Below are positions 1 to 64,000 of a stretch of DNA of 64,000 nucleotides, one piece after another. The notes beneath the pieces were generated by a model. That model was not told where the DNA came from. It made no database searches and was given only the letters and a program-made list of their open reading frames with translations. The translations under genes and the position numbers were made by a program. The DNA is taken from IMG/VR virus record IMGVR_UViG_3300009537_000005, one strand, 5' to 3'. This DNA comes from a virus. How positions within the stretch are numbered: the first letter of the stretch is position 1; each line of letters opens with the position of its first letter.

Positions 1-123
1 TGGTTTACTTGGCCCGTTGCGATGCTGATGATGATTTATCTATTCATCAATGCCTTTGTTGTATTGTTAATAGAGTGGGACAATGAGTAATTGGTACGAG
101 AAGTCCAGTTATGAAAGGCATGA

Positions 124-318
124 ATGATGATGTCAGAACGTGATACTGCGTTAGCCAATATAATCATCTATTGCTTTGAGGGTGATTATGTTAGCCCCAT
201 GATGTATCTTCAGGGCGGCTTGACCGAAGAGGAAATAAAGAAACTGATGAAAGCCTCCAAGCAACTCAGCGACCTCTGCTTGCAGGAGATACAAAAAAGG
301 AGAAATGCAGATGAGTAG
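124..318 (+). CDS. hypothetical small early protein
   Basis: ORF track; first of a co-oriented run of small ORFs. Confidence 0.3.
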   Translation: MMMSERDTALANIIIYCFEGDYVSPMMYLQGGLTEEEIKKLMKASKQLSDLCLQEIQKRRNADE

Positions 319-514
319 ACCCACATTTCCGCATTGTATTTTACCTGTTGCGTGTATTCGTGCCATTGTCGCCGAGCAAAAAGCTTATGACGACGATCCT
401 GAGGAATATGAAAGACAAGAACGGATTAGGCAGGAAGAAAGAGAATTAGAACAGCAAAGACAGTATGAAAGAAAGCAAATGGAGTGGCAGGAGATCAGGA
501 GGCGGGATGGATAA
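305..514 (+). CDS. hypothetical protein (E/R/Q-rich, helical)
   Basis: ORF track; overlaps the upstream ORF stop by 14 nt. Confidence 0.3.
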   Translation: MQMSRPTFPHCILPVACIRAIVAEQKAYDDDPEEYERQERIRQEERELEQQRQYERKQMEWQEIRRRDG

Positions 515-785
515 ATGTTATAGAATACGCAAAACTTGGTCGAATGGCAATGGAAATTCAAATTATGCCCATCATGCTGATGTAGTAGCACCTCATTGGG
601 CAACAGCATTGAAAGCCGCAAAAGAAGGACGAGTTAGGAACTGGCGATGGATTGATACATGGGATTCGTCTGACGAGGCCTACGAAGAATATGAATATCT
701 ATATCCAGTAGAGCCAGGAAATGCGCCTTGGCATCAGAACAAGATCGCCAAGCCTGTGGAGATCAAGCGAAGGAGGGAGAAGTGA
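465..785 (+). CDS. hypothetical protein; C-terminus EIKRRREK encoded by the 27-nt cassette
   Basis: ORF track; stop TGA 783-785 overlaps GTG 782-784 of the next gene (GTGA). Confidence 0.35.
   Translation: MKESKWSGRRSGGGMDKCYRIRKTWSNGNGNSNYAHHADVVAPHWATALKAAKEGRVRNWRWIDTWDSSDEAYEEYEYLYPVEPGNAPWHQNKIAKPVEIKRRREK
759..785 (+). repeat. 27-nt translational-coupling cassette, copy 1 (GAGATCAAGCGAAGGAGGGAGAAGTGA)
   Basis: Identical 27-mer also at 968-994 and 1185-1211; it encodes EIKRRREK-stop in one frame and SD plus GTG start in another. Confidence 0.7.
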
Positions 786-994
786 GATACTTTGATTATG
801 AGGTACTGGGTTATTGCGAGGCTGGTGTCCCAGCTCCTAGAACTCCAGAAGGTGTTGTCGATTGTCAAGAAAACGCAATGTATCGAATATGGTGGATGGG
901 TAAAGAAATAGATTCCATGCTGTTGTGTCCCGAACACTTCAAGAGTTTCTCAGAAGCAGAGGAAAGAGAGATCAAGCGAAGGAGGGAGAAGTGA
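782..994 (+). CDS. hypothetical protein; probable GTG start inside the repeat (ORF track lists 728..994)
   Basis: AGGAGGGAG SD 8 nt upstream of GTG 782; the same frame ends in a second EIKRRREK cassette. Confidence 0.35.
   Translation: MRYFDYEVLGYCEAGVPAPRTPEGVVDCQENAMYRIWWMGKEIDSMLLCPEHFKSFSEAEEREIKRRREK
968..994 (+). repeat. 27-nt translational-coupling cassette, copy 2
   Basis: Exact repeat. Confidence 0.7.
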
Positions 995-1170
995 CAAAGT
1001 TTGCAGAAATAAAATTAAATGTTGGAGCTACATATGTTCAGCCCTTCGATCAATTAGATGTACTTATTGACGAAATCAAGGAAGGGGAACCGGGGCATGA
1101 ATGGACTATCAAGATCGTTGAAATGACCGAAGAGGAATACGCTGCTTTGCCTGAATTTGAAGGGCACTGA
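991..1170 (+). CDS. hypothetical protein; probable GTG start inside the repeat (ORF track lists 925..1170)
   Basis: GTG 991 is preceded by the cassette SD; GTGA overlap with the upstream stop. Confidence 0.3.
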   Translation: MTKFAEIKLNVGATYVQPFDQLDVLIDEIKEGEPGHEWTIKIVEMTEEEYAALPEFEGH

Positions 1171-1184
1171 AAATCACGAAGATT

Positions 1185-1211
1185 GAGATCAAGCGAAGGA
1201 GGGAGAAGTGA
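1185..1211 (+). repeat. 27-nt translational-coupling cassette, copy 3
   Basis: Exact repeat; GTG 1208 is the start of ORF 1208..1471. Confidence 0.7.
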
Positions 1212-1471
1212 TGTTCGCACCTATATTTGAGAAGAATAGCGATAGATTTATTCTGCGTCTAGAAGATTACATTGCAGAAGATCATAATGGGGCATGGGAA
1301 ATCGGATGGGGAATTGCATTAGTTGAAGGAGTCATAATGGGCTTCAAGTTTACATCTGAAACCATTGAGATCGAAGGCGAAGTTCCTCATGTTCCGGCCA
1401 ATTTAGGCGGATGGCCTGTTGCTGTTTTGTCTGGCCCTACCTTTGATTGTAATGATAACGCCATCAAATAA
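1208..1471 (+). CDS. hypothetical protein
   Basis: GTG start at the identical position in the third copy of the 27-nt cassette. Confidence 0.4.
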   Translation: MMFAPIFEKNSDRFILRLEDYIAEDHNGAWEIGWGIALVEGVIMGFKFTSETIEIEGEVPHVPANLGGWPVAVLSGPTFDCNDNAIK

Positions 1472-1485
1472 GCGAAGGAGGCGGG

Positions 1486-1680
1486 ATGGGCGAAAGACGA
1501 CTTAAGACGACCAACCTAGACGAAGCGAGCGAATGGTTGCTCGATAACATATCAGGTCTGCGGGAGTTTGAACTACAAATAACGATTCGTAGTGAAGACT
1601 TGCTTCCGTTAGTGAAGTTTGTGACAGGTGGGGTTGTAGAAGATGCGTCCAATCAATTGTCACTTTGGACAGAAGAGTAA
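1486..1680 (+). CDS. hypothetical protein
   Basis: ATG preceded by AAGCGAAGGAGG, a partial fourth copy of the cassette. Confidence 0.35.
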   Translation: MGERRLKTTNLDEASEWLLDNISGLREFELQITIRSEDLLPLVKFVTGGVVEDASNQLSLWTEE

Positions 1681-1710
1681 ATTTTAAAATAGTCCCGCTT
1701 TTTAGAGAGG
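1679..1710 (+). promoter_or_regulatory. conserved upstream element AAATTTTAAAATAGTCCCGCTTTTTAGAGAGG (copy 1)
   Basis: Near-identical copies at 7464-7496 and 7737-7770, each 5-10 nt upstream of a small-ORF start. Confidence 0.4.
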
Positions 1711-1714
1711 CTTA

Positions 1715-1999
1715 ATGGTGGATGCACAACAATTTTTACAGATAATCGAAAAAATTTGGTGTCCAGACGGTGTAGCGAAGGGGCTTGGGCCGTGTCGAAA
1801 TTGCATGTTGAGAGCCGCGGTAACCATCCACCACATAACGCCCCGTAGCGTGGCTCCTGAACGTGTCTACGACATAGAAAATGTTCTTCCACTATGCCAT
1901 ATCTGCCACGAGTGGGCAGATACGGCGGGTAAAGCGGGACGAAACGAGTTGTACTTGATAGTGAAAAAAAGACTGGACAAGAAAGTGAGGAAACTATGA
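1715..1999 (+). CDS. HNH endonuclease-like protein
   Basis: Motifs HH-x-N ... PLCHICH (Cys/His HNH core); preceded by the conserved AAATTTTAAAATAGTC element. Confidence 0.55.
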   Translation: MVDAQQFLQIIEKIWCPDGVAKGLGPCRNCMLRAAVTIHHITPRSVAPERVYDIENVLPLCHICHEWADTAGKAGRNELYLIVKKRLDKKVRKL

Positions 2000-2274
2000 A
2001 CATAAAATACGACCGACTACCTGAGCACATGAGGCACGGAGCAAAGCTCTACATTGAACATGGCATTCGACCCGGTGGTTTTTTGACGGCGGTGTTGGAA
2101 AACAACCTTGTTCTCGCCTTTCAATTGGCGGACGGAATCAACCAAGGTTGTATGAAAGACTGGGCTGTGTGGCTAACGTGGGACATCCCCTCTCTTGCTT
2201 GGGGTTCTGCGGAGATGGTAGATATCTGGTCCAGAGCCGGCGGGATGGGACAGTTCGATGATATACCTGATTAG
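1996..2274 (+). CDS. hypothetical protein
   Basis: ORF track; ATGA overlap with the upstream gene. Confidence 0.35.
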   Translation: MNIKYDRLPEHMRHGAKLYIEHGIRPGGFLTAVLENNLVLAFQLADGINQGCMKDWAVWLTWDIPSLAWGSAEMVDIWSRAGGMGQFDDIPD

Positions 2275-2845
2275 CGACCAACACTGGGGACACAATAACA
2301 TACGCCATCTGTCCGTATGGAGAAACTTCGAAACGTTGCAGGATATGGACATCTACATGATTCGAGAATGGAATGGTCGAGTTTTGCCCGGCGATGATGT
2401 GTACCATTTAGGTGACATCTTCTGGAACATTGAGACCGCCCGGCGTGTACTACCCAGACTAAACGGGAACATCCGGCTCATCAAAGGAAATCACGATTGG
2501 TGGTTGGATCGAATGGAAGACGAAGACGAATGGATGTTCGACAAGATAGAGATTCTCGACCCCATACATCGTATCAATTTCAACAAGACGAAGATATGGA
2601 TGTCTCACTTCCCACTTCGAGTGTGGGAAGGTAGTTTTCAAGGTGCTATGCATGTTTATGGGCACTGTCATGGTACAATTGAAAAGGAACGGTTACCTCG
2701 GTCGATGGACATGAGTGTAGACGTGGCCGGCTACCAGCCTTGGACCGTGGAGGAGGTGTGGACTAAGCTGAACAAAGACCCCATTCGGCCGGAGGAACAG
2801 CGTATCTCTGGTGGCCTGAACTATTCAGAAAGGAAAGGACAATGA
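2258..2845 (+). CDS. metallophosphoesterase (calcineurin-like phosphatase fold)
   Basis: D-x-H-x-GH, GD-x-x-W and GNHD motifs in canonical order. Confidence 0.65.
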   Translation: MIYLISDQHWGHNNIRHLSVWRNFETLQDMDIYMIREWNGRVLPGDDVYHLGDIFWNIETARRVLPRLNGNIRLIKGNHDWWLDRMEDEDEWMFDKIEILDPIHRINFNKTKIWMSHFPLRVWEGSFQGAMHVYGHCHGTIEKERLPRSMDMSVDVAGYQPWTVEEVWTKLNKDPIRPEEQRISGGLNYSERKGQ

Positions 2846-3210
2846 ATGACGAAGAGCGAGCAGAAGAGATACAAAGACTCATTAAGAATGTGGACCTCGG
2901 TTCTCTGGATGAAAACAAGAAGAAACTCGTAAAACTAGTCCCAATTCTTTCGTGCAAAATACCCGACTGCCCGGAAGGACTCCATCGGTTCTTGCTTCAC
3001 ATTGATACGTTAGAGGGCACACCAATAGGAGTGAGTCTTGGTGTAGAAGATTGTGAAACGAGCGAAACAGAGGAAATCGTGTTGCTAATCCCTGACGTGT
3101 TGGAATTAATGGAAGCCGTTGGGAACATGATTCGTTTGCAATTGCTAAGACTAGCACTCAGTAGACTGGATTTTGACGACGATGCACCCGAAGATTTATT
3201 ACTTAGTTAG
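2842..3210 (+). CDS. hypothetical acidic protein
   Basis: ORF track; ATGA overlap. Confidence 0.4.
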   Translation: MNDEERAEEIQRLIKNVDLGSLDENKKKLVKLVPILSCKIPDCPEGLHRFLLHIDTLEGTPIGVSLGVEDCETSETEEIVLLIPDVLELMEAVGNMIRLQLLRLALSRLDFDDDAPEDLLLS

Positions 3211-3475
3211 AAAGCTAACGTGGCGAGAAAGCAAGCACTTTTGGCGGACGCAAAGGGCGGAAGTGTACGTTTCCTGTCGGGGGATATGTTGGTTGTGCGG
3301 ACATCGGGTATCCCTAAATGACCGTAAACCATTCTCCATAGACCATATTATCCCCCGTGTGTTGGGAGGTTCGGACAAGCTGTACAACTTGCGACTAACT
3401 CATGCTAGTTGTCATCAGAAGCACTCAAAGACGCAACAGGAGCGACTTGACAGATACGTCGTAAATACGCGATAA
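3173..3475 (+). CDS. HNH endonuclease
   Basis: C-x2-C ... DHIIP ... GG ... N-x-x-L-x-H-x-x-CH-x-x-H: a complete HNH motif. Confidence 0.6.
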   Translation: MTTMHPKIYYLVRKLTWRESKHFWRTQRAEVYVSCRGICWLCGHRVSLNDRKPFSIDHIIPRVLGGSDKLYNLRLTHASCHQKHSKTQQERLDRYVVNTR

Positions 3476-3479
3476 TATA

Positions 3480-3905
3480 GTGAGAGAAAAAATGTGGGAC
3501 GAAGACAGATTACAAGAAGGATGCGACCGATATCACCGTCTGAAAGAGGACGGTCACTTAAATAAAATTGGAGGAAGAATAATGCCAACCGTTTATGCAA
3601 AAGAAGAAGGAGTAATTATTTGGTCGGACTTAAATAGGGCACACAAAGCCGGACGAGTGCCACGGTATGAACCGCTGACTGTTCTTAATTCGTATAAGAA
3701 CTGGTATAGAATCTCTCGGCCGGATGACATCTCTCTGCCACCCGACCCGCTGTACGATGACTACTGGGTACACAACACGGACGTTCTGATGGGACTTCCC
3801 GACCCGATACTACCGGACCCAACACCAGACCCGGTGCCGGGAAATATCAGTATAGACGATGTAGCACAAGCCATTTTCGTAGTCTTGAGATGGTTAAAGC
3901 AGTAA
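3480..3905 (+). CDS. hypothetical protein
   Basis: ORF track. Confidence 0.4.
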   Translation: MREKMWDEDRLQEGCDRYHRLKEDGHLNKIGGRIMPTVYAKEEGVIIWSDLNRAHKAGRVPRYEPLTVLNSYKNWYRISRPDDISLPPDPLYDDYWVHNTDVLMGLPDPILPDPTPDPVPGNISIDDVAQAIFVVLRWLKQ

Positions 3906-3909
3906 GCGC

Positions 3910-4353
3910 TTGGAAGGACCAAGTCAGGCCACATGTATATGGTCTGTTAGCCGCCGTCGGGTGGCAACAAATGGCTCTATGGGCGCTGTTCAACTGGAAG
4001 TGGGAGTGGGGATTTGCCATTCTGTTCGGATTGTCTTGGTTGACAATCTTATTACCGATATATATGTACTGCTACGTAATCTGGCGTACATGGGAGGAGG
4101 TATGAATGAACTAGAACTGCAAACGTACCGATCACAATTCGATAAACATACGCTTCAGATGATGGTAGTGATGTACTTGTATGAATTGTACGACATGATG
4201 TTCGTGGTAGATAGACGAATCGCAAGACTAACACCAAATGGGCGGGAATTGGCTGAGGTTCTGTTAAAAGAGCCCGAATACAGGGATTTTGCTATTGAAA
4301 GGGTCGATTCTGTACGAAAAAACAGTTCAAAGTGGCAAGACTACGTAAATTAG
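3910..4353 (+). CDS. hypothetical protein (alternative overlapping ORF 3890..4105 encodes a TM peptide)
   Basis: ORF track; last ORF before the tRNA-array promoter. Confidence 0.3.
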   Translation: MEGPSQATCIWSVSRRRVATNGSMGAVQLEVGVGICHSVRIVLVDNLITDIYVLLRNLAYMGGGMNELELQTYRSQFDKHTLQMMVVMYLYELYDMMFVVDRRIARLTPNGRELAEVLLKEPEYRDFAIERVDSVRKNSSKWQDYVN

Positions 4354-4365
4354 CAAGTTTGGGGC

Positions 4366-4406
4366 TTGACAAATTTACATTTTGATCCCAAAATATATGT
4401 GCAGGG
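4366..4406 (+). promoter_or_regulatory. sigma70-like promoter of family TTGACAAA-N17-CAAAATATA; drives the tRNA/Y RNA array
   Basis: cTTGACAaatttacattttgaTCCCAAAATATAtg; the same 40-nt architecture recurs at 11665, 38232(-), 51676(-) and 58940(-). Confidence 0.6.
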
Positions 4407-4478
4407 GCTAAAACCCCGGTTTGCCCGATAAAAAATTGCCCGGCTACCTAAATGGATGAACGCAGGGCGGGGCAACTC

Positions 4479-4550
4479 GCAGGGCTGATCTAACTGGAAT
4501 GAGCATTGTCTCCAAAACAATGAATCCTCGTTCGAATCGAGGGCCCTGTG
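4479..4550 (+). tRNA. tRNA-Trp (anticodon CCA)
   Basis: Acceptor GCAGGGC/GCCCTGT, anticodon arm ATTGT-CTCCAAA-ACAAT, T-arm CCTCG-TTCGAAT-CGAGG; weak D-stem. Confidence 0.6.
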
Positions 4551-4555
4551 CTTAT

Positions 4556-4626
4556 AGGCGTGTCGTCTAATGGCAAGACGCGAAGCTGTTAACTTCGTTA
4601 TCTAGGTTCGAGTCCTAGCGTGCCTG
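4556..4626 (+). tRNA. tRNA-Asn (GTT)
   Basis: Acceptor AGGCGTG/CGTGCCT, anticodon arm CGAAG-CTGTTAA-CTTCG, T-arm CTAGG-TTCGAGT-CCTAG. Confidence 0.7.
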
Positions 4627-4632
4627 CCTAAT

Positions 4633-4755
4633 GTGAGCCGAAGGGTCGTGGGTTATCATATCAGAAACGTAAAAGTCGCCTCTCGGGGTGAACATACGAA
4701 GGCAGGAGCCGTGATGCCCGGCCATCTCCCATCCCATTCCTTGCTCGCATAACTT
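4633..4755 (+). ncRNA. Y RNA-like ncRNA A (Ro60-binding-type helix; 3' end abuts tRNA-Ala)
   Basis: 5' box GAGCCGAAGGGTCGTGGGTTATCAT pairs with 3' box CCTTGCTC to give GAGC-[C bulge]-GA / UU-GCUC; a pyrimidine tract CCATCTCCCATCCCATTCC precedes the 3' strand; compare human Y RNA 5' GGUCCGAAGGUAGUGAGUUAUC. Confidence 0.65.
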
Positions 4756-4827
4756 GGGGAATTCATATTAACGGGAGTATGCCTCGTTTGCACCGAGGTC
4801 GTGTGGGTTCGAGTCCCTCATTCTCCA
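4756..4827 (+). tRNA. tRNA-Ala (TGC)
   Basis: Acceptor GGGGAAT/ATTCTCC, anticodon arm CCTCG-TTTGCAC-CGAGG, T-loop TTCGAGT; atypical D-arm. Confidence 0.55.
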
Positions 4828-4947
4828 CCTAGCCCGAGTGACGACGGTCACGAGCATATGCCGGGCAAGGTATTCGTCTCTAGCCGCAAATCGAGACGCC
4901 GCTGCGGAAACTGACCTGCCCCGTAGACGCGGTTTGTTAAGGTCCAC

Positions 4948-5019
4948 GCCCCTCTGGTGAAATGGATATCACTCGTGGCTTCGAACCACGCGTTGCGCGT
5001 TCAAGTCGTGCGGGGGGTG
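4948..5019 (+). tRNA. tRNA-Arg (TCG)
   Basis: Acceptor GCCCCTC/GGGGGGT (G-U pairs), D GTGA-loop-TCAC, anticodon arm CGTGG-CTTCGAA-CCACG, T-loop TTCAAGT. Confidence 0.65.
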
Positions 5020-5087
5020 CCTAATCGGGTCGGGGACATAGCGTTACCTGGCTAAAGTCCGCTGTGTCACAAACTTATCCGAAACAT

Positions 5088-5159
5088 GCCGATATAGCTC
5101 AGATGTAGAGCAGTCGCCTTGTAAGCGACAGTGCGTGGACTCGAGAACCACTATCGGCC
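5088..5159 (+). tRNA. tRNA-Thr (TGT) with a non-canonical T-loop
   Basis: Acceptor GCCGATA/TATCGGC, D GCTC-AGATGTA-GAGC, anticodon arm GTCGC-CTTGTAA-GCGAC; T-loop reads CTCGAGA instead of TTCRAAT. Confidence 0.55.
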
Positions 5160-5162
5160 CCA

Positions 5163-5234
5163 GCGGGCTTGGTGTTAGCAGTAGCACGACGGCCTTCCAA
5201 GCCGCAAGGACGAGTGCGAATCTCGTAGCCCGCT
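5163..5234 (+). tRNA. tRNA-Gly (TCC)
   Basis: Perfect acceptor GCGGGCT/AGCCCGC, anticodon loop CTTCCAA, T-arm ACGAG-TGCGAAT-CTCGT. Confidence 0.7.
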
Positions 5235-5363
5235 CTTAAGCAGAATTAGTTTATCTTAGTAAAACGGAGCCTTGCCAAGGCTCAGTGCGGGGAGCATGGC
5301 CCCGATTCTGCTCCTAAGATACTGTCTGAACAGGAGGTTCGAACCCTCCCAGCAGTATCTCAG

Positions 5364-5434
5364 TGCCTCTTAGTCTAGCGGCAGGACTGCGGTCTTTGGA
5401 ACCGTAAGGCGTGGTTCGAATCCACGAGAGGCAT
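5364..5434 (+). tRNA. tRNA-Gln (TTG)
   Basis: U1-A72 acceptor TGCCTCT/AGAGGCA (bacterial Gln-like), anticodon arm GCGGT-CTTTGGA-ACCGT, T-arm CGTGG-TTCGAAT-CCACG. Confidence 0.75.
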
Positions 5435-5437
5435 CCT

Positions 5438-5566
5438 ATGGTTTGGAACAGTCCTTTTGGTACGATTTATATCTCGCCCGACGTATATTTCGTTCTACTC
5501 GTCGTATGGTTATCTTTGCTTGTATATGGTGGAATGTACATCATGGGAGTGTTCGAAGATAAATAA
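5438..5566 (+). CDS. hypothetical 42-aa hydrophobic peptide (MVWNSPFGTIYISPDVYFVLLVVWLSLLVYGGMYIMGVFEDK) between tRNAs
   Basis: Uninterrupted ATG..TAA frame filling the gap between the two tRNA-Gln genes; predicted single TM helix; below the ORF-track size cutoff. Confidence 0.25.
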   Translation: MVWNSPFGTIYISPDVYFVLLVVWLSLLVYGGMYIMGVFEDK

Positions 5567-5639
5567 TCAGGGACGGTGTAATAGGTTGCACGTCCGGCTC
5601 TGAACCGGAAGATTGCAGGTTCGATCCCTGCTCCCTGAT
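5567..5639 (+). tRNA. tRNA-Gln (CTG)
   Basis: U1-A72 acceptor TCAGGGA/TCCCTGA, anticodon arm TCCGG-CTCTGAA-CCGGA, T-arm GCAGG-TTCGATC-CCTGC. Confidence 0.75.
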
Positions 5640-5718
5640 CCTAGAGACACACAACGGACAAGGCTAGAGGCCGCCGAAGGCGGGTGGGTAGCGAGTGGTT
5701 GACCAGTGTCTCTAACAA

Positions 5719-5791
5719 GCCGCTGTAAGATAAAGGACAGTCGCCAATGCTTCTAACATTGGGAGTGGTGGTTCGAATCCATCCAGCGGTG
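5719..5791 (+). tRNA. tRNA-Arg (TCT)
   Basis: Acceptor GCCGCTG/CAGCGGT, anticodon arm CAATG-CTTCTAA-CATTG, T-arm GGTGG-TTCGAAT-CCATC. Confidence 0.65.
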
Positions 5792-5793
5792 CC

Positions 5794-6025
5794 TATATCG
5801 GGGATTGGGAAAGTCTAGCTAATCCGCTCGCCTTGGACGCGAGAGATCGCTGGGGCAGAGCCAGCATCCCCGACCTAGCCCCCACCGGTACCAGTGAGGG
5901 GTGAGCCTAGTTTCGAGGCCAACTATTCTGTGGCTCAACACAATGTTGGTCCCTGCCTTGAGCAAGTAGGCTAGGCAAATGAAACCCGCCCGGCTGTAGC
6001 GTATGCGAAATTCGCCGGGCAATAC
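5794..6025 (+). ncRNA. unassigned structured spacer in the tRNA array (candidate ncRNA)
   Basis: 232 nt with no tRNA fold; nested inverted repeats (GGGGAT..ATCCCC; GCCCGGC-19nt-GCCGGGC); the overlapping minus-strand ORF 5819..6037 has no support. Confidence 0.25.
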
Positions 6026-6107
6026 GGAAGCGCCCAAAGGAGCGGTACGCGGTCTTGAAAACCGTGAGATGTGAAAGCATGTGGGAGTTCGAGTCTCTCC
6101 GCTTCCG
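6026..6107 (+). tRNA. tRNA-Ser (TGA), class II
   Basis: Acceptor GGAAGCG/CGCTTCC, anticodon arm GCGGT-CTTGAAA-ACCGT, long variable arm (about 18 nt), T-arm GGGAG-TTCGAGT-CTCTC. Confidence 0.75.
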
Positions 6108-6256
6108 CCTAAAGGGTCTATCTGCCCCGGCCCCTAGCTATGGGCACATAGCATAAGAGGTCGCATTCTAGAGGGGCTTGGATTGATCCTAGCCCGCTTC
6201 AAGAGATTGCACCATGTCAGAAAGGACAGAGAGCAAACCATTGGCGGGCTAAACGT

Positions 6257-6328
6257 GGGGATTGTAGTTTATGGAGTAAAACCCTGTCTGTGGAACAGGC
6301 GTAAAGGGTGCGAATCCCTTCAATCCTC
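6257..6328 (+). tRNA. tRNA-His (GTG) with encoded G-1
   Basis: Extra 5' G pairs with C73; acceptor GGGATTG/CAATCCT, anticodon arm CCTGT-CTGTGGA-ACAGG, T-arm AAGGG-TGCGAAT-CCCTT. Confidence 0.75.
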
Positions 6329-6334
6329 CCTCAT

Positions 6335-6406
6335 GTGCTTGTAGCTGAGACAGTCTAGCACTCGGTTGAAGCCCGAGAGACACTGGTGCAATTCCAGTCG
6401 AGCACA
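6335..6406 (+). tRNA. tRNA-Phe (GAA)
   Basis: Acceptor GTGCTTG/CGAGCAC, anticodon arm CTCGG-TTGAAGC-CCGAG, T-arm ACTGG-TGCAATT-CCAGT. Confidence 0.75.
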
Positions 6407-6411
6407 CCTAA

Positions 6412-6484
6412 GTCTCTGATGCGAATGGCAAGCGGACCACCTGCAAAGTGGTTACTAACGTGGGTTCGAATCCCACCAGAGACT
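6412..6484 (+). tRNA. tRNA-Cys (GCA)
   Basis: Acceptor GTCTCTG/CAGAGAC, anticodon arm ACCAC-CTGCAAA-GTGGT, T-arm GTGGG-TTCGAAT-CCCAC; 7-nt variable loop. Confidence 0.65.
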
Positions 6485-6505
6485 CCTTAAAACAAACGAA
6501 GAATT

Positions 6506-6577
6506 GGGTTTGTGGCGAAGTGGCATCGCACCAGCCTCTTAAGCTGTGAGTCGGTAGTTCGAATCTACCCAAGCCCA
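6506..6577 (+). tRNA. tRNA-Lys (CTT)
   Basis: Acceptor GGGTTTG/CAAGCCC, D GCGA-AGTGGCAT-CGC, anticodon loop CTCTTAA, T-arm GGTAG-TTCGAAT-CTACC. Confidence 0.7.
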
Positions 6578-6582
6578 CCTAT

Positions 6583-6663
6583 GCAGTTGTGGTGGAACGG
6601 CATACACGCTGGCCTCAAACCCCAGTGGGGAAACCCGTGCAGGTTCGACTCCTGTCAACTGCA
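6583..6663 (+). tRNA. tRNA-Leu (CAA), class II
   Basis: Acceptor GCAGTTG/CAACTGC, D GTGG-AACGGCAT-ACAC, anticodon loop CTCAAAC, 13-nt variable arm, T-arm GCAGG-TTCGACT-CCTGT. Confidence 0.65.
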
Positions 6664-6667
6664 CTAT

Positions 6668-6741
6668 GCAAGCGTGAAGGGAATGGCATACCTCGGTCAT
6701 TTAAAATGACTGGCTTGGTGGTTCGAGTCCACCCGCTTGTA
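6668..6741 (+). tRNA. tRNA with anticodon TAA (Leu codons UUR) but a short class-I variable loop
   Basis: Acceptor GCAAGCG/CGCTTGT, anticodon arm GGTCA-TTTAAAA-TGACT, 5-nt variable loop, T-arm GGTGG-TTCGAGT-CCACC. Confidence 0.55.
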
Positions 6742-6746
6742 CCTAT

Positions 6747-6821
6747 GCCCTCGTAGGAGAATTGGCATATCCGCACGGTTTAGGCCCGTGGTCAATAGTG
6801 GTTCGAATCCACTCGGGGGTA
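6747..6821 (+). tRNA. tRNA with anticodon TAG (Leu codons CUN) but a short class-I variable loop
   Basis: Acceptor GCCCTCG/CGGGGGT, anticodon arm CACGG-TTTAGGC-CCGTG, 6-nt variable loop, T-arm AGTGG-TTCGAAT-CCACT. Confidence 0.55.
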
Positions 6822-6890
6822 CCTTGTGTAAAGTAGTTTAGATTTTTCTTAACTCAAATCCATTTGAGTATAGTTTTCTTTACTCAACGC

Positions 6891-6965
6891 GCGCCGGTAG
6901 CTCCAATCGGTTAGAGCAGGAGTCTTTTAAACTCAAGGCTGGGGGTTCGAATCCCTCGCGGCGCA
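6891..6965 (+). tRNA. tRNA-Lys (TTT)
   Basis: D GCTC-loop-GAGC, anticodon loop CTTTTAA, T-arm GGGGG-TTCGAAT-CCCTC, acceptor GCGCCGG/GCGGCGC (7-66 mismatch). Confidence 0.65.
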
Positions 6966-6970
6966 CTCCT

Positions 6971-7044
6971 GCCATCATAGTCTAGTGGAAGGACGCAAGC
7001 CTTTCAAGCTTGAGGGCGGGGGTCAGTACCCCGTGATGGTACCA
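6971..7044 (+). tRNA. tRNA-Glu (TTC), CCA encoded
   Basis: Glu-like D-arm GTCTAGTGGAAGGAC, anticodon arm CAAGC-CTTTCAA-GCTTG, T-loop GTCAGTA (non-canonical), 3' TGATGGT-A-CCA. Confidence 0.65.
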
Positions 7045-7045
7045 T

Positions 7046-7117
7046 GCTCTTGTAGTCTAGTGGACAGGACGCTACCCTCTCAAGGTAGAAGCCGGGGTTC
7101 AACTCCCCGTGAGAGCA
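7046..7117 (+). tRNA. tRNA-Glu (CTC)
   Basis: GTCTAGTGGACAGGAC D-arm, anticodon arm TACCC-TCTCAAG? read as CTCTCAA loop (CTC), T-arm CGGGG-TTCAACT-CCCCG, acceptor GCTCTTG/TGAGAGC. Confidence 0.6.
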
Positions 7118-7359
7118 CCTAGGCACGGACCAACGCGGCGAAAGCCGAGGAAGCTCGGGACTACATAGGGCAACTCAGTACAGCCACAGAGACGAGTAAA
7201 GTGAAACGGGCCACGGCTGAGAGTTAGCAATCCCAAGTCGTGCGACAGTGACCCGCTGAGAAGCACAGGTAGGGAGCAGTCACTCGTAAAGAGGGACCGT
7301 CACTTAGTGGCGAGACAGATGTTGGTCGATAACAGAATCCCGGCTATAGTGCCTAACAC
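7118..7359 (+). ncRNA. unassigned 242-nt purine-rich structured spacer (candidate ncRNA)
   Basis: No tRNA fold and no ORF; GAAA-containing motifs (GCGGCGAAAGCCGAGG, GAGTAAAGTGAAACGGGCC); flanked by tRNA-Glu and tRNA-Ser. Confidence 0.2.
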
Positions 7360-7443
7360 GGATGGTTGGCAGAGAGGCTAATTGCACTCGGTTGCTAACC
7401 GAGCGGGGTAACACCCACATAGGTTCGAATCCTATACCATCCG
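7360..7443 (+). tRNA. tRNA-Ser (GCT), class II
   Basis: Perfect acceptor GGATGGT/ACCATCC, anticodon arm ACTCGG-TTGCTAA-CCGAG, long variable arm, T-arm ATAGG-TTCGAAT-CCTAT. Confidence 0.75.
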
Positions 7444-7463
7444 CCTGCGTTATCAAAAAGGCT

Positions 7464-7496
7464 AAAATTTCAAAATAACTTCTCTTTTTGGAGATA
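7464..7496 (+). promoter_or_regulatory. conserved upstream element (copy 2)
   Basis: AAAATTTCAAAATAACTTCTCTTTTTGGAGATA. Confidence 0.4.
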
Positions 7497-7498
7497 TA

Positions 7499-7726
7499 AT
7501 GTATGAAGTAAATATGTTTTATCCGGGCAAAGTCAGAAGTAATCTAGAAAAAGAATTTGACGATAAGATATACGGCCGTTGGGCATCCGGCTATAGCTTT
7601 GAAGATAATATCAGAGACATAGCGTTTAGCATTGAAACTCTAGACCTGGTACGAGATTTGATGGCCTACTTACCCTGTGACGGCTGGATTACGGTACGAC
7701 TGAGAGACGGAGTGGTAGAAGCATAA
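7499..7726 (+). CDS. hypothetical small protein embedded in the tRNA array
   Basis: ORF track; preceded by the conserved AAAATTTCAAAATA...CTTTTTGGAGA element plus SD. Confidence 0.35.
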   Translation: MYEVNMFYPGKVRSNLEKEFDDKIYGRWASGYSFEDNIRDIAFSIETLDLVRDLMAYLPCDGWITVRLRDGVVEA

Positions 7727-7736
7727 ATTACTACCC

Positions 7737-7770
7737 TAAAATTTCAAAATAGTCTCGCTTTTTCGGAGAG
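7737..7770 (+). promoter_or_regulatory. conserved upstream element (copy 3)
   Basis: AAAATTTCAAAATAGTCTCGCTTTTTCGGAGAG. Confidence 0.4.
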
Positions 7771-7776
7771 ATTTCC

Positions 7777-7980
7777 ATGCACAAGCAGAATAATCGTTGG
7801 ACTTGGAAAGAGTTTGGTAAGCGGATCAGCCCACACGCTGGATGGTTTAGTAGATGGAGACGTGGTGACGGGAGACTATGGAAAAAGAAGTTAAGTAAGG
7901 CGCGGAGACGAGCGTGGAAAGACCCACACCAACGGGGATTACTAAGTGTCGAGCGGGAATGTAATTGGAAGACATGGTAA
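7777..7980 (+). CDS. hypothetical basic (R/K/W-rich) small protein
   Basis: ORF track; preceded by a second copy of the same conserved upstream element. Confidence 0.35.
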   Translation: MHKQNNRWTWKEFGKRISPHAGWFSRWRRGDGRLWKKKLSKARRRAWKDPHQRGLLSVERECNWKTW

Positions 7981-8195
7981 TGCGTGGATTAGCATACAGA
8001 CGATATCAAATGGATCGTATCAAGAAGAAACGGGCCCACTACTGGGGTGGACACGCTGGTAGTGATCCAAGACTGTTGGGAATAGTTGCTAAAACACCAC
8101 ACCCTTGTAGTGGCTGGTGTTGTGGCAATCCACGGAAGCATTTTGGCGAGAAGACTCGTCAAGAAATAACATGGACGGCTGGCGATCTCGGTTGA
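7965..8195 (+). CDS. hypothetical small protein; 3' end would overlap tRNA-Ile
   Basis: ORF track; overlaps the 5' part of the tRNA called at 8173, so the true extent is uncertain. Confidence 0.2.
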   Translation: MEDMVMRGLAYRRYQMDRIKKKRAHYWGGHAGSDPRLLGIVAKTPHPCSGWCCGNPRKHFGEKTRQEITWTAGDLG

Positions 8196-8247
8196 ACGCG
8201 CTACTCTGATAAGGTAGTATAGGCAGGTTCGAATCCTGCGCCGTCTA
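8173..8247 (+). tRNA. tRNA-Ile (GAT)
   Basis: Acceptor GGACGGC/GCCGTCT, anticodon arm CTACT-CTGATAA-GGTAG, T-arm GCAGG-TTCGAAT-CCTGC. Confidence 0.65.
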
Positions 8248-8252
8248 CTTCT

Positions 8253-8326
8253 GGACTGGAAGCCAATTGGATTGAGGCATCACTCTTATAAGGTGAGTAT
8301 AGCTGGTTCGACTCCAGCCCGGTCTA
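8253..8326 (+). tRNA. tRNA with anticodon TAT (would read the AUA Ile codon)
   Basis: Acceptor GGACTGG/CCGGTCT, anticodon arm TCACT-CTTATAA-GGTGA, T-arm GCTGG-TTCGACT-CCAGC. Confidence 0.55.
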
Positions 8327-8331
8327 CCTAC

Positions 8332-8405
8332 GGCTTGGTAGCTCAATTGGATAGAGCGCCACACTGTCGATGTGGTGGTTGCGGGTTCAAGTCCCGTCCG
8401 AGTCG
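8332..8405 (+). tRNA. tRNA-Asp (GTC)
   Basis: D GCTC-AATTGGAT-AGAGC, anticodon arm CCACA-CTGTCGA-TGTGG, T-arm GCGGG-TTCAAGT-CCCGT. Confidence 0.7.
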
Positions 8406-8411
8406 CCTTTA

Positions 8412-8492
8412 TAGGGCCGAAGAGTAAGTGGGTTATCATACAGTTGACGTATACCTTCGGGTACTCCCACCCTCACAACTTGCCCTATACAT
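8412..8492 (+). ncRNA. Y RNA-like ncRNA B (short form; compensatory variant of the Ro60-binding helix)
   Basis: 5' box GGGCCGAAGAGTAAGTGGGTTATCAT pairs with 3' box CTCACAACTTGCCC to give GGGC-[C]-GA / UU-GCCC. The A-to-G change on the 5' strand is matched by T-to-C on the 3' strand relative to copies A, C and D. Internal GTACC-TTCG-GGTAC tetraloop hairpin; 3' end abuts tRNA-Val. Confidence 0.65.
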
Positions 8493-8566
8493 GCAGGCTT
8501 AGCTCAGTTGGATAGAGCACTTCTTTTACACAGAAGGTGTCGGGAGTTCGAGTCTCTCAGCCTGTA
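8493..8566 (+). tRNA. tRNA-Val (TAC)
   Basis: Acceptor GCAGGCT/AGCCTGT, D GCTC-AGTTGGAT-AGAGC, anticodon arm CTTCT-TTTACAC-AGAAG, T-arm GGGAG-TTCGAGT-CTCTC. Confidence 0.75.
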
Positions 8567-8573
8567 CCTATAT

Positions 8574-8741
8574 GTGAGCCGACGGTAACAGGGTTCTCGT
8601 CCTTATCAGGAGGAATTCTGAATGCGGGTAACCTGCTATAGTGGTTAAAGTGATGACTAGATCGGGCCCTTATGCTGGTCCGACAACGAAAACATTGCGG
8701 GTCTTGGACCTTCCCCTGGCCACAACTTGCTCACACAACAT
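8574..8741 (+). ncRNA. Y RNA-like ncRNA C (long form, about 168 nt)
   Basis: 5' box GAGCCGACGGTAACAGGGTTCTCGTCCTTATC and 3' box CCTTCCCCTGGCCACAACTTGCTCACACAACAT pair as GAGC-[C]-GA / UU-GCUC; 3' end abuts tRNA-Met. Confidence 0.55.
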
Positions 8742-8815
8742 GCCGAATAGGCCAATTGGATAGGCACCCGTCTCATTAACGGGGTTGTGTGGTTCGATTC
8801 CACAATTCGGTACCA
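8742..8815 (+). tRNA. tRNA-Met or Ile2 (CAT), CCA encoded
   Basis: Acceptor GCCGAAT/ATTCGGT-A-CCA, anticodon arm CCCGT-CTCATTA-ACGGG, T-arm TGTGG-TTCGATT-CCACA; no initiator signature. Confidence 0.7.
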
Positions 8816-8886
8816 CGCGGGGTTGAGGAGCGGCTCCTCCGTAGGCTCATAACCTACTCACGTCGGTTCGAATCCGACCCCCGCTA
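8816..8886 (+). tRNA. second CAT-anticodon tRNA (Met/fMet/Ile2 undetermined); starts directly after the CCA of the previous tRNA
   Basis: D GAGG-AGCGGCT-CCTC, anticodon arm GTAGG-CTCATAA-CCTAC (initiator-like loop sequence), T-arm GTCGG-TTCGAAT-CCGAC, acceptor CGCGGGG/CCCCGCT with a 1-72 mismatch. Confidence 0.5.
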
Positions 8887-8892
8887 CTTAGT

Positions 8893-9044
8893 ACGAGCCG
8901 ACGAGTAAGTGGGTTATCTTCTATCAAAAGAGAGGTCGTGAGTTCGAATCTCACCCCGTCTACCATAGACGGGTAGCTCAGTGGCAGAGCGCTGGCGAAA
9001 GCCTTCCCACTCTCATAACTTGCTCGTACAACATAACTCACAAT
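8893..9044 (+). ncRNA. Y RNA-like ncRNA D with a permuted tRNA-like domain (YrlA-type)
   Basis: 5' box GAGCCGACGAGTAAGTGGGTTATCTT; internal T-arm GTGAG-TTCGAAT-CTCAC; then CCCGTCT-ACCAT-AGACGGG (acceptor stem closed as a hairpin over a CCA-containing loop); then TA-GCTC-AGTGGCA-GAGC D-arm; then 3' box CCTTCCCACTCTCATAACTTGCTCGTACAACAT; followed by tRNA-Tyr. Confidence 0.7.
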
Positions 9045-9125
9045 GGCGGTGCGCCCGTGTGGGAACGGGGTCGGTCTGTAGAACCGATGGCATGCGCATA
9101 GGAAGTTCGATTCTTCACGCCGCCA
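9045..9125 (+). tRNA. tRNA-Tyr (GTA), class II
   Basis: Acceptor GGCGGTG/CGCCGCC, D CCCG-TGTGGGAA-CGGG, anticodon arm TCGGT-CTGTAGA-ACCGA, 12-nt variable arm, T-loop TTCGATT. Confidence 0.7.
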
Positions 9126-9182
9126 CCTAGACCAATTCGGGTCTATTATCCGAGTGGTTTTCTCCTCGGAAAGGAGGATTCA

Positions 9183-10826
9183 GTGACTTACACAAGGCAC
9201 TATAACGTACGAAAGACGCCACAGAACCAACCAATTCCGGGTAAGAACATGGTCGCCAACAGCGCTGGCGGTTTTGCGTTCGCCGTTGACGACTGGGCAC
9301 GTCTAAGACGTTTCTTAATTCTTGGCGCAGAAGGTGGTACATACTACATTGGCGAGAAGGAGCTAACAATCGGGAATGCCGAGGCTGTACTGCGTTGCAT
9401 CAAGGAAGATGGTATTGGTGTTGTTGACACGATTGTTGATGTCAGTAAGGGTGGTAGAGCACCAAAGAACGACCCTGCTCTATTTGCTTTAGCTATGTGT
9501 GCCGGATTAGGAAACGAAAACACGAAGCGCCATGCTCTTAACGCACTGCCAGAAGTAGCACGAATTGGTACTCACCTATTCACTTTCGCAGAGTACGTAC
9601 AAGCGTTTCGTGGCTGGGGACGGTCACTGCGCCGAGCCGTTGGTGAGTGGTACACAACCAAGGAACCAAAGCAACTAGCATACCAGCTAGTGAAGTATCA
9701 ACAGCGGAACGGTTGGTCACACCGTGACTTACTGCGACTATCTCACCCTAAGTCAGATGAGCACAACGTTCTGTTCAATTGGGTGACACAAGGACCGGGC
9801 GAAGGTACACACTTTGATTTGCCGGTAAATGAAGCCACTAGGTTAATTTACGCTTTCGAGAGGGCCAAGACAGCGGACGAAGCAGAGACTATTGAGTTGA
9901 TTATAGACTACGGTCTAACTCGTGAAATGATCCAGACAAAGCACCTAAACAGTGCGGATGTTTGGTTCGCTTTGCTACAGAACATGCCTATGACAGCTAT
10001 GATCCGGAACCTAGGCAAGATGACTCAGGTTGGGCTACTAGGTGACGGCCGATGGGACTCTAACAAGATTGTGCAGGACCGACTGCGAGACTCAGTGCGG
10101 TTGGCCAAGGCAAGAATTCACCCGCTGAATGTTTTAGTAGCTCTGAGAACCTACGATAGCGGTGGCGGATACCGAGGTAAGTTAGTCTGGAATCCGTCGC
10201 GAGACATTGTGAGCGCACTGAATGACGCTTTCTACCTGGCGTTCGATGGAGTATACCCAACAGGCAGGCGGTTTGTGTTGGGCGTGGACGTGAGCAGTAG
10301 CATGAGTGCTACGATAGGCAACACAGTGTTGTCTGCGGCAGAAGCCGCTGTGGCAATGGCGATGGTAATTCGACGAACGGAAGACCAAGCTATAATCCGA
10401 GGATTCGCTGGTGGCGAACGCCGGTATAGCGATCCCTTACAAGGTCCGAACTACGATGGTTTCATGGACTTAGGCATCAGTAGAGAGACACGACTAGAGT
10501 CAGCAATGGAACGGACACGAAACAAGAACTTCGGTCGGACAGACTGTGCTCTGCCTATGTTGTGGGCACTAAAGAACGAGGTCGAAGCTGACGTATTTTG
10601 TATTTTCACTGACTCAGAAACATGGGTAGGAAAAATTCACCCAGTACAGGCGCTACAACAGTACCGAGAAAAGATGAACATCCCGGCTAAGTTGATTGTT
10701 GTGGCGATGACAAGTAATGGCTTCAGCATCGCTGACCCAAACGATGGGGGCATGCTAGACGTGGTGGGATTTGATACATCAATTCCGCAAGTGATGGCGG
10801 ACTTCATTGGGATATCAGGCCCCTAA
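9183..10826 (+). CDS. rsr: Ro60/Rsr orthologue (TROVE domain plus C-terminal vWA domain with a MIDAS motif)
   Basis: N-terminal WARLRRFLILGAEGGTYYIGEKELTIGNAEAVLRCIKEDG...PALFALAMCAG matches Ro60 (human ...[39 protein letters not shown]...PMLFALA); C-terminal VLGVDVSSSMSA is a DxSxS MIDAS motif; GTG start after GGAAAGGAGG. Confidence 0.9.
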   Translation: MTYTRHYNVRKTPQNQPIPGKNMVANSAGGFAFAVDDWARLRRFLILGAEGGTYYIGEKELTIGNAEAVLRCIKEDGIGVVDTIVDVSKGGRAPKNDPALFALAMCAGLGNENTKRHALNALPEVARIGTHLFTFAEYVQAFRGWGRSLRRAVGEWYTTKEPKQLAYQLVKYQQRNGWSHRDLLRLSHPKSDEHNVLFNWVTQGPGEGTHFDLPVNEATRLIYAFERAKTADEAETIELIIDYGLTREMIQTKHLNSADVWFALLQNMPMTAMIRNLGKMTQVGLLGDGRWDSNKIVQDRLRDSVRLAKARIHPLNVLVALRTYDSGGGYRGKLVWNPSRDIVSALNDAFYLAFDGVYPTGRRFVLGVDVSSSMSATIGNTVLSAAEAAVAMAMVIRRTEDQAIIRGFAGGERRYSDPLQGPNYDGFMDLGISRETRLESAMERTRNKNFGRTDCALPMLWALKNEVEADVFCIFTDSETWVGKIHPVQALQQYREKMNIPAKLIVVAMTSNGFSIADPNDGGMLDVVGFDTSIPQVMADFIGISGP

Positions 10827-10834
10827 ACAGTGAT

Positions 10835-10865
10835 CCCGGCACCCAGCCGGGGTCATTCTCTTTTG
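10835..10865 (+). terminator. candidate intrinsic terminator after rsr
   Basis: CCCGGC-ACCCA-GCCGGG hairpin followed by GTCATTCTCTTTTG. Confidence 0.35.
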
Positions 10866-10878
10866 AAAGGAGAGAACA

Positions 10879-11076
10879 ATGTCCAAGACAACCGTGTGTA
10901 TTAAAGCGACTATCTATATTGATGTAGATGTTCCTCACTCTATTGTGGAGGTTGCGACAACGCTTGGTGAATTTCCTGTAGATCAGAAGCTACGAGAAGT
11001 ACTAAAAGATTCACTGGTTCTAATTGTGGATTGGGAAGACGCAGAGGTCGTGGCCCTCTTGTCACAGGACGAATAG
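10879..11076 (+). CDS. hypothetical small protein
   Basis: ORF track; SD GAAAGGAGAGAA upstream. Confidence 0.3.
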   Translation: MSKTTVCIKATIYIDVDVPHSIVEVATTLGEFPVDQKLREVLKDSLVLIVDWEDAEVVALLSQDE

Positions 11077-11097
11077 AAAAATCCAAAGGAGTTAGTT

Positions 11098-11613
11098 ATG
11101 AGAACCGTCAGAGACATGGTGAAGAACGACGAGATGTGGACGCCGCCCGAAGCGACAAACCCATTGATACAGTATCTAGATAACAGTATGACAATTTGGG
11201 AAATGTGTCCTGGTTCTGGACAGATGGTAGATTACTTTGTAACCAGAGGCTACAATGTACTGTGGCACAGTGGGAAGGACGCTTTGCATTGGTCTCCGCC
11301 AGAGTGGTGGGACGTAGCCGTGACTAACCCACCGTGGAGCAAGAAACACTTATTCCTTGAGCGATGTATTAAGTTGGATGATCCCTTCGCATTGCTCCTA
11401 CCAGTCCGAACGCTGGGCGTACGGAGGTGTCAGATATGGCTCGATGACTGTGACTTTTTGTTTTTGCCCAAGAGAATAGATTATACAGGAGGGAACAGTC
11501 CCTATGAAGCAAGCCTTTGGGTTACTAGAAAACTATTACCAAATAGAGTTGTGTTCGCACCACCGGAGTCTATGAATGCCTATGTTCCGGCGGGCGTAAA
11601 ATTCGGGCCATGA
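11098..11613 (+). CDS. DNA N6-adenine methyltransferase (phage Dam-like)
   Basis: Motif I-like CPGSG and catalytic NPPW tetrapeptide; MWTPPE N-terminus typical of phage Dam-family MTases. Confidence 0.6.
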   Translation: MRTVRDMVKNDEMWTPPEATNPLIQYLDNSMTIWEMCPGSGQMVDYFVTRGYNVLWHSGKDALHWSPPEWWDVAVTNPPWSKKHLFLERCIKLDDPFALLLPVRTLGVRRCQIWLDDCDFLFLPKRIDYTGGNSPYEASLWVTRKLLPNRVVFAPPESMNAYVPAGVKFGP

Positions 11614-11664
11614 TGTAGCGAAGGGTACTAGAAGAGTGACTATCAGAGAAAATGGTTTTGGGAC

Positions 11665-11697
11665 TTGACAAATTGTAAATTTGGTCCCAAAATATAG
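11665..11697 (+). promoter_or_regulatory. promoter of the TTGACAAA-N17-CAAAATATA family upstream of the primase gene
   Basis: cTTGACAaattgtaaatttgGTCCCAAAATATAgg; the -10 ends only a few nt before the GTG/ATG, so the mRNA is nearly leaderless. Confidence 0.5.
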
Positions 11698-12600
11698 GTG
11701 ACGGACATGACCGACTTATACGACAAGATAACGGAGATTCTACCAAACTTTGACGAAGTGGGCAGGGGATACATACATACTTACTGTGTATTTCACGACG
11801 ACCGCCAAAAGTCGTTACTGATTTATCCCGACGCTCGCGGCTACACTCCCGGCTTTGTGTGCTTATCGGGCGAATGTAATCGTAGAGGTAGCCTACAAGA
11901 ATTGCTACGAGTTTTAGAGGGTGCACCCCCGCGACCTCGTCACAACTCGGAAAAGGAGAAACCCCCTTATCTTCCGACCGATCTGCATGATCTGATTAAT
12001 TTGACCAATGTGGCACATCGGGATATTCAAGACTCTGAACATCCAGAACGACGACATTATCTGAAACAGAGGGGCGTAGAGGACATGATTGTCCCTGCTC
12101 GTTTAGGATGGTACAAAGGATGGATTTTAACACCCATATATGCTCAGTCTCTAAAGAAACTGGTCGGTGTCTATGCGAGAGCTACTCCGGCGGAGTTCGG
12201 CCGGACTGGCCAGAGATTTCACCAACCCCTAGGCCAGAGGCCGATGTTGTACGTGCCGAACTGGGACATTTGCCTATCGTCCTCCCATGTGGTTGTCGTA
12301 TTTGGTATGATGGACGCTCTAACCTTGTCGCTTATGTTACAACCAGTTGTGACCACCACCGGGGGAAGCAACAGCTTCGACCCGGCATGGCTGTCACAAT
12401 TTCGTTTGCCGATAACGATCATACCGGACGCTAGCGGAGACAGTAAGGCGGCGATAAACTTAGCGGCACAGCTTGGGTGGAGAAGCAAAATACTAAGACT
12501 TCCATACGACGAACAAGTACAAGACCCGGCAGATTTTGCAGAATATGGCCGGTTGAACGAGTTGAAAGGGGTTCTAGATGAAATTGGTGCATTGTCCTGA
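11698..12600 (+). CDS. DNA primase (DnaG-like: CHC2 zinc finger plus TOPRIM)
   Basis: CVFHDDRQKS...C...C zinc-binding N-terminus; IIPDASGDSKAAINLA Toprim acidic motif; the start may be ATG 11707. Confidence 0.6.
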   Translation: MTDMTDLYDKITEILPNFDEVGRGYIHTYCVFHDDRQKSLLIYPDARGYTPGFVCLSGECNRRGSLQELLRVLEGAPPRPRHNSEKEKPPYLPTDLHDLINLTNVAHRDIQDSEHPERRHYLKQRGVEDMIVPARLGWYKGWILTPIYAQSLKKLVGVYARATPAEFGRTGQRFHQPLGQRPMLYVPNWDICLSSSHVVVVFGMMDALTLSLMLQPVVTTTGGSNSFDPAWLSQFRLPITIIPDASGDSKAAINLAAQLGWRSKILRLPYDEQVQDPADFAEYGRLNELKGVLDEIGALS

Positions 12601-12639
12601 CTGCAATGACTTAATCAAACGAGCGGAGGAGAATTAAAG

Positions 12640-12831
12640 ATGGATAAATATCCTTGGCATCCCCAACCGGGGAAGTTATGCCTTACATGCGGAGAGGAGG
12701 AATTACAATACAAATGGTTCGGGGTCGGAAAAGCCCACTGTATGCACTGTAAGGCATGTAAATCTGCGTGGTGGGCCAGAACAGAAAACGAGGCTAAACG
12801 TCAGTACAAAGATAGCCAAGGCGAGGAATAA
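12640..12831 (+). CDS. small zinc-ribbon protein
   Basis: CxxC...CxxC pairs (CLTCGEE / CMHCKAC). Confidence 0.35.
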   Translation: MDKYPWHPQPGKLCLTCGEEELQYKWFGVGKAHCMHCKACKSAWWARTENEAKRQYKDSQGEE

Positions 12832-12851
12832 AAATTTTAAAACGGGAGGAC

Positions 12852-14168
12852 ATGTATGTGTCGGAGCTAAGAAGACATAGAGACCTCAGTGAGACGGTCT
12901 TCGGCCTCGTGCTTGAGGAAAAAATAGAAGCTCAAGATGTGGATGGACAAATGCTTGTCTATCCGTACAATAGAGCGATTGGAGATTTACCCGACGCAGA
13001 CGCCGCAGAACTGAGTCTAAAGTATGGACACGAAGCAATACATGCGGCAATGGAAGCGGCAAAGAATACCAATGGTATTCCGCCCAACAAATGGGTCGAA
13101 CAGTTGGTAATTACGTTCCGAGATTATAAAGTCGTTAACTTAATGGGACGTGTGACCAAGAAAATAAATCAGGGAGAGGATGTAGATTGGGTTTCGGAAC
13201 TTGGTGCGCTGGAACAACTAACCGAGCCAGTCAGTACCGAGCCATTGTCGTGGGCAGACCTCCAAGGAGAATTCAGTCACGAGTGGATGTGGAACGGATG
13301 GATACCACGCAACGAAATGACGTTGTTAGTAGGATGGCAAGAAGCAGGTAAGTCGGCAGTAGCACTATCACTGGTAGATGCGTTTGTAAACGAATCGCCC
13401 CTACCAGACGGGTCATTTTGTCCGTGTCCTACCAACGTCCTTTGGATTGAGACGGAAGGGAGACACAGCGAAAACGTACACCGATCCAGAGAGTGGGAAA
13501 TTAGAGCGGATAAAATATTCTCGCCCACTGGTGATAGCAGAAAAGTTATAGACCTGACACAGCCAGACGATAAGGCAATCATTAGAGCACACGCAATGAA
13601 GCCAGAAATTGGACTGATTGTGATAGACAGCTTAGGCGGGTCATTGATGGACGAAAACGCCGGCGAAGCCAAGAAAATTTTACAGGAGACGGCGAAACTT
13701 GCGCAAGAAACCAGAACAACTATGCTTCTTATTCATCACTTGCGGAAACCGCAGGGAAAGGAGAAAGGAACGAGACCAACACTTCACATGGTTCGTGGAC
13801 ACAGTGGCATTACTCAGTTTGCGCCAAGTGTCATTGCAATTGAGCACGACCCTGACTTGCCTTATAGAACCCTGTTTTCTCTAAAAAACAACTTTATCGA
13901 GAAGCCAAGGGACATCGAGTTTACAATCGGCCCGTTGGGACCAGTATTCGGAGCCAACACAGCAAGTGCGGTTCAAAAGGCAATACGAGACGAGTTCGTA
14001 GACTGGCTAGAAACGATAGATCAACCAATACAATCTAAAGACCTAGTGCGGAAGGCACAGGCGGAGGGACACGAGAAAGAGACGATTAAGCTGGCGTTAA
14101 AGCACCCAAGAGTGCAAGTATCACGACATAACGGATTAACTTTCATATCGACTAAGGAGATAACATGA
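12852..14168 (+). CDS. RecA-fold replicative helicase (DnaB/RepA-like), primase-associated
   Basis: Walker A GWQEAGKSAVAL, Walker B LIVIDSLG, RKPQGKEKG arginine-finger region; sits next to the primase. Confidence 0.55.
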   Translation: MYVSELRRHRDLSETVFGLVLEEKIEAQDVDGQMLVYPYNRAIGDLPDADAAELSLKYGHEAIHAAMEAAKNTNGIPPNKWVEQLVITFRDYKVVNLMGRVTKKINQGEDVDWVSELGALEQLTEPVSTEPLSWADLQGEFSHEWMWNGWIPRNEMTLLVGWQEAGKSAVALSLVDAFVNESPLPDGSFCPCPTNVLWIETEGRHSENVHRSREWEIRADKIFSPTGDSRKVIDLTQPDDKAIIRAHAMKPEIGLIVIDSLGGSLMDENAGEAKKILQETAKLAQETRTTMLLIHHLRKPQGKEKGTRPTLHMVRGHSGITQFAPSVIAIEHDPDLPYRTLFSLKNNFIEKPRDIEFTIGPLGPVFGANTASAVQKAIRDEFVDWLETIDQPIQSKDLVRKAQAEGHEKETIKLALKHPRVQVSRHNGLTFISTKEIT

Positions 14169-14959
14169 CTAGGGTAATAGATAGCCCATCGGCAGGAACA
14201 AGAGGAGACGGAACGGTTAAGGTTGTGGACAATCATAACGTTCGAATTGTAATCGTAGACAAGGAAAAGAAGTCACACGAATTCAATCTGACTTACGACC
14301 AAGGCGTCAACATGGTAAGTATTGGCGACTGGCCTCTTCAGTCCATTGAGGATGTAAACATCAAGATGACGCCAGACTTGGACGACATTGAGACGATTAG
14401 TCCACGTAACGGAGTCTTCTACGTAGAGTTTGATGTGTTTGGCGCAGAGCCAGGCAAGCTCCCCACAATTAGGTACAAAGAAGAGGGCAAACCATTCCCA
14501 GCCGCCAAGTGGGAGAACCCGGAGCGTTACCTGAGCTATCCGCTGTACAAGATTTTGGCAGTCGGACCATACCCAGATGACAGTCCGTACATTGGTATGA
14601 CCATCATGGACTTCCTAACATACGAGTGGGAATGGGACGAGAACCTAGAAGAGTGGCTGATCGTTGGCAGTAAGCGCCGAAAGTGGCACGAACACTTACT
14701 ATCATTCCTGGATGTGTTTGGGTATGACCTACAACACGACACACTAGGGATGGGAGAAATGTACGATGCTGGCGGCCCCGCCGAAATTCCCAACATTCTG
14801 CCGGAACTGGAAGGTATTTTGCAAGAACGAGGACGACTAGCAATTGTAGAGATGGAGAATGGTTGGATACAGTCTGACTCAATTAAGCGAGCCCAGGCCG
14901 GAATGACAAAAGAAAGACTTCGGAGCATTGTTAGCGGCGACGAAGGCCAGCCAGAGTAA
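14165..14959 (+). CDS. hypothetical protein
   Basis: ORF track; ATGA overlap with the helicase. Confidence 0.45.
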   Translation: MTRVIDSPSAGTRGDGTVKVVDNHNVRIVIVDKEKKSHEFNLTYDQGVNMVSIGDWPLQSIEDVNIKMTPDLDDIETISPRNGVFYVEFDVFGAEPGKLPTIRYKEEGKPFPAAKWENPERYLSYPLYKILAVGPYPDDSPYIGMTIMDFLTYEWEWDENLEEWLIVGSKRRKWHEHLLSFLDVFGYDLQHDTLGMGEMYDAGGPAEIPNILPELEGILQERGRLAIVEMENGWIQSDSIKRAQAGMTKERLRSIVSGDEGQPE

Positions 14960-16616
14960 GGAAATGAGAGAGCTTCCACGCGAGGCGAAACCCAATGAAT
15001 TGGTCAGCATCGACATCGAAATGTTTGGAATGTCAAAACCACATCGAGCAGACGGAACATTCGCTTCGATGTCGATTGCGTACCCCAATGGTGACGCTTA
15101 TTTGGTTACTGACGAACAACGAATTCGACCCGCACTTGACCGGATCAATCCGGGCGTGTGGGTTATGCAAAATGCCTTATTCGACCTGCGTATACTGCGG
15201 CGCTATACAGAAGTTTCCCAACGATTCGTTCACGATACAATGGTGGTCGAGCAGGACCTCTTTGGCGGGTGGTATAGTAGGTTTGATTTACAAAATTTGG
15301 CTCGTCGCTGGCTTGGCCTTTATGTCGATAAAAACATCCGTAAAAAATTTGAAAAGACGTCTGTCCTAACACCAGAGATGAAACAGTATTCTTTGGACGA
15401 CGCCATCTATACTGTACGGGTGGCGCAAAAGCAAAGGGAATATATTTACAAAGTATATGACGGAGAAATACCGTGGTACACAGAGATTGACGAACCCGCA
15501 ATTTGGGCCATTCTGGATATGCAACCAATCCCAGTAGATGTAGACGGATGGATTGCTTATGCAAAGACCAAAACAGCCGAAGCACTTGAGAGACAAGAGG
15601 CAATTGGTTTTAACGTCAACTCCCACAAGATTGTTAAGATAGAAATAGAAACACTACTTGGACGTAGAATCAAGAACACGAACGAGAAGAAGACATTAAC
15701 ACCACTGTTAATGAAGTTAGACTCAGAACATCCGGCGGCACTGTTTATTCGAGAAGTCATAGCAGTGAGGAAATTACGAAAGGCTGCTGATACGTACGGT
15801 ATGTCGTGGTTAAAGGATGTAGAGGATGGTCTAGTCTATCCATCGTGGTGGATAACGGGCGCAGAAACGGGACGAATGGCGTGCTCTGATCCTAACATGC
15901 AGAATGTACCAGTGCGGACAGACCCAACGTATAGAACATTCTTCCCGGCCTTACCAGGCCACGTAGTGCAGGTATCAGATGTGTCTCAGCAAGAACCGGG
16001 GTTCAGTGCCCTATTGAGTGGAGACAGAGTGCTTCTAGACGAAATAGAGCGCGGAGTTAAGGGGCATCAAGTTACAGCCGAGCACTTCAATGTAGACTAT
16101 GATACCGGTAAGGCCATCAATCTTGCATTAAACTACGGAATGACGGGATATGGACTGTCTGCTACGGTTGGCATTTCAAAAGAAGCGGCCGAGGCCGGTA
16201 TTCTAAAAAGAGACCGCCACTATCGAACGATGACGGCGTGGCGCAAGAAGAAAATTAGCGAGGCTAGACGTACTTATCATGTACGCACAGTGACAGGACG
16301 ACCGGTATGGGTAAATCCCTACAATCAAAGTGGACAGTGGGAACGTAACGCACAAAATGGTCCTATTCAAGGGTCGGCGGCAGACCACACCAAGTTAGCT
16401 TTAGTAAATTTACATCAGAAGTGCAAGAAAGAAGGGTTACCATTCATGGTGACACACGTAGTACATGACGAGATAGTTCAGCAGGCACCGCTGCCGAAAG
16501 ACAAGTTGTATGCTAGTACGATGAAGGAAGCGTGGGACAAATCTAGTCAGAGACTAGCACCGGGAATAAACATCACCGCCAATATAGTACAAGGAGAAAC
16601 GTGGGGGGTGAAATGA
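14928..16616 (+). CDS. family A DNA polymerase (PolA-like) with an N-terminal 3'-5' exonuclease
   Basis: Exo I SIDIEMFG; Pol motif A RRWLGLYVDKN-like; motif B KAINLALNYGMTGYGLS; motif C VVHDEIV. Confidence 0.85.
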   Translation: MLAATKASQSKEMRELPREAKPNELVSIDIEMFGMSKPHRADGTFASMSIAYPNGDAYLVTDEQRIRPALDRINPGVWVMQNALFDLRILRRYTEVSQRFVHDTMVVEQDLFGGWYSRFDLQNLARRWLGLYVDKNIRKKFEKTSVLTPEMKQYSLDDAIYTVRVAQKQREYIYKVYDGEIPWYTEIDEPAIWAILDMQPIPVDVDGWIAYAKTKTAEALERQEAIGFNVNSHKIVKIEIETLLGRRIKNTNEKKTLTPLLMKLDSEHPAALFIREVIAVRKLRKAADTYGMSWLKDVEDGLVYPSWWITGAETGRMACSDPNMQNVPVRTDPTYRTFFPALPGHVVQVSDVSQQEPGFSALLSGDRVLLDEIERGVKGHQVTAEHFNVDYDTGKAINLALNYGMTGYGLSATVGISKEAAEAGILKRDRHYRTMTAWRKKKISEARRTYHVRTVTGRPVWVNPYNQSGQWERNAQNGPIQGSAADHTKLALVNLHQKCKKEGLPFMVTHVVHDEIVQQAPLPKDKLYASTMKEAWDKSSQRLAPGINITANIVQGETWGVK

Positions 16617-17113
16617 ACGAGTGCGCAGGCTGTGGACGATATATTCTAGAGCCAGAAGGTCCGCCGGATGCAGACATCTTAATCGTCGGTGATGCGCCCA
16701 ATCAATATGACTTACACGAAGGCAGACTGTGGACAGGAGATTTCGGCGATTTGTTGCGAAGTGAACTGCGAAAACAGGGGATAGTCTATAAAAATTGTAG
16801 GGTGACGAACATGTGGCGTCATCCCAAGAATAGTAACTGTGACTTTGAGAAATACCATATTAATTCGCTGCTTAGCGAGATGGAACACCGACCCGCTCTC
16901 TTACTACTCGGTGCGGAAACGGTTACTTATTTTACGGGCTATGGAGTTAGCGAGGTAAGCGGTTTGCGGGTAGATACTTTGCCCCAGAGGAAGTATCTCG
17001 TTCCGAAAAGTGCGGGTATGGTATTTGCCTTATTCAACCCAGCAATTGTTTTACATGAAAAACTAGGTGAAATAAGACACGGACTAACAAAATTTGCGGA
17101 AGCGATAAGATGA
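16601..17113 (+). CDS. uracil-DNA glycosylase family 4-like protein
   Basis: GPPDADILIVGDAPNQYDLHEGRLWTGDFGDLL matches the family-4 UDG GxGP...ExPG..ED..G.PF.G..G.LL signature; overlaps the polA 3' end. Confidence 0.65.
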   Translation: MGGEMNECAGCGRYILEPEGPPDADILIVGDAPNQYDLHEGRLWTGDFGDLLRSELRKQGIVYKNCRVTNMWRHPKNSNCDFEKYHINSLLSEMEHRPALLLLGAETVTYFTGYGVSEVSGLRVDTLPQRKYLVPKSAGMVFALFNPAIVLHEKLGEIRHGLTKFAEAIR

Positions 17114-17760
17114 CAGATATTGGGCATGCTCACGACCAAATAATGGTTGTGCCAGATAAATTCGTTCAGAAAATGAACGCCGAAATTGACGAAGTAATGA
17201 AAAGTGCCAAGGAGTCGGGCGATCCCACCCCAGCATTAGATTTTGCGGCGTCGCTGGCGGCCACTGGCTATTTGCGGGGGATTCAATTAGCCCGACTTCT
17301 GTATGAACTAGACGAGGCGTGGTCGGAATTTAGCACAGATGACGCTGTAGAAGATGCGGTGTTTAAGCACATGGGTATTGCGAATCAGACGTTTGGTAAG
17401 TATAGTAGGATGTATCGCTATGTGCTAAAGGACCGCCCACGTCTCGTTGGGAAACCCATTCGCGGTCTCATAGGACTAATAGCCGCCGCACGAGACGAGG
17501 AGTTTGACGACGATGATTGGGAAGACATATATGATGCTATCGACGTGGCCAGTATGCTGGCCGTTAGGAATAGAGTACGAGGCGTTCAAACGTCCGGTCA
17601 TTCTCGTATCGTTATTGAGCATGCTAGAGATGGCTACGTTAGAGCCCGTAGGGGAGACGAAACAGAAGAACTGGGGTTCTTAACACGTAAACCGAAGACA
17701 GACTTAGGGCGACGTGCGTTAGATCGTATACAACGCGGGTCGGGAATGGTGGAAAGATGA
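17110..17760 (+). CDS. hypothetical protein
   Basis: ORF track; ATGA overlap. Confidence 0.45.
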   Translation: MTDIGHAHDQIMVVPDKFVQKMNAEIDEVMKSAKESGDPTPALDFAASLAATGYLRGIQLARLLYELDEAWSEFSTDDAVEDAVFKHMGIANQTFGKYSRMYRYVLKDRPRLVGKPIRGLIGLIAAARDEEFDDDDWEDIYDAIDVASMLAVRNRVRGVQTSGHSRIVIEHARDGYVRARRGDETEELGFLTRKPKTDLGRRALDRIQRGSGMVER

Positions 17761-17898
17761 GCATAGTAATTTGTTCTGCGTGCGATAAGCGAATTGATTT
17801 AGACTTTGTTTCTGACATAATCTGGATAAGATACAGACCGTATCATTTTGATTGCGCCGACGAGTTGGGCCTGTTAAATGAAGATGGAGAACCCATAG

Positions 17899-18888
17899 AT
17901 GACGACGAAAGAGGTTAAACCCATTGATGAGATTGTGATTATCGGGGATACGTACCCCGTTGTGCGCTTACCTCTCGGTCTTTACTCGATTGATAAAGCG
18001 TTTGGATTTAAAGGCGTCGATGGACTACCACTACGTTCAGTTGTGGAACTCTATGGTCCAAGTCACTCCGGAAAAACTACATTCGCTCTCGACATAGCGG
18101 CGAAAGTAAACCCGGAAGGAGAAATTTGGTATGCCGATTTGGAAGGGACGCTTGACAAAGAATACGCCCGAGAGGTCGTTCACACAGCGGGTTTTCGGGG
18201 CACATTACGAATCACTGACTACACGGAGGAAAAGAAAGGTAAGATTGTTATGCGCTCGCATGAGATACAGGTTCAAGAGGCTATTGAGGCGATGGCAAGA
18301 CCGGAAGTCTCGGCGGGGATATTAGACAGCATCGGTGCTTTCTTTACTGTTGTGGAGGCTGGTAAAGATTTGGGCGAGCGAACGATGGGTCAGCGAGCCA
18401 AAACAATTGCGGATGCTTCTCGTTGGCTATCGGCTGGACTACGCGTTGTGGAAGACCCTAAGCTCTTCGTCTATATTAATCACACCCACCCAAATATCGG
18501 AGGCCGTGGATTTATCACTCCGGGCGGCGAAACTAAAACGTATATTGCGAACACTAGAGTGTGGATCAGAGTTGTGGACAGTGACCGCCCGACAGCCACA
18601 GGAAATTTTCTCGCAGAAGCCAAAGTCCAAAAACTAAAACACGGCGGAACGCATGCTGAACGCAAGGGATGGATATATTTTATACCTGGATATGGAGTGG
18701 CACGAGGCATGACTGCCGTGTTCGATTGTTACAAGTATGGATTGGCTGACTTGGGTAACGTAGTACGGCTCGACGGTGAAAGTCATGGACGAATGAGACA
18801 ACTCGTAGATGCAGAAGTAAACGGAGAGCGCGAAGTGTTTGAGCCATTTCACGCGGCTTTGAAAGGACTAGACAATGATAAAGATTAG
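17899..18888 (+). CDS. RecA-like recombinase (RecA/Sak4/UvsX fold)
   Basis: Walker A LYGPSHSGKTTFAL (compare RecA GPESSGKTT), Walker B-like ILDS. Confidence 0.65.
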   Translation: MTTKEVKPIDEIVIIGDTYPVVRLPLGLYSIDKAFGFKGVDGLPLRSVVELYGPSHSGKTTFALDIAAKVNPEGEIWYADLEGTLDKEYAREVVHTAGFRGTLRITDYTEEKKGKIVMRSHEIQVQEAIEAMARPEVSAGILDSIGAFFTVVEAGKDLGERTMGQRAKTIADASRWLSAGLRVVEDPKLFVYINHTHPNIGGRGFITPGGETKTYIANTRVWIRVVDSDRPTATGNFLAEAKVQKLKHGGTHAERKGWIYFIPGYGVARGMTAVFDCYKYGLADLGNVVRLDGESHGRMRQLVDAEVNGEREVFEPFHAALKGLDNDKD

Positions 18889-19594
18889 TAACTCGGCGCT
18901 GCAACAATTCCTATCGGGATGCCCCGGTCGGCTAAAATACTTTCAGGAGTATAAGTTGAAAGAGCAGTACCTACCGAGACACATGAAGTTTGGAATTGAA
19001 GTACACAGACTTGTGGAAGATGGCTTACCAGCACGAGCATATGAGCACGGTATAGACCCAGTGGCAGCTGACATTGCTCGTAAGATGATAAAGGTGCTGA
19101 AGAAGCAAGGTTACGAAATACTAGATCGAGAAGTGTGGCACCATGCTCCGTTGACTGACGAGATAGAAGTCGTGGGTGTAATAGATATTGTTGCTAGAAA
19201 CATAGATGGGATTCCAGTTTTGATAGACCTAAAAACTGGAGCTAGACAGTGGGTCAAACTAAAGCAAACGTCCGGAGAACTTCGTATACCAAAGGCGGAG
19301 ACGTTTCAAGCTCCCATTTATTTAACTGCTCCATATGAAGACCCATACTTCAACGGAGAATGGCCGCAACGATTGGACTATTTGATGGTTCCGAACGATG
19401 GACGAACAAAGATACATCCTTTCTATGAAAGCGACGACGCCAGAGACAACCTAATTCAGGCTTGTGAACTACTCAAAGCCTCAGAAGACGCCGGATATTT
19501 CGTTCTCAATAGGGGCTGGTTATGTGGAGATTGCGACTGGCGGCGACTGTGTTGGAAACAACCAAATTGGAAGAGATATTATGACGAAAGATAG
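18875..19594 (+). CDS. PD-(D/E)XK nuclease with a Cas4-like Cys cluster (RecB-family exonuclease)
   Basis: VIDIVA...LIDLKTG (D...D-x-K), QAPIYL (QxxxY), N-terminal Cys plus C-terminal CGDCDWRRLC (4-Cys Fe-S-type). Confidence 0.55.
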   Translation: MIKISNSALQQFLSGCPGRLKYFQEYKLKEQYLPRHMKFGIEVHRLVEDGLPARAYEHGIDPVAADIARKMIKVLKKQGYEILDREVWHHAPLTDEIEVVGVIDIVARNIDGIPVLIDLKTGARQWVKLKQTSGELRIPKAETFQAPIYLTAPYEDPYFNGEWPQRLDYLMVPNDGRTKIHPFYESDDARDNLIQACELLKASEDAGYFVLNRGWLCGDCDWRRLCWKQPNWKRYYDER

Positions 19595-19772
19595 AGCGAG
19601 ATGCGAAGGGTGTGGTTTCTTCCCGTTCGTAGAGGACTTAGAACTTGAAGACGCCGTGGAAATTTATCCTGAAACATGGGAAATGACTTATAGTCATTAT
19701 ATACAAATAGCGATAGATGATTTTCGACGCTGTGGGCCAGTTGTAATCTATGGAGAAGACGATGAACATTAA
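19581..19772 (+). CDS. hypothetical small protein (ORF track lists 19464..19772; ATG 19581 avoids the overlap)
   Basis: In-frame ATG giving an ATGA-type junction with the nuclease gene; CEGCG motif. Confidence 0.3.
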   Translation: MTKDRARCEGCGFFPFVEDLELEDAVEIYPETWEMTYSHYIQIAIDDFRRCGPVVIYGEDDEH

Positions 19773-20193
19773 TTGGCGCAAATGGTTATGTAGACTAGAC
19801 ATTCAGCACCGATGGGATCGGCATAGAGACATCCTTGGTCCACAGAGGGGAGCCACGAAAACTTGTTTGCGATGTGGACGAAGCGTAAAGTGGGTCTATG
19901 GGTGGGTCAATGGCAGGCAAGAGTTAGGAATGTACTGGTGCTCTGAAAAGGACGCTCCTTTAGTAGGTGGATGGATAGCAGGAAACATACTCTTCGCCAT
20001 GATACTTGGCACCATCTGTCATTTTACCAAGTTTATGCCCGAGACGTCGTGGTGGCAACATGTAGGTATGTTTATCTTGGCTCCAGTCATCCTGGTAGTC
20101 TTTTTTCTGGTCTTTACAGGACTCGCTCTGGGTGTAAGTTGTGTATTTAGTCAAGGGTGGAAGCGATTTAATGAATGGTTGAACAATGCCTGA
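19750..20193 (+). CDS. hypothetical membrane protein
   Basis: Two or three predicted TM helices (ILFAMILGTICHF; FILAPVILVVFFLVFTGLALGV). Confidence 0.4.
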   Translation: MEKTMNINWRKWLCRLDIQHRWDRHRDILGPQRGATKTCLRCGRSVKWVYGWVNGRQELGMYWCSEKDAPLVGGWIAGNILFAMILGTICHFTKFMPETSWWQHVGMFILAPVILVVFFLVFTGLALGVSCVFSQGWKRFNEWLNNA

Positions 20194-20217
20194 CCAAACG
20201 CACGTGGAGGTGGCAAG

Positions 20218-20544
20218 ATGAGCGACACTGTTTTTAAGGCATTCGAAAGATGGGTATGCAAAATATTCGGCGGAGAAAGGTGGTGGGAAGCCCCAGAAGA
20301 ATGTAAAGGTACTGATCCCTTCGCTCCAGAAGCAAAATATCGCAAACGTATACCCAATTGGTTAGAAGACATGGTGCTGCAAGCAGAGCGACAAGCTCGT
20401 GATGACCAATTGCCACTTGTAGTATTGGGGGAACGACAAAGAAAACGTATTGATAGTTTAGTAATAATCCGGCTAATCGACTTTATTGATTGGTACGTCG
20501 GTTGGCATACCGAACCAGAGGCCGTAGACTCTGACGACACATAA
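20218..20544 (+). CDS. hypothetical protein
   Basis: ORF track; SD GGAGGTGG. Confidence 0.4.
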   Translation: MSDTVFKAFERWVCKIFGGERWWEAPEECKGTDPFAPEAKYRKRIPNWLEDMVLQAERQARDDQLPLVVLGERQRKRIDSLVIIRLIDFIDWYVGWHTEPEAVDSDDT

Positions 20545-20560
20545 TAAAGGAGGAAAATCT

Positions 20561-20911
20561 ATGGACGGTTTCGTACCAGAGCTAGTCTTGGGTGGAGTGT
20601 CTGCAATCGTAGGAGTTATCCTACTTGTGGAGAGTCTCAAGCGGCTTGGCGTTGCCAAGAGCGACCCGAAAGAGGGGTGGTTAACATACCAGCGTGCGGC
20701 GCTGTTGTCTGGTGTGGTACTTGGTAGCTTTGCCCTTGTGGCTGACCCCGCGTTCCCTAACGGTCGAGCGGAAATGATTCAGACTATTGCCGAATACCTA
20801 TTCGGAGGCATAGCCTCTGGATTGGCTTACGACCTTGTTGGGGATGCGTTCTTCGCTCGCTTACAGCAGATCGTGGATGCCGTGCTAGGTCGAGTCGGCA
20901 CGGATTTCTAG
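20561..20911 (+). CDS. hypothetical membrane protein
   Basis: TM helices; SD AAAGGAGGAAAA. Confidence 0.4.
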   Translation: MDGFVPELVLGGVSAIVGVILLVESLKRLGVAKSDPKEGWLTYQRAALLSGVVLGSFALVADPAFPNGRAEMIQTIAEYLFGGIASGLAYDLVGDAFFARLQQIVDAVLGRVGTDF

Positions 20912-20966
20912 GCGGTAACATAGGAGCGGGGTTCTACGGCCCCGCCCCGACAACAAAGGAGACTGT

Positions 20967-21680
20967 ATGAGTAATTATTGGACTAAGCAGGAAGAACAAG
21001 AACTTTGGACGTATGTCAATGGACCAACACGACTTCAATATAAAACCGTTGCGCGTTACATGGACCGGTCGGTAGACGCCATTCGCAATAAGGTATTTCA
21101 AATGCGAAAGATGCACGGCAACGACTGGCTTCGTGAAGAAAGGATCGGGTTCTTCGACATCGAGGCGACACACCTAAAGGCAAACATTGGTCAAATGATT
21201 TCGTGGGCCATAAAACCTTTGGGAGAACCAGAGAAGTTCTTTGGTTGGACGCGACATGAAGCAATCCGGTGGGACAAAATGGATCGTCGTATCATGAAGG
21301 AACTAATCAGGGAACTAAAGAATTATGACTTGATTGTAACCTACTACGGAACCGGCTTCGACAACAAATTCATTCGAACCAGAGCCATGATCCTTGGACT
21401 ACCTGGTTTCCCGACGTTTGGACAGCTAAAACACTATGATGTGTACTACTCGGTGAAGAACAAGATGTCTCTACACAGTAATCGCTTGGCTGTAGCTACG
21501 CAAACACTAGGCATCGAGGGTAAAACACCATTACCACCTGAAATATGGGGACCAGGACGATTGGGTTATCCGGACGCCATGGCGTTGATTGAAGAGCACA
21601 ACCGAGAGGACGTAAAAATCCTAGAGGAACTGTACCTCGAGATAATTCCTTATGTCCAAGTTCAACGAAAGTCTATCTAA
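20967..21680 (+). CDS. DnaQ-like (RNase H-fold) 3'-5' exonuclease with an N-terminal HTH-like region
   Basis: Exo I FFDIEAT, YYGTGFDNKF, later HNRED acidic/His motif. Confidence 0.5.
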   Translation: MSNYWTKQEEQELWTYVNGPTRLQYKTVARYMDRSVDAIRNKVFQMRKMHGNDWLREERIGFFDIEATHLKANIGQMISWAIKPLGEPEKFFGWTRHEAIRWDKMDRRIMKELIRELKNYDLIVTYYGTGFDNKFIRTRAMILGLPGFPTFGQLKHYDVYYSVKNKMSLHSNRLAVATQTLGIEGKTPLPPEIWGPGRLGYPDAMALIEEHNREDVKILEELYLEIIPYVQVQRKSI

Positions 21681-21694
21681 GGAAAGGAGGAAAA

Positions 21695-21883
21695 ATGAAC
21701 GGTAAATCTTGGGCCACGGTGCTAACGTCCACGGGGATTGCGGCGCTTGCGCTGCTCGGGATAATCACTGTAGCAACACACCGTATCCCACGGTCATTCG
21801 TGAGTGTGTTATTGCTTACCGGCGGTATCACACTATTAGTCGCCGCTTGGTATAAGAGAGCGGAAGGAGAAGAAGGAGAATGA
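21695..21883 (+). CDS. small membrane protein
   Basis: Two TM helices; ATGA overlap with the next gene. Confidence 0.35.
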   Translation: MNGKSWATVLTSTGIAALALLGIITVATHRIPRSFVSVLLLTGGITLLVAAWYKRAEGEEGE

Positions 21884-22827
21884 AGTACGTTGTGTTACCA
21901 ATTATTGGGGTACTGGTATTGGTGGGGAACGTTGCGTTCTTTAGTTCCTGGAATCCCGTCGAGTACGGTACCGTCGAAGCTGTGACTGAGTACGGAGCGT
22001 TGACTGGAGAAGTATTCAAAGAGGGTTTGAATTGGAAAACACCGTTTATCCAAGGTACCAGAGAATACAGCGTCCTGACACGAACATACGAAACCAGCGA
22101 ACATCCGGAGGAGTCACAAGCTGACTTTACTGACTTTCCGGTGACGGCTCAAACGTCAGATGGACAGCAAATTGAAGTAACCTATACCGCGAAGTTCCGT
22201 ATTGATGAGAGCGATGTGTTGTATGTTCTTCGAAACTGGGGCGATATAAACGAGGTCGTAGAGAATGTAGTCAAAGCCGATAGCCGCTCGTGGTCACGAA
22301 AGTTAGCACAGAACTTCGAAGCCGAGGGGCTGTTCTCAGGTTCGGGTATTCAGGAATACGAAACAAACGTACGTGAAACTTTGACCAGGACCTTTAAGGG
22401 CGCTGGCGTAACGATGGTTGACTTCTTAGTCCGCAAGATTACGTTCGATCCCGACTACGTACAGGCCATCGAAAACCAACAAATTGAGCAAGAACGTATT
22501 CAGACCGCAGAGTTCACGGCGCAAGCCGCTGAGTTCGAGCGAGATGCACAAATCAGGGCGGCAGAGGCCGAGAAGCAACGGGACATTTTGTTGGCAGAAG
22601 CTAACGCCCAGAAGACACTTCTAAACGCCGAGGCTAACGCACAGGCCATTGTTTTAGAGGCCAATGCTCAAGCAGGTGCTATCAGAGTGCAAGGCGAAGC
22701 ACTGAGAAGTTTCAGCGAAATGATGCAGTGGACGTTCCTAGAGCAGTGGAACGGTGTACTGCCCATCTATATGACAGGTGAGTCAATCACCCCACTATTG
22801 CCGTTGGAAGAGATCGGAGGCAATTAA
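21880..22827 (+). CDS. SPFH/band-7 (prohibitin/HflC-like) domain protein
   Basis: N-terminal TM anchor, SPFH-like core and C-terminal Ala/Glu/Gln coiled coil (AQAAEFERDAQIRAAEAEKQR). Confidence 0.55.
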   Translation: MKYVVLPIIGVLVLVGNVAFFSSWNPVEYGTVEAVTEYGALTGEVFKEGLNWKTPFIQGTREYSVLTRTYETSEHPEESQADFTDFPVTAQTSDGQQIEVTYTAKFRIDESDVLYVLRNWGDINEVVENVVKADSRSWSRKLAQNFEAEGLFSGSGIQEYETNVRETLTRTFKGAGVTMVDFLVRKITFDPDYVQAIENQQIEQERIQTAEFTAQAAEFERDAQIRAAEAEKQRDILLAEANAQKTLLNAEANAQAIVLEANAQAGAIRVQGEALRSFSEMMQWTFLEQWNGVLPIYMTGESITPLLPLEEIGGN

Positions 22828-23013
22828 ATGGAGAAAGCTAGAAAGTACCTAGAACGACGAAAGGCTCTGGCCGCAGAGAGACTAGTACTGATTGCTCAGT
22901 ACCAAACAGAAGCAAGAGCCGAAATAGTAGACTTGGCTGATTTGGCTGATAGAATAAAGGACACTGTCCTAATGCTAAAGCGTGTCGTTGATGCAGACAT
23001 AGTTGATGTTTAG
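22828..23013 (+). CDS. hypothetical small protein
   Basis: ORF track; 4-nt convergent overlap with the minus-strand gene. Confidence 0.3.
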   Translation: MEKARKYLERRKALAAERLVLIAQYQTEARAEIVDLADLADRIKDTVLMLKRVVDADIVDV

Positions 23014-23276
23014 GCGAAGATAGTCCAACCTAATAGAGCCATAACTAAAGCAGATAGGGATGCGACGAGTCTCTCTAGTATCCCTATTCTCTTTCCATTT
23101 TCGGACTCCCGTTTCGCCAGCGTCGATATCATATCGGTGTTCTTGATGATACCTGCCAGCAGGATACGGTTGCTCACTCTCTGTGGCAAATCTCCTGCCG
23201 TTTCTAGGTCTCTGAGTTCTTGAAGTATTCCGTCGTTAAATGACATGATGTGCCTCTCTATCTTACGCCTCCACAT
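23010..23276 (-). CDS. lysis-associated membrane protein (holin or spanin candidate)
   Basis: C-terminal TM helix; immediately downstream of the endolysin gene on the same strand, with overlap. Confidence 0.35.
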   Translation of the reverse strand: MWRRKIERHIMSFNDGILQELRDLETAGDLPQRVSNRILLAGIIKNTDMISTLAKRESENGKRIGILERLVASLSALVMALLGWTIFA

Positions 23277-24153
23277 AAGACACGTTTTTTGCCCACTTGA
23301 CTAACTTTGCGATCTCGGCCTGATTGGCCTTAACCTGCTTTTCTAAGTCTCCATTCGGAGGAGGGGTTGGTGCGATGTTCATGATTTCGTGAAACTTGGC
23401 TACTGTCCACATCCATCGGTCGAGATCAATTCTAGTGCTCATCATACCAACCAATTTACCGTCGGCATGACTGGTAGTTTGATGAATCATAACTTGACTG
23501 ATGTCCACCGTATCCGGCAGTGCCGTAGGCCAAGGGTGCTCATCAGGCTGGTTAGGCCATAACCACTGTGCAATCCACCATACGATTTCAGAAAACCAAT
23601 CCTGCGTTTCCATGAACCCATCGGTGAACCACTTCGCTGAATAAACCCCCACGTCTACCCCAAGTTCGGCTTTTGTTAAGTTGAGGGCACCAATCGTTTG
23701 ATCTGAGATGTGCTTCTTGGAGTAATTATTGTGTACTTCGACGTCCCACCAAATCCACTTCGGAAGTGGGCCGCCCAACTTATTGATAATGTCTCTGAGC
23801 CTACCAACTTGTGATGGTACGTCATGGTTGGGAATGAGAACGTGATAGACCATCCAAGGGAAGTTGTTATTCTCGCACTTCTGAGCGCTGGCTATGAACT
23901 GTGTATCGTCATAGCTAACATTCTTACCTTGACCAGTACGAATAATGGCCGCTTTGAATTTCGGTGGGCCATAGACCATGTGCTTACCAATGTCCACGTC
24001 GCCCTGAAAGTGACTCCAGTCCGACATAAGTATCCTTGGGTCAGTTGCGGACGGTGGAAAAGGACTTGCGACTGCGGTGGCTACTGCGGCGAGAGCCCTT
24101 CTCGGAGCACTTGTTGGCGTCTTACCTACGTTTGCTGTAATAACCTTTGTCAT
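23263..24153 (-). CDS. endolysin, GH25-type muramidase candidate
   Basis: DWSHFQG motif close to the GH25 signature DVSxxQG; Ala-rich signal/linker at the N-terminus. Confidence 0.55.
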   Translation of the reverse strand: MTKVITANVGKTPTSAPRRALAAVATAVASPFPPSATDPRILMSDWSHFQGDVDIGKHMVYGPPKFKAAIIRTGQGKNVSYDDTQFIASAQKCENNNFPWMVYHVLIPNHDVPSQVGRLRDIINKLGGPLPKWIWWDVEVHNNYSKKHISDQTIGALNLTKAELGVDVGVYSAKWFTDGFMETQDWFSEIVWWIAQWLWPNQPDEHPWPTALPDTVDISQVMIHQTTSHADGKLVGMMSTRIDLDRWMWTVAKFHEIMNIAPTPPPNGDLEKQVKANQAEIAKLVKWAKNVSYVEA

Positions 24154-24210
24154 TAGTATAACCTCGTTTGTTTGTTGTGATAACCCCTGTCATTAATATT
24201 CTAATTGTAT

Positions 24211-24891
24211 TTATCCCATAGTAACAAAGAAAAATCCTTCTGCGGGCCCAGCACCTGGAAGCAAAGCCACCCCAACACTTACGAAAGAGTGTTGTGCGGA
24301 CGAAACGTTCCATGTGATTTGGCCCGCAGAAGATGGCTGATCTCCAAAAACAACGTCTGAATTTACCATGTCTAAACCCGCTCTGGGAACCATAGAACTG
24401 TTACCACTTGTGGGTAACGGGTGTGCCTGAAGAACAGTGGCCCCTGCTATTACCCATCCGCCCAATACTCCACCCGAAACCGTTGTTCCTATTTTAGTAC
24501 TTACTGACTGCGTCCAGGCACTTGTAAGGTCACCCACTTGAGTAGTTCCTAAATATGAGGCTACGACAAGACCCACGTCTTCCACTGTCGAGCCGAGGGT
24601 TACCTCGACGGCTTGTGGTCCCTCAGGCGGATGGCGAAATGAAAATAAAGCAATGTTAGCAATGCTTTGAGATTTTTGGACAAGCAGGGAGGCGCTAGAG
24701 CCGGCGTAAGTTACCGTGGGACTCAACGACGTAGAACCTCTCCAACCAACCAAAATCGTCACTAAACTATTTGAACTGCCTGCCGTGTGATTCACACTTA
24801 TAGTAGATACATTTGCACCTTTAGCAGTAGATATAGAATTTAATCCTATTGTCACAATGACCTCGTGCCCCAAAGAGACAACGCCGCCCAC
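24211..24891 (-). CDS. tail fibre / distal tail protein candidate (G/S/T/V-rich)
   Basis: Low-complexity beta-rich composition typical of fibres. Confidence 0.4.
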   Translation of the reverse strand: MGGVVSLGHEVIVTIGLNSISTAKGANVSTISVNHTAGSSNSLVTILVGWRGSTSLSPTVTYAGSSASLLVQKSQSIANIALFSFRHPPEGPQAVEVTLGSTVEDVGLVVASYLGTTQVGDLTSAWTQSVSTKIGTTVSGGVLGGWVIAGATVLQAHPLPTSGNSSMVPRAGLDMVNSDVVFGDQPSSAGQITWNVSSAQHSFVSVGVALLPGAGPAEGFFFVTMG

Positions 24892-25946
24892 GTAAGTGAA
24901 GATGAACCGGCCGTCACCTCGAAAGTTAAATAATCCCCCTCAGTCCATGTAGTTGTGGCGCTCGAACCGGCCGCACCAGAGGTTCGTTGAGCACCCGACA
25001 AAGTAAAGTCAGCGGACGAAATAGAATTGTTAGATGATGTAGGCGTAGATGATAAGTCGTCTATATATATCCCAATGCCAATATCTCCCGCTATATTCGA
25101 CACCATTTCAAAGCCATCCCACCCCACGCTCCATGGAATGCGAAAAGTGCCCCTTACGCCCTCGACAATTGTCGAGTTACCGCCGCTGAAAAAGGCCGTA
25201 AGACTCCATGGGACTGTGCCGCCGCCACTTGGTGTTCTCCACGCCGCCACACCGCCGGTCGTTTCCAGAACTTGTCCAGAAGTACCAACAGTAGACCCGA
25301 TTGTACCGGGAATTGTTGTAGAATTTCTCCACGCTAACGCTGAACCAGTTGTCTGTAAAACTTGCCCGGACGAACCTGCTCCAAGTACGGTCATAAATCC
25401 AGAAGAATCGCCGGTCCACAATTCTCCCATGTCAAGTCCCACCCAATTGGGTTTACCTCCATCCATGAACAACATTGTGCCTGATGATCCTAGACTCCAC
25501 AGTGGTCTAACTTGAGTTGTATCAAAAAATAAAACACTCGGAGAACCGGGTTTTGCCAACTCGGTCACTTCTCCCGATGAATTGCCATAAAACAAAGTTC
25601 CAGATGACATACCTACCCAAGTAGCTACACCGCCGGTTGACTGTAGAATTTGTCCGGAACTGCCAACTGTAGACCCAATTGAGCCAGGCAGAGACAGAGA
25701 CGCAGGATTTACCCATTTGGTCTCTCCGGCCGTTGTCTGAAGAACTTGACCAGCTTTTCCAGCCTTAATCCACTCCTCGTTGAGCCTAAATCGGTTATTG
25801 GGACCGAGAATACCAGCCATCTGAGCGCGTAGTTGTTTTATTTCTCCTTGGAGAACGCTCAGAGTAGCAACAATGTCTTCGACTTCTGTACTTTGTGCTG
25901 TTGGAAATACCATGATTACAGTCCCAAGATAATAGACATTACGCAC
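24852..25946 (-). CDS. tail fibre protein candidate
   Basis: N-terminal coiled coil (LQGEIKQLRAQMAGILG) then Gly/Ser/Thr-rich repeats. Confidence 0.45.
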   Translation of the reverse strand: MRNVYYLGTVIMVFPTAQSTEVEDIVATLSVLQGEIKQLRAQMAGILGPNNRFRLNEEWIKAGKAGQVLQTTAGETKWVNPASLSLPGSIGSTVGSSGQILQSTGGVATWVGMSSGTLFYGNSSGEVTELAKPGSPSVLFFDTTQVRPLWSLGSSGTMLFMDGGKPNWVGLDMGELWTGDSSGFMTVLGAGSSGQVLQTTGSALAWRNSTTIPGTIGSTVGTSGQVLETTGGVAAWRTPSGGGTVPWSLTAFFSGGNSTIVEGVRGTFRIPWSVGWDGFEMVSNIAGDIGIGIYIDDLSSTPTSSNNSISSADFTLSGAQRTSGAAGSSATTTWTEGDYLTFEVTAGSSSLTWAALSLWGTRSL

Positions 25947-26262
25947 TGGCTCCCGGTTTTAGAACGTGAATAACGATACCAGTTTTGTACGTTACTCCAC
26001 CTGACGCCATGGCAGGTTCGACCACAATCGTTAAACCACCGTATCCAGATGGAATAGTAATAAGGGGCACAGTCTGAACGTTCGAAATAACAGACGTGCT
26101 ACCGCTCAATATATTTGACGTGTCGTCTGACCCATTAACAAAGGCGGCGCATCCCGCCGTTGAAATTGTACTGAATTGGCTCCACGTCAGAGCGAAGGCT
26201 CTGCTTTCGCCTTCCCGCATGATCTGGTCGCCTTCGAGGATAAATGGTGTTTCCTGACTCAT
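25939..26262 (-). CDS. hypothetical structural protein
   Basis: ORF track; overlaps neighbours by 8 nt. Confidence 0.35.
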   Translation of the reverse strand: MSQETPFILEGDQIMREGESRAFALTWSQFSTISTAGCAAFVNGSDDTSNILSGSTSVISNVQTVPLITIPSGYGGLTIVVEPAMASGGVTYKTGIVIHVLKPGASA

Positions 26263-26367
26263 TACGAAACTCCTAAGTGGTTAGAAACGAATTTGACCCA
26301 TTCTATTCTTAGATTTCCGAAGCGCCGTCCGGTAATATCTTCAATTTTGTGGGTTTCTTGTGACATA

Positions 26368-27198
26368 TTATTCCTCTATAATAAAATGAATTAACAGGTT
26401 ATGAGCAGTTGCTTGGCGATATTGGTCTGTAAACAGTTCGTATTGTGGATCAAGCGTAAAGCCCGCTGCTACGTACGTTACACTTACCGGCACTGTACTA
26501 GGAACCCCTCCTCCATATACCACCTGCTCCCATGCTATTTTCTGTTCGGATGATCCGTGCCACCCACTACGAATAATTGTGTTGTGACTCGATTGTCCTA
26601 TTTCACTAATTCCATCTGCGTCCCACTGATAAAAAGACGAATTCTCTTTTGTTGTGGGGTACGTAAAGGTAAGAGGAGGATAAGCAGACGATACGGCCGC
26701 CCAACCTGTGTATCCAAGTGTCATAGAAAGGCCGGCTCCTGAAGATATTGATACGCCGGGATTTGTTGATGTCCCCGTCGATGTAACAATCGTTGCTGTG
26801 CTAACAAAGGTGGTGCCATAAAAACAGGCGACATTAACATAAATTTGAGACATAGTAGACGGAAAGGTAACAGAAACTTCTCCTATGTCCGCACCCGCCA
26901 CCGTTGTAGGTTCTACACTATACAAATGAAGATTTAGATAATGAGACGAATCTTCTTGAACGGTTCCGCTGGACAAGAGCGTGGCGGCTACTCCATCCCA
27001 AGTTACTGACGACGGGGCCGAATCCGCCCCTCTAGAAAATACACCAATGATTGCAATGCCGCCGGTTGTAACGCCGGGTGCCATAGTAAACGTCGTTCCG
27101 GCTGTACCACTGCTTGCTGGTTCATTATACGTCGTATTCAAAACACGAATCATGGTATTGCCAGAATTAATACCGACAGTTGATCTTGGTCCTGCCAT
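26368..27198 (-). CDS. tail fibre-like protein (S/T/G-rich)
   Basis: Composition; position in the tail module. Confidence 0.4.
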   Translation of the reverse strand: MAGPRSTVGINSGNTMIRVLNTTYNEPASSGTAGTTFTMAPGVTTGGIAIIGVFSRGADSAPSSVTWDGVAATLLSSGTVQEDSSHYLNLHLYSVEPTTVAGADIGEVSVTFPSTMSQIYVNVACFYGTTFVSTATIVTSTGTSTNPGVSISSGAGLSMTLGYTGWAAVSSAYPPLTFTYPTTKENSSFYQWDADGISEIGQSSHNTIIRSGWHGSSEQKIAWEQVVYGGGVPSTVPVSVTYVAAGFTLDPQYELFTDQYRQATAHNLLIHFIIEE

Positions 27199-27776
27199 TA
27201 TCCAAACAACTCCCGCACAATCCGTCGTGCGTCGTCTAGGTCTTCTGGGTGGTCAAACTCCAGACGAATGATTTCTTGAAGCCCACGATGCCGCAGAATT
27301 TCATTTAGAATTTGATCTCGTTCTCGGTCTGATTCCATTCTAGAAGAATGGCCGTGAATGAACCCCGCACCAGTCTCAACCGGAAATGGAATTCCCCCGT
27401 CGTACACAATAAAGTCGATGGTTCTTTCTTCGCCGGGCAGTTCGTATGCACTATGGACTTCGTATTGAAACACAAAATCTAGTCTGGCTTCGTTTAGTGC
27501 TATAGCAAATCGCTCTTCGAGCTTAGATGCCTCTTCGCCCCGCACGTAGCCCGTTAGAATTTCCGCTGCCTCCGCTACTGGCGTCACGAAATCGGGGTCT
27601 AGTCGTGCTTTACGGCTGGTCTTAAACTCGTATGGCCGGACGATCCCCGGAACTCGAACATCGGACTTCGATCTACGTCGCGTCTTTAAATTCGGGTCTC
27701 TGAAGATAGCCTTTGATCCCAATTTACCAATGGACATTATAATTCCCTGATGGCAAGTCTTAGAACACCGCCCCAT
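27198..27776 (-). CDS. hypothetical virion protein
   Basis: ORF track; ATGA-type overlap. Confidence 0.4.
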   Translation of the reverse strand: MGRCSKTCHQGIIMSIGKLGSKAIFRDPNLKTRRRSKSDVRVPGIVRPYEFKTSRKARLDPDFVTPVAEAAEILTGYVRGEEASKLEERFAIALNEARLDFVFQYEVHSAYELPGEERTIDFIVYDGGIPFPVETGAGFIHGHSSRMESDRERDQILNEILRHRGLQEIIRLEFDHPEDLDDARRIVRELFG

Positions 27777-30505
27777 TCCCCTTCAGGAGTTGTAAAGGTA
27801 CGATTAAGAATTGGATGTTCAGAAAATACATAGATATTGTCCATCGCTGACCACACAGACCGCATTAAAATAGGTTGGTTGCTCTCCGCCGCCTCTCGCA
27901 ACCAAGCATAAAACTTATCCGGATCAGAATCTCTAAGTCCCTGGCTATCTACTTGGAAGTCTCCAGCCTTGGCTTCGATATTCCACAGTCTTTTAACGGG
28001 CGTTCGGCCTACCGCCTTTAGTGTAGCGGCAAGTAGTTCTGATGGAACCGTGCTATTTTGCGTCACAGCCCGGAATCGGAATCGAATAGCGTGCTTGTCG
28101 CCCCGTCGAATAAACAATTCGTCCTGTGGCGACCGATAGAACTGACCCATGGGTGTCCACCGAGTTGATCGAATGTTGTCATCCAGCTGATACTCTACAT
28201 AGATACGAGAGATGCTTGACGCTAGGCTTTGGGTATGAGCATCCAGTCCGTAAAAGAGCTTCTTCAATTGTGTAGCGCCCATATCCACCGTGGCGGTTTC
28301 AAGCACACTTTCGTGTTGGTAGTGAATGTCCTTGTCGTTCCGAGGATTCAGCGTATCCTTCGGGAACGGCATAGAAATCAATTCGCCACCCTCACTGAAC
28401 CACATTCTAGGCCGAGCACCGGCGTTATTCTGGAAGTGCACTTCTTGCATCCTGTAACCAGTACTGTATGCTCGGTGAATTTCATGCCAGCCCTTCGTTC
28501 CGTCCCACGCCATTATGGCGCTCCGGCCAGTTGTGCCAGCATCAATAGAGTGGAAGCTCCACGCTATCACGGGCACAGACGCAGAGATTGGTCCTTGGTG
28601 GCCTGGCTTCAGACCGGCACCACGCCACGGCCCGATGTCGTCTAGTGTTCCTTGGTACAGTCGTTCCAAAGAGTGGCTCCACGATAGGTGAAGCAGTAGA
28701 TTTTGCGTGAAGAGACTCCGACCGTTATTACTACTTGGGAAGGCATCAAGACCGATGTTTACTTTCTCTGCTCTTTGGTCCTTAACTACCCACAAGCTAT
28801 CTTCTTTGGCGGCGTACAAAAATCCACCATAGTCTGTTAGGTTTGTGAACGGATAGTCGGACGATCCAACGGCACTCACAAGACTGCTGGCCGTGCTAAA
28901 TGCAATAGACGATCCCTTGGTTGTGGGAGATTTGCCATAATAAATATCTGCGTCACTGCTTATGGCACCATAAATTCTATTTTCACTTGAAACTTGGAAG
29001 TTGTGAAAATAGTCTGGTTTTATGGCAGTAGTGTTCTTTAGGTTCTCGTGGACGCTTGAGTTCCAGTAGAAAGTCCCAATGAAAGTAGAATTTCCGAACG
29101 CAAAGTAGGCAACGTCACCAGCCACCATTACGTCTTTGACAGCGGCGTCTCCAACAGCAGAACTGGCCACCACTGACTCCCAGTGGTTTGTGTCGTGAAT
29201 AACCATTTCGCTATCGGCAGAAGATGGCGCTTGATCCAAAGACACACTTAGTTTTGCTCCGCCGTCCGCTCCGGATGATGCCGCCACTGCTGTGATTGGA
29301 GCCTCAAGTCCGGAACCGGTTCCTTTAATAATTGCCAATGTAGCGCCCACAAGATATGACGCTTCGCTTGAAATGGTGTTGCAATGAAAAGCATCTGTTG
29401 TACCAGCAACCGCTGACGAGTGTTTTCCACGAACACCGTTGATTAGAAGTAAACTCGAACTACCATCTGCGTCCATGGACACAGCGTATGTAGCTCGTTC
29501 CATTTCAAATAACTTCCAACGACGACCACGTTTGGCAATCTTTGCGGGCGCTGTTCTAAAGTAGAAGTTGACCGTTGATGCGACCCGAGTTGATCCATTA
29601 CCCCTCGTAGCAGAACTGTTGCTTGCCGCAGATGTATTATATCCGATTTCCCAGTGATTTGCCACCGTGCCGGCTTGGGTTGTCCATAGATACACCCAAA
29701 TCGCCTTTGTGGTAGAGCCATCTTGTGCTACCGCCGAAGTAAGCGTTGCATTCCACACTACACTTTCGAGTGCTTCTATTCCAGTTGATCCTAATGTCGT
29801 AAGATTAGATGACGCAGAAGATATTCCCGTCGTTGATGCGTCCGTTGTGGCTAGTACTCTCAGTGGAGCAGGGGGCACTCCAAATCGACGAATCCATGTT
29901 TGAACTCGTTTGATGTCATAAGCACCGCTACTTTGTGTAAAACTACGGCCGTAAATGACGTCTCCAGATGATGCGACAGTTGACGCAGTAAAGGACTGCC
30001 AACTCATAGATCGACCAACGTCGAATCTATTTGCGCCCGGCATTAGTACATCGCCGGTCAGTGTAGACATCTCGCCCCAACTCCATTGTGGGGCTTGGTG
30101 CCATACACCCGGTGTTAAGGTCCAACCATATCCATCGTAATACTGGGTCGGGTCGTTAGAAAAGAACTCACTGCCGCGACCACCCGACCAATCCCGCATC
30201 TCGATGTGGGCAAATGACGGATCAAAGTCACCGAACCTCTTGCCACCACCGCCGCCTTTCTCAATGTTGGACGGAGTAAGGGCACTCTCAACGATAGATC
30301 GAGCGCCTCTTTTTAGTTTTACGCCCCAGATGCGACCACCACCCTGTAAGGATATATGGTGAGTGGCCCCAGGCGACTCGGGCCTCACATATACACTCAT
30401 TAAGATGTTACTCCTGTAGATGGCGCTGGGATTCGAGTACCTATCAGTGAACCATAGCCGGGGATCATTAATTTGGGCTTTCGTTTCGGTTGTGGTATAG
30501 GCCAC
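27737..30505 (-). CDS. large tail protein (922 aa; host-specificity/baseplate candidate)
   Basis: Size and position; S/T/G/A-rich repetitive regions. Confidence 0.45.
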   Translation of the reverse strand: MAYTTTETKAQINDPRLWFTDRYSNPSAIYRSNILMSVYVRPESPGATHHISLQGGGRIWGVKLKRGARSIVESALTPSNIEKGGGGGKRFGDFDPSFAHIEMRDWSGGRGSEFFSNDPTQYYDGYGWTLTPGVWHQAPQWSWGEMSTLTGDVLMPGANRFDVGRSMSWQSFTASTVASSGDVIYGRSFTQSSGAYDIKRVQTWIRRFGVPPAPLRVLATTDASTTGISSASSNLTTLGSTGIEALESVVWNATLTSAVAQDGSTTKAIWVYLWTTQAGTVANHWEIGYNTSAASNSSATRGNGSTRVASTVNFYFRTAPAKIAKRGRRWKLFEMERATYAVSMDADGSSSLLLINGVRGKHSSAVAGTTDAFHCNTISSEASYLVGATLAIIKGTGSGLEAPITAVAASSGADGGAKLSVSLDQAPSSADSEMVIHDTNHWESVVASSAVGDAAVKDVMVAGDVAYFAFGNSTFIGTFYWNSSVHENLKNTTAIKPDYFHNFQVSSENRIYGAISSDADIYYGKSPTTKGSSIAFSTASSLVSAVGSSDYPFTNLTDYGGFLYAAKEDSLWVVKDQRAEKVNIGLDAFPSSNNGRSLFTQNLLLHLSWSHSLERLYQGTLDDIGPWRGAGLKPGHQGPISASVPVIAWSFHSIDAGTTGRSAIMAWDGTKGWHEIHRAYSTGYRMQEVHFQNNAGARPRMWFSEGGELISMPFPKDTLNPRNDKDIHYQHESVLETATVDMGATQLKKLFYGLDAHTQSLASSISRIYVEYQLDDNIRSTRWTPMGQFYRSPQDELFIRRGDKHAIRFRFRAVTQNSTVPSELLAATLKAVGRTPVKRLWNIEAKAGDFQVDSQGLRDSDPDKFYAWLREAAESNQPILMRSVWSAMDNIYVFSEHPILNRTFTTPEGEWGGVLRLAIREL

Positions 30506-31302
30506 CTTACTCGCGCTTCTGCTACCTGTTGTTTAGCATCATTCCACCGTTGAATATCAAACTCTTCGGCTCCACGAGCCCGTGAGTTTCTATATTCATA
30601 CATTTTCTCAACAAGTAATAGCGTCGCCAGTTCTGGGTGGACTGCTTCGTCAATAAGCGCTGTTGACACATCTACCCGTTGATGATGATCTTGGAACCAA
30701 ACCTGAATATCTCGACCGCTAGGAAGATAGTCCCCCAAAACTAGCTGGTTCTGTGCCCCGGCTGTGGATGGTATAATGTCATATTGGCCTTCATACAAAT
30801 CAATCCAGTTTGGATCGGTAGCAGAAGAACCAGTCTGTCCTTCAAATCGAACCCTGAACGGCCGTCCGTACTTGGCCGCCAAAGGTAGGTTATAGACCAG
30901 CTGGCTGGCCGACGACTGCATGCTTCTATCTGTGCGTACAATGGGCCCAGCGGCTCGTAGGGCATCATTGGCTAGTTCGACCATAACTTCAAAGCCGAAC
31001 TCTGGCGTTGTGTATCCAAAGGAAATAGCAGATAGAGTTGTAGAAAGCTGGGCCGTAGATACCGATACAGTTGACCACGACCACTGTCCGGAAGAAGCGT
31101 CATAGTCTGTGATGCGCGCAAAGTAGCTCAATGTCGAGAAGAACAAAGTACCGTTGTTGTACACATCATCGGCCGTAGCCGACGACTTAAGTTGTGAATT
31201 AATTATTCCAGCCGACGAGTCTATATTACTCGATGTCTCGAATTGTATAGTCCCCACTTTCAGGTGGGCTGACTTCATCATATCAAAAAGTGCAAAGGTC
31301 AT
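30400..31302 (-). CDS. tail/baseplate protein candidate
   Basis: ORF track; position. Confidence 0.4.
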   Translation of the reverse strand: MTFALFDMMKSAHLKVGTIQFETSSNIDSSAGIINSQLKSSATADDVYNNGTLFFSTLSYFARITDYDASSGQWSWSTVSVSTAQLSTTLSAISFGYTTPEFGFEVMVELANDALRAAGPIVRTDRSMQSSASQLVYNLPLAAKYGRPFRVRFEGQTGSSATDPNWIDLYEGQYDIIPSTAGAQNQLVLGDYLPSGRDIQVWFQDHHQRVDVSTALIDEAVHPELATLLLVEKMYEYRNSRARGAEEFDIQRWNDAKQQVAEARVRWPIPQPKRKPKLMIPGYGSLIGTRIPAPSTGVTS

Positions 31303-31374
31303 TAAAGTTCCTCACAGACACATGATCGCCAATGGCTTCTTTGTCTTGTGTTAGAAGCCCCGTTTGTATAACAT

Positions 31375-32193
31375 TTATTTGTCTGTAAATTCCGAATCTG
31401 GTAAATTCCCGAATTCAGAGCTAAAATGGACGTCATTATCTTCCTCCGTTTCTTCTACAGACGTAAGACTCTCCACTACAACTGGTTCAATATGGGAAAC
31501 ATCCGATTCTGTGTCTGAAATTTCTTCTTTTACTTCTATTGTCGGAAGATCGGGCTGTTGTAGACCGTGTTCAAGGACTGACCTTTCATGTACCGGACCG
31601 CTCTGTAGTGGTTGTTTAACCACCGGTAGATCATCAAGTTTGATGTCGTCTGGGATTGGATTGAACGTCGGCTTTTCTACGTCGTGTGGTTTCACCGGTC
31701 CAAGAGGAACTGGTTCTACCTCTATTCTAGCGCCCATGTCTTCTCTCAAAGCATTAAACACTTTTACACACCGAACTAGAAATTCGCGAGACAAATTTGT
31801 TCCGCTGGCACCTTCTCTTGGGTCTAGGTCTTCTGCCCAGTCCACCAGTTCTCGAATCATTCTGTCTCGAACTCGAAATAGGGCACTTGAACGGGCCTTA
31901 AATTCTCCTTCCGAAATTTCACTAGATACTGTCTTTAAATATAGAGCAGTTCTTTGTTCCTCAATGAACTGTCGCACGGCTTGGTTCTGCTTTGTTCTCA
32001 GACCGGCGTTTACTTTGAAGTGAGTTTCCGCTTTCCCGCCTGTAAATGCTTCTGCCGCTTCCTTAAACGACTTATTTGGTGTTAGGGGCTTACCCGCTGG
32101 ATTACCCTTAGTGGGCATGTGTCCGAACTGTCCGCCGATGAACTTTGGTCTCTTTTGAGTCATTCTATTCTCCCAGCTTTCGGGCGGGCGCAA
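31375..32193 (-). CDS. hypothetical structural protein (basic N-terminus, acidic C-terminus)
   Basis: ORF track. Confidence 0.4.
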   Translation of the reverse strand: MRPPESWENRMTQKRPKFIGGQFGHMPTKGNPAGKPLTPNKSFKEAAEAFTGGKAETHFKVNAGLRTKQNQAVRQFIEEQRTALYLKTVSSEISEGEFKARSSALFRVRDRMIRELVDWAEDLDPREGASGTNLSREFLVRCVKVFNALREDMGARIEVEPVPLGPVKPHDVEKPTFNPIPDDIKLDDLPVVKQPLQSGPVHERSVLEHGLQQPDLPTIEVKEEISDTESDVSHIEPVVVESLTSVEETEEDNDVHFSSEFGNLPDSEFTDK

Positions 32194-32373
32194 AGCGATC
32201 CTTCTGATCTTGCTTCAATGCCCGCAGAAGCCTTAAGTATGGTGATTCCGGTTTGGGAGGAGGAGGGGAATCGGGATGAATCCCCATCAGAAACCTTTGA
32301 CTGTGCGGCAGTAGTTCCTCCCACGATTTACGCCGCATTTCTTCTTCGAGGTCTACAAAACTTAGTTGTTCCA

Positions 32374-32619
32374 CTATTTTCTGTTTTTCTTGCCGAAGAT
32401 CAATTCATGAACTAGATCATTGAACGACGGTCTTAGGACACTCACCAAATCCTGCGGTGGCTGTACGGTATCTATCTGCCCATCTGCTCGTTTCTGCAAT
32501 GGAAGATTCTTTCCGGCGACTCCGCCCATAACTGAACCCGCCATTGGTCTCGCAGTTAGAACTTTAGCCTTCTTCTCGCTCTTCGGTTTGATTTTTACTT
32601 TTGCTTGTCTACGCGCCAT
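32374..32619 (-). CDS. hypothetical small basic protein
   Basis: ORF track. Confidence 0.3.
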   Translation of the reverse strand: MARRQAKVKIKPKSEKKAKVLTARPMAGSVMGGVAGKNLPLQKRADGQIDTVQPPQDLVSVLRPSFNDLVHELIFGKKNRK

Positions 32620-32993
32620 TATGAAATCCTCTTACCATCTTCGTCAAACTCAGGCCAGCCCCTTGTTGGTGGTCCAAAGTGATACCGATGGATTCTGTTG
32701 TCATTATATCGGCTCCGCACAACTCTGTATACTTGATCCGGGTGAGTCGCGTATTCCCGCAGTTCGGCTTCAATCTCGTCGGCTTGGCCGTCATTAGGAA
32801 GAACAGCCATGCTGTCTTCGAACTGTATGTCCCCTGCTTCTGTCTTGATACGAGCGTCACCGATTCCCTGTACGTTTAACAACGAATGTTGTTTATTTCG
32901 AAAGTGACGATTGGTTTTGTCTTTTAAAGACTGATTGACTGGTTTCTCTGTCGCTAGAATTTTGGTGACTTCATCATAAATTTTACCGCTCAT
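32619..32993 (-). CDS. hypothetical protein
   Basis: ORF track. Confidence 0.4.
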   Translation of the reverse strand: MSGKIYDEVTKILATEKPVNQSLKDKTNRHFRNKQHSLLNVQGIGDARIKTEAGDIQFEDSMAVLPNDGQADEIEAELREYATHPDQVYRVVRSRYNDNRIHRYHFGPPTRGWPEFDEDGKRIS

Positions 32994-33002
32994 CTTCTCT
33001 CC

Positions 33003-33839
33003 TTAATGTTCTTGTAATAGGGTTACGGCCCCATGAGACCACCCGGCAGTTATAATTTTACCGCCTCCACCGATGTAATAGGCCCGAAATCCTACTTCCT
33101 GTCCTGCGCTTAAATCTGCTATCGTAAGGACACTATGTGTATTTCCAAAAGCCGATCCGCCGGTAGCGGCTATTTTATATTTTAGCGCAAGCCATTTGTT
33201 ATTTGTATAATCCCTTATTCCCATAGACATATTAGAAATCGGGATTTGGATGTAAAGGTGTCCGGTTATCAAATAGAGCCCAGCCGTGCCTATTGTTACT
33301 ACGGAACTTCCGGTGCTAAACATATTTCCGTAGTCATAGTGTTCGCTATCGAAGTTTACGGCAAGGTCTGCGCCTGTCGAAAAACTCTGATTTGATGAGT
33401 GTTTGCAAGACACTGCATCTTTAGTTAGGTCATAATCAGCTAATGATGCGGCGAACCAAGTTTCGAATTCACCAGAACCAATAGCCAGAGTCGACGCAGC
33501 TAACACCTCCAGTTCAACCGTGTCCCCGGCACTAGCGTAATAAAATCCAAGTACAGCATTTTTACCTGTTCCGCTATTTGGATTCATCGTACCGCCAGCA
33601 ATCTCTACTGTACTGTTCACTAAGAGACGCATATGATATGTATAATTAACACCAGCAAGGTTTTGCATCTGTGCCGCGATTGCATATAGTCCGTCTTGTG
33701 GAAGACTTAAACGATTGTTAGCATTGTCCGCAACAGAACTGTAGTCCCAATCATCTGTATCGAAAGCAATGGTCTGCCACGATCCAGTTGTTCCTACGTT
33801 TTGAGTGCTGGCCGCGTAAATTCTACCGCCTACAGACAT
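33003..33839 (-). CDS. tail tube/sheath-module protein candidate
   Basis: ORF track; beta-rich. Confidence 0.4.
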   Translation of the reverse strand: MSVGGRIYAASTQNVGTTGSWQTIAFDTDDWDYSSVADNANNRLSLPQDGLYAIAAQMQNLAGVNYTYHMRLLVNSTVEIAGGTMNPNSGTGKNAVLGFYYASAGDTVELEVLAASTLAIGSGEFETWFAASLADYDLTKDAVSCKHSSNQSFSTGADLAVNFDSEHYDYGNMFSTGSSVVTIGTAGLYLITGHLYIQIPISNMSMGIRDYTNNKWLALKYKIAATGGSAFGNTHSVLTIADLSAGQEVGFRAYYIGGGGKIITAGWSHGAVTLLQEH

Positions 33840-34345
33840 TATACACCCCTCAACAAAGCACCGCTTAGGGTTGCCTTAACTTTTTTATTGTAAACCAAAG
33901 CGCCAGCGGCACTTTGACGTACCCATACCGCGACCGTATCTCCGGCAGAAAGCTCTAAGGTGGCCGCTCCGTTAAACCATCCTCTACCATTAGAAAGATA
34001 CACGGTGGCAGGAGCATAAGCAATGCCGTTAATCATCAAATAAACATACCATCCTGCTCCACCGTCTTGTCCGCCGGGATCGCCTCCAGTAAATGAAATT
34101 GCCCACACACCGCCATATCCAGTTGGAATTGTGACAATGGTGTCGTCTACTCCAGAAGAGAAGAACGAAGATCCCGCCGGTTGTTCGTAAATAATGTTTT
34201 CAAAGGAAACCGAAGTGGTATTGTCAACGTTTACTGTGTAGCTACTATCGCGTTGTACCATAAAGCCAGCGAAATCGAGGCCGCTCCCACCACCACTCAG
34301 AGACTTTCCTCCGTGATGTCCCAATCCCAATAGAAGGAGACCCAT
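33839..34345 (-). CDS. tail module protein
   Basis: ORF track; ATGA overlap. Confidence 0.4.
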   Translation of the reverse strand: MGLLLLGLGHHGGKSLSGGGSGLDFAGFMVQRDSSYTVNVDNTTSVSFENIIYEQPAGSSFFSSGVDDTIVTIPTGYGGVWAISFTGGDPGGQDGGAGWYVYLMINGIAYAPATVYLSNGRGWFNGAATLELSAGDTVAVWVRQSAAGALVYNKKVKATLSGALLRGV

Positions 34346-34770
34346 TAGTCACCCCACAACAGTCCAGTTAGTCCACCGTCGGCGTGCGCCACCGTGCTTC
34401 TAATAGAAAAGTAACCCGCTTCGATACCCATTATGTTTGCCGCTCCGAGCATTCCTGCTCCGGGTTCAGCACATAAAAAGATCGTCGTTAGAGTAGCACC
34501 AGAGCTTCTACCATAGTTTAGCTTGATAGGAACCGTGCTGATTGCCACAGCAGTTGACCCGCTGATAGCAAAGCCACGAAGTCGAAAGGTAGGAAGGGAA
34601 CCGTAGTGTGGAGTTTGACTTGACAAAGATGAAACATACCCACTCATAGGATTCCATTCGACTATAAGACCCGCCGCGGTCGAATGACCACTAGCGAACC
34701 ACGGTCGATTTTGATTTGCCATATTTTCCTCTAATAAAGATAAAGCCGGGGGACCGAGCCCCCGGCCCAT
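34345..34770 (-). CDS. head-tail joining protein candidate
   Basis: ORF track. Confidence 0.35.
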   Translation of the reverse strand: MGRGLGPPALSLLEENMANQNRPWFASGHSTAAGLIVEWNPMSGYVSSLSSQTPHYGSLPTFRLRGFAISGSTAVAISTVPIKLNYGRSSGATLTTIFLCAEPGAGMLGAANIMGIEAGYFSIRSTVAHADGGLTGLLWGD

Positions 34771-34794
34771 AGTTCAGACCATTGCTGATCTAGG

Positions 34795-35217
34795 TTAGGT
34801 TGTTACACCATCCCACGAAACGGTTGAGTTTGATGTCTTGGCGTTCAGTCCTCGGCTACCCGGAATTGCCAGATATCGGTTGTCGTTGAGACCAACGAAC
34901 TCGATAGTCTGTCCATCTTCCGACGTAGAGTTAAACTGCGCCCATACGTATGTTGTACCGTCTAGGATGATATCAAACGCAGTGCTCGGACCGATTAAGG
35001 TACCGGAGCTAACAGCGTCCGCCGTGAACGCAAATCTAAATGACAATCCAAATTCAGGAGTTGGCAATTGGATTCGCTGGGCAGATGACTGACCGCCTAC
35101 CAATAACAGCCGACCGGCGTCTTCTGAGGCAACCGTAGTTGCGGTAGACGCTGTAGACAGTTTTTTAGGCAGTCCATGTCGTGCGCCTAACCCCATGTAT
35201 GAAGGAACTCTACTCAT
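34795..35217 (-). CDS. head-tail joining protein candidate
   Basis: ORF track. Confidence 0.35.
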   Translation of the reverse strand: MSRVPSYMGLGARHGLPKKLSTASTATTVASEDAGRLLLVGGQSSAQRIQLPTPEFGLSFRFAFTADAVSSGTLIGPSTAFDIILDGTTYVWAQFNSTSEDGQTIEFVGLNDNRYLAIPGSRGLNAKTSNSTVSWDGVTT

Positions 35218-35238
35218 AGTTTTTCTCCTGGGTTAGGT

Positions 35239-35964
35239 TTACGCAGTTGTTCCTGCTGCTATTTGGAATAGCTGGGCAGTTGAGTTAGTTGCGTTGTTCA
35301 ACACGTTCTGAAGGCCCCAGATCGGGCCCGCTGTTGAGATGCAGATGAACTTGAACCAGTTCGGTCCAGATGATACGTGCGTCACGGCTCCGGTTGAAAT
35401 CACTGTGTTAGTGCTGTCGATATGAGCCCAAATCTCTCCACCAGCATTGGCACCTGTAGTCATGAAGTGATATTGGTCGCCCGCCGTTGTGTTTAGAATG
35501 AAATCGAACTCCATACCAACGGCCAGATTGCCCGATGATGGTAAGTGATAGAAGCAGCTTGATGCCCCCACCGTGCTGATGACGTGTAGCTTTCCGGCAT
35601 TTGACGACAGTACCGTGTACTGTGTCGTAGCGCCAGCTAGAGCTACCTGTCCTTTCTTACCGGCAGAGTCAAGAATCTGAGCGCCGCCAGCGAACAAACC
35701 AGAAGAGTTCATTTCCATCTTGACTGATGATCCAGATAGTGCTAGGAAACCACCATCAGCGTCAAGTGCCGCAACGTCATTACCTGCGATTGTTGAGCCT
35801 TCTGGTACATAGTCTCGGAATGTGAAGAATCGTCCAGTGTTTGCAGTTGAGTGAGTAAACGTTAGCATAGTTCGAGATGAATCGAACTGTCGCATTTCGG
35901 ACTCGCCCCTGCTTGGTAGTGCTAGGCCGTTATAAAAATTACGACCTAAAGGTGTCTTAGGCAT
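35239..35964 (-). CDS. virion protein (Ig-like/decoration candidate)
   Basis: ORF track; immediately downstream of the capsid gene. Confidence 0.4.
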   Translation of the reverse strand: MPKTPLGRNFYNGLALPSRGESEMRQFDSSRTMLTFTHSTANTGRFFTFRDYVPEGSTIAGNDVAALDADGGFLALSGSSVKMEMNSSGLFAGGAQILDSAGKKGQVALAGATTQYTVLSSNAGKLHVISTVGASSCFYHLPSSGNLAVGMEFDFILNTTAGDQYHFMTTGANAGGEIWAHIDSTNTVISTGAVTHVSSGPNWFKFICISTAGPIWGLQNVLNNATNSTAQLFQIAAGTTA

Positions 35965-36048
35965 GTTATTTCCTTCCCTTGTTTGATATAAGGAGGGCTA
36001 AACCGTGGTCAGGGAAAACCTTTAGCTTTAGCCCCCCGTAATTTCCGA

Positions 36049-37278
36049 TTAGATGCCGATCACTTGTCGCTCTGCACCAACTTCCAGACGGAACAATCTA
36101 TTCTCGGCTGGTCGGCCGAAGCCGATGATGTGTCGCCAACCCAAGGTTCGGAACTGCTTCAGTGTACCGGTGTCATCCGGAGGGATGATCCGACCAAATT
36201 CACCTTCAGCGCCGTCATACACCTTGGCTAGAGAGTTAGCACCGAAGACTACAACGGCGTGTGCTTGGTTGTAGCTTTCTACGATGGCACCAGAACTGTA
36301 AGCGTAGTTTAGTCCGCCGTTGGGTCCGGAACCGATGACGTTCATGCTTGTTGTCGTACCGTCTACTACGTAGAAGGTCTCGACTTCTGCATTTTCGCCA
36401 AGTGCTGTGGTTTCTCTGTTACCAATTGTGAAGTATGAGTTACTTGCAGATGAAATTGATGTGTTTAGATTGATAGATGTTGAGCCTGCGCTCACATCTG
36501 CGGATAGAGAAGCGCTCGTCGGACCTCGGCTTGATCCGCCGCCCATGAAGATTTTCGCGTTGTTGCTTTGAACGATCTTCACACCGGACATAGTCATGCC
36601 GATTTCGCCGTTTAGAACCACTTCTGGTCCGGCATCTCGATACTGTCCGATCAGGATAACTCCTGTATCTTCAGCCAAATCCATTACCACAACATCTCGC
36701 ATAACTGCCGCGAGACCTGCACCAACGCCCGCACCAACAGATGGAATCTTAGGTGCCGCCGACAAGAATGCCGCCGCGTTGTATAGCAGGGCAGGTGTCA
36801 GTTGGTGAGATGATAATCCGGATCGGGCTGTACCAGTACCATATGCAACAGCAGAGCCCGCTATAGCCGCACTTCGTGCGACGAAGTCGATTGTCTGTGC
36901 TGCGTTGTCAGCCACCAATTCTGCCGCCGCCTGCTCTATCGGAACCTGTGATTGAGCCCGAGTTAGAAGACCAAGTTGTACGGCATTACCGTAGAAACTT
37001 GGGCTTACGTCGAAGCTCTGGTCAGCCAGCTGCACAGGAGAGATATCTACATACTCTGACCGTGCTGTGTTAGCTGGCGCTAGTGGGCTGAAGAACGGAA
37101 GTCGCAGACTTGAAAATCTGTTGCCGTCTTGTAGCACACCCTTCTCAGGAACGTAAGAGATAGGCGCTTGGGCATAAACATATTGTAGTGGCTGGCGCAA
37201 TTCATAGTTTCTTTGTAAGATGACAATAAGTGAGTCACCAAGTTCTGATTGGCCTGTAACAGCCATGTTTGCCTCCAA
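36049..37278 (-). CDS. major capsid protein candidate
   Basis: 409 aa directly downstream of the scaffold-like gene, followed by a hairpin; composition consistent with an HK97-fold capsid protein. Confidence 0.5.
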   Translation of the reverse strand: MEANMAVTGQSELGDSLIVILQRNYELRQPLQYVYAQAPISYVPEKGVLQDGNRFSSLRLPFFSPLAPANTARSEYVDISPVQLADQSFDVSPSFYGNAVQLGLLTRAQSQVPIEQAAAELVADNAAQTIDFVARSAAIAGSAVAYGTGTARSGLSSHQLTPALLYNAAAFLSAAPKIPSVGAGVGAGLAAVMRDVVVMDLAEDTGVILIGQYRDAGPEVVLNGEIGMTMSGVKIVQSNNAKIFMGGGSSRGPTSASLSADVSAGSTSINLNTSISSASNSYFTIGNRETTALGENAEVETFYVVDGTTTSMNVIGSGPNGGLNYAYSSGAIVESYNQAHAVVVFGANSLAKVYDGAEGEFGRIIPPDDTGTLKQFRTLGWRHIIGFGRPAENRLFRLEVGAERQVIGI

Positions 37279-37295
37279 TTATTTACGAGGCGGTA

Positions 37296-38174
37296 TTATG
37301 CTCCTTGATAGTATTTGACATTAGGGTCTTGTGGTTTGTATTTAATGTCGTGCTCTTCATACGAAGTTGCCAACAGTTTGTCTACCTCCGCCTTGGCCGC
37401 TCTGGCCGCGTCGGAACCAGCACCCTTAGTTCGAATAGCATCTTGTAGGGCTTTCATCACCGCGTCGTAGTTTTCGCTTGTTGGGGGTGTTACGTCATTG
37501 GAGGGTGGCGGGGTTCCTCCCCCACCTTCAGGTAGTGCCGCCGCCACAGGGATTTCGGCCCCAGTCCTGATAGCAATGTACAAATCGTTGAGTGCGGTGT
37601 AAGCGTCGATCTTTGTATCATAGCGTCCAGACTGAACCTGAGCTAGAGCGTCTGCTGGTATCTCTAACTCGTCCTTTGTGGCACGATCTTGGATATTCTG
37701 CACGGCTTGTGCCCACTCCATTTCCCACTCAGCTTTTCTCTGAGCTGTTCGTCCCGCTTCGTCCGGAGCGGGTTGGATTGAAGTTAGAGCTTCTTGTATT
37801 TTAGCGTCCAGCGCTGATTCGAGATTCTGCGTTGCTTCTGCTCGTTCGATCTGCGCTAAAATATCATCCCAATTGCCGTCCGCTTCTTCGACTCGAGACT
37901 TGATGTTCAAAAGCTCGTCAAGTTTAGTTTCAAATCGACCATAGCGACGGTCATGTTTGGATTGGACTTCTCGCTCGGCTAATTGTTCCAACAGTTCCTT
38001 TTGGGCGTCGGAAAATGATGCCAGCTTCTCGTCCAAAAGCTCTGACACACGCTCCTCAGTAATCCCACTCGGAACCGAAGGTTGCTGTCCCTCTGCGACG
38101 CTTGAAACTTCTCCCACGGACGGTGCGATAGGTTCCGCGACGCTAGAGGCGCTCTCTAGTTCTTTGTCGGTCAT
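37296..38174 (-). CDS. scaffolding protein candidate
   Basis: Acidic, highly helical/coiled-coil 292-aa protein immediately upstream of the capsid gene; own promoter at 38232-38267. Confidence 0.5.
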   Translation of the reverse strand: MTDKELESASSVAEPIAPSVGEVSSVAEGQQPSVPSGITEERVSELLDEKLASFSDAQKELLEQLAEREVQSKHDRRYGRFETKLDELLNIKSRVEEADGNWDDILAQIERAEATQNLESALDAKIQEALTSIQPAPDEAGRTAQRKAEWEMEWAQAVQNIQDRATKDELEIPADALAQVQSGRYDTKIDAYTALNDLYIAIRTGAEIPVAAALPEGGGGTPPPSNDVTPPTSENYDAVMKALQDAIRTKGAGSDAARAAKAEVDKLLATSYEEHDIKYKPQDPNVKYYQGA

Positions 38175-38231
38175 CTAAGATGCCTCCATTTAATTGTTCG
38201 GTAGTTAAGTGAAAAAGCTAAACTACCGTCT

Positions 38232-38267
38232 ATGTATATTTTGGGACCATTTCATTCGTTTGTCAAG
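38232..38267 (-). promoter_or_regulatory. minus-strand promoter of the TTGACAAA family (scaffold/capsid operon)
   Basis: Reverse complement reads gtcTTGACAaacgaatgaaatgGTCCCAAAATATAcatag. Confidence 0.55.
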
Positions 38268-38289
38268 ACATTTGTGCCAATTTGTGCAT

Positions 38290-38320
38290 TACCAACACAT
38301 AAAACGGTCCTAAAATATAC
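38290..38320 (+). promoter_or_regulatory. divergent plus-strand variant promoter pointing into the 3' end of the giant minus-strand gene
   Basis: TTACCA-N16-TAAAATATAcATG; shares the GGTCCTAAAATATA core; would give an antisense or leaderless transcript over ORF 38321..38578. Confidence 0.3.
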
Positions 38321-38477
38321 ATGGGAGACGTTTATCGACTGGGGAAGATATTGATTTTGCCCATCCAACCCAAATTCAGATGGGTTAGTAATTATCATCC
38401 CAGATGCGAGGGTAATCTGATAGATTATGCTTCCCGCTGTAAGCGGGGCTGTTGGCCCCTGAATTATTCTCATAAGA

Positions 38478-41400
38478 TTATCTACCGCCTAAAAGCTCCC
38501 ATAAATGCGGCGGTAACCCATCTGGGTCGTTCAGAAGTCGTTTTAACGGCCCCGGAGCCAAATTTTCGAATGCTGTAGGCGATTGTCCTTGTACACCCAT
38601 TTGTTCCAATTCCGACTGATATCTCGCCGCCGATGCTTCAAGTTCGCCTTCTCGGGCCAGAGCAATCCGTAAAATACGATCAAACTCCCACCGAACTCTG
38701 GTTTCTAGTTCGGCGTTTTCTTGTAGCATAGACGCGGCACCATTCGGATTGCTGTTTACAATCTTGTAATATCGTCTCGCAGATTGCTTTGTAGACGGCC
38801 ACAATGAATCTGCCTGCGCTCGAATGTGGTCTACCACATCGGCTTGGGTACGATTGTTGGCCGACTGTCCCTGTGCGTAGGACATCACTTGGTCACTAAT
38901 CCATCTTTGTTGTTCATCTACATTGAATGATTGTATCTCAACATTGGGATCAATCACGTTTTCTTCGCCTCTAAAGAATGGGCCCTGCCGTTCTTCTATG
39001 GTGTCTCCCAATTCCAGTACCTTCTGGTCTATGATTGGTAGCATCTCGTCTCGCATAACCAAATAGCCCTTCAATTCTGGGTTGTCCTTGAAGTATTTGT
39101 TAGCAGCTTTGGTTTCTCCCATATCTTTTAGTTCGTGATATACAGACCACTTGTCCCAGATGTTATCCCCAAAGACTTGTTCTACTGTTTGGTAGAACTG
39201 ACCCTTATAGAACTTCTCCAGCTTTTCTACACTGCCGTAGTATGTCATAAGAGACGGACTACCGTTAATTGTCATTTGTTTGAAGTCCAGAGCTTCCTGT
39301 ACGATTGGGTTCGCTTTTAGGAAATTTCGCATGGCGTCTTGGTTAGACTCGTCGAACGATGCGTAATATAAATCCACTTTTTGCCAGATATCCTCGCCAA
39401 AAACCTTTTCGCCGTGTGCCATCATGTCTGAATATTCTTGAGAAGCCCTATCCCAATCTCGTCGAGTTGCGTCCGGAGGTACGTCCAACAAAGCCCCCAG
39501 TTGCATCACGCCGCCCATAAAGTCCAAACGTTGTGCTTCTGATAGCTCCGATAGGTCGCCCTTGTTCGATCTAAATTGTGTAATGGTGTCATAATCCATA
39601 TTAGCCACTTTTGCCATTTCAAACGACATGCCTGGTGGGATACGATTTAGTACGTTCCATGCCAGAGCTTCGTCTCGTTCTAGGCCACCCTTTTTCGCCA
39701 GTAGAATAGTGTCTAAAAACGGATACGCCTCTCGAAGCATGTTCCATCCCTTTGCGTAGTTTTCCTCTGACACGTCTGGTCGGTGAGCTATTAGGTTACG
39801 CATTTCCTTATACATAGTGTCAATTTGAATGTCACCTTCTGGTCGTGGCTTTGCTCCCACACCAAACATAAACTGTCCGGCAATGAGACCCCAATGGCTG
39901 GCACGGTCATGAATTGCCCGCGCTCTGGCCACGTCCCAAATCTCACCTTCCTGTCGATAGGCGGCTTCTATAATTTCGGCCTCAGTCCACTTACCCTCAT
40001 TAACCATCAAACCTAACTGACGACCAACTCTACCGCGTTCGTAGGCTTCTACGCCTACCTTTGAGCCAGTGAATGCCAAAGGATCACCACCGCCCCACAG
40101 GTGAACGGCCGGGTCAATCTCGATTCCCAGACCTTGTGGGTCAACCAGTGCTGTAATGTCTCTGATTGCCTTACTTTGTGGAAGTAGACGACCTGCCCAT
40201 CGCGCGGCGGCTTCTTCTTCTCCCTGTAAGCTGTAGTACGCCGCTAGTCCATAGGTAAATGGCGTCCACACAGACGGTCCCATTTTTTGTATGTCTTCCA
40301 TGGCACCGCCCCACCAGTCCTTTCGTCTTTGTGGGTCAGTGAAGTCAACATTCGTTAGGCCGTGAAGTGGATTAATCATGGCTTCTAGGTTGAAGTACAG
40401 GGGATTTTCTGCGTCCAGACCAAATAGATCGTTAGTGTTCATTTGGTATTTCCACCAGTCCGGTAGACCAGCGTGTTTCTTTTCTAGAAAGCGCCGGTAC
40501 TGTAAGTAGTGAGTCAGGATGGCGGGTGTTTGTACCATTCTTTTCATCCACTTAGCATATGATCGGCTGTACCAGAACTGGTATGGAAAAATTAGACCAG
40601 CGACCATGTCGAACCCGTACCGCTTGCCATAGTTATGCAGAGCAAAGTCCCGCTCTTTTACCGCTACCTGTCCTGCCATGGTTCTTACTTCATTAATTTT
40701 TTCTTGAATACCACTCGCGCCTTCTCGTAGACGAGCCCATTCTTCGTTACTGTAGGCAGCTCTGTGAGGAGAAAGCTGAGGGGAGTCGTCAAGAGTATTT
40801 AGGTGCGCCAACACTTCGTCGATACTTTTCTTTACTTGAGGGAAGGTTGCGTAGTCTGAACGTGCCACTGTAGGTGTGGCATCATCCATGGCCGCTATAA
40901 TAGGAGTAGAAAATCGTTCTGGGGGATCAGTTCTAGGTGTGTATAAATAACGACGACCACCTTCCGCTTCATCAATTATCAAGCCATCAATCTGATCGTA
41001 GAACCTATGTAGGTCTTTTGTATCAGGCTGTATGCCCATTTCTAGTTTGAACTCGTCGGACAATTTCTTCATTTCGTCCATGAATTTGGTTCCTACGCCA
41101 CGTCCTCGTTGTGCTTCCGGAACCACGAACTTACCCGGACGCCATCCCATCCCTTTATTAGTCTTAAATTGCGGCTGAAACAGAGCGTAATCACCATCAC
41201 CCAAATCTATTCTGTAGATGTCCTCGGTGAAGAAGAACTCGTCTTGCATAGACTGTGGTAAATCGGCCTCGTTAACCTTTACATATCGTTCTGCTATTGC
41301 GGATCGAATGGCCGTTTGTTCGACATCCAGGCCGTCTTGAATCGCTTTAATTCGTCTATCAATTTCTGCTATCTCGGCCTGTCTCACTTCTTCTAATTGC

Positions 41401-44400
41401 TCAGGAGCAGTCTTCAGTCTCTTCTCCATCCTGTTCATTCTAGCCGACAATTCGTTATACCTATTGGCATTCTCTGCAACGTCGTCTGGAATTGATATCT
41501 GTGATCGCTTAACACTTCTTCTACCAAGTGGTGTGTTGACATAGATTTTGTCTTGTCCGCCCGGTGTAGTGTATGGTAAACTATCCACGCTAACGCGGAG
41601 CGGCTTGTCTCCGAATCCTGTAACCAGAACTTCACTACCTTCTCGCAGTTCGCCCCAATCTCCAGCCGGATTATTCAGCATATTAATCTCAGTCTGAAGT
41701 TCTCTCATTTGGAACTTGATGCTGTCCCGAGTCTGTCCGCCAAGAAAGATAGTAGTCTTTTCTTCTTCAAGAAGTCTAATTGTCAACGCACTGTCTGGTT
41801 CCTTTCCAGCCAGAATTCTCAACATTTCTTCCGCTCTAGCCTCAGAACCGGCCACGTCTTTGATGGCCTCGCCTAACACGTCGTCTAGAAGACCCATAGT
41901 CTCTTTCGGATCGAATGTTCCGTCCTGCGCTTGTGTGCGTATATTGTGTATGAACCGACGGACGGTTTCGGCAGTTGCTTCTAGCCCCTCTGGTTCTAGG
42001 GCCTTCGATGCCGCCTTTCGAATCATCCATGTGTCGATTAACAAGTCCTCTAGTTCGTTTGCCCCCACTCTTAAAATAGCATTGCCATTTCCGTCCATAA
42101 CCGTTCGGTGCATAGCATCTGCCAGAGAGTGCTTTCGTCGAACCCTCTCAAGCATTGGCTCAATCAGCTTGCTAATTTCTCCTGTACCTTCTGGATCAAG
42201 GACATGTTTGAACTTCTCGATCCCATCCATGTAGTGATTCATTTGCCCAAGAAAGCCTTCCCAATATTCTCGGGTGGCTTTTTCTGTATATCCTCTCCAC
42301 AAAGAATTCTTGAACATTCTATTTAAATCTGCTTTAGGAAGTTCCTCCGCAAATTCCGGAACTGGTCCCATCCAACCTCTTTGCTTGTGCCACAGGTCTA
42401 AAATGGAAATATGTTGCATTTCTGTTACTTCGTCGTTCCACTTCCAAACTTGTGTCCGGAAGTTGAGCATTGTGCGACGTACCCCAGTTTCACCGGCCAT
42501 TACCGAGTCCGCCTTCTTCTTTGATTCTTGAATTACATTGAACATGAAGTCCTTGGCTTTTCGACCCATTGACTTCGCTTCGTCAACACTTCTGGCTCCA
42601 CGCGTAAAATGATTATGTACGGCATCTCCGACCATTCTCAGTGTATCGTCTAGAGCGGCACTGGCCTCGTCAACCATTACTTGAGCAGTGTGAACTTTTC
42701 GTTCGAATAAGTCGCCCAAACGGTTACCTCGTATACCACCCATCCCCTTTTCAATGTCCGCAATCTCTTCTATATAACGTGGGTCTCGACGAATAACTCC
42801 TTCCCCAGAGGCGAGGAAGCCCCGTCCTTGATGCTGATTTACTATTTCATTTAAACGTGTGGCTTGTTCCTGCCTAGAAAGACTTGGGTTTAGCGCTTTC
42901 CGAACGGCGTCGTCAAGGTGTAGTTTCTCTAGAATGGCCAATTGACGGTCATTTAGAAATAGGAGGTTAGACAAATTGTCTACTCCCCGTGCGTCAGCAA
43001 ATTCTACAAGTGCCTTATTCACATCCCCGTAATGCTTCTTAATTAGTCGCTGTAATACCTTCACATCTCCGGGGTTTTTTACAAGCTGATCTAGTCCCTG
43101 CAACGCATATTTCGGCGTAAGAAATCTATTCATGAATCGCTTGACCGACCGAGCCATAACATGCGTACCAGCAATTACTTCGTCTTCTGATGCCTTTGTA
43201 GCGAAGTAATTGAACTTACCTTTCATCCAGTCTCCAGCATCAAACGACGCCGCCGCTCCGCCACCAATACCACGACGTTCTGCGGCTGGAGCAAAGCCAC
43301 CAAGATAATCATTCAAAGTATTTCTAGCCCACTTCCGACTCCAAGGGTTCTCGAAAAACGATTCGGCGGCGGCCTTAGGACTCACGTCCACAAAAAGCAC
43401 AGCGAAGTTACCCATTCTGTTTCTCATACGATATGCTGGGTTAAGTCCCATGAACAAAGTTCCTTGGGCTTTTCCTGCCGCTCTATACGCAGGTCGAACT
43501 TTACTGTATATCTGATGAAGCGTTTGATGTAGCTGGTTGGGTGCATTCGCCGCCCATGGTTTTGTTTCTAGAATCTTATTTGCTTTTGCCACGTCCTCGG
43601 CTTTACCAGACTTTAGCAATTCTGTGTACTTTCCATGTTCTTCAATTCGTCTTCCGATTGTAGGAAAAATATCATTTGTAATTCTCTTTAATTCGTCAGC
43701 TAGGAGTTGGTTTGTTTTCACTATGTCGCCACCGGCTTCGTCTAACAACTCCACGATCCTCTTACCGTTATTATCTCCCATTAATCTACGCCATACGTGT
43801 GCCGTTCGCTGTGCATTTTCTCCGAACAATAAGTTCTTCGGAATGTTGGTGCCCTTTATGGCATTCTGTACGTTTTCAAGCGCTTCCAATCTAGCCACGT
43901 CCTCTAGGTTGCTGTCCAATAACTTAGACAAATCATTCATAAGACGAACGGCGTCGTCTGGTCCTTCCGTCAGAGATACCAATTGGTGAATTGTATCTGA
44001 CATATTTTCTGTTAGTGTATTTTGTAAGGAATCTGCGGTTTCTGTCAGAAGTCCTCGCAGTCCTCCAAGGTCTTCGGCCCTACGAGCATCGCCAGCAATA
44101 TCATCTACAGCTCGCCGTGCTCCGTCGTTTATCCACTGTAACAATTCTGCTGTAGCCTTCTGGATTTTTCCAACGTCTCCTCCTTCTGCCGCAACGTCAA
44201 TCGCCCGCATAAGTCTTTTGCCGTCTCGGGCAACCTTAACGCCATCACCAAATGCGCCTAGATCGGCGGCGAGCGGAAGGAGTTTCTTTGCGCCAAGAGA
44301 AATTAGGTTAAGGGGATCAAATAAGAACTCTCCCATAAGTTCTTCTAGGGGGTCTTCCAATTCCATAGCCAGCAAACGGGGGTCTTCACCAGCGGCTACT

Positions 44401-45290
44401 CTCCGCAGGAATTCTTCTTTAACGGCAATGTCTTTCCATGCCGTATATCCAAGTTCGGATGCAAGCTCATTTCGATCTTTCGTAACTTCGTCTAGCGAAG
44501 TTGCGCCTGTAATTTGGTGTATAGCTTCCTTGAAGAAAACCGGAAATGCCTTGAGTGGACCTACGTATCCCCTCCATCTCTCTAGTTCTTCGTCGGTAAC
44601 TAATTTATCCTGTTGTAGAGAAGCAATTGAGTTTAGATACGCAGGACCAGTAACGTCAACTTTCCACCATCTGTCTAATTCTTGGGCTCCTAGTCCTATA
44701 AAGGAAACGAACGAACCAACTGCCCGAGGGATAACGTTAAGAACACTTAGCTTGTCGCCACCAACAGATTCGGCACCTTCCCAGCCTGCTCTAATCCCCT
44801 CGGCGGCAATACCCAATAGTGCCATGAAGGACTGTCCGTATTTCTTCCCTGCTGTGGCATTGCCGGCTTCTGCCTCAGTGTCCCAATAATCGTATACGTC
44901 CTTTACCTGGCCCAACGATGCCTTTAGGGCAGGATTATCGTCCGGCAGTTCAGTCCTGTCTTCTGTGAATTTGTAGGAGATTCGTGCCCAAATGCCCTTC
45001 AAACCGGGACCAAAATCGGGCTTTCCGTTGAACTGCCAACCACGAGCGGTTTCCGGCAGTTCTTCTCCATTCGGACCAAAAATGGCCGTCTTGTAGTCCC
45101 AATCAGTGGGCATTCCTCGATCATCGTACTCTCGCGCGACGCCGGGAAAAGGACTGTTGATAGAGTTTAATTGAGCTCGCCAATCTTCGGGACTTTCGTA
45201 ATTGTACGTGAACGATGCTTTAATCGACTCAGTTTGTGGCACCGTGCCTGCCGTTGCGCCAAATGCTCCTTTTGCTTTTCGTCTTGCCAT
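38478..45290 (-). CDS. giant 2270-aa virion-associated protein (function unknown)
   Basis: Single uninterrupted ORF between the LysM protein gene and the scaffold promoter; mixed helical and globular segments; no motif I can assign. Confidence 0.6.
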   Translation of the reverse strand: MARRKAKGAFGATAGTVPQTESIKASFTYNYESPEDWRAQLNSINSPFPGVAREYDDRGMPTDWDYKTAIFGPNGEELPETARGWQFNGKPDFGPGLKGIWARISYKFTEDRTELPDDNPALKASLGQVKDVYDYWDTEAEAGNATAGKKYGQSFMALLGIAAEGIRAGWEGAESVGGDKLSVLNVIPRAVGSFVSFIGLGAQELDRWWKVDVTGPAYLNSIASLQQDKLVTDEELERWRGYVGPLKAFPVFFKEAIHQITGATSLDEVTKDRNELASELGYTAWKDIAVKEEFLRRVAAGEDPRLLAMELEDPLEELMGEFLFDPLNLISLGAKKLLPLAADLGAFGDGVKVARDGKRLMRAIDVAAEGGDVGKIQKATAELLQWINDGARRAVDDIAGDARRAEDLGGLRGLLTETADSLQNTLTENMSDTIHQLVSLTEGPDDAVRLMNDLSKLLDSNLEDVARLEALENVQNAIKGTNIPKNLLFGENAQRTAHVWRRLMGDNNGKRIVELLDEAGGDIVKTNQLLADELKRITNDIFPTIGRRIEEHGKYTELLKSGKAEDVAKANKILETKPWAANAPNQLHQTLHQIYSKVRPAYRAAGKAQGTLFMGLNPAYRMRNRMGNFAVLFVDVSPKAAAESFFENPWSRKWARNTLNDYLGGFAPAAERRGIGGGAAASFDAGDWMKGKFNYFATKASEDEVIAGTHVMARSVKRFMNRFLTPKYALQGLDQLVKNPGDVKVLQRLIKKHYGDVNKALVEFADARGVDNLSNLLFLNDRQLAILEKLHLDDAVRKALNPSLSRQEQATRLNEIVNQHQGRGFLASGEGVIRRDPRYIEEIADIEKGMGGIRGNRLGDLFERKVHTAQVMVDEASAALDDTLRMVGDAVHNHFTRGARSVDEAKSMGRKAKDFMFNVIQESKKKADSVMAGETGVRRTMLNFRTQVWKWNDEVTEMQHISILDLWHKQRGWMGPVPEFAEELPKADLNRMFKNSLWRGYTEKATREYWEGFLGQMNHYMDGIEKFKHVLDPEGTGEISKLIEPMLERVRRKHSLADAMHRTVMDGNGNAILRVGANELEDLLIDTWMIRKAASKALEPEGLEATAETVRRFIHNIRTQAQDGTFDPKETMGLLDDVLGEAIKDVAGSEARAEEMLRILAGKEPDSALTIRLLEEEKTTIFLGGQTRDSIKFQMRELQTEINMLNNPAGDWGELREGSEVLVTGFGDKPLRVSVDSLPYTTPGGQDKIYVNTPLGRRSVKRSQISIPDDVAENANRYNELSARMNRMEKRLKTAPEQLEEVRQAEIAEIDRRIKAIQDGLDVEQTAIRSAIAERYVKVNEADLPQSMQDEFFFTEDIYRIDLGDGDYALFQPQFKTNKGMGWRPGKFVVPEAQRGRGVGTKFMDEMKKLSDEFKLEMGIQPDTKDLHRFYDQIDGLIIDEAEGGRRYLYTPRTDPPERFSTPIIAAMDDATPTVARSDYATFPQVKKSIDEVLAHLNTLDDSPQLSPHRAAYSNEEWARLREGASGIQEKINEVRTMAGQVAVKERDFALHNYGKRYGFDMVAGLIFPYQFWYSRSYAKWMKRMVQTPAILTHYLQYRRFLEKKHAGLPDWWKYQMNTNDLFGLDAENPLYFNLEAMINPLHGLTNVDFTDPQRRKDWWGGAMEDIQKMGPSVWTPFTYGLAAYYSLQGEEEAAARWAGRLLPQSKAIRDITALVDPQGLGIEIDPAVHLWGGGDPLAFTGSKVGVEAYERGRVGRQLGLMVNEGKWTEAEIIEAAYRQEGEIWDVARARAIHDRASHWGLIAGQFMFGVGAKPRPEGDIQIDTMYKEMRNLIAHRPDVSEENYAKGWNMLREAYPFLDTILLAKKGGLERDEALAWNVLNRIPPGMSFEMAKVANMDYDTITQFRSNKGDLSELSEAQRLDFMGGVMQLGALLDVPPDATRRDWDRASQEYSDMMAHGEKVFGEDIWQKVDLYYASFDESNQDAMRNFLKANPIVQEALDFKQMTINGSPSLMTYYGSVEKLEKFYKGQFYQTVEQVFGDNIWDKWSVYHELKDMGETKAANKYFKDNPELKGYLVMRDEMLPIIDQKVLELGDTIEERQGPFFRGEENVIDPNVEIQSFNVDEQQRWISDQVMSYAQGQSANNRTQADVVDHIRAQADSLWPSTKQSARRYYKIVNSNPNGAASMLQENAELETRVRWEFDRILRIALAREGELEASAARYQSELEQMGVQGQSPTAFENLAPGPLKRLLNDPDGLPPHLWELLGGR

Positions 45291-47143
45291 TATCCTACCG
45301 CCGGTGCGCCGATGCGCCAGTTGTATAGAGTGGTTCCTTGTCCACCACCGAATCCGCCTCTGGTACCACCTCCGCCTCCAGTAGGAATGGTGTTAAAGAC
45401 AGAACCAATGCCCAGAAGAGAAGAAACACCACTATTTGTTGGACTAGAAAGTAACTGTCTGTTAATCCAAATGTCTCCAACATTACGTTCCCAACCTTGT
45501 TCTGTCAAAAAGTCCTCTACTTCTTTCTTTGTAGTGATATCACTAAATTCACGAAGGGCATCGGGATCAGTATTCATAAGGCCCAGAAGCCGCATTAGAT
45601 TGTCGCTCTGAACACCAGAAATTCTCGGATCGTGTAGAGCTTTTTCTATAATAGACATAGCCCACAATTCTCCGTCGGCTAGCGCTCCTAAAAAGGCTAT
45701 TCCGTCCTTTACTTGCTCTCCAATTTCGTCAGGTCGTAGCATTCCTTCAGACATTAGAGTACCCGCTGTGATTGCCACATTCATATCCCAGTTTTGTTGC
45801 ATACCCAAAAGCACGTCTGGCCGCTGGGCTGAGTTTTGAAGAGTAAATTTTTTCTCTCCCAATGTGATAGGATTATTCCATCGGTGAATCATTTCGTCTG
45901 TCGTTACTTCTGCCGGTTCTGTATTTACGCGCGCATCAATGGCCTCCGGACTACTTGTTGATGTCGCCTTAAATCCAGTCATGTGTACTGCTCTTTGTAT
46001 AGCTTGGTCAGGCTCCATTCCTCTTTCTATAAGTGATAGCATGTAGTTCACTTGTCGTTGTGTCATACTAGTAGGTAGATACCGAGTAGTAATCTGATCC
46101 ATTATTTCTTGGGCTTGAACAGACTTCGGGTGAGTAGGGTCTGGCTCACCGCCTAATGCAGTGTAGATTTGACCGGCCACCATATTTTGGCGAACTTTTG
46201 TAAAGTCAATAATAGTTCCAATTTCAAACGGACCTTTCTCAGTTCCGAACGCCAGTCGAACTGCCTCGTCGAACGGTACTCCATTACTAACCATTTCCCC
46301 AACGATTGCTTCTCGCTCGGCATTGGTCATGTCTGGCGAGAATCGACTGAGAGGCACACCACCAACCACTTCTGGTTGACCTTCACCTTCTTGTCGGATA
46401 CCTCTAGCCTCTCGTAACTTTCTTATCGCTTCTATGTCGAGGGGTATATCCGCTTTGTCCACAACGCGGCCGGTTCTGATTTGAGGACCGCCCTCTGCTA
46501 TAGGCTGTCTTGGGATTAGTTTGTCTCCGCGCCTTCTAGCGCCCCGAATCACGCCGAATCGTTCTGATCTTGGTCTTTTTCTTAGTCTATCCATGACATC
46601 TTTGGGTAAAATGTCCTCTAGTCCAACGGTACCACTTTCTAGTTGCGCCTGAAATTCTGGGCTTATGGCAGGTGTAATCTGTGCATCTCGTCCGGCCTGT
46701 GCAAAGTTTGCTAGTTGTGTAGCCGAAAATTCTAATTTTGTTAGTTGTGGGGCTTCTCCCGTCGCCGGTTCAACAAGATCGCTAACAAACGGCGCTCCTC
46801 CGTCCTGTTCGAAAAGCCCTTGGAGATTTAGCCCCTGTGCCGCCGCTCCGTATCCTCCTCCGGGACCTCTATAAAATTCTCCTATTTCTCTTAGTCCCTC
46901 TCCCGGAACGCCAGTAACAGAAAACGTCCCGGCAGAATATGATCCGCTAGCAATTCGTTCCGCGGCGACATTTCGCTGTTGAGCGCCAAAGCTTTTGGTA
47001 GGAAGCTGAATTCTTTGTCCGGGCATAATTAAATCAGGATCACGAAGTCTTGGATTGGCGGCCACTAAATCCAAAAGATTAATGCCGGCCCGCCGGGCAA
47101 TTTTTGCTAAACTGTCTCCACTTCTTATTGTGTATGATGGCAT
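45290..47143 (-). CDS. LysM domain-containing 617-aa protein (minor head / MuF-like or peptidoglycan-binding ejection protein candidate)
   Basis: N-terminal YTIRSGDSLAKIARRAGINLLDLVAANP...PGQRIQLP is a canonical LysM motif; immediately downstream of portal; C-terminal Gly-rich tail. Confidence 0.55.
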   Translation of the reverse strand: MPSYTIRSGDSLAKIARRAGINLLDLVAANPRLRDPDLIMPGQRIQLPTKSFGAQQRNVAAERIASGSYSAGTFSVTGVPGEGLREIGEFYRGPGGGYGAAAQGLNLQGLFEQDGGAPFVSDLVEPATGEAPQLTKLEFSATQLANFAQAGRDAQITPAISPEFQAQLESGTVGLEDILPKDVMDRLRKRPRSERFGVIRGARRRGDKLIPRQPIAEGGPQIRTGRVVDKADIPLDIEAIRKLREARGIRQEGEGQPEVVGGVPLSRFSPDMTNAEREAIVGEMVSNGVPFDEAVRLAFGTEKGPFEIGTIIDFTKVRQNMVAGQIYTALGGEPDPTHPKSVQAQEIMDQITTRYLPTSMTQRQVNYMLSLIERGMEPDQAIQRAVHMTGFKATSTSSPEAIDARVNTEPAEVTTDEMIHRWNNPITLGEKKFTLQNSAQRPDVLLGMQQNWDMNVAITAGTLMSEGMLRPDEIGEQVKDGIAFLGALADGELWAMSIIEKALHDPRISGVQSDNLMRLLGLMNTDPDALREFSDITTKKEVEDFLTEQGWERNVGDIWINRQLLSSPTNSGVSSLLGIGSVFNTIPTGGGGGTRGGFGGGQGTTLYNWRIGAPAVG

Positions 47144-47343
47144 TATACTTCCTCTTCAAGAGGCGGAAGAATTTGAGACGGTGGTCTATCTCGTAGTTCT
47201 AGCGCTTCTTGTGGCGTCATGCGCTTTAGACGGTTTTCCGGCATCCGTCCTTCCATGGTCGCCTCTACCCACTCCTGAAACCATCGTTGTACTCGTAGCT
47301 GAGATTCTAGCTCCGCGATGTCCCATTCTCTTTGTGTAAGCAT
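47143..47343 (-). CDS. hypothetical small protein
   Basis: ORF track; tight coupling on both sides. Confidence 0.3.
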   Translation of the reverse strand: MLTQREWDIAELESQLRVQRWFQEWVEATMEGRMPENRLKRMTPQEALELRDRPPSQILPPLEEEV

Positions 47344-49205
47344 TATTCTAATCCGCCGCCCACTGGGTTACCGGCTTCGTCTACTCCGGTTGCCTGGGCG
47401 GGCGATGTCTGACCCGGAGCGAACTGGTCGCTCGGCAGACCACCTTGATTGGTATCAAATCCCGGTCCTTCAAGTCCCGCTTCTGCTCCGGCCGGTGTGC
47501 CTTGCCGTTGTGCCCCAACCTGTTGTTGTGCCAAAGCCTGTTGTTGCATAGCGGCGGCCATTTCGGCTTGTGCTTGTTGTTGAACCTGTTGAATAATTTG
47601 TTGGATTGTGTTGGCCGAGTCGAATTGTATCTTCTGAAGGACGCCCTGTAAATAAGCCATATCAAATTGTTCGAATGTCCACATCTTGATTTTTTCGTCT
47701 GGATTTGTTTCGCCCAGTTGCTCAAGTACGTCTCTAGTTGGGAGTTTCAAATGTTGGCTGATTTGGATTGCGGTTTGTACTCTCTGCTGCCGATCAATGG
47801 GAACGTCTTGTTGTAGCTCAACACTCATATAAATTCGTTTTGGATCAATGTCATCGGCTGGGATTTCATATTCAAAGTTGTTTTCGTCGTAGCCTTTTAT
47901 TCCTTTCTTTGATACCTTACCCCAGTTTAGCATAGTTCGATATGCTTCTTCGAACCAACGTTCGCCTAGGAACTTGTAAGGCATAAGAGATGCCATCGCC
48001 TGCTGCACTCGCAAGTTAAACCCAGAGAATGTTTCCTCGGGTCCGGCTTCGGCGTTAATCAGCACTCGGGGAAGTGTGCTTTGATTCATTTCAAATATGA
48101 ATCTATCATACGCTTCTCTAAGTGCCGGGTCTAGCCCTTGTTGAGGCATAGCTTCTACGTCGTGCCCAGCGGGTACGTCCCACGTGCCCCCCGGCTCGCC
48201 ATAATCGGCCGTTACGGTATCTGGTCGAATACCGGTCCGCTTTACTTTCGGACCGGCCGCTTCGGCAATCGCTTCTGAAATTTGCAACGATCCAATAATA
48301 TTCGTATTTACAAATTGGTCAGCTTTCCAAATTCCGTATAACAGTGGGAACCGACTGTGGTGCGGTTCTACTTCTAGCTGGCTTCCGCCAACCACACATG
48401 CCCACGGTAGGAACTCATACTCCCAGTTTTCGTTCATAAGCATAATTGCTTCGTCTGTCTTACCTGGGTCTGTCAGAGCGTCTAACGTTAAGCCGGGCAC
48501 AATAAACACTGTGTGTTGATTGTAATCCGACCAGTCGAAGAAAAGCCAATCTTTCGACGCCTCATCCTTGTCTATAAGTGCCTGAAGTTCTGGGTTATTC
48601 CAAAAGATTTGAATGTCGTTGACTTTCTTGTTGGTAACATACAATACCGACTCTAACATGTAGTCAGAGTATCTAGTATAAACGTTCTTGGGGTTTCGAA
48701 GATTAATTACAAAGTCACCATAGCGAAGTGCGGCTCTCTGTCGATTTGAATTCCCGCCTAGTTTCTCAATCGCCTTAATTTGTGTAGGTAAGTGGACGAT
48801 TTGTCCTACGATTTCATCGTACATAACCGCAGAACGCACAACATCCTGGCGCAAAACCGCCCGTCGTCTGACTGCTTTGTCCATCTGCCACTTTAGTGCC
48901 ATTTCCCATTGATTTGCGATGTCTCTGGAGAATTCTCCAAAATTGCCGGGAATAGTAAATGGATCAATCTTGATGCGTTCGTCTAAACCTGATAATACTC
49001 GAACTGCGGCCTTGATTGCATCATTAGGAGCAGTGGTCTTTACTTCTCGAATCCACTCAGCATCCATGCCGCTTGGTAGTGACCATTCGAGTCTAGCAAT
49101 TTGGTCTGTTTGTATCTGCATCTTTCGCAGGTCTGCGTACTCGTTTATGAGGTCACGCGCAATCTCGATGTAAAAGTCTACTCTTTCTTCTTTTGGCTTG
49201 GTCAT
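47343..49205 (-). CDS. portal protein candidate
   Basis: 620 aa directly downstream of the large terminase; Q-rich C-terminal tail. Confidence 0.5.
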   Translation of the reverse strand: MTKPKEERVDFYIEIARDLINEYADLRKMQIQTDQIARLEWSLPSGMDAEWIREVKTTAPNDAIKAAVRVLSGLDERIKIDPFTIPGNFGEFSRDIANQWEMALKWQMDKAVRRRAVLRQDVVRSAVMYDEIVGQIVHLPTQIKAIEKLGGNSNRQRAALRYGDFVINLRNPKNVYTRYSDYMLESVLYVTNKKVNDIQIFWNNPELQALIDKDEASKDWLFFDWSDYNQHTVFIVPGLTLDALTDPGKTDEAIMLMNENWEYEFLPWACVVGGSQLEVEPHHSRFPLLYGIWKADQFVNTNIIGSLQISEAIAEAAGPKVKRTGIRPDTVTADYGEPGGTWDVPAGHDVEAMPQQGLDPALREAYDRFIFEMNQSTLPRVLINAEAGPEETFSGFNLRVQQAMASLMPYKFLGERWFEEAYRTMLNWGKVSKKGIKGYDENNFEYEIPADDIDPKRIYMSVELQQDVPIDRQQRVQTAIQISQHLKLPTRDVLEQLGETNPDEKIKMWTFEQFDMAYLQGVLQKIQFDSANTIQQIIQQVQQQAQAEMAAAMQQQALAQQQVGAQRQGTPAGAEAGLEGPGFDTNQGGLPSDQFAPGQTSPAQATGVDEAGNPVGGGLE

Positions 49206-49274
49206 ACTTTACCCTATAATTTTGTATCTAAATTTGTCGGATTTGTCCGCGGCGAAGACATTTAACTTTTCTTA

Positions 49275-50996
49275 TTATAGACGCGTCTCAACAAAACCAT
49301 GAAAAGGATTTTTCTTTTTGGACCTCTGTCCTAGTTGTCGTACTGGGTCAGCAAATGAGATCAAAGCGTGGTAAATAGCATAGTAAATGGCGTCTAAGAT
49401 ATCTGCTGCCTTATCACCGCGTTTACGAATATCAGGATATCGTTTCAAGACCTTTTCTACTTCCGCCAAGAAAATGGCCTGTTGCTGATCTCCGACATGG
49501 TCTTTGTCTAAAAGCACGACTCGTTCGCCTGCAAACATGGGTTCGAGATTCATTTCCCATCGCCGTTCTTTGCTTTCACTTCCGGGTGTAACTCCCCAGA
49601 TAGGCATAGATTGATGAGTTGTTCGGGCTAAGATGTGCATAAACTCTTTACCGCCGGCCGCTTCTTCAATTTGTACTGCTTCCATATTGTTGTACTTCGT
49701 CCAGTATTCGAGAGTTAATCGCTCCGCCTGTGATTGTGTTACCCGCGCAACTACTCCATCAATGATGATCCATGTTCCGCTTTCTGGATGTTGAGCAATC
49801 ACAACCAGCGCAAAGTAGCTTCGTTCTGACCCCGTTCCTTCTCCAGCCGCGTAGTCACAACCAATTCTGTGAAACCAATAATCTTTGTGTATTTGAACTA
49901 CTCTAAACGTAAAGTGCTTATCGAACTCGCCTACTAGCTTTAGTAAACGATTTTTCATAAATTCCCGCTTGCCTGGCGATGTGTCGGCATCATAAATTGC
50001 TTGAATAGCCTCAACAGGAAATACCTCAGGACAAGTTGGTGTTCCCGGCCACGTTCCTTCAAGAGTAATCGGGGTTTCAATCTTTATATATTGTGGACTC
50101 TCTGGAAGCGTCTGCGTTAGGTCGTCGTCGTTCCAAGGTGTCCCAATCATACCCAGACGGCTTGTGGGCTGACGTGTGGGCTCCACTTCTGATATGAAGC
50201 GAGTTTTGATCGTCTCTGTTTCGTTCAGCGTTTCGCCGGCCCGGTGGAGGTCGTCCGCCAGCATTAAATTCGAAGTTCTGGAACCAAGAACACCGGCACC
50301 TCCAATACCAAACTTCGAGATGGTCGGTGACGTCCTTGATGCCTCCATCAACGCCCACTCGTCTTCAGGAACGGTTGTATCAATAACACTGTAACCCGTT
50401 CCGGCGCTCCATTCGCCTCCCGCTTGGCCTGGCCGCGACTTCGGTACAACCTTCGGAAACCACAGCTTCCATGCTGGGTTGTTAACGATGATATTTGCTA
50501 TCCCTTCTGCCGCTTTGCGAGCCGGAGCATCTGCCACTCGTATAATCAAATTTTCAAGGTGGGGATACAGGCCAGTTCCATAAACCATTAGGTTCCTCAT
50601 GAAAATTGATTTTCCAAATCCACGACTAGCAATAATTACCGGTGAAACTCGTTTTGACCAACATTGCCAACAGTGATCTGCCCACTTTTGTTGGTGGGAT
50701 AACAAAGGAAGGGTAGTCGCCGTAAGAAAAAACAATGCGAACCCCTCTGGACTGTCGGCTTTAATTTCTGGGTTAGGAATGGGATTTGATCCATAAGTTG
50801 GGAGTAGTTTCCATTGTTTGGGCGATAATGCGCCCTCGGGAGCTTCTATATACCAGTCGTGTTCTACTTGTCTGAAGAATTGGAAGAAGTCTCGCCCAAT
50901 TGCTTCGCTTATACGCTTTACTTCATTTTCTATTGCTTCGGGAGATACGATTGCTCCTTGCAGGGCATTATCCAATAAAAGCCTAATTTGGATCAT
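49275..50996 (-). CDS. terminase large subunit
   Basis: Walker A ASRGFGKS, Walker B LMLADDL, C-terminal RNase H-like nuclease region; 573 aa. Confidence 0.75.
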   Translation of the reverse strand: MIQIRLLLDNALQGAIVSPEAIENEVKRISEAIGRDFFQFFRQVEHDWYIEAPEGALSPKQWKLLPTYGSNPIPNPEIKADSPEGFALFFLTATTLPLLSHQQKWADHCWQCWSKRVSPVIIASRGFGKSIFMRNLMVYGTGLYPHLENLIIRVADAPARKAAEGIANIIVNNPAWKLWFPKVVPKSRPGQAGGEWSAGTGYSVIDTTVPEDEWALMEASRTSPTISKFGIGGAGVLGSRTSNLMLADDLHRAGETLNETETIKTRFISEVEPTRQPTSRLGMIGTPWNDDDLTQTLPESPQYIKIETPITLEGTWPGTPTCPEVFPVEAIQAIYDADTSPGKREFMKNRLLKLVGEFDKHFTFRVVQIHKDYWFHRIGCDYAAGEGTGSERSYFALVVIAQHPESGTWIIIDGVVARVTQSQAERLTLEYWTKYNNMEAVQIEEAAGGKEFMHILARTTHQSMPIWGVTPGSESKERRWEMNLEPMFAGERVVLLDKDHVGDQQQAIFLAEVEKVLKRYPDIRKRGDKAADILDAIYYAIYHALISFADPVRQLGQRSKKKNPFHGFVETRL

Positions 50997-51570
50997 TTAG
51001 CGGAACCTCGATTATAATAACCTCGTCTTCCGCCATTTCCCAATTCATCTGAGAATCAACCAATGAAGCCACGTCCTCGTTTCCTTGTGCCCGCTGGTCT
51101 TCAATATATGCCTTTGCCTGTGGTGGGGTAAAACGGAAGTTCATAAGTTTTACTTGTCGATTGTCTATAAGTACTTTAGCATCCGCGCCGTCTGGTATTT
51201 CGTTCATAAGTTGCAAAAGCAGTTTGGCAGAAGCGGCTTTGCCCTTAAGTGCTTGCCTGAACTGGGGATAAAGTATCGTGTAAGCCAGCGCTTGGTCGTA
51301 CGAGACATCTTCACCCAATTCTTCTGAGACAAACGCAATTAAAGCTTCGCGATTGCGAGCTTCTTGTTTTTCCCATCTTTTTAAGGCCGCTTGCCGACCC
51401 GACTCTGGATTAAACAACGGATGTGCTCCAGGAGGTCTTTTAGTAAAGCGTCCCTCATTTCTTTCCTCGACAGTGTTATTTTCGGGTTTGTTCTGTCCAT
51501 TCTGGATCACTCTTTCTTCGCTCCGCAATCGCTTGTTTTCCCAAAGCAGAAACGCGCTTGTGCTCATCAA
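50983..51570 (-). CDS. terminase small subunit candidate
   Basis: 195-aa basic/helical protein immediately upstream of TerL, behind the promoter at 51676-51710. Confidence 0.35.
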   Translation of the reverse strand: MMSTSAFLLWENKRLRSEERVIQNGQNKPENNTVEERNEGRFTKRPPGAHPLFNPESGRQAALKRWEKQEARNREALIAFVSEELGEDVSYDQALAYTILYPQFRQALKGKAASAKLLLQLMNEIPDGADAKVLIDNRQVKLMNFRFTPPQAKAYIEDQRAQGNEDVASLVDSQMNWEMAEDEVIIIEVPLNDPN

Positions 51571-51675
51571 GATTTGGGTCTTTTCAATTGTGTTTCGAAT
51601 TACAACTGATGTGACTAATGAAATGCCGACGAAGCGCCTATCGTCTCGTTTTTCTTCGGGCGTGGCGCTCCTCTA

Positions 51676-51710
51676 AGTATATTTTGGGATCATAAGGACG
51701 TTTTGTCAAG
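51676..51710 (-). promoter_or_regulatory. minus-strand promoter of the TTGACAAA family (packaging operon)
   Basis: Reverse complement reads gttcTTGACAaaacgtccttatgaTCCCAAAATATActtag. Confidence 0.55.
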
Positions 51711-51969
51711 AACTTCCCTTAAATTCGGGGTCATTTATCGCAAAATTCGCTCCCAAAGCGGCCAAAAGTTGTAAAATATCTGTTCTAGTGATCGCCGGAT
51801 CAGTTATTGATAGTCTTGTGTACACTTCTTCTACCAAAGTTCGCATTTTCGAGCGCTCAGAGCGTTCCATTTTCATTAGAGCGCTCGAAAACACTTTTCG
51901 GCCGGTGTATTGAAGTTCGGCGGCGAGTTTACTTGTTGTACTTCCCATTTTCTTGCTCCATAAGCTCAT
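51706..51969 (-). CDS. hypothetical small protein
   Basis: ORF track. Confidence 0.3.
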   Translation of the reverse strand: MSLWSKKMGSTTSKLAAELQYTGRKVFSSALMKMERSERSKMRTLVEEVYTRLSITDPAITRTDILQLLAALGANFAINDPEFKGSS

Positions 51970-53161
51970 CTAATAGCGCCGTCGTTTCTTCAAAGTCCTC
52001 CAGCCAATTCGTTCGGATAACAAAATCTATCAAATGTTTATTTCCTTGTTGAACAAATGACTTATACGGCAAATCTTCCCACGTACCAACCAGATTTTCT
52101 TCGACCGGGTCTTCTCCAAGCGGTTCTCCTCTGGCTTGTGCTTCCTCTTTACTCGGGCTGGCATATCCATACGTCATGTAGCCATGGTAATTTTCTAGTC
52201 TTCCAGGCATAACGTTCTGTGCATAAGCAATAAACGTATCTTGAGGGAAATAAACCTCAATTCCATGCGCCGCGCATTGTCCTAACCACCATTCCATACC
52301 CGGTCGTTGTTGAAAATATTCTGTTTCTACCTGCTCTAGTTCGCACCCATAAATTTCAATACGTTCCCAATCCTTCACACCAGTTAATTTTTCATAAATT
52401 ACCAATGCAAGCATATAACTGAATGTCGAAGCGAAATACTGGTGTACATAACCAGCGCCTCGTGGTAATTTATCACCAATCAAAAGCTCACAGACCTCTC
52501 TCAAAGGAAATTTTACACTATTCGGAACGTCCGCAAAGTGCCTCTGCATGTAAATTTGAGGTACTTTGCTCTCTTGTAGCCATTTCCAATGGTCTTCTGC
52601 GTATCGAGTTCGTCGTCTAGTGAATCTCCAGCGATGGTGAAGCTGGAACCAGCGATCAAATAACGATATTTTTTCTTTAAAGATGACAGCGGAGTCATTC
52701 AAACCCCACCATTCGTCGATGCCAGTCTCGTTCCATGGTGCCAAAGGTCCACTTCGGCTGTGTGTACCCATCATCACAACAGTTTTCTTGTCCTTTCGTT
52801 GTTTCATTCGTTCTCGAATTGTGATCGGATGTGCCCTAGCAACGTAATCATATGCCATTTTCTTTTCTCTCGATGACGAGGGGCGCTCTGTCGACGGTAT
52901 GTTGAAGTTTGCTTCGCCGTCTTCGTTCACAGTAAGCGCCGTATGATTGTTGCACATCGGACAATTTATCGGATGAGTTCCAACCGGCATCATCGGGATA
53001 CTTACATTGAAGTTAAGTTCATCTCCACGAACCGGTGCCATTGGATTTGCTTGTCCATGCGCGCTTCTTTTGTGATTTCGTAGCGCCGCCACAGACCCAA
53101 ACTCCTTTTCGCATAGTGGACATTTCTTCTTTTGTTTTCTAGGTCTATTTCTTTTCGTCAT
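51929..53161 (-). CDS. hypothetical protein with an N-terminal C2H2-type zinc finger
   Basis: CPLCEKEFGSVAALRNHKRSAH. Confidence 0.4.
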   Translation of the reverse strand: MTKRNRPRKQKKKCPLCEKEFGSVAALRNHKRSAHGQANPMAPVRGDELNFNVSIPMMPVGTHPINCPMCNNHTALTVNEDGEANFNIPSTERPSSSREKKMAYDYVARAHPITIRERMKQRKDKKTVVMMGTHSRSGPLAPWNETGIDEWWGLNDSAVIFKEKISLFDRWFQLHHRWRFTRRRTRYAEDHWKWLQESKVPQIYMQRHFADVPNSVKFPLREVCELLIGDKLPRGAGYVHQYFASTFSYMLALVIYEKLTGVKDWERIEIYGCELEQVETEYFQQRPGMEWWLGQCAAHGIEVYFPQDTFIAYAQNVMPGRLENYHGYMTYGYASPSKEEAQARGEPLGEDPVEENLVGTWEDLPYKSFVQQGNKHLIDFVIRTNWLEDFEETTALLDELMEQENGKYNK

Positions 53162-53913
53162 TAGAATGCCGTCACTGGGGCAATGGGCCCGAACTTTCTC
53201 GATGGTAGTCTACGACGAAGTGATAGAAAGATTCCATTCTTGTAAAATATCGACCAGTCCTCGTTTTCGTGGATGATCTTATTCACGCCGTGAAATACAT
53301 CTGGATAGCCTTCTTCGTAGTTGTCGAAACCGATATAATCTGATGTCCGCTTGCTTACATTCTCGAAGTCTTTATACGGCATATCTCGCATATGATCGCC
53401 ATCAATGTAAGCAGTAACAAAATTATTTTCTTCCAATTCTTCCGGCCATGGATCGGAGTACTTCTGAATTAAATTTAACTTCACGTCAAACAGCTTGGCG
53501 TTCTTTCTCAACTCCTCTGGGGTAGCGACAAGCAGACTTTGATCTTCTTTTGGTTGACCGGTAGTGGGGTCTATAATTCTAATGTCCTCCTCCCTTTTTT
53601 CAGCGTCGTACGGATCAATACAATATACTTCTCCTTCTAATCCCAACTTTCGTTTTACAAGAGCCACGGCGATGGCGCTTGCTCCAAACAAAGTCCCAAT
53701 CTCTACGTGGTCTCCGTCGCCGGCGTTGGCAACCATGCTCATCAGGAAAACCAAACTCGCTCCGCCATCGGCAATTCTGCCTGTAAATTCCTTATCTTTC
53801 ATGCTCTGATTAAGTTCTTGCATAACTTTAAATACTTCTGGGTAAATCCTCATTACTTGGCCTCCGGTAATTTCGCCGCGCCTTGGGCGACAGCAATTTC
53901 TGCCAATTCCCAC
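53161..53913 (-). CDS. class I SAM-dependent methyltransferase (TylF/MycF-like O-methyltransferase)
   Basis: GDGDHVEIGTLFGASA Rossmann SAM-binding segment and YIDGDH metal/substrate motif. Confidence 0.45.
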   Translation of the reverse strand: MGIGRNCCRPRRGEITGGQVMRIYPEVFKVMQELNQSMKDKEFTGRIADGGASLVFLMSMVANAGDGDHVEIGTLFGASAIAVALVKRKLGLEGEVYCIDPYDAEKREEDIRIIDPTTGQPKEDQSLLVATPEELRKNAKLFDVKLNLIQKYSDPWPEELEENNFVTAYIDGDHMRDMPYKDFENVSKRTSDYIGFDNYEEGYPDVFHGVNKIIHENEDWSIFYKNGIFLSLRRRLPSRKFGPIAPVTAF

Positions 53914-54599
53914 TCTTCACGGGTATTGATGTCGAACCCTTCCCATTCGTCCACAACAAACGGAACGATGATTGATCCAGCTATGCTCCGTGTTTCGTAA
54001 ACGGTTTTCGTTCTGGCAAATTCCATACCAGCAGTTTGGACGTAGACATCAAACAGAGATTGAGTTGGTGAACTGTGCCACGGTTGAAATTCTGGCCCCA
54101 TAGGAAACAAGGGCAATAGTAGATTGTCTCGAATAACCCACATCTTGCCTGGGTGTTCTGATGCTCGTCGTACAGTTCTTAAAGAATCCGCCTCTTGGCG
54201 AAAATAGAATTCTGACGCTGCCGCCGAAATTAGACTTGCGCTTCGGAATGGACTTGTTACTCTTAAAATAGCAAATACATCTGCTGGATCGCCATCTTCA
54301 TCAAGTTTTTGTAGCGCCCACTGTACCCATTCGATATCCGGCGAATTGTCCTGTACTGTGTAATTTGGACGTTTCCACGGAACTGATGCTCCGTAGTCCT
54401 TGGCTATTTCGGCGTGCACGTCGCTCTTCACAACCGCTATAACTCGATCAAAAACACCACTGTTGATGGCCGCTCGAATTGTGTACGCCATAAGCGGATG
54501 TCCAGCCAAAAGTGCCTGTTCTTTATCCAGTCCGTCAATTAGACCTACTCTACTCCCACCTGCCCGAAGTGGAATAAACGCTACCGTATTTGTTCGCAT
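53853..54599 (-). CDS. cytidylyltransferase of the CMP-nonulosonic acid synthetase (NeuA/CMP-Kdo synthetase) family
   Basis: N-terminal AFIPLRAGGSRVGL (compare NeuA IPARGGSKGL) and FDRVIAVVKSD. Confidence 0.55.
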   Translation of the reverse strand: MRTNTVAFIPLRAGGSRVGLIDGLDKEQALLAGHPLMAYTIRAAINSGVFDRVIAVVKSDVHAEIAKDYGASVPWKRPNYTVQDNSPDIEWVQWALQKLDEDGDPADVFAILRVTSPFRSASLISAAASEFYFRQEADSLRTVRRASEHPGKMWVIRDNLLLPLFPMGPEFQPWHSSPTQSLFDVYVQTAGMEFARTKTVYETRSIAGSIIVPFVVDEWEGFDINTREEWELAEIAVAQGAAKLPEAK

Positions 54600-55591
54600 T
54601 GAAGTAATTCTCCTTTTTTCACGTCTCTATCCAACCGATGACGCACAAATTTTGCTACATTTAACTTGGTTGGATACAAACCCCCCGGTTTCATGGGAGA
54701 CTGTATCGCTATATGATATTCTTTTATTTTCGTTCCTTTTTTCAAATCCCTTCCCCAATAGAGACTATGTGCCATTTTTTGAATCGGCGCAATTTCGGAC
54801 TTCATTGGTTGGTCTCGCCATTCTAACGCCCTGGCTGTGCGGTTTAGGTACTTAACGTACTGTTGGAGCCCGAAAAACTCCAAAGAGAACCTGTGGTCGG
54901 TTCCTTTTGCGTTGTGATCCAAGGTTATGTGCTTTTCAAAGACTCTGGCTCCAAGAGCATATGCCGCCGCCCCAAGCTCAATCCCATCCTGGTGGTCTGA
55001 CAAACCAATTGGAATGTACGGGAATGTTTCCTGAAGAACCGAAATCCTTCGAAGATTCATCATATCAGGTGGACAGGGATACGCTGCTACGCAGTGGAGG
55101 ATTGTTAGAGGATAATCCACAGGAAAAAGCGATACAGTTCTTATTATCGAATTTACAGACTGTCCTCCTACTGACATAATTGTCGGTTTGCCTGTTTTTA
55201 CAATTTCGCAAACTAAAAGATGATTTGTAACGTGGGCCGACGCGATTTTGTACTTACTAACATCTAATTTCTCTAAAAACTTTACGGATGGAATATCAAA
55301 CGGAGTAACGAAAAATTCTAGACCTTTTGATTCCGCGTATTGCTTTAGGGTCTCAAATTCGCTGGTTCCGAACTCTAGGGCTTCTCTGTGAGCCCCATAA
55401 GTCGGTCCGTAGCCATCATATGGCCTATTAAACATTTCGTCCGTATATAAACTTCGATTGTCCCGCTTTTGAAATTTTACGGCGTCTGTACCAGCTAGAT
55501 GTGCCATATCAATCAGCTTGTGAGCATCTTGAAGACTGCCATTGTGATTACCGCCAATTTCTGCTATGATGTAGGGGCTATTGTTGTCCAT
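54581..55591 (-). CDS. NeuB-family nonulosonic acid synthase (sialic/pseudaminic/legionaminic acid synthase)
   Basis: YIIAEIGGNHNGSLQDAHKLIDMAHLAGTDAVKFQKR is the classic NeuB signature; C-terminal SAF-like segment. Confidence 0.8.
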   Translation of the reverse strand: MDNNSPYIIAEIGGNHNGSLQDAHKLIDMAHLAGTDAVKFQKRDNRSLYTDEMFNRPYDGYGPTYGAHREALEFGTSEFETLKQYAESKGLEFFVTPFDIPSVKFLEKLDVSKYKIASAHVTNHLLVCEIVKTGKPTIMSVGGQSVNSIIRTVSLFPVDYPLTILHCVAAYPCPPDMMNLRRISVLQETFPYIPIGLSDHQDGIELGAAAYALGARVFEKHITLDHNAKGTDHRFSLEFFGLQQYVKYLNRTARALEWRDQPMKSEIAPIQKMAHSLYWGRDLKKGTKIKEYHIAIQSPMKPGGLYPTKLNVAKFVRHRLDRDVKKGELLQCEQIR

Positions 55592-55802
55592 AAAGTATTA
55601 ATCCTAGTATTCCTAGTACTACAAGAGAAGTTATTGATACAGCAATCCACGCTAAAAATAACTCCACATAGGTATCGCCAAAATAATCGTCTGGCTGTCC
55701 GTCGTTGTCTTTGTCTTGCCAAGGCCACTTCACTATAAACCTCCTGTTGAAAATCCACCGTCGCCGTTCCATAGTGATGTAGTAGTAAGAACGCCGTTCC
55801 AT
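55578..55802 (-). CDS. small membrane protein
   Basis: ORF track; one TM helix. Confidence 0.3.
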   Translation of the reverse strand: MERRSYYYITMERRRWIFNRRFIVKWPWQDKDNDGQPDDYFGDTYVELFLAWIAVSITSLVVLGILGLILYGQQ

Positions 55803-55984
55803 GGTGATGTAGTAGGGAAAACCAAACCACCCGACCGAAAGTCTGGTGTACCGTTGGAACTGGCGACATATTTCGATAGTTCTGGCAGTCTACTTGCCGG
55901 TAGTCCCGCTCCACATCCCGAACATTGCAACTGGGTTTCCCCGTCGTTCGCCTGGTTGCAATATTCACATTTTATTCTTCTCAT
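55733..55984 (-). CDS. small zinc-ribbon protein
   Basis: CEYC...CSGC. Confidence 0.3.
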   Translation of the reverse strand: MRRIKCEYCNQANDGETQLQCSGCGAGLPASRLPELSKYVASSNGTPDFRSGGLVFPTTSPWNGVLTTTSLWNGDGGFSTGGL

Positions 55985-56130
55985 AATTTATTCCCCTTTC
56001 CATTCAAAGGTTGTAACATATAGAATTCCTACGAAGCATTTGAATATAGAAAATCCAAATGATCGTGCATCTTTCCACTCTGTCGGTTCATTCCACGTAA
56101 AAGCAATTGGTAAAGTGGGAAACGGTTGAA

Positions 56131-56904
56131 TTACCATGCGCAGTAACCTCCGTCGATCAAAACCTGCTGGCCAGCAAACTCTGGACACTCTATTGCGAAT
56201 CTGAGGGCGGCTCGCCAACTTTGTTCGCTAATTGCTCTACCCAACGGAACGTTTTTAAAAAACTTTTCTTTGAATTCATCGGGAAGTCCCTTATCCAGCG
56301 GTCCGAAAGCAATGGTAACGGACCGAATATTGTGGCTTCCGTACTGTACGGTAATTGACCTTGATAATTGAATAAGTGCCGCTTTCGAGAGGTTGTAGGC
56401 AACTGGTTTTTCAAATCCCTCGTCATAGTTCCTCCAATCGGCACCAATGTTACCCATGATGCTACCAATGTTGATTATTACTCCTCCTCCGATGGCCTTC
56501 ATCCCCGGAATAAATGCCTTTGCGACATTAGCCGACCCGACAAGGTTCACATTGAGTATTTTTTCCATGTCTCCGAAAAAAGTGGCTCCAGAGCCGGGTG
56601 GATTGTCAATCGCCGCGTTGTTAACCACAACAGATGGTATTATGCCCTCTTCAAACAAATCGGCGGCATAGGCTCGCAACAAATCGGGGTTTGTTACATC
56701 ATATAGAGGCAAATCATAGCTAAAGACCTCATAACCCATCCGTGTTAGTTCGTCTATCCAGATTGGCCCCACCCGTCCGCTTCCGCCCGTTACTACTGCG
56801 TACTTCACGTACGTCGGTGGGGATGCCAATGAGGCCAAGCTTCTTTCCCAGTCAAAGTTAAAGTATTCTCCTACTTTCCAGTTGACCATTGTGTCTTGTT
56901 TCAT
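56131..56904 (-). CDS. short-chain dehydrogenase/reductase (SDR)
   Basis: TGGSGRVG Rossmann motif, NNAA, catalytic YNLSK (YxxxK). Confidence 0.7.
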   Translation of the reverse strand: MKQDTMVNWKVGEYFNFDWERSLASLASPPTYVKYAVVTGGSGRVGPIWIDELTRMGYEVFSYDLPLYDVTNPDLLRAYAADLFEEGIIPSVVVNNAAIDNPPGSGATFFGDMEKILNVNLVGSANVAKAFIPGMKAIGGGVIINIGSIMGNIGADWRNYDEGFEKPVAYNLSKAALIQLSRSITVQYGSHNIRSVTIAFGPLDKGLPDEFKEKFFKNVPLGRAISEQSWRAALRFAIECPEFAGQQVLIDGGYCAW

Positions 56905-58166
56905 GCCGATATCCTCACATACGTTGGTTCGCTTTTCTTTAACGCTGTTTTGAGGGTCGTATATATTTCATCAGGCGCTGGTTGGATTACATCCATTAAA
57001 TTTCCGATATACTCGGCGTCGTCAAGGCTTTGATGACTGATACCCGGCCCGGATGGGTCTAGAGGCCCCGCCATAGTTCCAATGTACACTACAGCTGTTC
57101 CTTCAGTAAGCTGGTTGTAAATTTGTTCGAATGCCCGGCGAATGAAACAAGCATAGGTAGCAAAAATCGGCTTTTGTCCCATCAAGGCGCGGGCCGAGGC
57201 AAAGGAGACTGCGTTTTGCTCCGCAATACCAAAGTCAAATACTCTATCAGGAAATTTTTCGCGAAGGTCGTATAAATGGAGGTCTCGCGCAGTATCGGCC
57301 GTAACCAAAATAACATCCTCATCGTTTTCCATAATCTTCTTGACCGATAGGCCCAGGGCTTTCATCTTTGAATTTTCTGGAAGCTCCGCTCCGGGCGCTC
57401 CGAAATGTGATTCTACTGTTCCTTCAAATTCCGTTCCCTTTCCTTTTGTTGTTATAAGAACAACCAGCCACGGGCCGCTCTCGCGATGCTCCTCTACCGT
57501 ATCTAAAATAAGATTAATCTCATCTAGGTCGTTTCCGTTCTCTGTACCTGCTACACTCCATCCAGCACCAACAAACATTTTTACAATTCGGTCTGTTGTG
57601 AGTTCAGTGGGCCCGTCTTGACTGAATTGGTTATAGTCGACGATAGCAACAATATTATTGACTTCATAATTTGCTGCCGCCAAGGCCGCCTCCCAATTCT
57701 GTCCCTCCATCATCTCCCCGTCGCCTAGAAGGACGTAAACCATTCTATCTTGGTCGAGGGCAAATCCAAGGGCTTTGGAAAGCCCCATTCCCAACGAACC
57801 GGTATTCGCCTCGATTCCGGGTATGTCCACGGTGGGATGACCGGGCAGGCCACCGTTGTTTCTGAAAGTATCCAACCGTCCCACATCAAGAATCCCACTC
57901 TCGGCCAGTACGGCATACTGTGCCAATGCGTCGTGTCCTTTTGAGGAGATAAATATGTCATCTTCATCCATCCTGTCCCTGATCGCTACGATAGCATCCA
58001 GCGACGATAAGGACGTTCCTAGGTGCCCCTTGCCCGCTTTCTCGACGATTTCAATAATTCGGGCTCGTAGCCGCTCGATCATTTCTTTACGTTCTTCTTT
58101 AGTGCCGCTAAGTGCTTCGTCGTCTTTTGTACTGTCGGGTGTGTCTTCTTTTCTTTTATAGGGCAT
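56901..58166 (-). CDS. transketolase-like thiamine-diphosphate enzyme (TPP-binding and Pyr domains in one 421-aa chain)
   Basis: GH...GSLGMGLS TPP-binding region and FGIAEQNAVSFASA pyrimidine-binding region. Confidence 0.65.
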   Translation of the reverse strand: MPYKRKEDTPDSTKDDEALSGTKEERKEMIERLRARIIEIVEKAGKGHLGTSLSSLDAIVAIRDRMDEDDIFISSKGHDALAQYAVLAESGILDVGRLDTFRNNGGLPGHPTVDIPGIEANTGSLGMGLSKALGFALDQDRMVYVLLGDGEMMEGQNWEAALAAANYEVNNIVAIVDYNQFSQDGPTELTTDRIVKMFVGAGWSVAGTENGNDLDEINLILDTVEEHRESGPWLVVLITTKGKGTEFEGTVESHFGAPGAELPENSKMKALGLSVKKIMENDEDVILVTADTARDLHLYDLREKFPDRVFDFGIAEQNAVSFASARALMGQKPIFATYACFIRRAFEQIYNQLTEGTAVVYIGTMAGPLDPSGPGISHQSLDDAEYIGNLMDVIQPAPDEIYTTLKTALKKSEPTYVRISA

Positions 58167-58177
58167 TGTTTGTCTCC

Positions 58178-58486
58178 TTACCTTAATTCCTTTATTTTAA
58201 CAACAGCTTTACGTGGAATAATCATCATTGCATCTCCGTCTCTCGGCTGTTGATTTTCTTCTTCTCCTTTAGAACATCCAGTCCACGCAAAACTTTGTAG
58301 AAGTCCAATTCGATCTTTTTCGTCTATAAGTAAATAGCCAATGGTTCTGCATTGTAGAGATACATTACGCCCACCACTTTCGTAGTTCTCTAATTCAAGC
58401 CAACCGGTGCGTAAATGACTGTCAACCCACGTAACTTCAACTTTTTGATTTTTTCTCATTGTTCTCTCCCAACCGTTGACTTCCAT
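58178..58486 (-). CDS. hypothetical protein
   Basis: ORF track. Confidence 0.35.
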   Translation of the reverse strand: MEVNGWERTMRKNQKVEVTWVDSHLRTGWLELENYESGGRNVSLQCRTIGYLLIDEKDRIGLLQSFAWTGCSKGEEENQQPRDGDAMMIIPRKAVVKIKELR

Positions 58487-58737
58487 AAGGGGTCAACATA
58501 ATCTTCTTCCTTTCGATTTTTTTCCCACCAGTCCTTCTTATCCCCGTCTAGGTCTCCAACCTCTCGCAAGATATACCAACTGAGAAATACCTCCAGCATT
58601 TGGCCGACAAAAGTTAGGCCCGCTAAAATAAGAATTGCCCACTCCATTACCATAGCTCCGTAATTCGTAATGCCACCAAAATTAGAATGGTACCCATCGT
58701 TTATTCCTCCCCCGGTTTTTGTTCGGGCGGGTTCCAT
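58456..58737 (-). CDS. hypothetical membrane protein
   Basis: ORF track; TM helix; first gene after the promoter at 58940-58972. Confidence 0.35.
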   Translation of the reverse strand: MEPARTKTGGGINDGYHSNFGGITNYGAMVMEWAILILAGLTFVGQMLEVFLSWYILREVGDLDGDKKDWWEKNRKEEDYVDPLWKSTVGREQ

Positions 58738-58939
58738 AGGTCTTCTCGTATAAATATGCCGTTACAATCGCCATGAGGCCGTGCTATAACGTCCGGCGGT
58801 GTGATGTCGAGCGGTACTTCCAATTCCCACTGGGCGTCACAAAACTGGCAATCATAGGTATAAATCCAGGTTCCGTCCAATTAAGTTCTCCTGCTTAATT
58901 TACTCTAGGTTAAGTGAAAAGGCTTAACTCCCCTTCACC

Positions 58940-58972
58940 TATATATTGGGACCAAAACCTCGTTTTGTCAAC
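58940..58972 (-). promoter_or_regulatory. minus-strand promoter of the TTGACAAA family (sugar-cluster operon)
   Basis: Reverse complement reads ggggTTGACAaaacgaggttttgGTCCCAATATATAggtg. Confidence 0.55.
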
Positions 58973-59039
58973 CCCCAAATTCCTAGGTGATGCCTAATTT
59001 ATACCAAGGTGAATTAAAAAGTACTCTCCGCAACTTTTG

Positions 59040-59440
59040 ACGGGTAACGCGGGAATAAGGAGAGATGTAGACCTACTAGGGGGGTACCCTTCCAACCGAC
59101 CTAGGACGCAAATTCTGTGTGTGTGTACAAGCATAATAGCCCCACGGGGTGTATGGGAGTGGGGGTAGAGTACCGCTATATGTGGGGGATAGGGGTGAAA
59201 ATGGGCTAACCGGGCGGGGGTGGGGCGGATTCAGCACGTAGAACAAAGAAGAATCACGTAGGAGAAGGAGGAATCACGTAGGGATCGGTACAGTAGGGGG
59301 TCTAAGAACGATTCTAAGGGGTAGTTATGGGGTCTGTGTATGGTGGAAAGCCAATTCGCACCCCGCATGCTGTTAGGATGATAGTGGGGGGAATCAAAAC
59401 ACCCCATCCAGTTAGTAGAATGGGGTGTTTATGGGGGATC
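59040..59440. repeat. G-tract-rich noncoding island (C-rich on the transcribed minus strand)
   Basis: At least 12 runs of G4-G6 on the + strand within 400 nt; GT dinucleotide repeat; direct repeat GAATCACGTAGG x2 (59253, 59273); no ORF on either strand. Confidence 0.6.
59397..59435 (-). terminator. intrinsic terminator of the minus-strand gene 59448-60119
   Basis: ACACCCCA-N14-TGGGGTGT hairpin, followed on the minus strand by TTTTGATT. Confidence 0.5.
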
Positions 59441-59447
59441 GTGTGGA

Positions 59448-60119
59448 CTAAGCTAAACCTTGTATCCACCTAACTACGAACAGCACGCTAGACCACAAGG
59501 TCATGGGATACTCTTTAGTCAACTGAACGTCTCCATAGGGTTGTATCACCAAGGGGCGAAGATATCCGCCGTTGACCCTAGGGGTGGGGAGAGCAGGATC
59601 ACCGTCTAACAACGTTGGCACGTTGGTATTCGCACGGGGTCTAAACTCCCATGGCTTACCAGTAGGGCGACGTCCACTTTGAATAAGGACATCTAGCTCA
59701 CGCTCCAAGTCGTCATGAGCTAGATTGACCAGGTAACTTTCGTGCACAGCAAGTAGACTTGTGATCTTGTGATAGTTATCCATTATCTTATCCCCCTTAT
59801 CACGTAGGTCCTTAGCTTGCCGAATACTCGGTAAGTACACGTACTTTTTACCATGACGTTGGGCGTACTCTCTCTCACGTCGTCGTTGTCTAGCACTTTC
59901 CCTTTGTTCTTCGGTTTGCCTTGCGCGATACTCACGCATATATGCCGCTCGTTTGTCCTTATCTTCTCGTGTCTTATCAGACTTTTCATGCTTTCGTTTA
60001 GGTTCAGGTTCAGTATGTTTTACAATCCCCGTCCTTGCGCCCATGGCAGTAGTGGATTGCAATTCTATTGCCTTGCGCAATATCCTATTTTGTAGCTTAC
60101 GCTTTACTTTCGTACTCAT
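59448..60119 (-). CDS. hypothetical basic protein (R/K/E-rich)
   Basis: ORF track. Confidence 0.45.
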   Translation of the reverse strand: MSTKVKRKLQNRILRKAIELQSTTAMGARTGIVKHTEPEPKRKHEKSDKTREDKDKRAAYMREYRARQTEEQRESARQRRREREYAQRHGKKYVYLPSIRQAKDLRDKGDKIMDNYHKITSLLAVHESYLVNLAHDDLERELDVLIQSGRRPTGKPWEFRPRANTNVPTLLDGDPALPTPRVNGGYLRPLVIQPYGDVQLTKEYPMTLWSSVLFVVRWIQGLA

Positions 60120-60266
60120 TACCTATCCTTTCATTGCAATGTCAGTCTACTCAACTGCACATAAATTGTATCACAGGTGTCAAATTACTCTAGGGATTTT
60201 AGGACTGTGTGGACAATCTGCTCTGCTATATAAAGGAAAGCTCAAAACAGCACGTATGAATGGTCT

Positions 60267-60300
60267 TTGACTCAGACGTCGTAAAAATGGTAAACTATAT
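60267..60300 (+). promoter_or_regulatory. promoter/operator repeat copy 1 (TTGACT-N18-TAAACT)
   Basis: TTGACTcagacgtcgtaaaaatggTAAACTatat, a degenerate copy of the CACGTCGTAAACGTG palindrome. Confidence 0.5.
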
Positions 60301-60360
60301 CGTAAGGATCAGTCGGTTGATTGCCTGATCCTTACAATCAAATAAGAAAGGACGTCGATA

Positions 60361-60624
60361 ATGGCAACCTTTGACTTTGACAACGGATATCAAACAAACA
60401 CAGGAAAGCAGTCAACTAAACGTAGACGAATAAAAACAAACCGAGTGTATGGTGCACCATGTGATTGTTTTGACCTAGGTCTAACCTGTCCACATACTAC
60501 AAAGGAAAAAACAACCAACATACCAGACTCGATTGTTCTAGACAGTACGGACAAACGTCCAGATTGGCAAAAACACTTTGTGGTCGAAAGGAGTCAGAAC
60601 ACACAACGTTATAAGGCAGGATAG
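60361..60624 (+). CDS. hypothetical small protein
   Basis: ORF track; downstream of promoter copy 1. Confidence 0.4.
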   Translation: MATFDFDNGYQTNTGKQSTKRRRIKTNRVYGAPCDCFDLGLTCPHTTKEKTTNIPDSIVLDSTDKRPDWQKHFVVERSQNTQRYKAG

Positions 60625-60661
60625 GCCAACGAAAAAGCAGTACAGATGAAGTAACGTTTAC

Positions 60662-60696
60662 TTGACTCGCACGTCGTAAACGTGGTAAACTAGATT
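60662..60696 (+). promoter_or_regulatory. promoter/operator repeat copy 2
   Basis: TTGACTcgCACGTcgtaaACGTGgTAAACTagatt. Confidence 0.55.
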
Positions 60697-60781
60697 GTAG
60701 GGCAGTGCGGATTGCAATTGACTACGGTCGATTGCAGTGCGGGCGACCCTACGCTCAAATACAATTTGAAAGGATGATACA

Positions 60782-61006
60782 ATGGCAACAAACGTGGTAC
60801 AGAGTCGCGAAGACGCTCAGTTAAAGGCGTCAAAGCGAATCAATACAGCACTAGACAAGTTTAGACAAATTGGTAACACGGTCAATTGGGCCTTGACTAC
60901 CGAGGATCGACTTGCCATGGCAGATGCAATAGAGCAAGGGGCGGTCGAACTGGTCGAAAAACTGCGCGGTTCGAGCGCTAGTGGATCAACCGAATTTTCG
61001 TTCTAA
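60782..61006 (+). CDS. hypothetical small protein
   Basis: ORF track. Confidence 0.4.
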   Translation: MATNVVQSREDAQLKASKRINTALDKFRQIGNTVNWALTTEDRLAMADAIEQGAVELVEKLRGSSASGSTEFSF

Positions 61007-61105
61007 GATGTAGTGTTTCACAAGGCGACTAACTGGGTCAAAATCTAACACATCGCCGTAGTTAGTCGCCGTAGAAACCCAACATCACATTATAAGGGAG
61101 TTGAA

Positions 61106-61345
61106 ATGGTGACAATACTTGACTTAGATAGACGCGATCCTCTGGTAGTGTCCAGCACAATCTGGCAAGGAAGTGAACGTGTGGATATTCGGACCCACTA
61201 CTATGCGAAAGAATCCGACGAACTAAGCCCTACCAAGAAGGGAGTCAGCCTCAAGATCGACGAAGTACCAATTGTAGTACAGGCTGTTCTTGACGCCTAC
61301 AACCAAATGACGGGACAAAATCTAAGCTTGACTCACACGTCGTAA
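61106..61345 (+). CDS. hypothetical small protein
   Basis: ORF track; SD AAGGGAG. Confidence 0.4.
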   Translation: MVTILDLDRRDPLVVSSTIWQGSERVDIRTHYYAKESDELSPTKKGVSLKIDEVPIVVQAVLDAYNQMTGQNLSLTHTS

Positions 61346-61362
61346 ACGTGGTAAACTATATT
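61328..61362 (+). promoter_or_regulatory. promoter/operator repeat copy 3
   Basis: TTGACTcaCACGTcgtaaACGTGgTAAACTatatt. Confidence 0.55.
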
Positions 61363-61648
61363 GAAGGGAGACGACATGATTACAGTACTACCAAGAAACC
61401 AAGATGGCACGCTATCCAGCTTCGCATGGCCGGGGGGATATCGACTCTGGTATTATGGATGGGAAAACGACGAATGGGTAACACTTTGCCCCGAGTGTGC
61501 AAATGATTACAGTCGAGACACCGAGCGAATGGAGACCTTCGAATTTGACTGCGCTTATCCAGTGTGGGAGGGCGACCCAACTTTATGCGACGAATGTCAA
61601 GCCGAGTATCCGAGCGAATATGGTAATCCATACGCACCAGAGGACTAG
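61361..61648 (+). CDS. hypothetical Cys-rich protein (CPEC...CDEC)
   Basis: ORF track; zinc-ribbon-like Cys pairs. Confidence 0.4.
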   Translation: MKGDDMITVLPRNQDGTLSSFAWPGGYRLWYYGWENDEWVTLCPECANDYSRDTERMETFEFDCAYPVWEGDPTLCDECQAEYPSEYGNPYAPED

Positions 61649-61775
61649 ACATGAATCCCCCACCAATCGACCGGCTTGTATACGGAGTCATTTCGTGGTA
61701 TAAGATGGGGGAGATTTTAGTCGTGATGATAGGACTATGTTGTCTACTATCACAGTGGGCAATCTTGGAGGGTGA

Positions 61776-62009
61776 ATGATGCACCACAAAATGTCTGTAA
61801 AGGTCAACCTACGAAATCATCTAATTCGAACTGCGAAAGACAATGCGAAAGCACGAGGACATATATTAGGAACGTTTGACCTATACGGATTAAACCGTGC
61901 CTATGCAAACTGTCTTTGCTGTAATTGTTGGATACAGATAAATACAAACCCTTCGGTAAATGAAATTGACATTGCCGGAACTGCTATAGCTTTGCAATGC
62001 GAGGAGTAA
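61776..62009 (+). CDS. hypothetical small protein
   Basis: ORF track. Confidence 0.35.
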   Translation: MMHHKMSVKVNLRNHLIRTAKDNAKARGHILGTFDLYGLNRAYANCLCCNCWIQINTNPSVNEIDIAGTAIALQCEE

Positions 62010-62012
62010 ACG

Positions 62013-62348
62013 ATGTGCGATTGCACCCCCGATAGCGGACTGCCTAATTGTCTTTGTAGGAATTGTGGAGAACCTTCTTTCTCCCTTGATAACTATCCAT
62101 GGGGCGACTGGACCGCGCGTGATTGGTCCGAACCTCAAGAATTATCCAACTGGACGATTGATGACGAGGGGAGGGAGATAATTCCCACGGCAAGTATAAA
62201 ATATAACGAGAAGGGACTTTCACTTTCAAGTCTATGGCAAGGTAGGAACATAGTCGCATGTTGGGACAACGAGGGCAACCAATTCAGTCTACATCACGCC
62301 TATAGTCTTATGTTTGACCTAGCACGCAACCTAGGATTGTTTGACTGA
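62013..62348 (+). CDS. hypothetical Cys-rich protein
   Basis: ORF track. Confidence 0.4.
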   Translation: MCDCTPDSGLPNCLCRNCGEPSFSLDNYPWGDWTARDWSEPQELSNWTIDDEGREIIPTASIKYNEKGLSLSSLWQGRNIVACWDNEGNQFSLHHAYSLMFDLARNLGLFD

Positions 62349-62349
62349 C

Positions 62350-62384
62350 TTGACTCGCACGTCGTAAACGTGGTAAACTAGATT
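62350..62384 (+). promoter_or_regulatory. promoter/operator repeat copy 4
   Basis: TTGACTcgCACGTcgtaaACGTGgTAAACTagatt; additional TTGACT at 62341. Confidence 0.55.
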
Positions 62385-62398
62385 ATGGAGACAACAAA

Positions 62399-62584
62399 AT
62401 GGAACACTTAGAATTACAAATTACATTCGTTGCCAAATGTGAAAAAGACATGGAACATTTACGGGAAATTTTATACGAGCTAAAATGGTTTATAGTGGGC
62501 TGTAACATTGACGACGAAAATGAAGGTATTAAGTTTTTGGGGTTTACTGAAAACGAATGGTATGCAGATAGTCCGTTCGAATAA
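62399..62584 (+). CDS. hypothetical small protein
   Basis: ORF track. Confidence 0.35.
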   Translation: MEHLELQITFVAKCEKDMEHLREILYELKWFIVGCNIDDENEGIKFLGFTENEWYADSPFE

Positions 62585-62595
62585 CCCCAACAAAT

Positions 62596-62668
62596 GTCCT
62601 CTTAGTCTAGAGGTCTAGGACACCGACTTCTCAGGTCGGGAACGTAGGTTCGAATCCTACAGAGGACA
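62596..62668 (+). tRNA. tRNA-Glu (CTC), isolated copy
   Basis: GTCCTCT-TA-GTCTAGAGGTCTAGGAC D-arm closely resembles bacterial tRNA-Glu; anticodon arm CCGAC-TTCTCAG-GTCGG; T-arm GTAGG-TTCGAAT-CCTAC. Confidence 0.65.
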
Positions 62669-62783
62669 CCTAGCCGTCCCGTCGGCCAGTGGCCCTACGC
62701 TGGCAGAAGTAGGCAGAAGCTAAATACCCAGTCAACCACGGGAGAAGACTGGTTTCTTCTCACTACGTCTGAAAGGAAAGAAC

Positions 62784-63857
62784 ATGAAGCTCAAGAAACA
62801 CGAAATAGTCGAATGCAAATCAAACACTGACGTAACAACACTATCACAAGTAGGAAGAGACGAAATTAGGAGGTTCTTGGGTATTGCTACCACCGGACGT
62901 TTTTGTTTTGGTAGGTGTTGTCCCATGCCGTTTAGTTGGTCTATAGAACAAAATGCAGACGACATACAACAAGGGTACCGAGGAAAGCTAACAACTAGAA
63001 TCTCTGCCTACGTATTTAAAACCACCGGTATGTCTTTATCTCCCCCGGAAAAACAACACATCGGTAACATTATCTATCAACATACAATACAGCCAGAAAA
63101 CTACCTGTTGAAAATGGACGACAACATCATAGGAATGGAAGAAGACAGGTTTGGGGACGGAGGGTCATGTTTCTATGGTGACAACGAGGGAGCGAGAGAA
63201 TTAATGCAAGATAATGGATTCCTCGTGGCGAAAATATACACAGAAGATGGGCATCCCAAAGCACGGGCATGGGCATACGAGCTCGCAAATCACGGTCTTA
63301 TACTGTTCAATGGGTACGGATTTGATGGCAAGTCTACGATTGAACACGCCAAAATAATATCATCCGTACTAGACGAACCGTATTCAAATGTAGAACTATG
63401 GAATTATGGTCAACGCTCTGGCCTTTTGTACCTAAATAACGGATCGGGTTATTTAGTAGGAGAATCAGACCTAACAGAATTCGACTTTCGCATAGACGAG
63501 GAGCCATATCAAAGAGGAGAAAGGTGTTATAGCTGCGGCGAGAGGGGCGCTTCATATTGGCATTGGGTAGATTATGAACAATACTGTGACCCGTGCTACG
63601 AAGACAACTTCTATGAGTGTAGCCAATGTGATGAGCCTGTTTCTATAGAATATGCCGAAAGGATCAACAATGGTGCATACCACCTTGAGTGCGCCTATGA
63701 TAAAGGATACACAAGATGTGAAAGTTGTGATGACTGGGCTTATAGACCAAGCGGACGGTATGATGATGATGGATACGAGATTCCCGTGTGTAATAGTTGT
63801 TCTCCTGATTTTAACACCTTAGAAGACTTGGAAGAGAAAGGAATACAACCCAGATGA
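62784..63857 (+). CDS. hypothetical 357-aa Cys-rich protein (multiple CxxC zinc-ribbon motifs)
   Basis: ORF track; SD GAAAGGAAAG; CYSCGERG, CDPC, CSQCDEP, CESCDDW, CNSC. Confidence 0.45.
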   Translation: MKLKKHEIVECKSNTDVTTLSQVGRDEIRRFLGIATTGRFCFGRCCPMPFSWSIEQNADDIQQGYRGKLTTRISAYVFKTTGMSLSPPEKQHIGNIIYQHTIQPENYLLKMDDNIIGMEEDRFGDGGSCFYGDNEGARELMQDNGFLVAKIYTEDGHPKARAWAYELANHGLILFNGYGFDGKSTIEHAKIISSVLDEPYSNVELWNYGQRSGLLYLNNGSGYLVGESDLTEFDFRIDEEPYQRGERCYSCGERGASYWHWVDYEQYCDPCYEDNFYECSQCDEPVSIEYAERINNGAYHLECAYDKGYTRCESCDDWAYRPSGRYDDDGYEIPVCNSCSPDFNTLEDLEEKGIQPR

Positions 63858-64000
63858 ACATAAAACAGCTTCAGCACAGATGTCACCAAAAAATTAAAGA
63901 CTTCCATGATTTAGGCGAAGTGAATCACCCCGTGGGAGGAGAATACATCTACATAGACAGAGGCACGAACATTTTGGGAGTCGCTCATTTGGACACATGG

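What the first reader, a model, noticed from the sequence alone, without database searches (positions are those of the whole stretch)
4479..9125. Dense 28-gene tRNA array with several non-canonical members
Manual folding gives tRNAs for Trp, Asn, Ala, Arg x2, Thr, Gly, Gln x2, Ser x2, His (G-1 encoded), Phe, Cys, Lys x2, Leu, Glu x2, Ile, Asp, Val, Met, Tyr. It also gives oddities. Two tRNAs have Leu-type anticodons TAA (6668-6741) and TAG (6747-6821) but short 5-6 nt variable loops; bacterial tRNA-Leu is always class II. One tRNA has anticodon TAT (8253-8326), for AUA, which bacteria normally decode with lysidine-CAU. tRNA-Thr has a CTCGAGA T-loop. tRNA-Glu(TTC) has a GTCAGTA T-loop. The TAA and TAG tRNAs may be identity-switched decoders, or tRNAs that evade host anticodon nucleases.
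Basis: seen in the sequence. Interest (0 to 1): 0.6.

Follow-up and report, generated by a model that had tools for sequence, protein, structure and literature searches.

The report
Phage tRNA operon hiding RNase P
This is a bacteriophage's own set of 30 transfer-RNA genes, whose odd members (leucine tRNAs without the usual long arm) are real and belong to a widespread phage family, and which also hides a miniature RNase P ribozyme gene and four Y RNA genes that nobody appears to have described in phages in this arrangement.

Summary
Window 4479-9125 is a phage RNA operon, running from a promoter-like site at 4366 to a terminator-like hairpin at 9135. It has 30 tRNA genes, not 28; Pro, a second Gly and a second Met were missed. 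All 20 amino acids are covered.

Leu(TAA) and Leu(TAG) do have 5-6 nt variable loops. They are not identity-switched. CTA and TTA codons sit at invariant Leu positions of Ro60. Both tRNAs keep A73 and a Leu-type D arm. They belong to phage families in which 18 of 18 and about 10 of 14 members with the same D arm have Leu anticodons and short loops. These also occur in cultured Streptomyces, Acinetobacter, Aeromonas and Pseudomonas phages, annotated simply as tRNA-Leu.

Ile(TAT) is conserved in relatives and matches 25% ATA usage.

About 1.4 kb of the "array" is not tRNA:
- A 240-nt reduced type-A RNase P RNA lies at 7120-7359 (RF00010, E 1e-14). Homologues occur in at least 23 viral or metagenomic contigs, almost always in tRNA arrays, with 33 of 46 base pairs covarying.
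- Four Y RNAs lie directly upstream of a Ro60 gene.

I found no paper describing phage RNase P RNA.

The parts
4366..4394 (+). sigma-70-like promoter TTGACA-17-CAAAAT, 85 nt upstream of the first tRNA
   Evidence: 10 of 12 matches; consensus match only
4479..4550 (+). tRNA-Trp(CCA), G73, followed by CTTA
   Evidence: ARAGORN only
4556..4626 (+). tRNA-Asn(GTT)
   Evidence: 59 bits
4631..4753 (+). Y RNA 1: closing stem with GCCGAAG motif (GNCGAAN0-1G) and GUGGGUUAUC. The loop region is 86% identical to L031:8752-8808.
4756..4827 (+). tRNA-Ala(TGC), G3:U70 present
4948..5019 (+). tRNA-Arg(TCG)
5088..5159 (+). tRNA-Thr(TGT), T loop CTCGAGA, D loop without GG; missed by ARAGORN
   Evidence: (53.1 bits)
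5163..5234 (+). tRNA-Gly(TCC), T loop TGCGAAT (G55), D loop AG instead of GG; missed by default ARAGORN
   Evidence: (49.5 bits)
5240..5312 (+). tRNA-Gly(GCC), T loop AGCATGG, D loop without GG
   Evidence: (40.5 bits)
5317..5360 (+). tRNA-like minihelix (acceptor-like stem plus T arm GGAGG-TTCGAAC-CCTCC), probably a tRNA remnant
   Evidence: z -4.5; absent from L031
5364..5434 (+). tRNA-Gln(TTG)
5567..5639 (+). tRNA-Gln(CTG)
5642..5718 (+). conserved structured spacer RNA directly 5' of tRNA-Arg(TCT); function unknown
   Evidence: 97% identity over 37 nt with L031; z -3.75
5719..5791 (+). tRNA-Arg(TCT)
5799..5873 (+). tRNA-Pro(TGG), C1:G72 and A73, T loop GGCAGAG, D loop without GG; missed by ARAGORN and by wide Rfam scans
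   Evidence: (41.6 bits in a narrow search)
6026..6107 (+). tRNA-Ser(TGA), long variable arm, degenerate D arm
   Evidence: (tRNA-Sec model, 31.7 bits)
6186..6256 (+). conserved three-helix spacer RNA directly 5' of tRNA-His; function unknown
   Evidence: 88% over 67 nt with L031, compensatory UUGC/GCAA to CUGU/ACAG; z -3.9
6257..6328 (+). tRNA-His(GTG) with encoded G-1 (6257) opposite C73; T loop TGCGAAT
6335..6406 (+). tRNA-Phe(GAA), T loop TGCAATT (same in L031), D loop without GG
6412..6484 (+). tRNA-Cys(GCA), U73
   Evidence: 42.4 bits
6506..6577 (+). tRNA-Lys(CTT)
6583..6663 (+). tRNA-Leu(CAA), normal class II (13-nt variable arm), A73
6668..6741 (+). tRNA-Leu(TAA), short type: connector UGA, D arm AGG-GAAUGGCAUA-CCU, 6-bp anticodon stem (C26:G44), 4-nt variable loop, A73. 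It belongs to a phage family of short-loop tRNA-Leu.
   Evidence: (40.4 bits)
6747..6821 (+). tRNA-Leu(TAG), short type: D arm GGA-GAAUUGGCAUA-UCC, 6-nt variable loop, A73. It belongs to a second phage D-arm family that has both short and long-arm versions.
   Evidence: (47.2 bits)
6891..6965 (+). tRNA-Lys(TTT)
6971..7041 (+). tRNA-Glu(TTC), T loop GTCAGTA, followed by CCA
   Evidence: (53 bits)
7046..7117 (+). tRNA-Glu(CTC)
   Evidence: 63.3 bits
7120..7359 (+). reduced bacterial type-A RNase P RNA, 240 nt. Helices and motifs: P1 7120-7126/7349-7355; P2 7128-7134/7321-7327; P3 7136-7147; P4 7148-7160/7332-7346 with a bulged U; P5; P6 pseudoknot (GGG 7168-7170 / CCC 7252-7254); P15-P17 7231-7275 with L15 GGU 7268-7270; P18-like hairpin 7279-7297; specificity-domain remnant 7179-7216. 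It fills exactly the gap between tRNA-Glu(CTC) and tRNA-Ser(GCT).
   Evidence: (RF00010, 49.4 bits, E 1.3e-14, model positions 1-367)
7360..7443 (+). tRNA-Ser(GCT), class II; immediately 3' of the RNase P RNA, as in L031, L034 and L035
7499..8170 (+). three small ORFs inside the operon (75, 67 and about 63 aa; the last two very basic). They have no Pfam match and are not conserved in L031.
8173..8247 (+). tRNA-Ile(GAT)
8253..8326 (+). tRNA-Ile(TAT), A73; conserved in L031, L034, L035 and L047
   Evidence: (49.7 bits)
8332..8405 (+). tRNA-Asp(GTC)
   Evidence: 64.8 bits
8409..8491 (+). Y RNA 2 (short): GGGCCGAAGAGUAAGUGGGUUAUC ... CCCACCCUCACAACUUGCCC
8493..8566 (+). tRNA-Val(TAC)
8571..8738 (+). 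Y RNA 3 (long loop); orthologue at L031:9096-9228
8742..8812 (+). tRNA-Met(CAT), elongator-like, followed by CCA
   Evidence: 41.6 bits
8816..8886 (+). tRNA-Met(CAT) with a C1xU72 mismatch (initiator-like)
   Evidence: (43.9 bits)
8890..9031 (+). Y RNA 4, YrlA type: Ro-binding stem plus a tRNA-like module (T arm; 8-bp acceptor-like stem closed by a CCA loop; D arm)
   Evidence: RF02553, 43.4 bits, E 2.3e-7; z -4.05
9045..9125 (+). tRNA-Tyr(GTA), class II
9135..9163 (+). terminator-like hairpin followed by a T run, between tRNA-Tyr and the Ro60 gene
9183..10826 (+). Ro60/Rsr gene (TROVE and vWA_Ro60 domains), the protein partner of the Y RNAs
   Evidence: (3.6e-64 and 1.8e-49)

Best explanation
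Region 4366-9163 is one phage transcription unit that makes stable RNAs.

(1) It supplies 30 tRNAs for all 20 amino acids. The set is rich in U34 anticodons that read the A-ending codons the phage prefers.

(2) The non-canonical members are working variants, not decoys. Leu(UAA) and Leu(UAG) are tRNA-Leu that have lost the long variable arm. I infer that the host LeuRS still charges them with leucine, because bacterial LeuRS reads A73 and the D/T-loop core, not the anticodon or the arm. Ile(UAU) reads AUA. The odd T loops keep the tRNA elbow through matched changes; G55 goes with A in place of G18.

(3) The operon carries part of its own RNA-handling machinery. One component is a miniature type-A RNase P RNA. 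I infer that it cuts the 5' leaders of the tightly packed precursors, probably together with the host RnpA protein. Its L15 GGU would pair with the CC that nearly every tRNA gene here encodes after N73. The other component is four Y RNAs which, with the Ro60 gene next door, form Ro-Y RNA particles for structured-RNA quality control. The Y RNAs and the RNase P RNA are released from the transcript by the same tRNA-processing cuts that flank them.

Shown: the genes, their folds, their conservation and covariation, the codon match, and the Leu meaning of CTA and TTA.

Inferred: charging by LeuRS, catalytic activity of the mini RNase P RNA, use of host RnpA, and Ro binding.
For: tRNA genes:
- The 30 genes are supported.
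- The unit is bounded by a promoter-like and a terminator-like site.

Codon use (16,788 codons):
- CTA is the commonest Leu codon (23%) and TTA is 17%.
- ATA is 25% of Ile codons. AGA and CGA are the top Arg codons.

Meaning of CTA and TTA:
- These codons align to Leu columns of Ro60 (86% and 74%).

Short tRNA-Leu:
- A D-arm-only search finds 18 tRNAs in 15 IMG/VR contigs. All have Leu anticodons (TAA 7, TAG 5, GAG 4, CAA 2), a 5-nt loop and A73.
- On 14 distinct sequences, 99.7% of cells are paired and 16 of 21 pairs show double changes. This includes a Watson-Crick 26:44 pair. No shuffle out of 500 reached the observed value.
- In the second D-arm type, short and long-arm versions share an identical D arm.
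- The sister phage L031 has class II Leu(TAA) and Leu(TAG).
- Cultured Streptomyces, Acinetobacter, Aeromonas and Pseudomonas phages carry the short form.
- PMC2377443 reports that A73, U8-A14, G18-U55 and G19-C56 are critical for a bacterial LeuRS, and that deleting the variable arm mainly lowers affinity.

RNase P RNA:
- RF00010 hits the window at E 1.3e-14 and L047 at E 5e-13. Both hits span the whole model.
- Across 7 homologues, 99.3% of cells are paired and 33 of 46 pairs show double changes. These include P4 with its bulged U and the P6 pseudoknot. Sliding the partners gives 27-45% pairing.
- GGU in L15 and GUAGCAA in J5/15 are kept in all 7.
- 16 of 18 further IMG/VR loci have matching P4 strands. 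16 of 18 carry tRNAs, mostly as arrays.
- After N73, 21 of 30 tRNA genes have CCT and 3 have CCA.

Y RNAs and Ro60:
- Supported, and by PMC4201824.
Against: - There is no expression, aminoacylation or cleavage data.
- The RNase P hit is far below Rfam's gathering score (49 against 100 bits), because most of the specificity domain is missing.
- I picked the helices used for the covariation count by hand, which favours pairing.
- No RnpA gene was found in the window, so activity would depend on a host protein or on RNA alone.
- Seven tRNAs have T loops that lack T54-Psi55-C56, and some of them may be poorly functional.
- The window's tRNAs look more degenerate than those of L031.
[quoted passage not shown] Loss of the arm may therefore cost charging efficiency in some hosts.
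- The host is unknown.
Confidence: 0.7

Rival explanations
1. The short Leu-anticodon tRNAs are identity-switched. Another synthetase charges them, so that CTN and TTR codons are recoded or read ambiguously during infection.
For: A short variable loop is the hallmark of class I tRNAs. Rfam's general tRNA model accepts both as ordinary class I cloverleaves.
Against: - CTA and TTA codons occupy invariant Leu positions in Ro60. CTA is the phage's commonest Leu codon, so recoding would damage every protein.
- The tRNA body is found only with Leu anticodons, from both Leu codon boxes: 18 of 18, and about 12 of 14 in the second family.
- The D loop is the Leu-specific GAAUUGGCAUA and A73 is present.
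- The tRNAs lack G3:U70, G-1 and a long arm. From established knowledge, that leaves LeuRS as the only anticodon-independent synthetase they could fit.
Confidence: 0.04
2. Loss of the variable arm, and the altered T and D loops, is selected because it lets phage tRNAs escape a host tRNA-targeting defence nuclease or toxin, while still being charged with Leu. This would be a driver, and is compatible with the main explanation.
For: - The short form has arisen or spread repeatedly, in phages of Actinobacteria, Proteobacteria and uncultured hosts.
- Phage tRNAs that evade anticodon nucleases are an established concept (my own knowledge).
- Many elbow variants occur in these arrays.
Against: - No defence system that recognises the tRNA-Leu variable arm is known to me.
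- The anticodon loops are ordinary.
- The sister phage L031 manages with class II forms.
- Nothing in the window bears on this idea.
Confidence: 0.2
3. The odd tRNAs are decaying pseudogenes in a redundant array. This would cover the short Leu genes and the G55, C54 and G54 T-loop variants, Pro, and Ser(TGA) with its weak D arm.
For: - The window's copies score lower than the L031 orthologues. L031 Pro scores 60 bits and Thr 60.6, against 41.6 and 53.1 here.
- ARAGORN misses four of them.
- A clear tRNA remnant lies at 5317-5360.
Against: - All stems are intact, at 7/5/5 bp.
- Each odd tRNA is the only gene for its anticodon, and Pro is the only gene for its amino acid.
- The short Leu family shows strong compensatory evolution.
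- G55 goes with loss of G18 in 5 of 7 ARAGORN-detected cases, against 0 of about 139 for U55 tRNAs. That pattern indicates selection on the tertiary pair.
- The Phe T loop TGCAATT is identical in L031.
Confidence: 0.1
4. The RNase P-like RNA is not a working ribozyme. It would be a captured and eroding host rnpB fragment, or a decoy that binds the host RnpA protein or pre-tRNAs.
For: - It falls below the Rfam threshold, and most of the specificity domain is gone.
- Sizes range from about 150 to 420 nt, which could reflect erosion.
- No phage RnpA was found.
Against: - Exactly the catalytic-domain elements are kept and covary. These are P1-P6, P15-P17, the bulged U of P4, the AGGAA and ACAGAA motifs, and L15 GGU.
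- The element is found in at least 23 contigs with deep divergence.
- It was not found in 185,579 representative bacterial genomes with the same motif.
- From my own knowledge, catalytic domains alone are active with protein, as are Pyrobaculum type T RNAs.
Confidence: 0.2

Closest known systems
tRNA gene clusters of large lytic phages (T4, T5, mycobacteriophage cluster C, Streptomyces cluster BE)
   Same: They are dense same-strand arrays with 3-7 nt spacers. The tRNA set is biased to codons the phage uses more than its host, including Ile(UAU), Arg(UCU) and Leu(UAA). Streptomyces phage Mildred21 even has the same short tRNA-Leu(tag), 76 nt.
   Different: - Here there is a complete 20-amino-acid set in a phage of only about 69 kb.
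- Most genes encode CC-U instead of CCA or nothing.
- The array is interleaved with an RNase P RNA and four Y RNAs.
- Neither the array nor the terminase matches any cultured phage.
Bacterial class II tRNA-Leu
   Same: It shares the Leu anticodons, A73, U8, a 3-bp D stem, D loop GAAUUGGCAxA with G18G19, and a canonical T loop.
   Different: The variable region is 4-6 nt instead of 13 or more. In the Leu(UAA) family the connector between the acceptor and D stems has 3 nt, and position 26 forms a Watson-Crick pair with position 44, giving a 6-bp anticodon stem.
Animal mitochondrial tRNA-Leu (class I type)
   Same: It is a leucine tRNA without a long variable arm (my own knowledge).
   Different: It is unrelated in sequence and works with a mitochondrial LeuRS. 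The phage tRNAs keep a full bacterial D/T elbow and must use a bacterial LeuRS.
Bacterial type-A RNase P RNA (Rfam RF00010); reduced natural forms such as the Mycoplasma fermentans RNA (about 276 nt) and Pyrobaculum type T (about 200 nt)
   Same: It has P1-P6 and P15-P17, P4 with a bulged U, the CR-I, CR-IV and CR-V motifs, and the L15 GGU that pairs with the tRNA CCA end. Like type T, it has lost most of the specificity domain.
   Different: - It is encoded by phages, inside tRNA arrays.
- It measures 240 nt here, and 150-420 nt in relatives.
- It scores below Rfam's gathering threshold.
- Its 3' P4 strand reads ACAGAAU instead of ACAGAAC.
- No paper on such phage genes was found.
Ro60 (Rsr) with YrlA/Y RNAs in bacteria and mycobacteriophages (Chen et al. 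2014, PMC4201824)
   Same: The Ro60 gene has Y RNAs on the same strand just upstream. The GNCGAAN0-1G motif is present. One Y RNA has a tRNA-like module whose acceptor-like stem ends in CCA, like M. smegmatis YrlA, which RNase P cleaves.
   Different: There are four Y RNAs, each slotted between tRNA genes of an array, so that tRNA processing would release them. Both strands of the metazoan-like Ro-binding helix are kept. Only one copy reaches even a sub-threshold YrlA score.

Membership tests
tRNA (Rfam RF00005) | Cloverleaf scoring at or above the 29-bit gathering score | tested here: met
   - Leu(TAA) 40.4 bits
- Leu(TAG) 47.2 bits and Ile(TAT) 49.7 bits
- Pro 41.6 bits
- Thr 53.1 bits and Glu(TTC) 53 bits
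- Trp was found by ARAGORN only.
- Ser(TGA) was found only by the Sec model at 31.7 bits, and by ARAGORN at a low threshold.
Bacterial tRNA-Leu (class II) | Long variable arm (more than 10 nt, a stem-loop) | tested here: not met
   The variable region is 5 nt (TAA) and 6 nt (TAG), against 13 nt in Leu(CAA) of the same array.
Bacterial tRNA-Leu (class II) | Discriminator A73 | tested here: met
   A73 is present in both, and in 18 of 18 family members.
Bacterial tRNA-Leu (class II) | Leu-type D arm (3-bp stem, 10-11 nt loop with G18G19), U8-A14, canonical T loop | tested here: met
   The D arm is AGG/GGA - GAAU(U)GGCAUA - CCU/UCC and the T loop is TTCGAGT/TTCGAAT. The identical D arm occurs with long arms in L114 and L118.
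Bacterial tRNA-Leu (class II) | Aminoacylation with leucine by LeuRS | not testable with these tools
   The evidence is indirect only. CTA and TTA codons mean Leu, and only Leu anticodons occur on this body.
Bacterial RNase P RNA type A (RF00010) | Rfam gathering score of 100 bits | tested here: not met
   The score is 49.4 bits, E 1.3e-14, as a global match to model positions 1-367 with large deletions. L047 scores 44.4 bits.
Bacterial RNase P RNA type A (RF00010) | Catalytic core: P4 helix with a bulged U, flanked by AGGAA(A)G and ACAGAA (CR-I and CR-V) | tested here: met
   The core is present in all 7 aligned homologues. P4 has 8 bp, 3 of them with compensatory changes. It also holds in 16 of 18 further loci.
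Bacterial RNase P RNA type A (RF00010) | P15/L15 internal loop with GGU (binds C74, C75 and N73 of the substrate) and the P6 pseudoknot | tested here: met
   GGU is present in 7 of 7. P15 shows double changes in 4 of 4 pairs, P16/P17 in 6 of 6 and P6 in 4 of 5.
Bacterial RNase P RNA type A (RF00010) | Specificity domain (P7-P14, CR-II and CR-III) that reads the T/D-loop elbow | tested here: not met
   Model deletions of 30 and 81 nt are replaced by 0 and 13 nt. About 59 nt remain between the P5 strands in the window, including a CCACAGAGA...GUGAAACGG remnant. In L047 a single hairpin remains.
Bacterial RNase P RNA type A (RF00010) | Endonucleolytic 5' maturation of pre-tRNA | not testable with these tools
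   There is no assay. The context (inside tRNA arrays) is consistent with this activity.
Y RNA / YrlA (RF02553; Chen 2014) | GNCGAAN0-1G motif near the 5' end, in a stem formed with the 3' end | tested here: met
   Y1 and Y2 have GCCGAAG. Y3 and Y4 have GCCGACG, one deviation. The terminal stems are predicted. The motif definition comes from PMC4201824.
Y RNA / YrlA (RF02553; Chen 2014) | tRNA-like module (T arm, D arm, acceptor-like stem); Rfam gathering score of 69 bits | tested here: inconclusive
   Only Y4 has the module. It scores 43.4 bits, E 2.3e-7, below the gathering score, and its fold shows T, acceptor-like and D hairpins. Y1-Y3 have other loops.
Y RNA / YrlA (RF02553; Chen 2014) | Encoded within 4 kb of a Ro60 orthologue, on the same strand | tested here: met
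   Y2-Y4 lie 0.15-0.8 kb upstream of Ro60 (9183-10826). Y1 lies 4.4 kb upstream. All are on the same strand.
Ro60 / TROVE protein | TROVE domain plus Ro60 vWA domain | tested here: met
   PF05731 at 1.8e-49 and PF25045 at 3.6e-64. More than 7,999 homologues were found.
tRNA-Ile(UAU) (AUA decoder without lysidine) | Anticodon UAU on an Ile-like body, with ATA codons in use | tested here: met
   The anticodon is TAT. It shares acceptor ends GGAC...GUCU-A with Ile(GAT). It is conserved in L031, L034, L035 and L047. ATA makes up 25% of Ile codons. Charging and the U34 modification could not be tested.

The most novel reading that the evidence does not exclude
Phages carry a previously undescribed family of miniaturised RNase P ribozymes (about 150-420 nt, catalytic domain only) embedded in their tRNA arrays. 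These have co-evolved with non-canonical phage tRNAs: leucine tRNAs without the long arm, elbows with A18:G55, and genes ending CC-U. On this reading the phage brings a semi-autonomous tRNA maturation system, rather than relying wholly on the host's RNase P.
Probability: 0.5. Interest if true: 0.88.

Novelty: new variant of a known kind. Interest (0 to 1): 0.74.

Why it matters
- **tRNA-Leu.** The rule that bacterial-type tRNA-Leu is always class II fails for a widespread set of phage tRNAs. These are already in GenBank as plain "tRNA-Leu", and are sometimes not annotated at all. They offer natural minimal substrates for LeuRS. They also warn that tRNA finders and isotype models under-call phage tRNAs. 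Here ARAGORN missed 4 of 30, and wide Rfam scans missed 3.
- **RNase P.** RNase P RNA has been regarded as a cellular and organellar gene. A phage-borne, naturally minimised type-A catalytic domain, found from 69-kb phages to 480-kb jumbo phages, would be a new class of viral ribozyme gene. It would serve as a natural deletion series for the question of how little RNA is needed for RNase P catalysis. It would also be evidence that phages take over tRNA processing.
- **Y RNAs.** Placing Y RNAs between tRNAs, next to Ro60 and an RNase P RNA, ties three tRNA-related RNA systems into one operon. It makes their interplay testable.

Tried and rejected
- **Cultured-phage searches.** Megablast of the whole array found no match. 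Blastn of the RNase P RNA found none apart from a chance 30-nt hit. tblastn of the terminase found none.
- **Other routes to relatives.** The search for related loci with the neighbouring helicase found none. Relatives came instead from Ro60 homologues.
- **Bacterial genomes.** A scan of genome contigs with the 5' P4 motif gave 15 loci, all chance matches in coding sequence. Of the 38 metagenome hits, 35 were the same kind of chance match.
- **Rfam sensitivity.** A 42-kb Rfam scan did not report the RNase P RNAs of L031 and L034. This turned out to be a filter effect, because narrow scans do find such RNAs.
- **MAFFT alignment.** The MAFFT alignment of the RNase P RNAs (A2) was not accurate enough for counting pairs. 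I built a gap-free core alignment from hand-defined segments instead, and that choice biases the count towards pairing.
- **Phage RNase P protein.** I asked whether the small basic ORFs at 7777-8170 could be a phage RNase P protein. They have no Pfam hit and are not conserved in L031, so I rejected the idea.
- **Other enzymes.** I looked for RnpA, a CCA-adding enzyme or synthetases among about 60 ORFs and found none.
- **tmRNA.** The low-threshold ARAGORN "permuted tmRNA" calls across the array are artefacts of tandem tRNAs.
- **Source sample.** The look-up of the window's own contig failed.

Full report
**Context.** The window is most of a phage genome.
- It encodes a large terminase, a major head protein and an endolysin-like protein.
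- It also encodes a family A DNA polymerase, a RecA-like protein, an AAA_25 helicase, UDG and a PD-(D/E)XK nuclease.
- Its own Ro60 protein is recorded on a 69,284-nt JGI contig.
- Nothing in INPHARED resembles the array or the terminase.
- The host is unknown. The nearest named Ro60 proteins come from Chloroflexota, Brocadia and similar metagenome-assembled genomes.

**Checking the observation.**
- ARAGORN tRNAs between 4479 and 9127, all on the + strand.
- Rfam adds Thr(TGT) 5088-5159 and Gly(TCC) 5163-5234.
- Ser(TGA) 6026-6107 is seen by the tRNA-Sec model and by ARAGORN at a lower threshold.
- A tRNA-Pro(TGG) that I found by eye at 5799-5873 scores 41.6 bits in a narrow Rfam search.
- Leu(TAA), which was missing from the wide Rfam scans, scores 40.4 bits in a narrow search.
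- The array therefore has 30 tRNA genes covering all 20 amino acids. A 31st, Glu(CTC), lies far away at 62596-62668.
- A promoter-like TTGACA-17-CAAAAT lies at 4366-4394. A hairpin followed by a T run lies at 9135-9163. The region therefore reads as one transcription unit.

**The two short leucine tRNAs.** Leu(TAA) has the layout GCAAGCG-UGA-AGG-GAAUGGCAUA-CCU-C-GGUCA-UUUAAAA-UGACU-GGCUU-GGUGG-UUCGAGU-CCACC-CGCUUGU-A. Leu(TAG) has the layout GCCCUCG-UA-GGA-GAAUUGGCAUA-UCC-G-CACGG-UUUAGGC-CCGUG-GUCAAU-AGUGG-UUCGAAU-CCACU-CGGGGGU-A. Both keep A73, a 3-bp D stem and the D loop that the class II Leu(CAA) next to them also has. Four lines of evidence show they are leucine tRNAs that have lost the arm.
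1. The sister phage L031 (Ro60 73% identical, same gene order) has 83-nt class II Leu(TAA) and Leu(TAG).
2. A scan of IMG/VR with only the D-arm sequence of the TAA type returned 18 tRNAs in 15 contigs of 35-455 kb.
   - Every one has a Leu anticodon (TAA 7, TAG 5, GAG 4, CAA 2), a 5-nt variable stretch and A73.
   - On the 14 distinct sequences, 99.7% of cells are paired and 16 of 21 pairs show double changes.
   - Position 26 forms a Watson-Crick pair with the first variable nucleotide in four different pair types, which gives a 6-bp anticodon stem.
3. The D arm of the TAG type occurs with short loops (TAG, TAA, AAG) and also with 13- and 16-nt arms (TAG, CAA) in other viral contigs. This shows that the short forms derive from class II genes.
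4. The same short tRNA occurs in cultured phages.
   - It is annotated tRNA-Leu in Streptomyces phage Mildred21 (76 nt, tag), Acinetobacter phage Konradin (78 nt) and Aeromonas phage Ah1 (78 nt, tag).
   - It is present but unannotated in Pseudomonas phage 16Q.
   - In all, 45-104 records matched.

**Meaning of the codons.**
- CTA is the commonest Leu codon of this phage (23%) and TTA makes up 17%.
- In Ro60, 17 CTA and 8 TTA codons fall in columns that are on average 86% and 74% Leu in 119 homologues. That is no different from CTG (76%) and TTG (70%).
- A tRNA that inserted another residue at these codons would be harmful.
- Bacterial LeuRS does not read the anticodon. In Aquifex, the critical elements are A73 and the core pairs U8-A14, G18-U55 and G19-C56. 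Deleting the variable arm mainly lowers affinity (PMC2377443).
- I therefore conclude that these are Leu acceptors. This is an inference, not a demonstration.

**Other oddities.**
- Ile(TAT) is conserved in L031, L034, L035 and L047. ATA is 25% of Ile codons. From my own knowledge, phage T4 carries an AUA-reading tRNA-Ile, so this feature is ordinary for phages.
- Of 146 ARAGORN tRNAs in six related arrays, 117 have TTC at positions 54-56 and 14 have A54.
- The G55 variants mostly lack GG in the D loop and have AG instead, whereas no U55 tRNA lacks GG. This suggests an A18:G55 pair replacing G18:Psi55, which points to selection rather than decay.
- After N73, 21 of 30 genes read CCT (17 of them CCTA) and only 3 read CCA. 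L031 and L034 show the same pattern, but L006 and most other arrays encode CCA.

**The hidden RNase P RNA.**
- The 242-nt gap between tRNA-Glu(CTC) and tRNA-Ser(GCT) matches Rfam RF00010 end to end (49.4 bits, E 1.3e-14). The alignment has large deletions in the specificity domain.
- The element is conserved at the same place, directly 5' of tRNA-Ser(GCT), in L031, L034 and L035.
- A motif scan found further copies in L038 (viral) and in L044, L047 and L076 (metagenomes). Their identity as homologues was confirmed.
- The L047 copy is only 188 nt and sits inside a 28-tRNA array. Rfam aligns it globally as well, at E 5e-13.
- I defined P1, P2, P3, P4 (with its bulged U), P5, the P6 pseudoknot, a P7-like helix and P15-P17 in each sequence.
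  - 274 of 275 cells pair.
  - On a gap-free core alignment, the counting tool gives 99.3% pairing and 33 of 46 pairs with double changes.
  - No shuffle out of 500 does as well, and sliding the partners gives 27-45% pairing.
  - The helices were hand-picked, which inflates pairing, but the number of compensatory types is large.
- AGGAA, ACAGAA, GUAGCAA and the GGU of L15 are invariant.
- A second scan with the 3' P4 strand found 18 more viral loci, on contigs of 20-482 kb.
  - 16 have a complementary 5' strand 103-571 nt upstream, with the variable base covarying.
  - 16 carry tRNAs, mostly as arrays.
  - Sizes run from about 330 nt (L125, L136, with more of the specificity domain) to about 150 nt (L132, L142).
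- The motif was not found in genuine form in 185,579 representative bacterial and archaeal genomes.
- Five literature searches found no description of phage-encoded RNase P RNA, and a 2024 review of RNase P mentions none. The library is incomplete, so this is absence of evidence.
- No RnpA gene is present in the window.

**Y RNAs and Ro60.**
- The gene immediately after the array encodes Ro60.
- Four spacers are Y RNAs, each with a terminal stem containing GCCGA(A/C)G...GUGGGUUAUC paired to ...CCCAC..CA(C/U)AACUUGC.
- Y4 (8890-9031) hits YrlA (43.4 bits, E 2.3e-7). It folds into the stem plus a T arm, an 8-bp acceptor-like hairpin closed by CCA, and a D arm (z -4.05).
- This matches the description of YrlA near Ro60 in 254 bacteria and 22 phages. 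In that work, M. smegmatis YrlA is cleaved by RNase P and receives CCA (PMC4201824).
- Orthologues occur in L031, L033 and L034.

**How it most likely works.**
- A single transcript is cut into tRNAs by RNase P at the 5' ends and by 3' processing enzymes.
- The same cuts free the RNase P RNA, whose 3' end lies 4 nt before tRNA-Ser +1, and the Y RNAs.
- The tRNAs raise the supply of decoders for the phage's A-ending codons.
- I infer that the mini RNase P RNA adds or secures 5'-processing capacity for about 30 closely spaced precursors, and that it binds their encoded CC through L15.
- Its reduced specificity domain, which normally reads the T/D elbow, may relate to the many elbow variants. That link is speculation.
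- Ro60 with the Y RNAs would provide structured-RNA surveillance.

**Novelty.**
- The tRNA array, the TAT anticodon and the Ro60/Y RNA module are known kinds.
- The short-arm tRNA-Leu family is present in public records, but I found no description of it.
- The phage RNase P RNA family appears to be new.
- Overall I rate this a new variant of known kinds, with a substantial chance that the RNase P component is a genuinely new class of viral gene.

Noticed in passing
window 4551-9128 (positions after each tRNA); also L031 and L034: After the discriminator base, 21 of 30 tRNA genes read CCT (17 of them CCTA), 4 read CTT and only 3 read CCA. The same holds in the sister phages, but not in L006 or most other phage arrays, which encode CCA. 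I suspect the CC is kept for pairing with the GGU of the phage RNase P RNA, with the A added by the host. This is untested.
   Followed up: partly
window 5642-5718 and L031:4793-4892: A structured RNA of about 77 nt lies directly 5' of tRNA-Arg(TCT). It is 97% identical over 37 nt between the two phages, which is more conserved than the tRNAs themselves. Its closing stem is AGAGACAC/GUGUCUCU (z -3.75). It has no Rfam match and its function is unknown.
   Followed up: partly
window 6186-6256 and L031:5171-5240: A three-helix RNA of about 70 nt lies directly 5' of tRNA-His (G-1). It is 88% identical to L031, with compensatory changes (UUGC/GCAA to CUGU/ACAG) and z -3.9. It has no Rfam match and its function is unknown.
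   Followed up: partly
window 5317-5360: A tRNA-like minihelix sits between Gly(GCC) and Gln(TTG). It has an acceptor-like stem plus a T arm with a TTCGAAC loop, and no D or anticodon arm (z -4.5). It is probably a tRNA remnant and is absent from L031.
   Followed up: partly
window tRNAs Gly(TCC), Gly(GCC), Pro, Phe; L031 Pro; L034 Met; L047 Tyr: T loops with G at position 55 go together with D loops that have AG instead of the universal G18G19. No tRNA with U55 lacks GG. This may be a covarying tertiary pair, A18:G55.
   Followed up: partly
L132:~9890-10040, L135, L142:~12225-12375: Micro versions of the phage RNase P RNA exist, about 150 nt long, with only 103 nt between the two P4 strands. 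P1 and P2 covary between contigs. Near full-length versions of about 330 nt occur in L125 and L136. Together these look like a natural size series.
   Followed up: partly
window 7120-7359/7360; L031; L034; L035; L129; L038: The RNase P RNA lies immediately 5' of tRNA-Ser(GCT) in four phages and within about 70 nt of it in L129. In L038 it lies immediately 3' of it. The recurrent linkage is unexplained.
   Followed up: no
window 7777-7980 and 7980-8170: Two small, very basic ORFs (67 and about 63 aa) lie inside the RNA operon, just downstream of the RNase P RNA and tRNA-Ser. They have no Pfam match and no counterpart in L031.
   Followed up: partly
window 62596-62668: A solitary canonical tRNA-Glu(CTC) lies 53 kb from the array (62.9 bits). 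It is also followed by CCTA and duplicates the array's Glu(CTC) anticodon.
   Followed up: no
window 53161-56904 (- strand): A cluster of genes resembles sugar- or nucleotide-modification genes: Methyltransf_24, a cytidylyltransferase-like protein and a short-chain dehydrogenase/epimerase. It could serve DNA or surface-glycan modification.
   Followed up: no
OR001909.1 (Pseudomonas phage 16Q) 21352-21426, and several Acinetobacter and Vibrio phage records: Short-arm tRNA-Leu genes are present but not annotated in a number of GenBank phage records. tRNA annotation pipelines therefore miss some members of this family.
   Followed up: partly
L038:1678-1956 and L131:6294-6675: Related phage tRNA arrays also carry tmRNA genes. 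The window has none; the low-threshold ARAGORN tmRNA calls in the window are artefacts.
   Followed up: no

Follow-up and report, generated by a model that had tools for sequence, protein, structure and literature searches.

A phage-encoded Ro60 gene with four Y RNA modules interleaved among tRNA genes

The window, a 64,000-nucleotide stretch of DNA, belongs to an uncultured tailed phage whose sole source is a metagenome. It carries a Ro60 (Rsr) gene and, in the preceding tRNA array, four Y RNA-like modules, M1 to M4 (Table 1). The original prediction of this arrangement is confirmed. The refined 5' ends of the modules lie within about 2 nt of those first proposed; on the 3' side the modules end 3-15 nt earlier, being cut where the closing stem ends.

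Table 1. Features of the Ro60 and Y RNA locus (comparison loci carry L numbers)
Feature	Position	Strand	Remarks
Sigma-70-like promoter match	4366-4394	+	TTGACA-17-CAAAAT, 10/12; just 5' of first tRNA
tRNA array	4479-9127	+	Co-oriented; 29 confident tRNAs and one atypical tRNA-Pro-like gene; all 20 amino acids
Y RNA-like M1	4631-4750	+	Between tRNA-Asn (end 4628) and tRNA-Ala (start 4756)
Possible fifth, degenerate Y-like module	5023-5086	+	nhmmer match to L034 9898-9957
Minimised type-A RNase P RNA-like gene	7120-7359	+	240 nt; RF00010
Y RNA-like M2	8410-8489	+	Between tRNA-Asp (end 8407) and tRNA-Val (start 8493)
Y RNA-like M3	8572-8736	+	Between tRNA-Val (end 8568) and tRNA-Met (start 8742)
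YrlA-type Y RNA M4 (predicted)	8891-9029	+	Between tRNA-Met (end 8887) and tRNA-Tyr (start 9045)
Hairpin and U-rich tract	9135-9155	+	Between tRNA-Tyr and Ro60; weak terminator-like site
Ro60 (Rsr) orthologue	9183-10826	+	547 aa; TROVE/HEAT ring and vWA domain, MIDAS motif DVSSS
Intrinsic-terminator-like hairpin	10829-10867	+	12 bp, 7 G-C, T-rich tail; 3 nt past Ro60 stop

The Ro60 reading frame starts with GTG, 6 nt past an AAGGAGG Shine-Dalgarno sequence, and its predicted product is a full-length, intact Ro60 ring protein. It matches the Pfam families TROVE (1.8e-49) and vWA_Ro60 (3.6e-64) and PHROG 850, "RNA-binding protein" (4e-85), and can be aligned over its whole length with Xenopus Ro60 (1YVP; E = 1.8e-138), human RO60 (4.5e-135) and D. 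radiodurans Rsr (1.3e-108). The TROVE peptide strings quoted in the original prediction are present in the frame. The proposed C-terminal vWA domain with its MIDAS motif is also found, the phage DVSSS being aligned to DVSAS of Xenopus Ro60. The domain matches and the alignments to solved Ro60 structures thus bear out the assignment of the frame as a Ro60 orthologue.

The tRNA array stands as first described, with the count of about 28 revised to that given in Table 1. ARAGORN finds 26 tRNAs, to which Rfam adds those at 5088-5159 and 5163-5234; relaxed ARAGORN adds Gly(tcc) at 5163-5235 and Ser(tga) at 6021-6106. The Pro-like gene (about 5795-5883) is assigned by similarity to the tRNA-Pro of L034, in which the tRNA order is nearly identical. 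Between its tRNAs lie the Y RNA modules, the RNase P RNA-like gene, three small ORFs and further conserved elements that are not tRNAs. The RNase P RNA-like gene sits flush between tRNA-Glu(ctc) and tRNA-Ser(gct). It contains P1, P2, P3, CR-I, P4 (bulged U), P5, P15 with GGU, J18/2, J2/4 and CR-V, and its specificity domain is cut down to about 40 nt. The match to RF00010 spans model positions 1-367 with 49.4 bits (E = 2.5e-13), under the gathering score of 100. Homologues lie beside tRNA-Ser(gct) in L034, L037 and L040, with compensatory changes in P1-P4. Both this gene and the possible fifth Y-like module had escaped the original prediction.

The architecture common to M1-M4 runs from a closing stem through a bulged C and a G-U/A-U step to an upper stem (GGG/CCC) and the motif UUAYC. 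The lower part, up to the G-U/A-U step, is the canonical Ro60-binding helix, which closes each Y RNA and has the upper stem and UUAYC above it. The two boxes that the modules had been said to share occur in extended form in all four (5', GCCGA[A/C]G..GU..(G/C)(U/A)GGGUU[A/C]UC; 3', CCC...CA.(A/C)CUUGC). The 22-nt box-1 pattern is matched exactly by M2 and M4, against 0.05 matches expected by chance, while M3 and M4 read GCCGACG where the published motif is GNCGAA. The "pyrimidine tract" reported before the 3' arm proved to consist mostly of the upper stem's 3' strand.

In M1 the closing stem UGUGAGC/GCUCGCA, bulged C and GA/UU are followed by upper helices GGG/CCC and GUGGG/CCCAU, UUAUC and an apical two-hairpin domain. 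M2 (AUAGGGC/GCCCUAU, bulged C, GA/UU, GUGGG/CCCAC, UUAUC and an apical UUCG hairpin) is the shortest of the four and the most similar to metazoan Y RNAs, which its small apical hairpin resembles. M3 (UGUGAGC/GCUCACA, bulged C, GA/UU) has CAGGG/CCCUG, a compensatory change with respect to GUGGG/CCCAC, then UUCUC and a large multi-hairpin apical domain. M4 combines a stem of the Ro60-binding type with a permuted tRNA-like domain composed of a T arm (GUGAG-UUCGAAU-CUCAC), a D arm (GCUC-AGUGGCA-GAGC) and an acceptor-like hairpin (CCCGUCUA-CCA-UAGACGGG). The apical modules all differ: M4 has a tRNA mimic, M2 a small hairpin, and M1 and M3 larger, lineage-specific domains. The closing stems differ in a compensatory manner, as in UGUGAGC/GCUCGCA, AUAGGGC/GCCCUAU and GUACGAGC/GCUCGUAC.

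Unconstrained folding closes all four modules with a terminal stem of 7-8 bp. M1-M3 have unremarkable MFE z-scores, between -1.2 and -1.6; that of M4 is -3.7. Thermodynamic folding omits the two-base GA/UU step directly past the bulge, GAAG being paired in other registers in M1 and M2, and this step rests on comparative counts. Searched for by itself, the helix of 6 bp with bulged C and GA/UU is unspecific, with 38 matches versus about 28 in shuffled sequences; the significance of the modules lies in the extended boxes and in the comparison among loci.

Comparison was made with R1 and with R2, a covariance model trained on other loci together with M1 and M2. M1 scores 53.9 bits with R1 and 50.3 bits with R2; M2 scores 66.2 and 62.9 bits, both modules being in the R2 training set. 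M3 (35.1 bits, E = 9e-7) and M4 (50.1 bits, E = 5e-11), which lie outside that set, are found by R2 over their full length. R1 and R2 give 61 matches in 25 of 38 Ro60 loci, the window counted, all 61 on the Ro60 strand. The Y RNA architecture adjoins Ro60 46 times, in each case on the strand of Ro60, across 21 loci. Over these 46 modules, 92.9% of the cells are paired; shuffling lowers this to 73.0%, and sliding the partners to 49% or less. Of 13 pairs, 11 have two-sided changes. The bulged C is conserved in 45 of the modules and G10 in all 46; UUAYC is essentially invariant. In L034, where Ro60 is 73% identical, the gene order is the same and the modules occupy the same tRNA slots, including an M3 orthologue (9097-9226) in the Val/Met slot. 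M1 homologues in L034 (8712-8828 and 3687-3765), L037 (2761-2849) and L036 (1016-1111) have the same stems by RNAalifold.

The central reading, a complete phage-encoded Ro60 and Y RNA module with the Y RNAs interleaved among tRNAs, is supported by the Pfam matches, the orthologous modules of this syntenic relative, the 46 modules in 21 loci and the covariation, and the original claim of completeness is upheld. The identity and architecture of the unit of Ro60 and four Y RNAs can be stated with high confidence. The exact placement of the modules in inter-tRNA spacers, the tRNA-derived arms of M4 and the weak z-scores of M1-M3 would also suit modules that are tRNA pseudogenes in decay, or that serve the array only as spacers or in processing, and are functionally unlinked to Ro60. 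However, this reading, already disfavoured, is highly improbable: the architecture lies beside Ro60 even in loci such as L003, L019 and L012, where tRNA genes were undetected in the flanks, the matches keep to the Ro60 strand, the bulged-C helix covaries, and a module search of the Ro60-less tRNA array L040 gave zero matches.

Two Rfam checks had been suggested. The Y_RNA model RF00019 has zero matches in the window. The YrlA model RF02553 matches M4 only (43.4 bits, E = 2e-7), below its gathering score of 69; M4 scores at least as high as the ET08 YrlA (37.4), Cashline (42.2), L003 (43.0) and L034 (42.9). On M2, the model of the nematode stem-bulge RNAs, which are Y RNA homologues, gives 25.3 bits (RF01656), under the gathering score of 38. 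M4 can be aligned with the published YrlA of mycobacteriophage ET08 and six other Ro60-adjacent RNAs, with 19 of 27 RNAalifold pairs covarying, and is predicted to be a permuted tRNA mimic of the YrlA class.

This mimicry of T arm, acceptor and D arm, and a tRNA called inside M4 by relaxed ARAGORN, would fit Y RNAs, above all M4, that act mainly as decoys titrating host tRNA-targeting defence nucleases or tRNA-modifying enzymes. The Y RNAs would then complement the phage tRNA array, and Ro60 would merely stabilise them. Enzymes of tRNA metabolism act on YrlA (PMC4201824), and a role against tRNA-targeting defences has been proposed for phage tRNA arrays (PMC10264068). The modules do lie within an array covering all 20 amino acids. 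Nevertheless, a decoy role is rather unlikely. The anticodon arm, the target of most anticodon nucleases, is missing from its usual position in the M4 domain, M4 alone among the four modules is tRNA-like, and conservation is highest in the Ro60-binding helix and UUAYC rather than in the tRNA mimic.

The possible fifth module reads UCGGGU-C-GG ... UU-AUCCGA, with GUUACC past the upper stem and G replacing the A of the GA step. Its counterpart in L034 is itself an R1/R2 match, a four-sequence RNAalifold alignment gives 9 covarying pairs, and the MFE z-score is -2.4. It is undetected in the window by both R1 and R2, and is therefore proposed as a degenerate Y-like module with low confidence. A short Y-like module fills the slot between tRNA-Tyr and Ro60 in L034, L036 and L037. 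The hairpin in this slot of the window appears by eye to be an internally deleted remnant of such a module (UUCGGGUC..UUAUCCGAG), and might serve as an attenuator.

The promoter match is a candidate start of a stable-RNA operon, defined by consensus, such sites being no more frequent in the region than in shuffles. The terminator-like hairpin, likewise a consensus match, is a candidate operon end. The best explanation of the layout is a single co-oriented stable-RNA-plus-Ro60 unit, putatively running from the promoter-like site at 4366 to the terminator-like hairpin at 10829. The gaps between Y RNAs and tRNAs in the window (5'/3') are 2/3, 2/1, 3/3 and 3/13 nt by model-match coordinates. Abutment within 1-13 nt is also seen in other Ro60-encoding phage contigs, both related and unrelated: a module at 2761-2851 lies between tRNA-Met (end 2760) and tRNA-Tyr (start 2851) in L037, modules abut tRNA-Tyr in L036 (1016-1113; 1114) and tRNA-Met in L029 (5166-5237; 5239) and L013 (4914-4983; 4988), and in L002 a tRNA ending at 5315 abuts a module at 5317. 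This closeness suggests release by tRNA-processing enzymes. None of the tRNAs upstream of the Y RNAs encodes a full CCA. The Y RNAs would be co-transcribed with the tRNAs and excised by tRNA maturation enzymes. RNase P, in cutting at the 5' end of the tRNA that follows, would create the 3' end of the Y RNA, and 3'-end maturation of the preceding tRNA would create its 5' end. The RNase P RNA involved may be the phage's own. Such a tRNA-punctuated route is moderately favoured.

Taken as a whole, the locus is probably best explained as a stable-RNA and Ro60 unit that may act as a phage RNA surveillance and decay particle. Ro60 would bind the conserved helix, and the differing apical modules may gate the Ro60 cavity or link the protein to different partners, by analogy with the complex that host PNPase forms in D. 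radiodurans, Salmonella and Thermus phage phiLo. In this way the phage would install its own structured-RNA surveillance and decay particle, the most likely targets being misfolded or nuclease-damaged tRNA and rRNA in a cell flooded with about 30 phage tRNAs. The physiological role is put forward tentatively; surveillance of phage tRNAs, decoys and a PNPase tether are suggestions by analogy.

In phiLo, Ro60 assembles with host PNPase and a Y RNA-like RNA into a ternary complex for which a counter-defence role has been suggested (PMC12135203). By the same token, the particle could sequester or redirect host PNPase or degradosome nucleases and blunt host defences, CRISPR RNA maturation being the example proposed for phiLo, with no part in RNA quality control. 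With its several different apical modules the particle could capture a number of host factors, but the argument is purely analogical, the sequence has no feature pointing to PNPase binding, and this alternative is unlikely. Ro60/TROVE proteins and a tRNA-like partner have also been linked to RNA repair (PMC7790460, PMC7824862). The particle could be a platform on which cleaved tRNAs are repaired with the help of an RNA ligase such as RtcB, supplied by the host or encoded at another place. Parallels would be the Salmonella rsr-yrlBA-rtcBA operon and the jumbo-phage association, and the adjacent tRNA array would fit. This reading is quite unlikely, RtcB, Rnl, PNK and cyclase being absent among about 45 window ORFs scanned; PNPase, RtcB and RNA ligase genes were not found within the 64-kb window. 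A surveillance and decay particle remains the tentatively preferred explanation.

In the literature searched, no description was found of Y RNA-tRNA abutment within 1-13 nt or of the metazoan-like character of phage Y RNAs. The RNase P RNA in the same array may be more novel than the Ro60/Y RNA module, the novelty of which had been overstated. Y RNAs adjoining Ro60 were described in 22 phages in 2014 (PMC4201824), and the structure of the Thermus phage phiLo Ro60, which has two Y RNA-like RNAs, was solved in 2025 (PMC12135203). A Ro60 homologue is present in 355 GenBank phage records, annotated among those listed as "Ro-like RNA binding protein" or "RNA-binding protein". Systems of this kind are thus already known in phages, and the locus is a good new example rather than a new kind.

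The protein encoded directly after the tRNA array is, judging by its sequence, an unambiguous Ro60 orthologue. The original prediction had called it so from a TROVE signature and a C-terminal vWA domain, and the profile searches bear this out: the N-terminal HEAT-repeat ring domain matches Pfam TROVE (PF05731, E 1.8e-49), and the C-terminal part matches the Ro60-type vWA domain over positions 1-165 of the 165 in the profile (PF25045, E 3.6e-64). The DxSxS MIDAS motif reads VDVSSSMS and lies in register opposite IDVSASMN of Xenopus Ro60. Residues 13-541 align with residues 6-533 of the Xenopus protein (1YVP, E 1.8e-138), and PHROG 850 is matched at 4e-85. Three solved Ro60 structures align to the phage protein over their full length. 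Ro60 in general forms a closed ring that takes up the Y RNA helix on the outer surface and ends of single-stranded RNA in the central hole. The bit scores of the full-length alignments are 466 for Xenopus Ro60, 455 for human RO60 and 367 for D. radiodurans Rsr, the vertebrate proteins being closer to that of the phage than the Deinococcus one.

Ro60 is common in phages. It was found by tblastn in 355 GenBank phage records, mostly actinobacteriophages, at no more than 50% identity, and also in 30 IMG/VR contigs. A large protein database holds an identical copy of the window protein and relatives at 73%, 64%, 63% and 59% identity. The closest cellular proteins (about 56% identical) belong to Chloroflexota, Brocadia and an archaeal metagenome-assembled genome, and are uninformative about the host. 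The window itself is phage DNA, encoding a family-A DNA polymerase, a DnaB-like helicase, a UvsX/RecA-like recombinase, a large terminase, a major head protein and lysis genes. A megablast search of 4400-10900 against 50,697 GenBank phages gave no match, and there is no close relative among them.

Four segments lying between tRNA genes, here called M1 to M4, share a 5' box, GCCGA[A/C]G..GU..GGGUU[A/C]UC, and a 3' box, CCC..CA..CUUGC. The chance expectation for the 5' box pattern is 0.05 matches. In unconstrained folding each segment is closed by a terminal stem of 7-8 bp, the sequence of which varies from module to module by compensatory changes. Above this stem follow, in order, a bulged C with a G-U/A-U step, an internal loop, an upper stem and UUAUC, so that all four modules have the paired ends, bulged C and subsequent G-U/A-U that are general to Y RNAs. 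The upper stem GUGGG/CCCAC becomes CAGGG/CCCUG in M3, a double compensatory change. The internal loop of M1 and M3 is one nucleotide shorter than that of M2 and M4 on both strands, and this paired shortening fits a geometric constraint. The apical part of M2 is a UUCG hairpin; those of M1 and M3 are multi-hairpin domains that are kept in relatives. The bulged-C helix of the original prediction is supported by the closing stems in the folds of all four modules and by its covariation across 46 phage modules.

Locations of the principal features in the window and of related features in comparison viral contigs
Feature	Location	Strand	Remarks
tRNA array	4479-9127	+
Y RNA-like module M1	4631-4750	+
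Y RNA-like module M2	8410-8489	+
Y RNA-like module M3	8572-8736	+
Y RNA-like module M4	8891-9029	+
UUAYC	columns 24-28 of A10 (alignment of 46 phage Y RNA modules); window 8433-8437 (M2), 8914-8918 (M4)	+
Minimised type-A RNase P RNA-like gene	7120-7359	+	between tRNA-Glu(ctc) and tRNA-Ser(gct), flush with both
RNase P-like homologue	L034 6864-7284		beside tRNA-Ser(gct)
RNase P-like homologue	L037 1047-1372		beside tRNA-Ser(gct)
RNase P-like homologue	L040 4190-4535		beside tRNA-Ser(gct)
Small ORF	7499-7726	+	75 aa, acidic
Small ORF	7777-7980	+	67 aa, very basic, Trp-rich
Small ORF	7965-8195	+	76 aa, basic, Cys-containing; PHROG 4499 (function unassigned), 3.6e-16
Ro60 ORF	9183-10826	+

In prokaryotes and phages, Chen et al. 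(2014, PMC4201824) looked for Y RNAs on the Ro60 strand and within 4 kb of that gene. M2 to M4 lie 150-770 nt upstream of Ro60 on its strand, and M1 lies 4.4 kb upstream in the same tRNA array. Readings of the four modules as tRNA pseudogenes or as mere spacers were rejected, as was a tRNA-like domain in M3, the sole basis of which was a relaxed ARAGORN call with a 4-base anticodon. A bare descriptor (6-bp stem, bulged C, GA/UU) was found to be unspecific, giving 38 matches against about 28 in shuffled sequences, and covariance models were used instead.

The first model, R1, was built from the joined 5' and 3' arms of the four window modules. In unrelated viral contigs it picked out this architecture directly upstream of Ro60, in one to four copies, and it split M3 and M4 because of their long inserts. 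The second model, R2, was trained on 16 modules that did not include M3 and M4 and mended this splitting, all four window modules being full-length matches. R2 gave 61 matches in 25 of 38 Ro60 loci, the window counted, every one of them on the Ro60 strand. In the phages ET08, Cashline and Phosso, R1 matched nothing; modules in ET08 and Cashline were later detected by R2, which found none in Phosso. An additional YrlA match at 2882-2984 of the comparison contig L006 overlaps two tandem tRNAs and was taken as the dimeric-tRNA artefact of which Chen et al. warned (PMC4201824); the real module of this contig is at 5520-5665.

When 46 modules were aligned by fitting to the covariance model, 92.9% of the cells in the proposed helix were paired, as against 73.0% in column shuffles and at most 49% with slid partners, and 11 of the 13 helix pairs showed changes on both sides. 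For the M1 and YrlA families, these stems were also obtained with MAFFT and RNAalifold, which are independent of the model. The bulged nucleotide is C in 45 of the 46 modules and the next is G in all of them; at the position of the second A of GCCGAAG, 33 modules have A, 7 have U and 6 have C. UUAYC, directly 3' of the upper-stem GGG, is essentially invariant. It outranks most of the Ro60-binding helix in conservation.

A possible fifth module at 5023-5086 resembles a short module found between tRNA-Tyr and Ro60 in relatives. Its GA step reads GG, and it gave no match to R1 or R2. On our own inspection, the hairpin at 9135-9155 resembles what an internal deletion would leave of that short module, at its ancestral position.

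M4 is of the YrlA type. Its apical domain is a permuted tRNA-like structure in which a T arm (loop of the UUCGAAU type), a loop-closed acceptor-like stem and a D arm (AGCUCAGUGG.AGAGC), all seen in the cmscan alignment, are inserted within the Y RNA stem. The MFE z-score is -3.7. Against the Rfam YrlA model (RF02553), M4 scores 43.4 bits (E 2e-7), short of the gathering score of 69. The corresponding values are 37.4 for the published ET08 YrlA and 42.2-43.0 for the Ro60-adjacent copies in Cashline, in L003 (a comparison viral contig) and in L034 (a syntenic relative of the window); the threshold is therefore uninformative for phages. M4 aligns with ET08 YrlA (nhmmer E 4.7e-7), and RNAalifold of eight sequences that included the latter gave the closing stem, both the T and D arms and the acceptor-like stem; covariation was seen in 19 of the 27 pairs. 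A blastn search with M4 found nothing beyond a 60-nt tRNA-like match in Streptomyces phage BRock. As a class, YrlA RNAs carry tRNA-type modifications and serve as substrates of tRNA enzymes. With respect to the motif GNCGAAN0-1G at the Ro60-binding site, M1 and M2 fit, reading GCCGAAG; M3 and M4 read GCCGACG, the last A being replaced by C.

The tRNA array is dense and co-oriented and covers all 20 amino acids. ARAGORN called 26 tRNAs and Rfam two more; relaxed ARAGORN confirmed tRNA-Gly(tcc) and added tRNA-Ser(tga), and an atypical tRNA-Pro-like gene is suggested by its similarity to a relative. A promoter-like site (TTGACA-17-CAAAAT) is situated at 4366, and a 12-bp terminator-like hairpin starts 3 nt past the Ro60 stop codon. 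Between the two, the plus strand has only two weak terminator-like hairpins, at 9135-9155 and 9299-9311. An isolated tRNA gene lies far from the main array, at 62596-62668 (+) (Rfam, 62.9 bits).

In model-match coordinates, each module of the window begins 2-3 nt beyond the upstream tRNA, and 1-13 nt separate its end from the downstream tRNA; the junctions are equally tight in five comparison contigs (L037, L036, L029, L013 and L002). The flanking tRNAs inspected all lack a fully encoded CCA. In L034, the Ro60 of which is 73% identical, the same replication genes follow downstream and 28 tRNAs stand in nearly the same order, with modules in the same slots: Asn/Ala, Asp/Val (two modules), Val/Met and Met/Tyr. 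The Met/Tyr module is of the YrlA type (42.9 bits), and an extra short module lies between tRNA-Tyr and Ro60. From this recurrent abutment we infer that the Y RNAs would be released from a tRNA precursor, with RNase P generating their 3' ends and the 3'-end processing of tRNA their 5' ends. No description of Y RNAs inside tRNA arrays was found in the literature searched.

The array contains a further RNA gene, which resembles a minimised bacterial type-A RNase P RNA. Rfam RF00010 matches it at 49.4 bits (E 2.5e-13, cmscan), spanning model positions 1-367. It does not reach the gathering score of 100, most of the specificity domain being absent. The catalytic core is present, with P1-P5, P15, J18/2-J2/4, and CR-I and CR-V forming P4 with its bulged U. 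Of P7-P14, the full specificity domain, about 130 nt are missing and ACAGAGA and GUAAA remain as remnants. Homologues were found in L034, L037 and L040, the last being an unrelated 75-kb viral contig. P4 is formed by AGC[U]CGGG/CCCGGCU in the window, AGC[U]CAGG/CCUGGCU in L040, ACC[U]CCGAA/UUCGGGGU in L034 and ACC[U]CAGAA/UUCUGGGU in L037, and P1-P4 of the four copies stay paired through compensatory changes. Rfam did not detect the copies in L034 and L037.

The specificity-domain regions of the three homologues are not alignable. In L034 about 125 nt are inserted in the P3 helix (6884-7021), a T-arm-like hairpin (GGGGUUCAAAUCCCC) among them, and in L037 about 70 nt are inserted between P2 and J2/4. 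The 26-tRNA array of L040 that holds the RNase P-like RNA also has a tmRNA gene at 1678-1956 (ARAGORN; tag ANTFKNFVGSYTPARHLATPQVV); no Ro60-type Y RNA match was found in this contig.

The canonical CR-I 15-mer occurs in 83 IMG/VR contigs. In 18 of these, 2-12 tRNA genes are found within 1.5 kb of the match (five or more in 16 cases), and in 13 of the 18 a CR-V match follows 143-295 nt downstream. Of the contigs that combine CR-I with a tRNA array, several are 100-460 kb long, up to 463 kb. The CR-I match in contig L039 apparently lies in coding sequence and lacks CR-V, and was set aside as a chance match. The canonical CR-I/CR-V pattern with a gap of 180-210 nt had no match in viral contigs, and blastn of the RNase P-like RNA had none in GenBank phages. 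No description of a phage-encoded RNase P RNA was found in the open-access literature searched, in which reviews of jumbo phages never use the term. If active, such genes would represent a ribozyme for tRNA maturation carried by phages within their tRNA arrays.

Just downstream of the RNase P-like RNA, the array is interrupted by three small ORFs (7446-8195, +). An exact 15-mer, TAAAATTTCAAAATA, precedes the first two of them, at 7463 and 7737; its chance expectation at up to two mismatches is 0.27 matches. The ORFs could encode RNA-binding cofactors or could be driven by a phage promoter.

Several other elements of the array were observed. A 77-nt element at 5642-5718 (+) separates tRNA-Gln(ctg) from tRNA-Arg(tct) and is flush with both. 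A stem of 9 bp closes it, and its MFE z-score is -3.75, none of 200 shuffles folding as well. It has no Rfam match and is kept in the same slot of L034 (4794-4891; nhmmer E 1.4e-8), with a 23-nt insertion in the apical hairpin. The longest part of the array in which default settings call no tRNA, 5794-6257 (+), contains the tRNA-Pro(UGG)-like gene (about 5795-5883), which has a non-canonical T loop and resembles tRNA-Pro of L034, then some 140 nt to which no feature was assigned (5884-6020), tRNA-Ser(tga) at 6021-6106, and a 69-nt element at 6188-6256 that is kept upstream of tRNA-His in L034 (E 1.4e-11). The 49-nt spacer 5315-5363 (+) holds a T-arm-like minihelix (GGAGGUUCGAACCCUCC) lacking the rest of a tRNA, and the AT-rich spacer 5437-5566 (+) holds a hydrophobic ORF of 42-51 aa (..YFVLLVVWLSLLVYGGMYIMGV..) that may encode a small membrane peptide.

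Elsewhere in the window, a sugar-biosynthesis gene cluster adjoins the terminase (53161-58166, -). Its members are a NeuB-family nonulosonic acid synthase (6.9e-64), a weak cytidylyltransferase match, a methyltransferase, a short-chain dehydrogenase and a transketolase-like protein. The cluster is a predicted auxiliary sialic-acid-like pathway in the phage.

By analogy with known Ro60 particles, the protein would assemble on the conserved helix of the four RNAs, and each of their differing tips would bring in partners or substrates of its own. It has been proposed that the tRNA arrays of phages offset defences aimed at tRNAs (PMC10264068). Because the locus is set beside a full tRNA complement, the most economical role would be surveillance or clearance of misfolded or cleaved tRNA and rRNA. 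Alternatively, the Y RNAs may act as decoys, or the complex may serve as a repair platform or hijack PNPase. For the last, a proposed counterpart is Thermus phage phiLo, in which RNA binding and a ternary complex with host PNPase have been proven experimentally (PMC12135203); genes for PNPase, RtcB or a ligase were not found in the 64-kb window.

Surveillance could also be one part of a wider arrangement, in which the region of 4.4-10.9 kb is a self-contained phage island for RNA maturation and surveillance. Taken as a single joint reading of precursor, own ribozyme and Ro60 particles, we consider this doubtful. One precursor transcript, punctuated by about 30 tRNAs, would release four or five Y RNAs together with a minimised, phage-encoded RNase P ribozyme. 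Assisted perhaps by host RnpA or by the small basic ORFs of 7777-8195, this ribozyme would help to process the transcript that encodes it, and Ro60 with its differently tipped Y RNAs would form several particles policing the phage tRNAs during infection. If this were true, metazoan-like Y RNAs (of the GUGGGUUAUC type) and a vertebrate-like Ro60 would circulate together in phages, which would be a plausible vehicle for the patchy spread of a whole RNP between domains of life.

Most work on Ro60-Y RNA particles has dealt with them as a human autoantigen or a bacterial stress-response machine, and their role in phages is almost unexplored, one structural paper being available. The locus and its relatives offer a compact testable system with one protein and four RNAs that have a common binding helix and different effector modules. 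They also show that a tRNA operon can accommodate Y RNA genes, and this predicts an RNase P/RNase Z biogenesis route not described for Y RNAs. The consensus of the 46 phage modules is close to metazoan Y RNAs and also bears on the spread of the RNP between domains of life.

Phage Ro60 with adjacent Y RNAs is already known as a kind. In 2014, 22 phages with YrlA beside Ro60 were reported (PMC4201824), jumbo-phage surveys noted a TROVE protein with a tRNA-like partner (PMC7824862), and the structure of a phage Ro60-Y RNA has been published (PMC12135203). The useful additions here are the tRNA-punctuated layout, the four divergent paralogues and the 46-member phage consensus with its invariant UUAYC.

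Among the systems nearest to this locus is that of ET08, a mycobacteriophage of the Bxz1/ET08 type (cluster C; PMC4201824), in which Y RNA genes also lie immediately upstream of Ro60 on the same strand. Its Ro60 is about 45% identical to that of the window, its YrlA has the T arm, acceptor-like hairpin, D arm and closing stem of M4, and R2 finds its second module at 6854-6925 of the ET08 locus (L031). However, the ET08 Y RNAs have protein-coding genes as neighbours; the nearest annotated tRNAs lie about 2.5 kb upstream of them, and no tRNA array encloses them, whereas the window has four and possibly five modules, each bracketed by tRNAs. The apical domains of M1 to M3 have no counterpart in ET08.

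On its published description, phiLo is the best mechanistic precedent for the locus. It has a phage Ro60 and upstream Y RNA-like genes with a conserved CGAA, but these are only two (Yrl1 and Yrl2), and no tRNA-array context is described there (PMC12135203). The phiLo Ro60 was not among the PDB matches of the window protein at E <= 0.001. Rsr-YrlA/YrlB of Salmonella Typhimurium and Rsr-Yrn1-PNPase of D. radiodurans likewise have more than one Y RNA, one of which (YrlA) is a tRNA mimic and the others not. In these systems the Y RNA is a gate and a tether, gating Ro60 and tethering it to PNPase (summarised in PMC4201824). Unlike the phage locus, they are cellular and stress-induced, and the Salmonella operon includes RtcB/RtcA. 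The GGUUAYC motif of the phage modules is absent from the Rfam YrlA consensus.

The likeness to human Y RNA noted in the original prediction is a fair one. In the stretch compared, M2 reads CCGAAGAGUAAGUGGGUUAUC, human Y1 CCGAAGGUAGUGAGUUAUC and human Y4 CCGAUGGUAGUGGGUUAUC. UUAYC is common to the phage modules, human Y1/Y4 and the nematode stem-bulge RNAs. The phage RNAs have the lower stem, bulged C and G-U/A-U step of metazoan Y RNAs, the GUG/CAC of their upper stem (PMC4702372) and then UUAUC. The proposed search with Rfam Y_RNA (RF00019) nevertheless failed in the window, giving no match at E <= 10 on 4300-9300, 8889-9044 or 8406-8494 even with lax filters. Among related modules, RF00019 matches one at 5571-5680 of L003 at 31.7 bits. 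The nematode stem-bulge model (RF01656) matches M2 and M4 at 24-25 bits and modules in the comparison contigs L003, L032 and L036, the overall range being 24-33 bits. All these scores are below the gathering score of 38 bits. Unlike metazoan Y RNAs, the phage RNAs lack a Pol III terminator and a La-binding U tail, and their biogenesis would proceed through a tRNA precursor.

Release of non-tRNA RNAs by tRNA punctuation is known from MALAT1 mascRNA, the tRNA-miRNA units of gammaherpesviruses and mitochondrial punctuation. As in these cases, the non-tRNA RNA abuts a tRNA in the phage array, and cleavage by RNase P or RNase Z would define its ends. Applied to Y RNAs, this comparison would be an analogy for biogenesis only.
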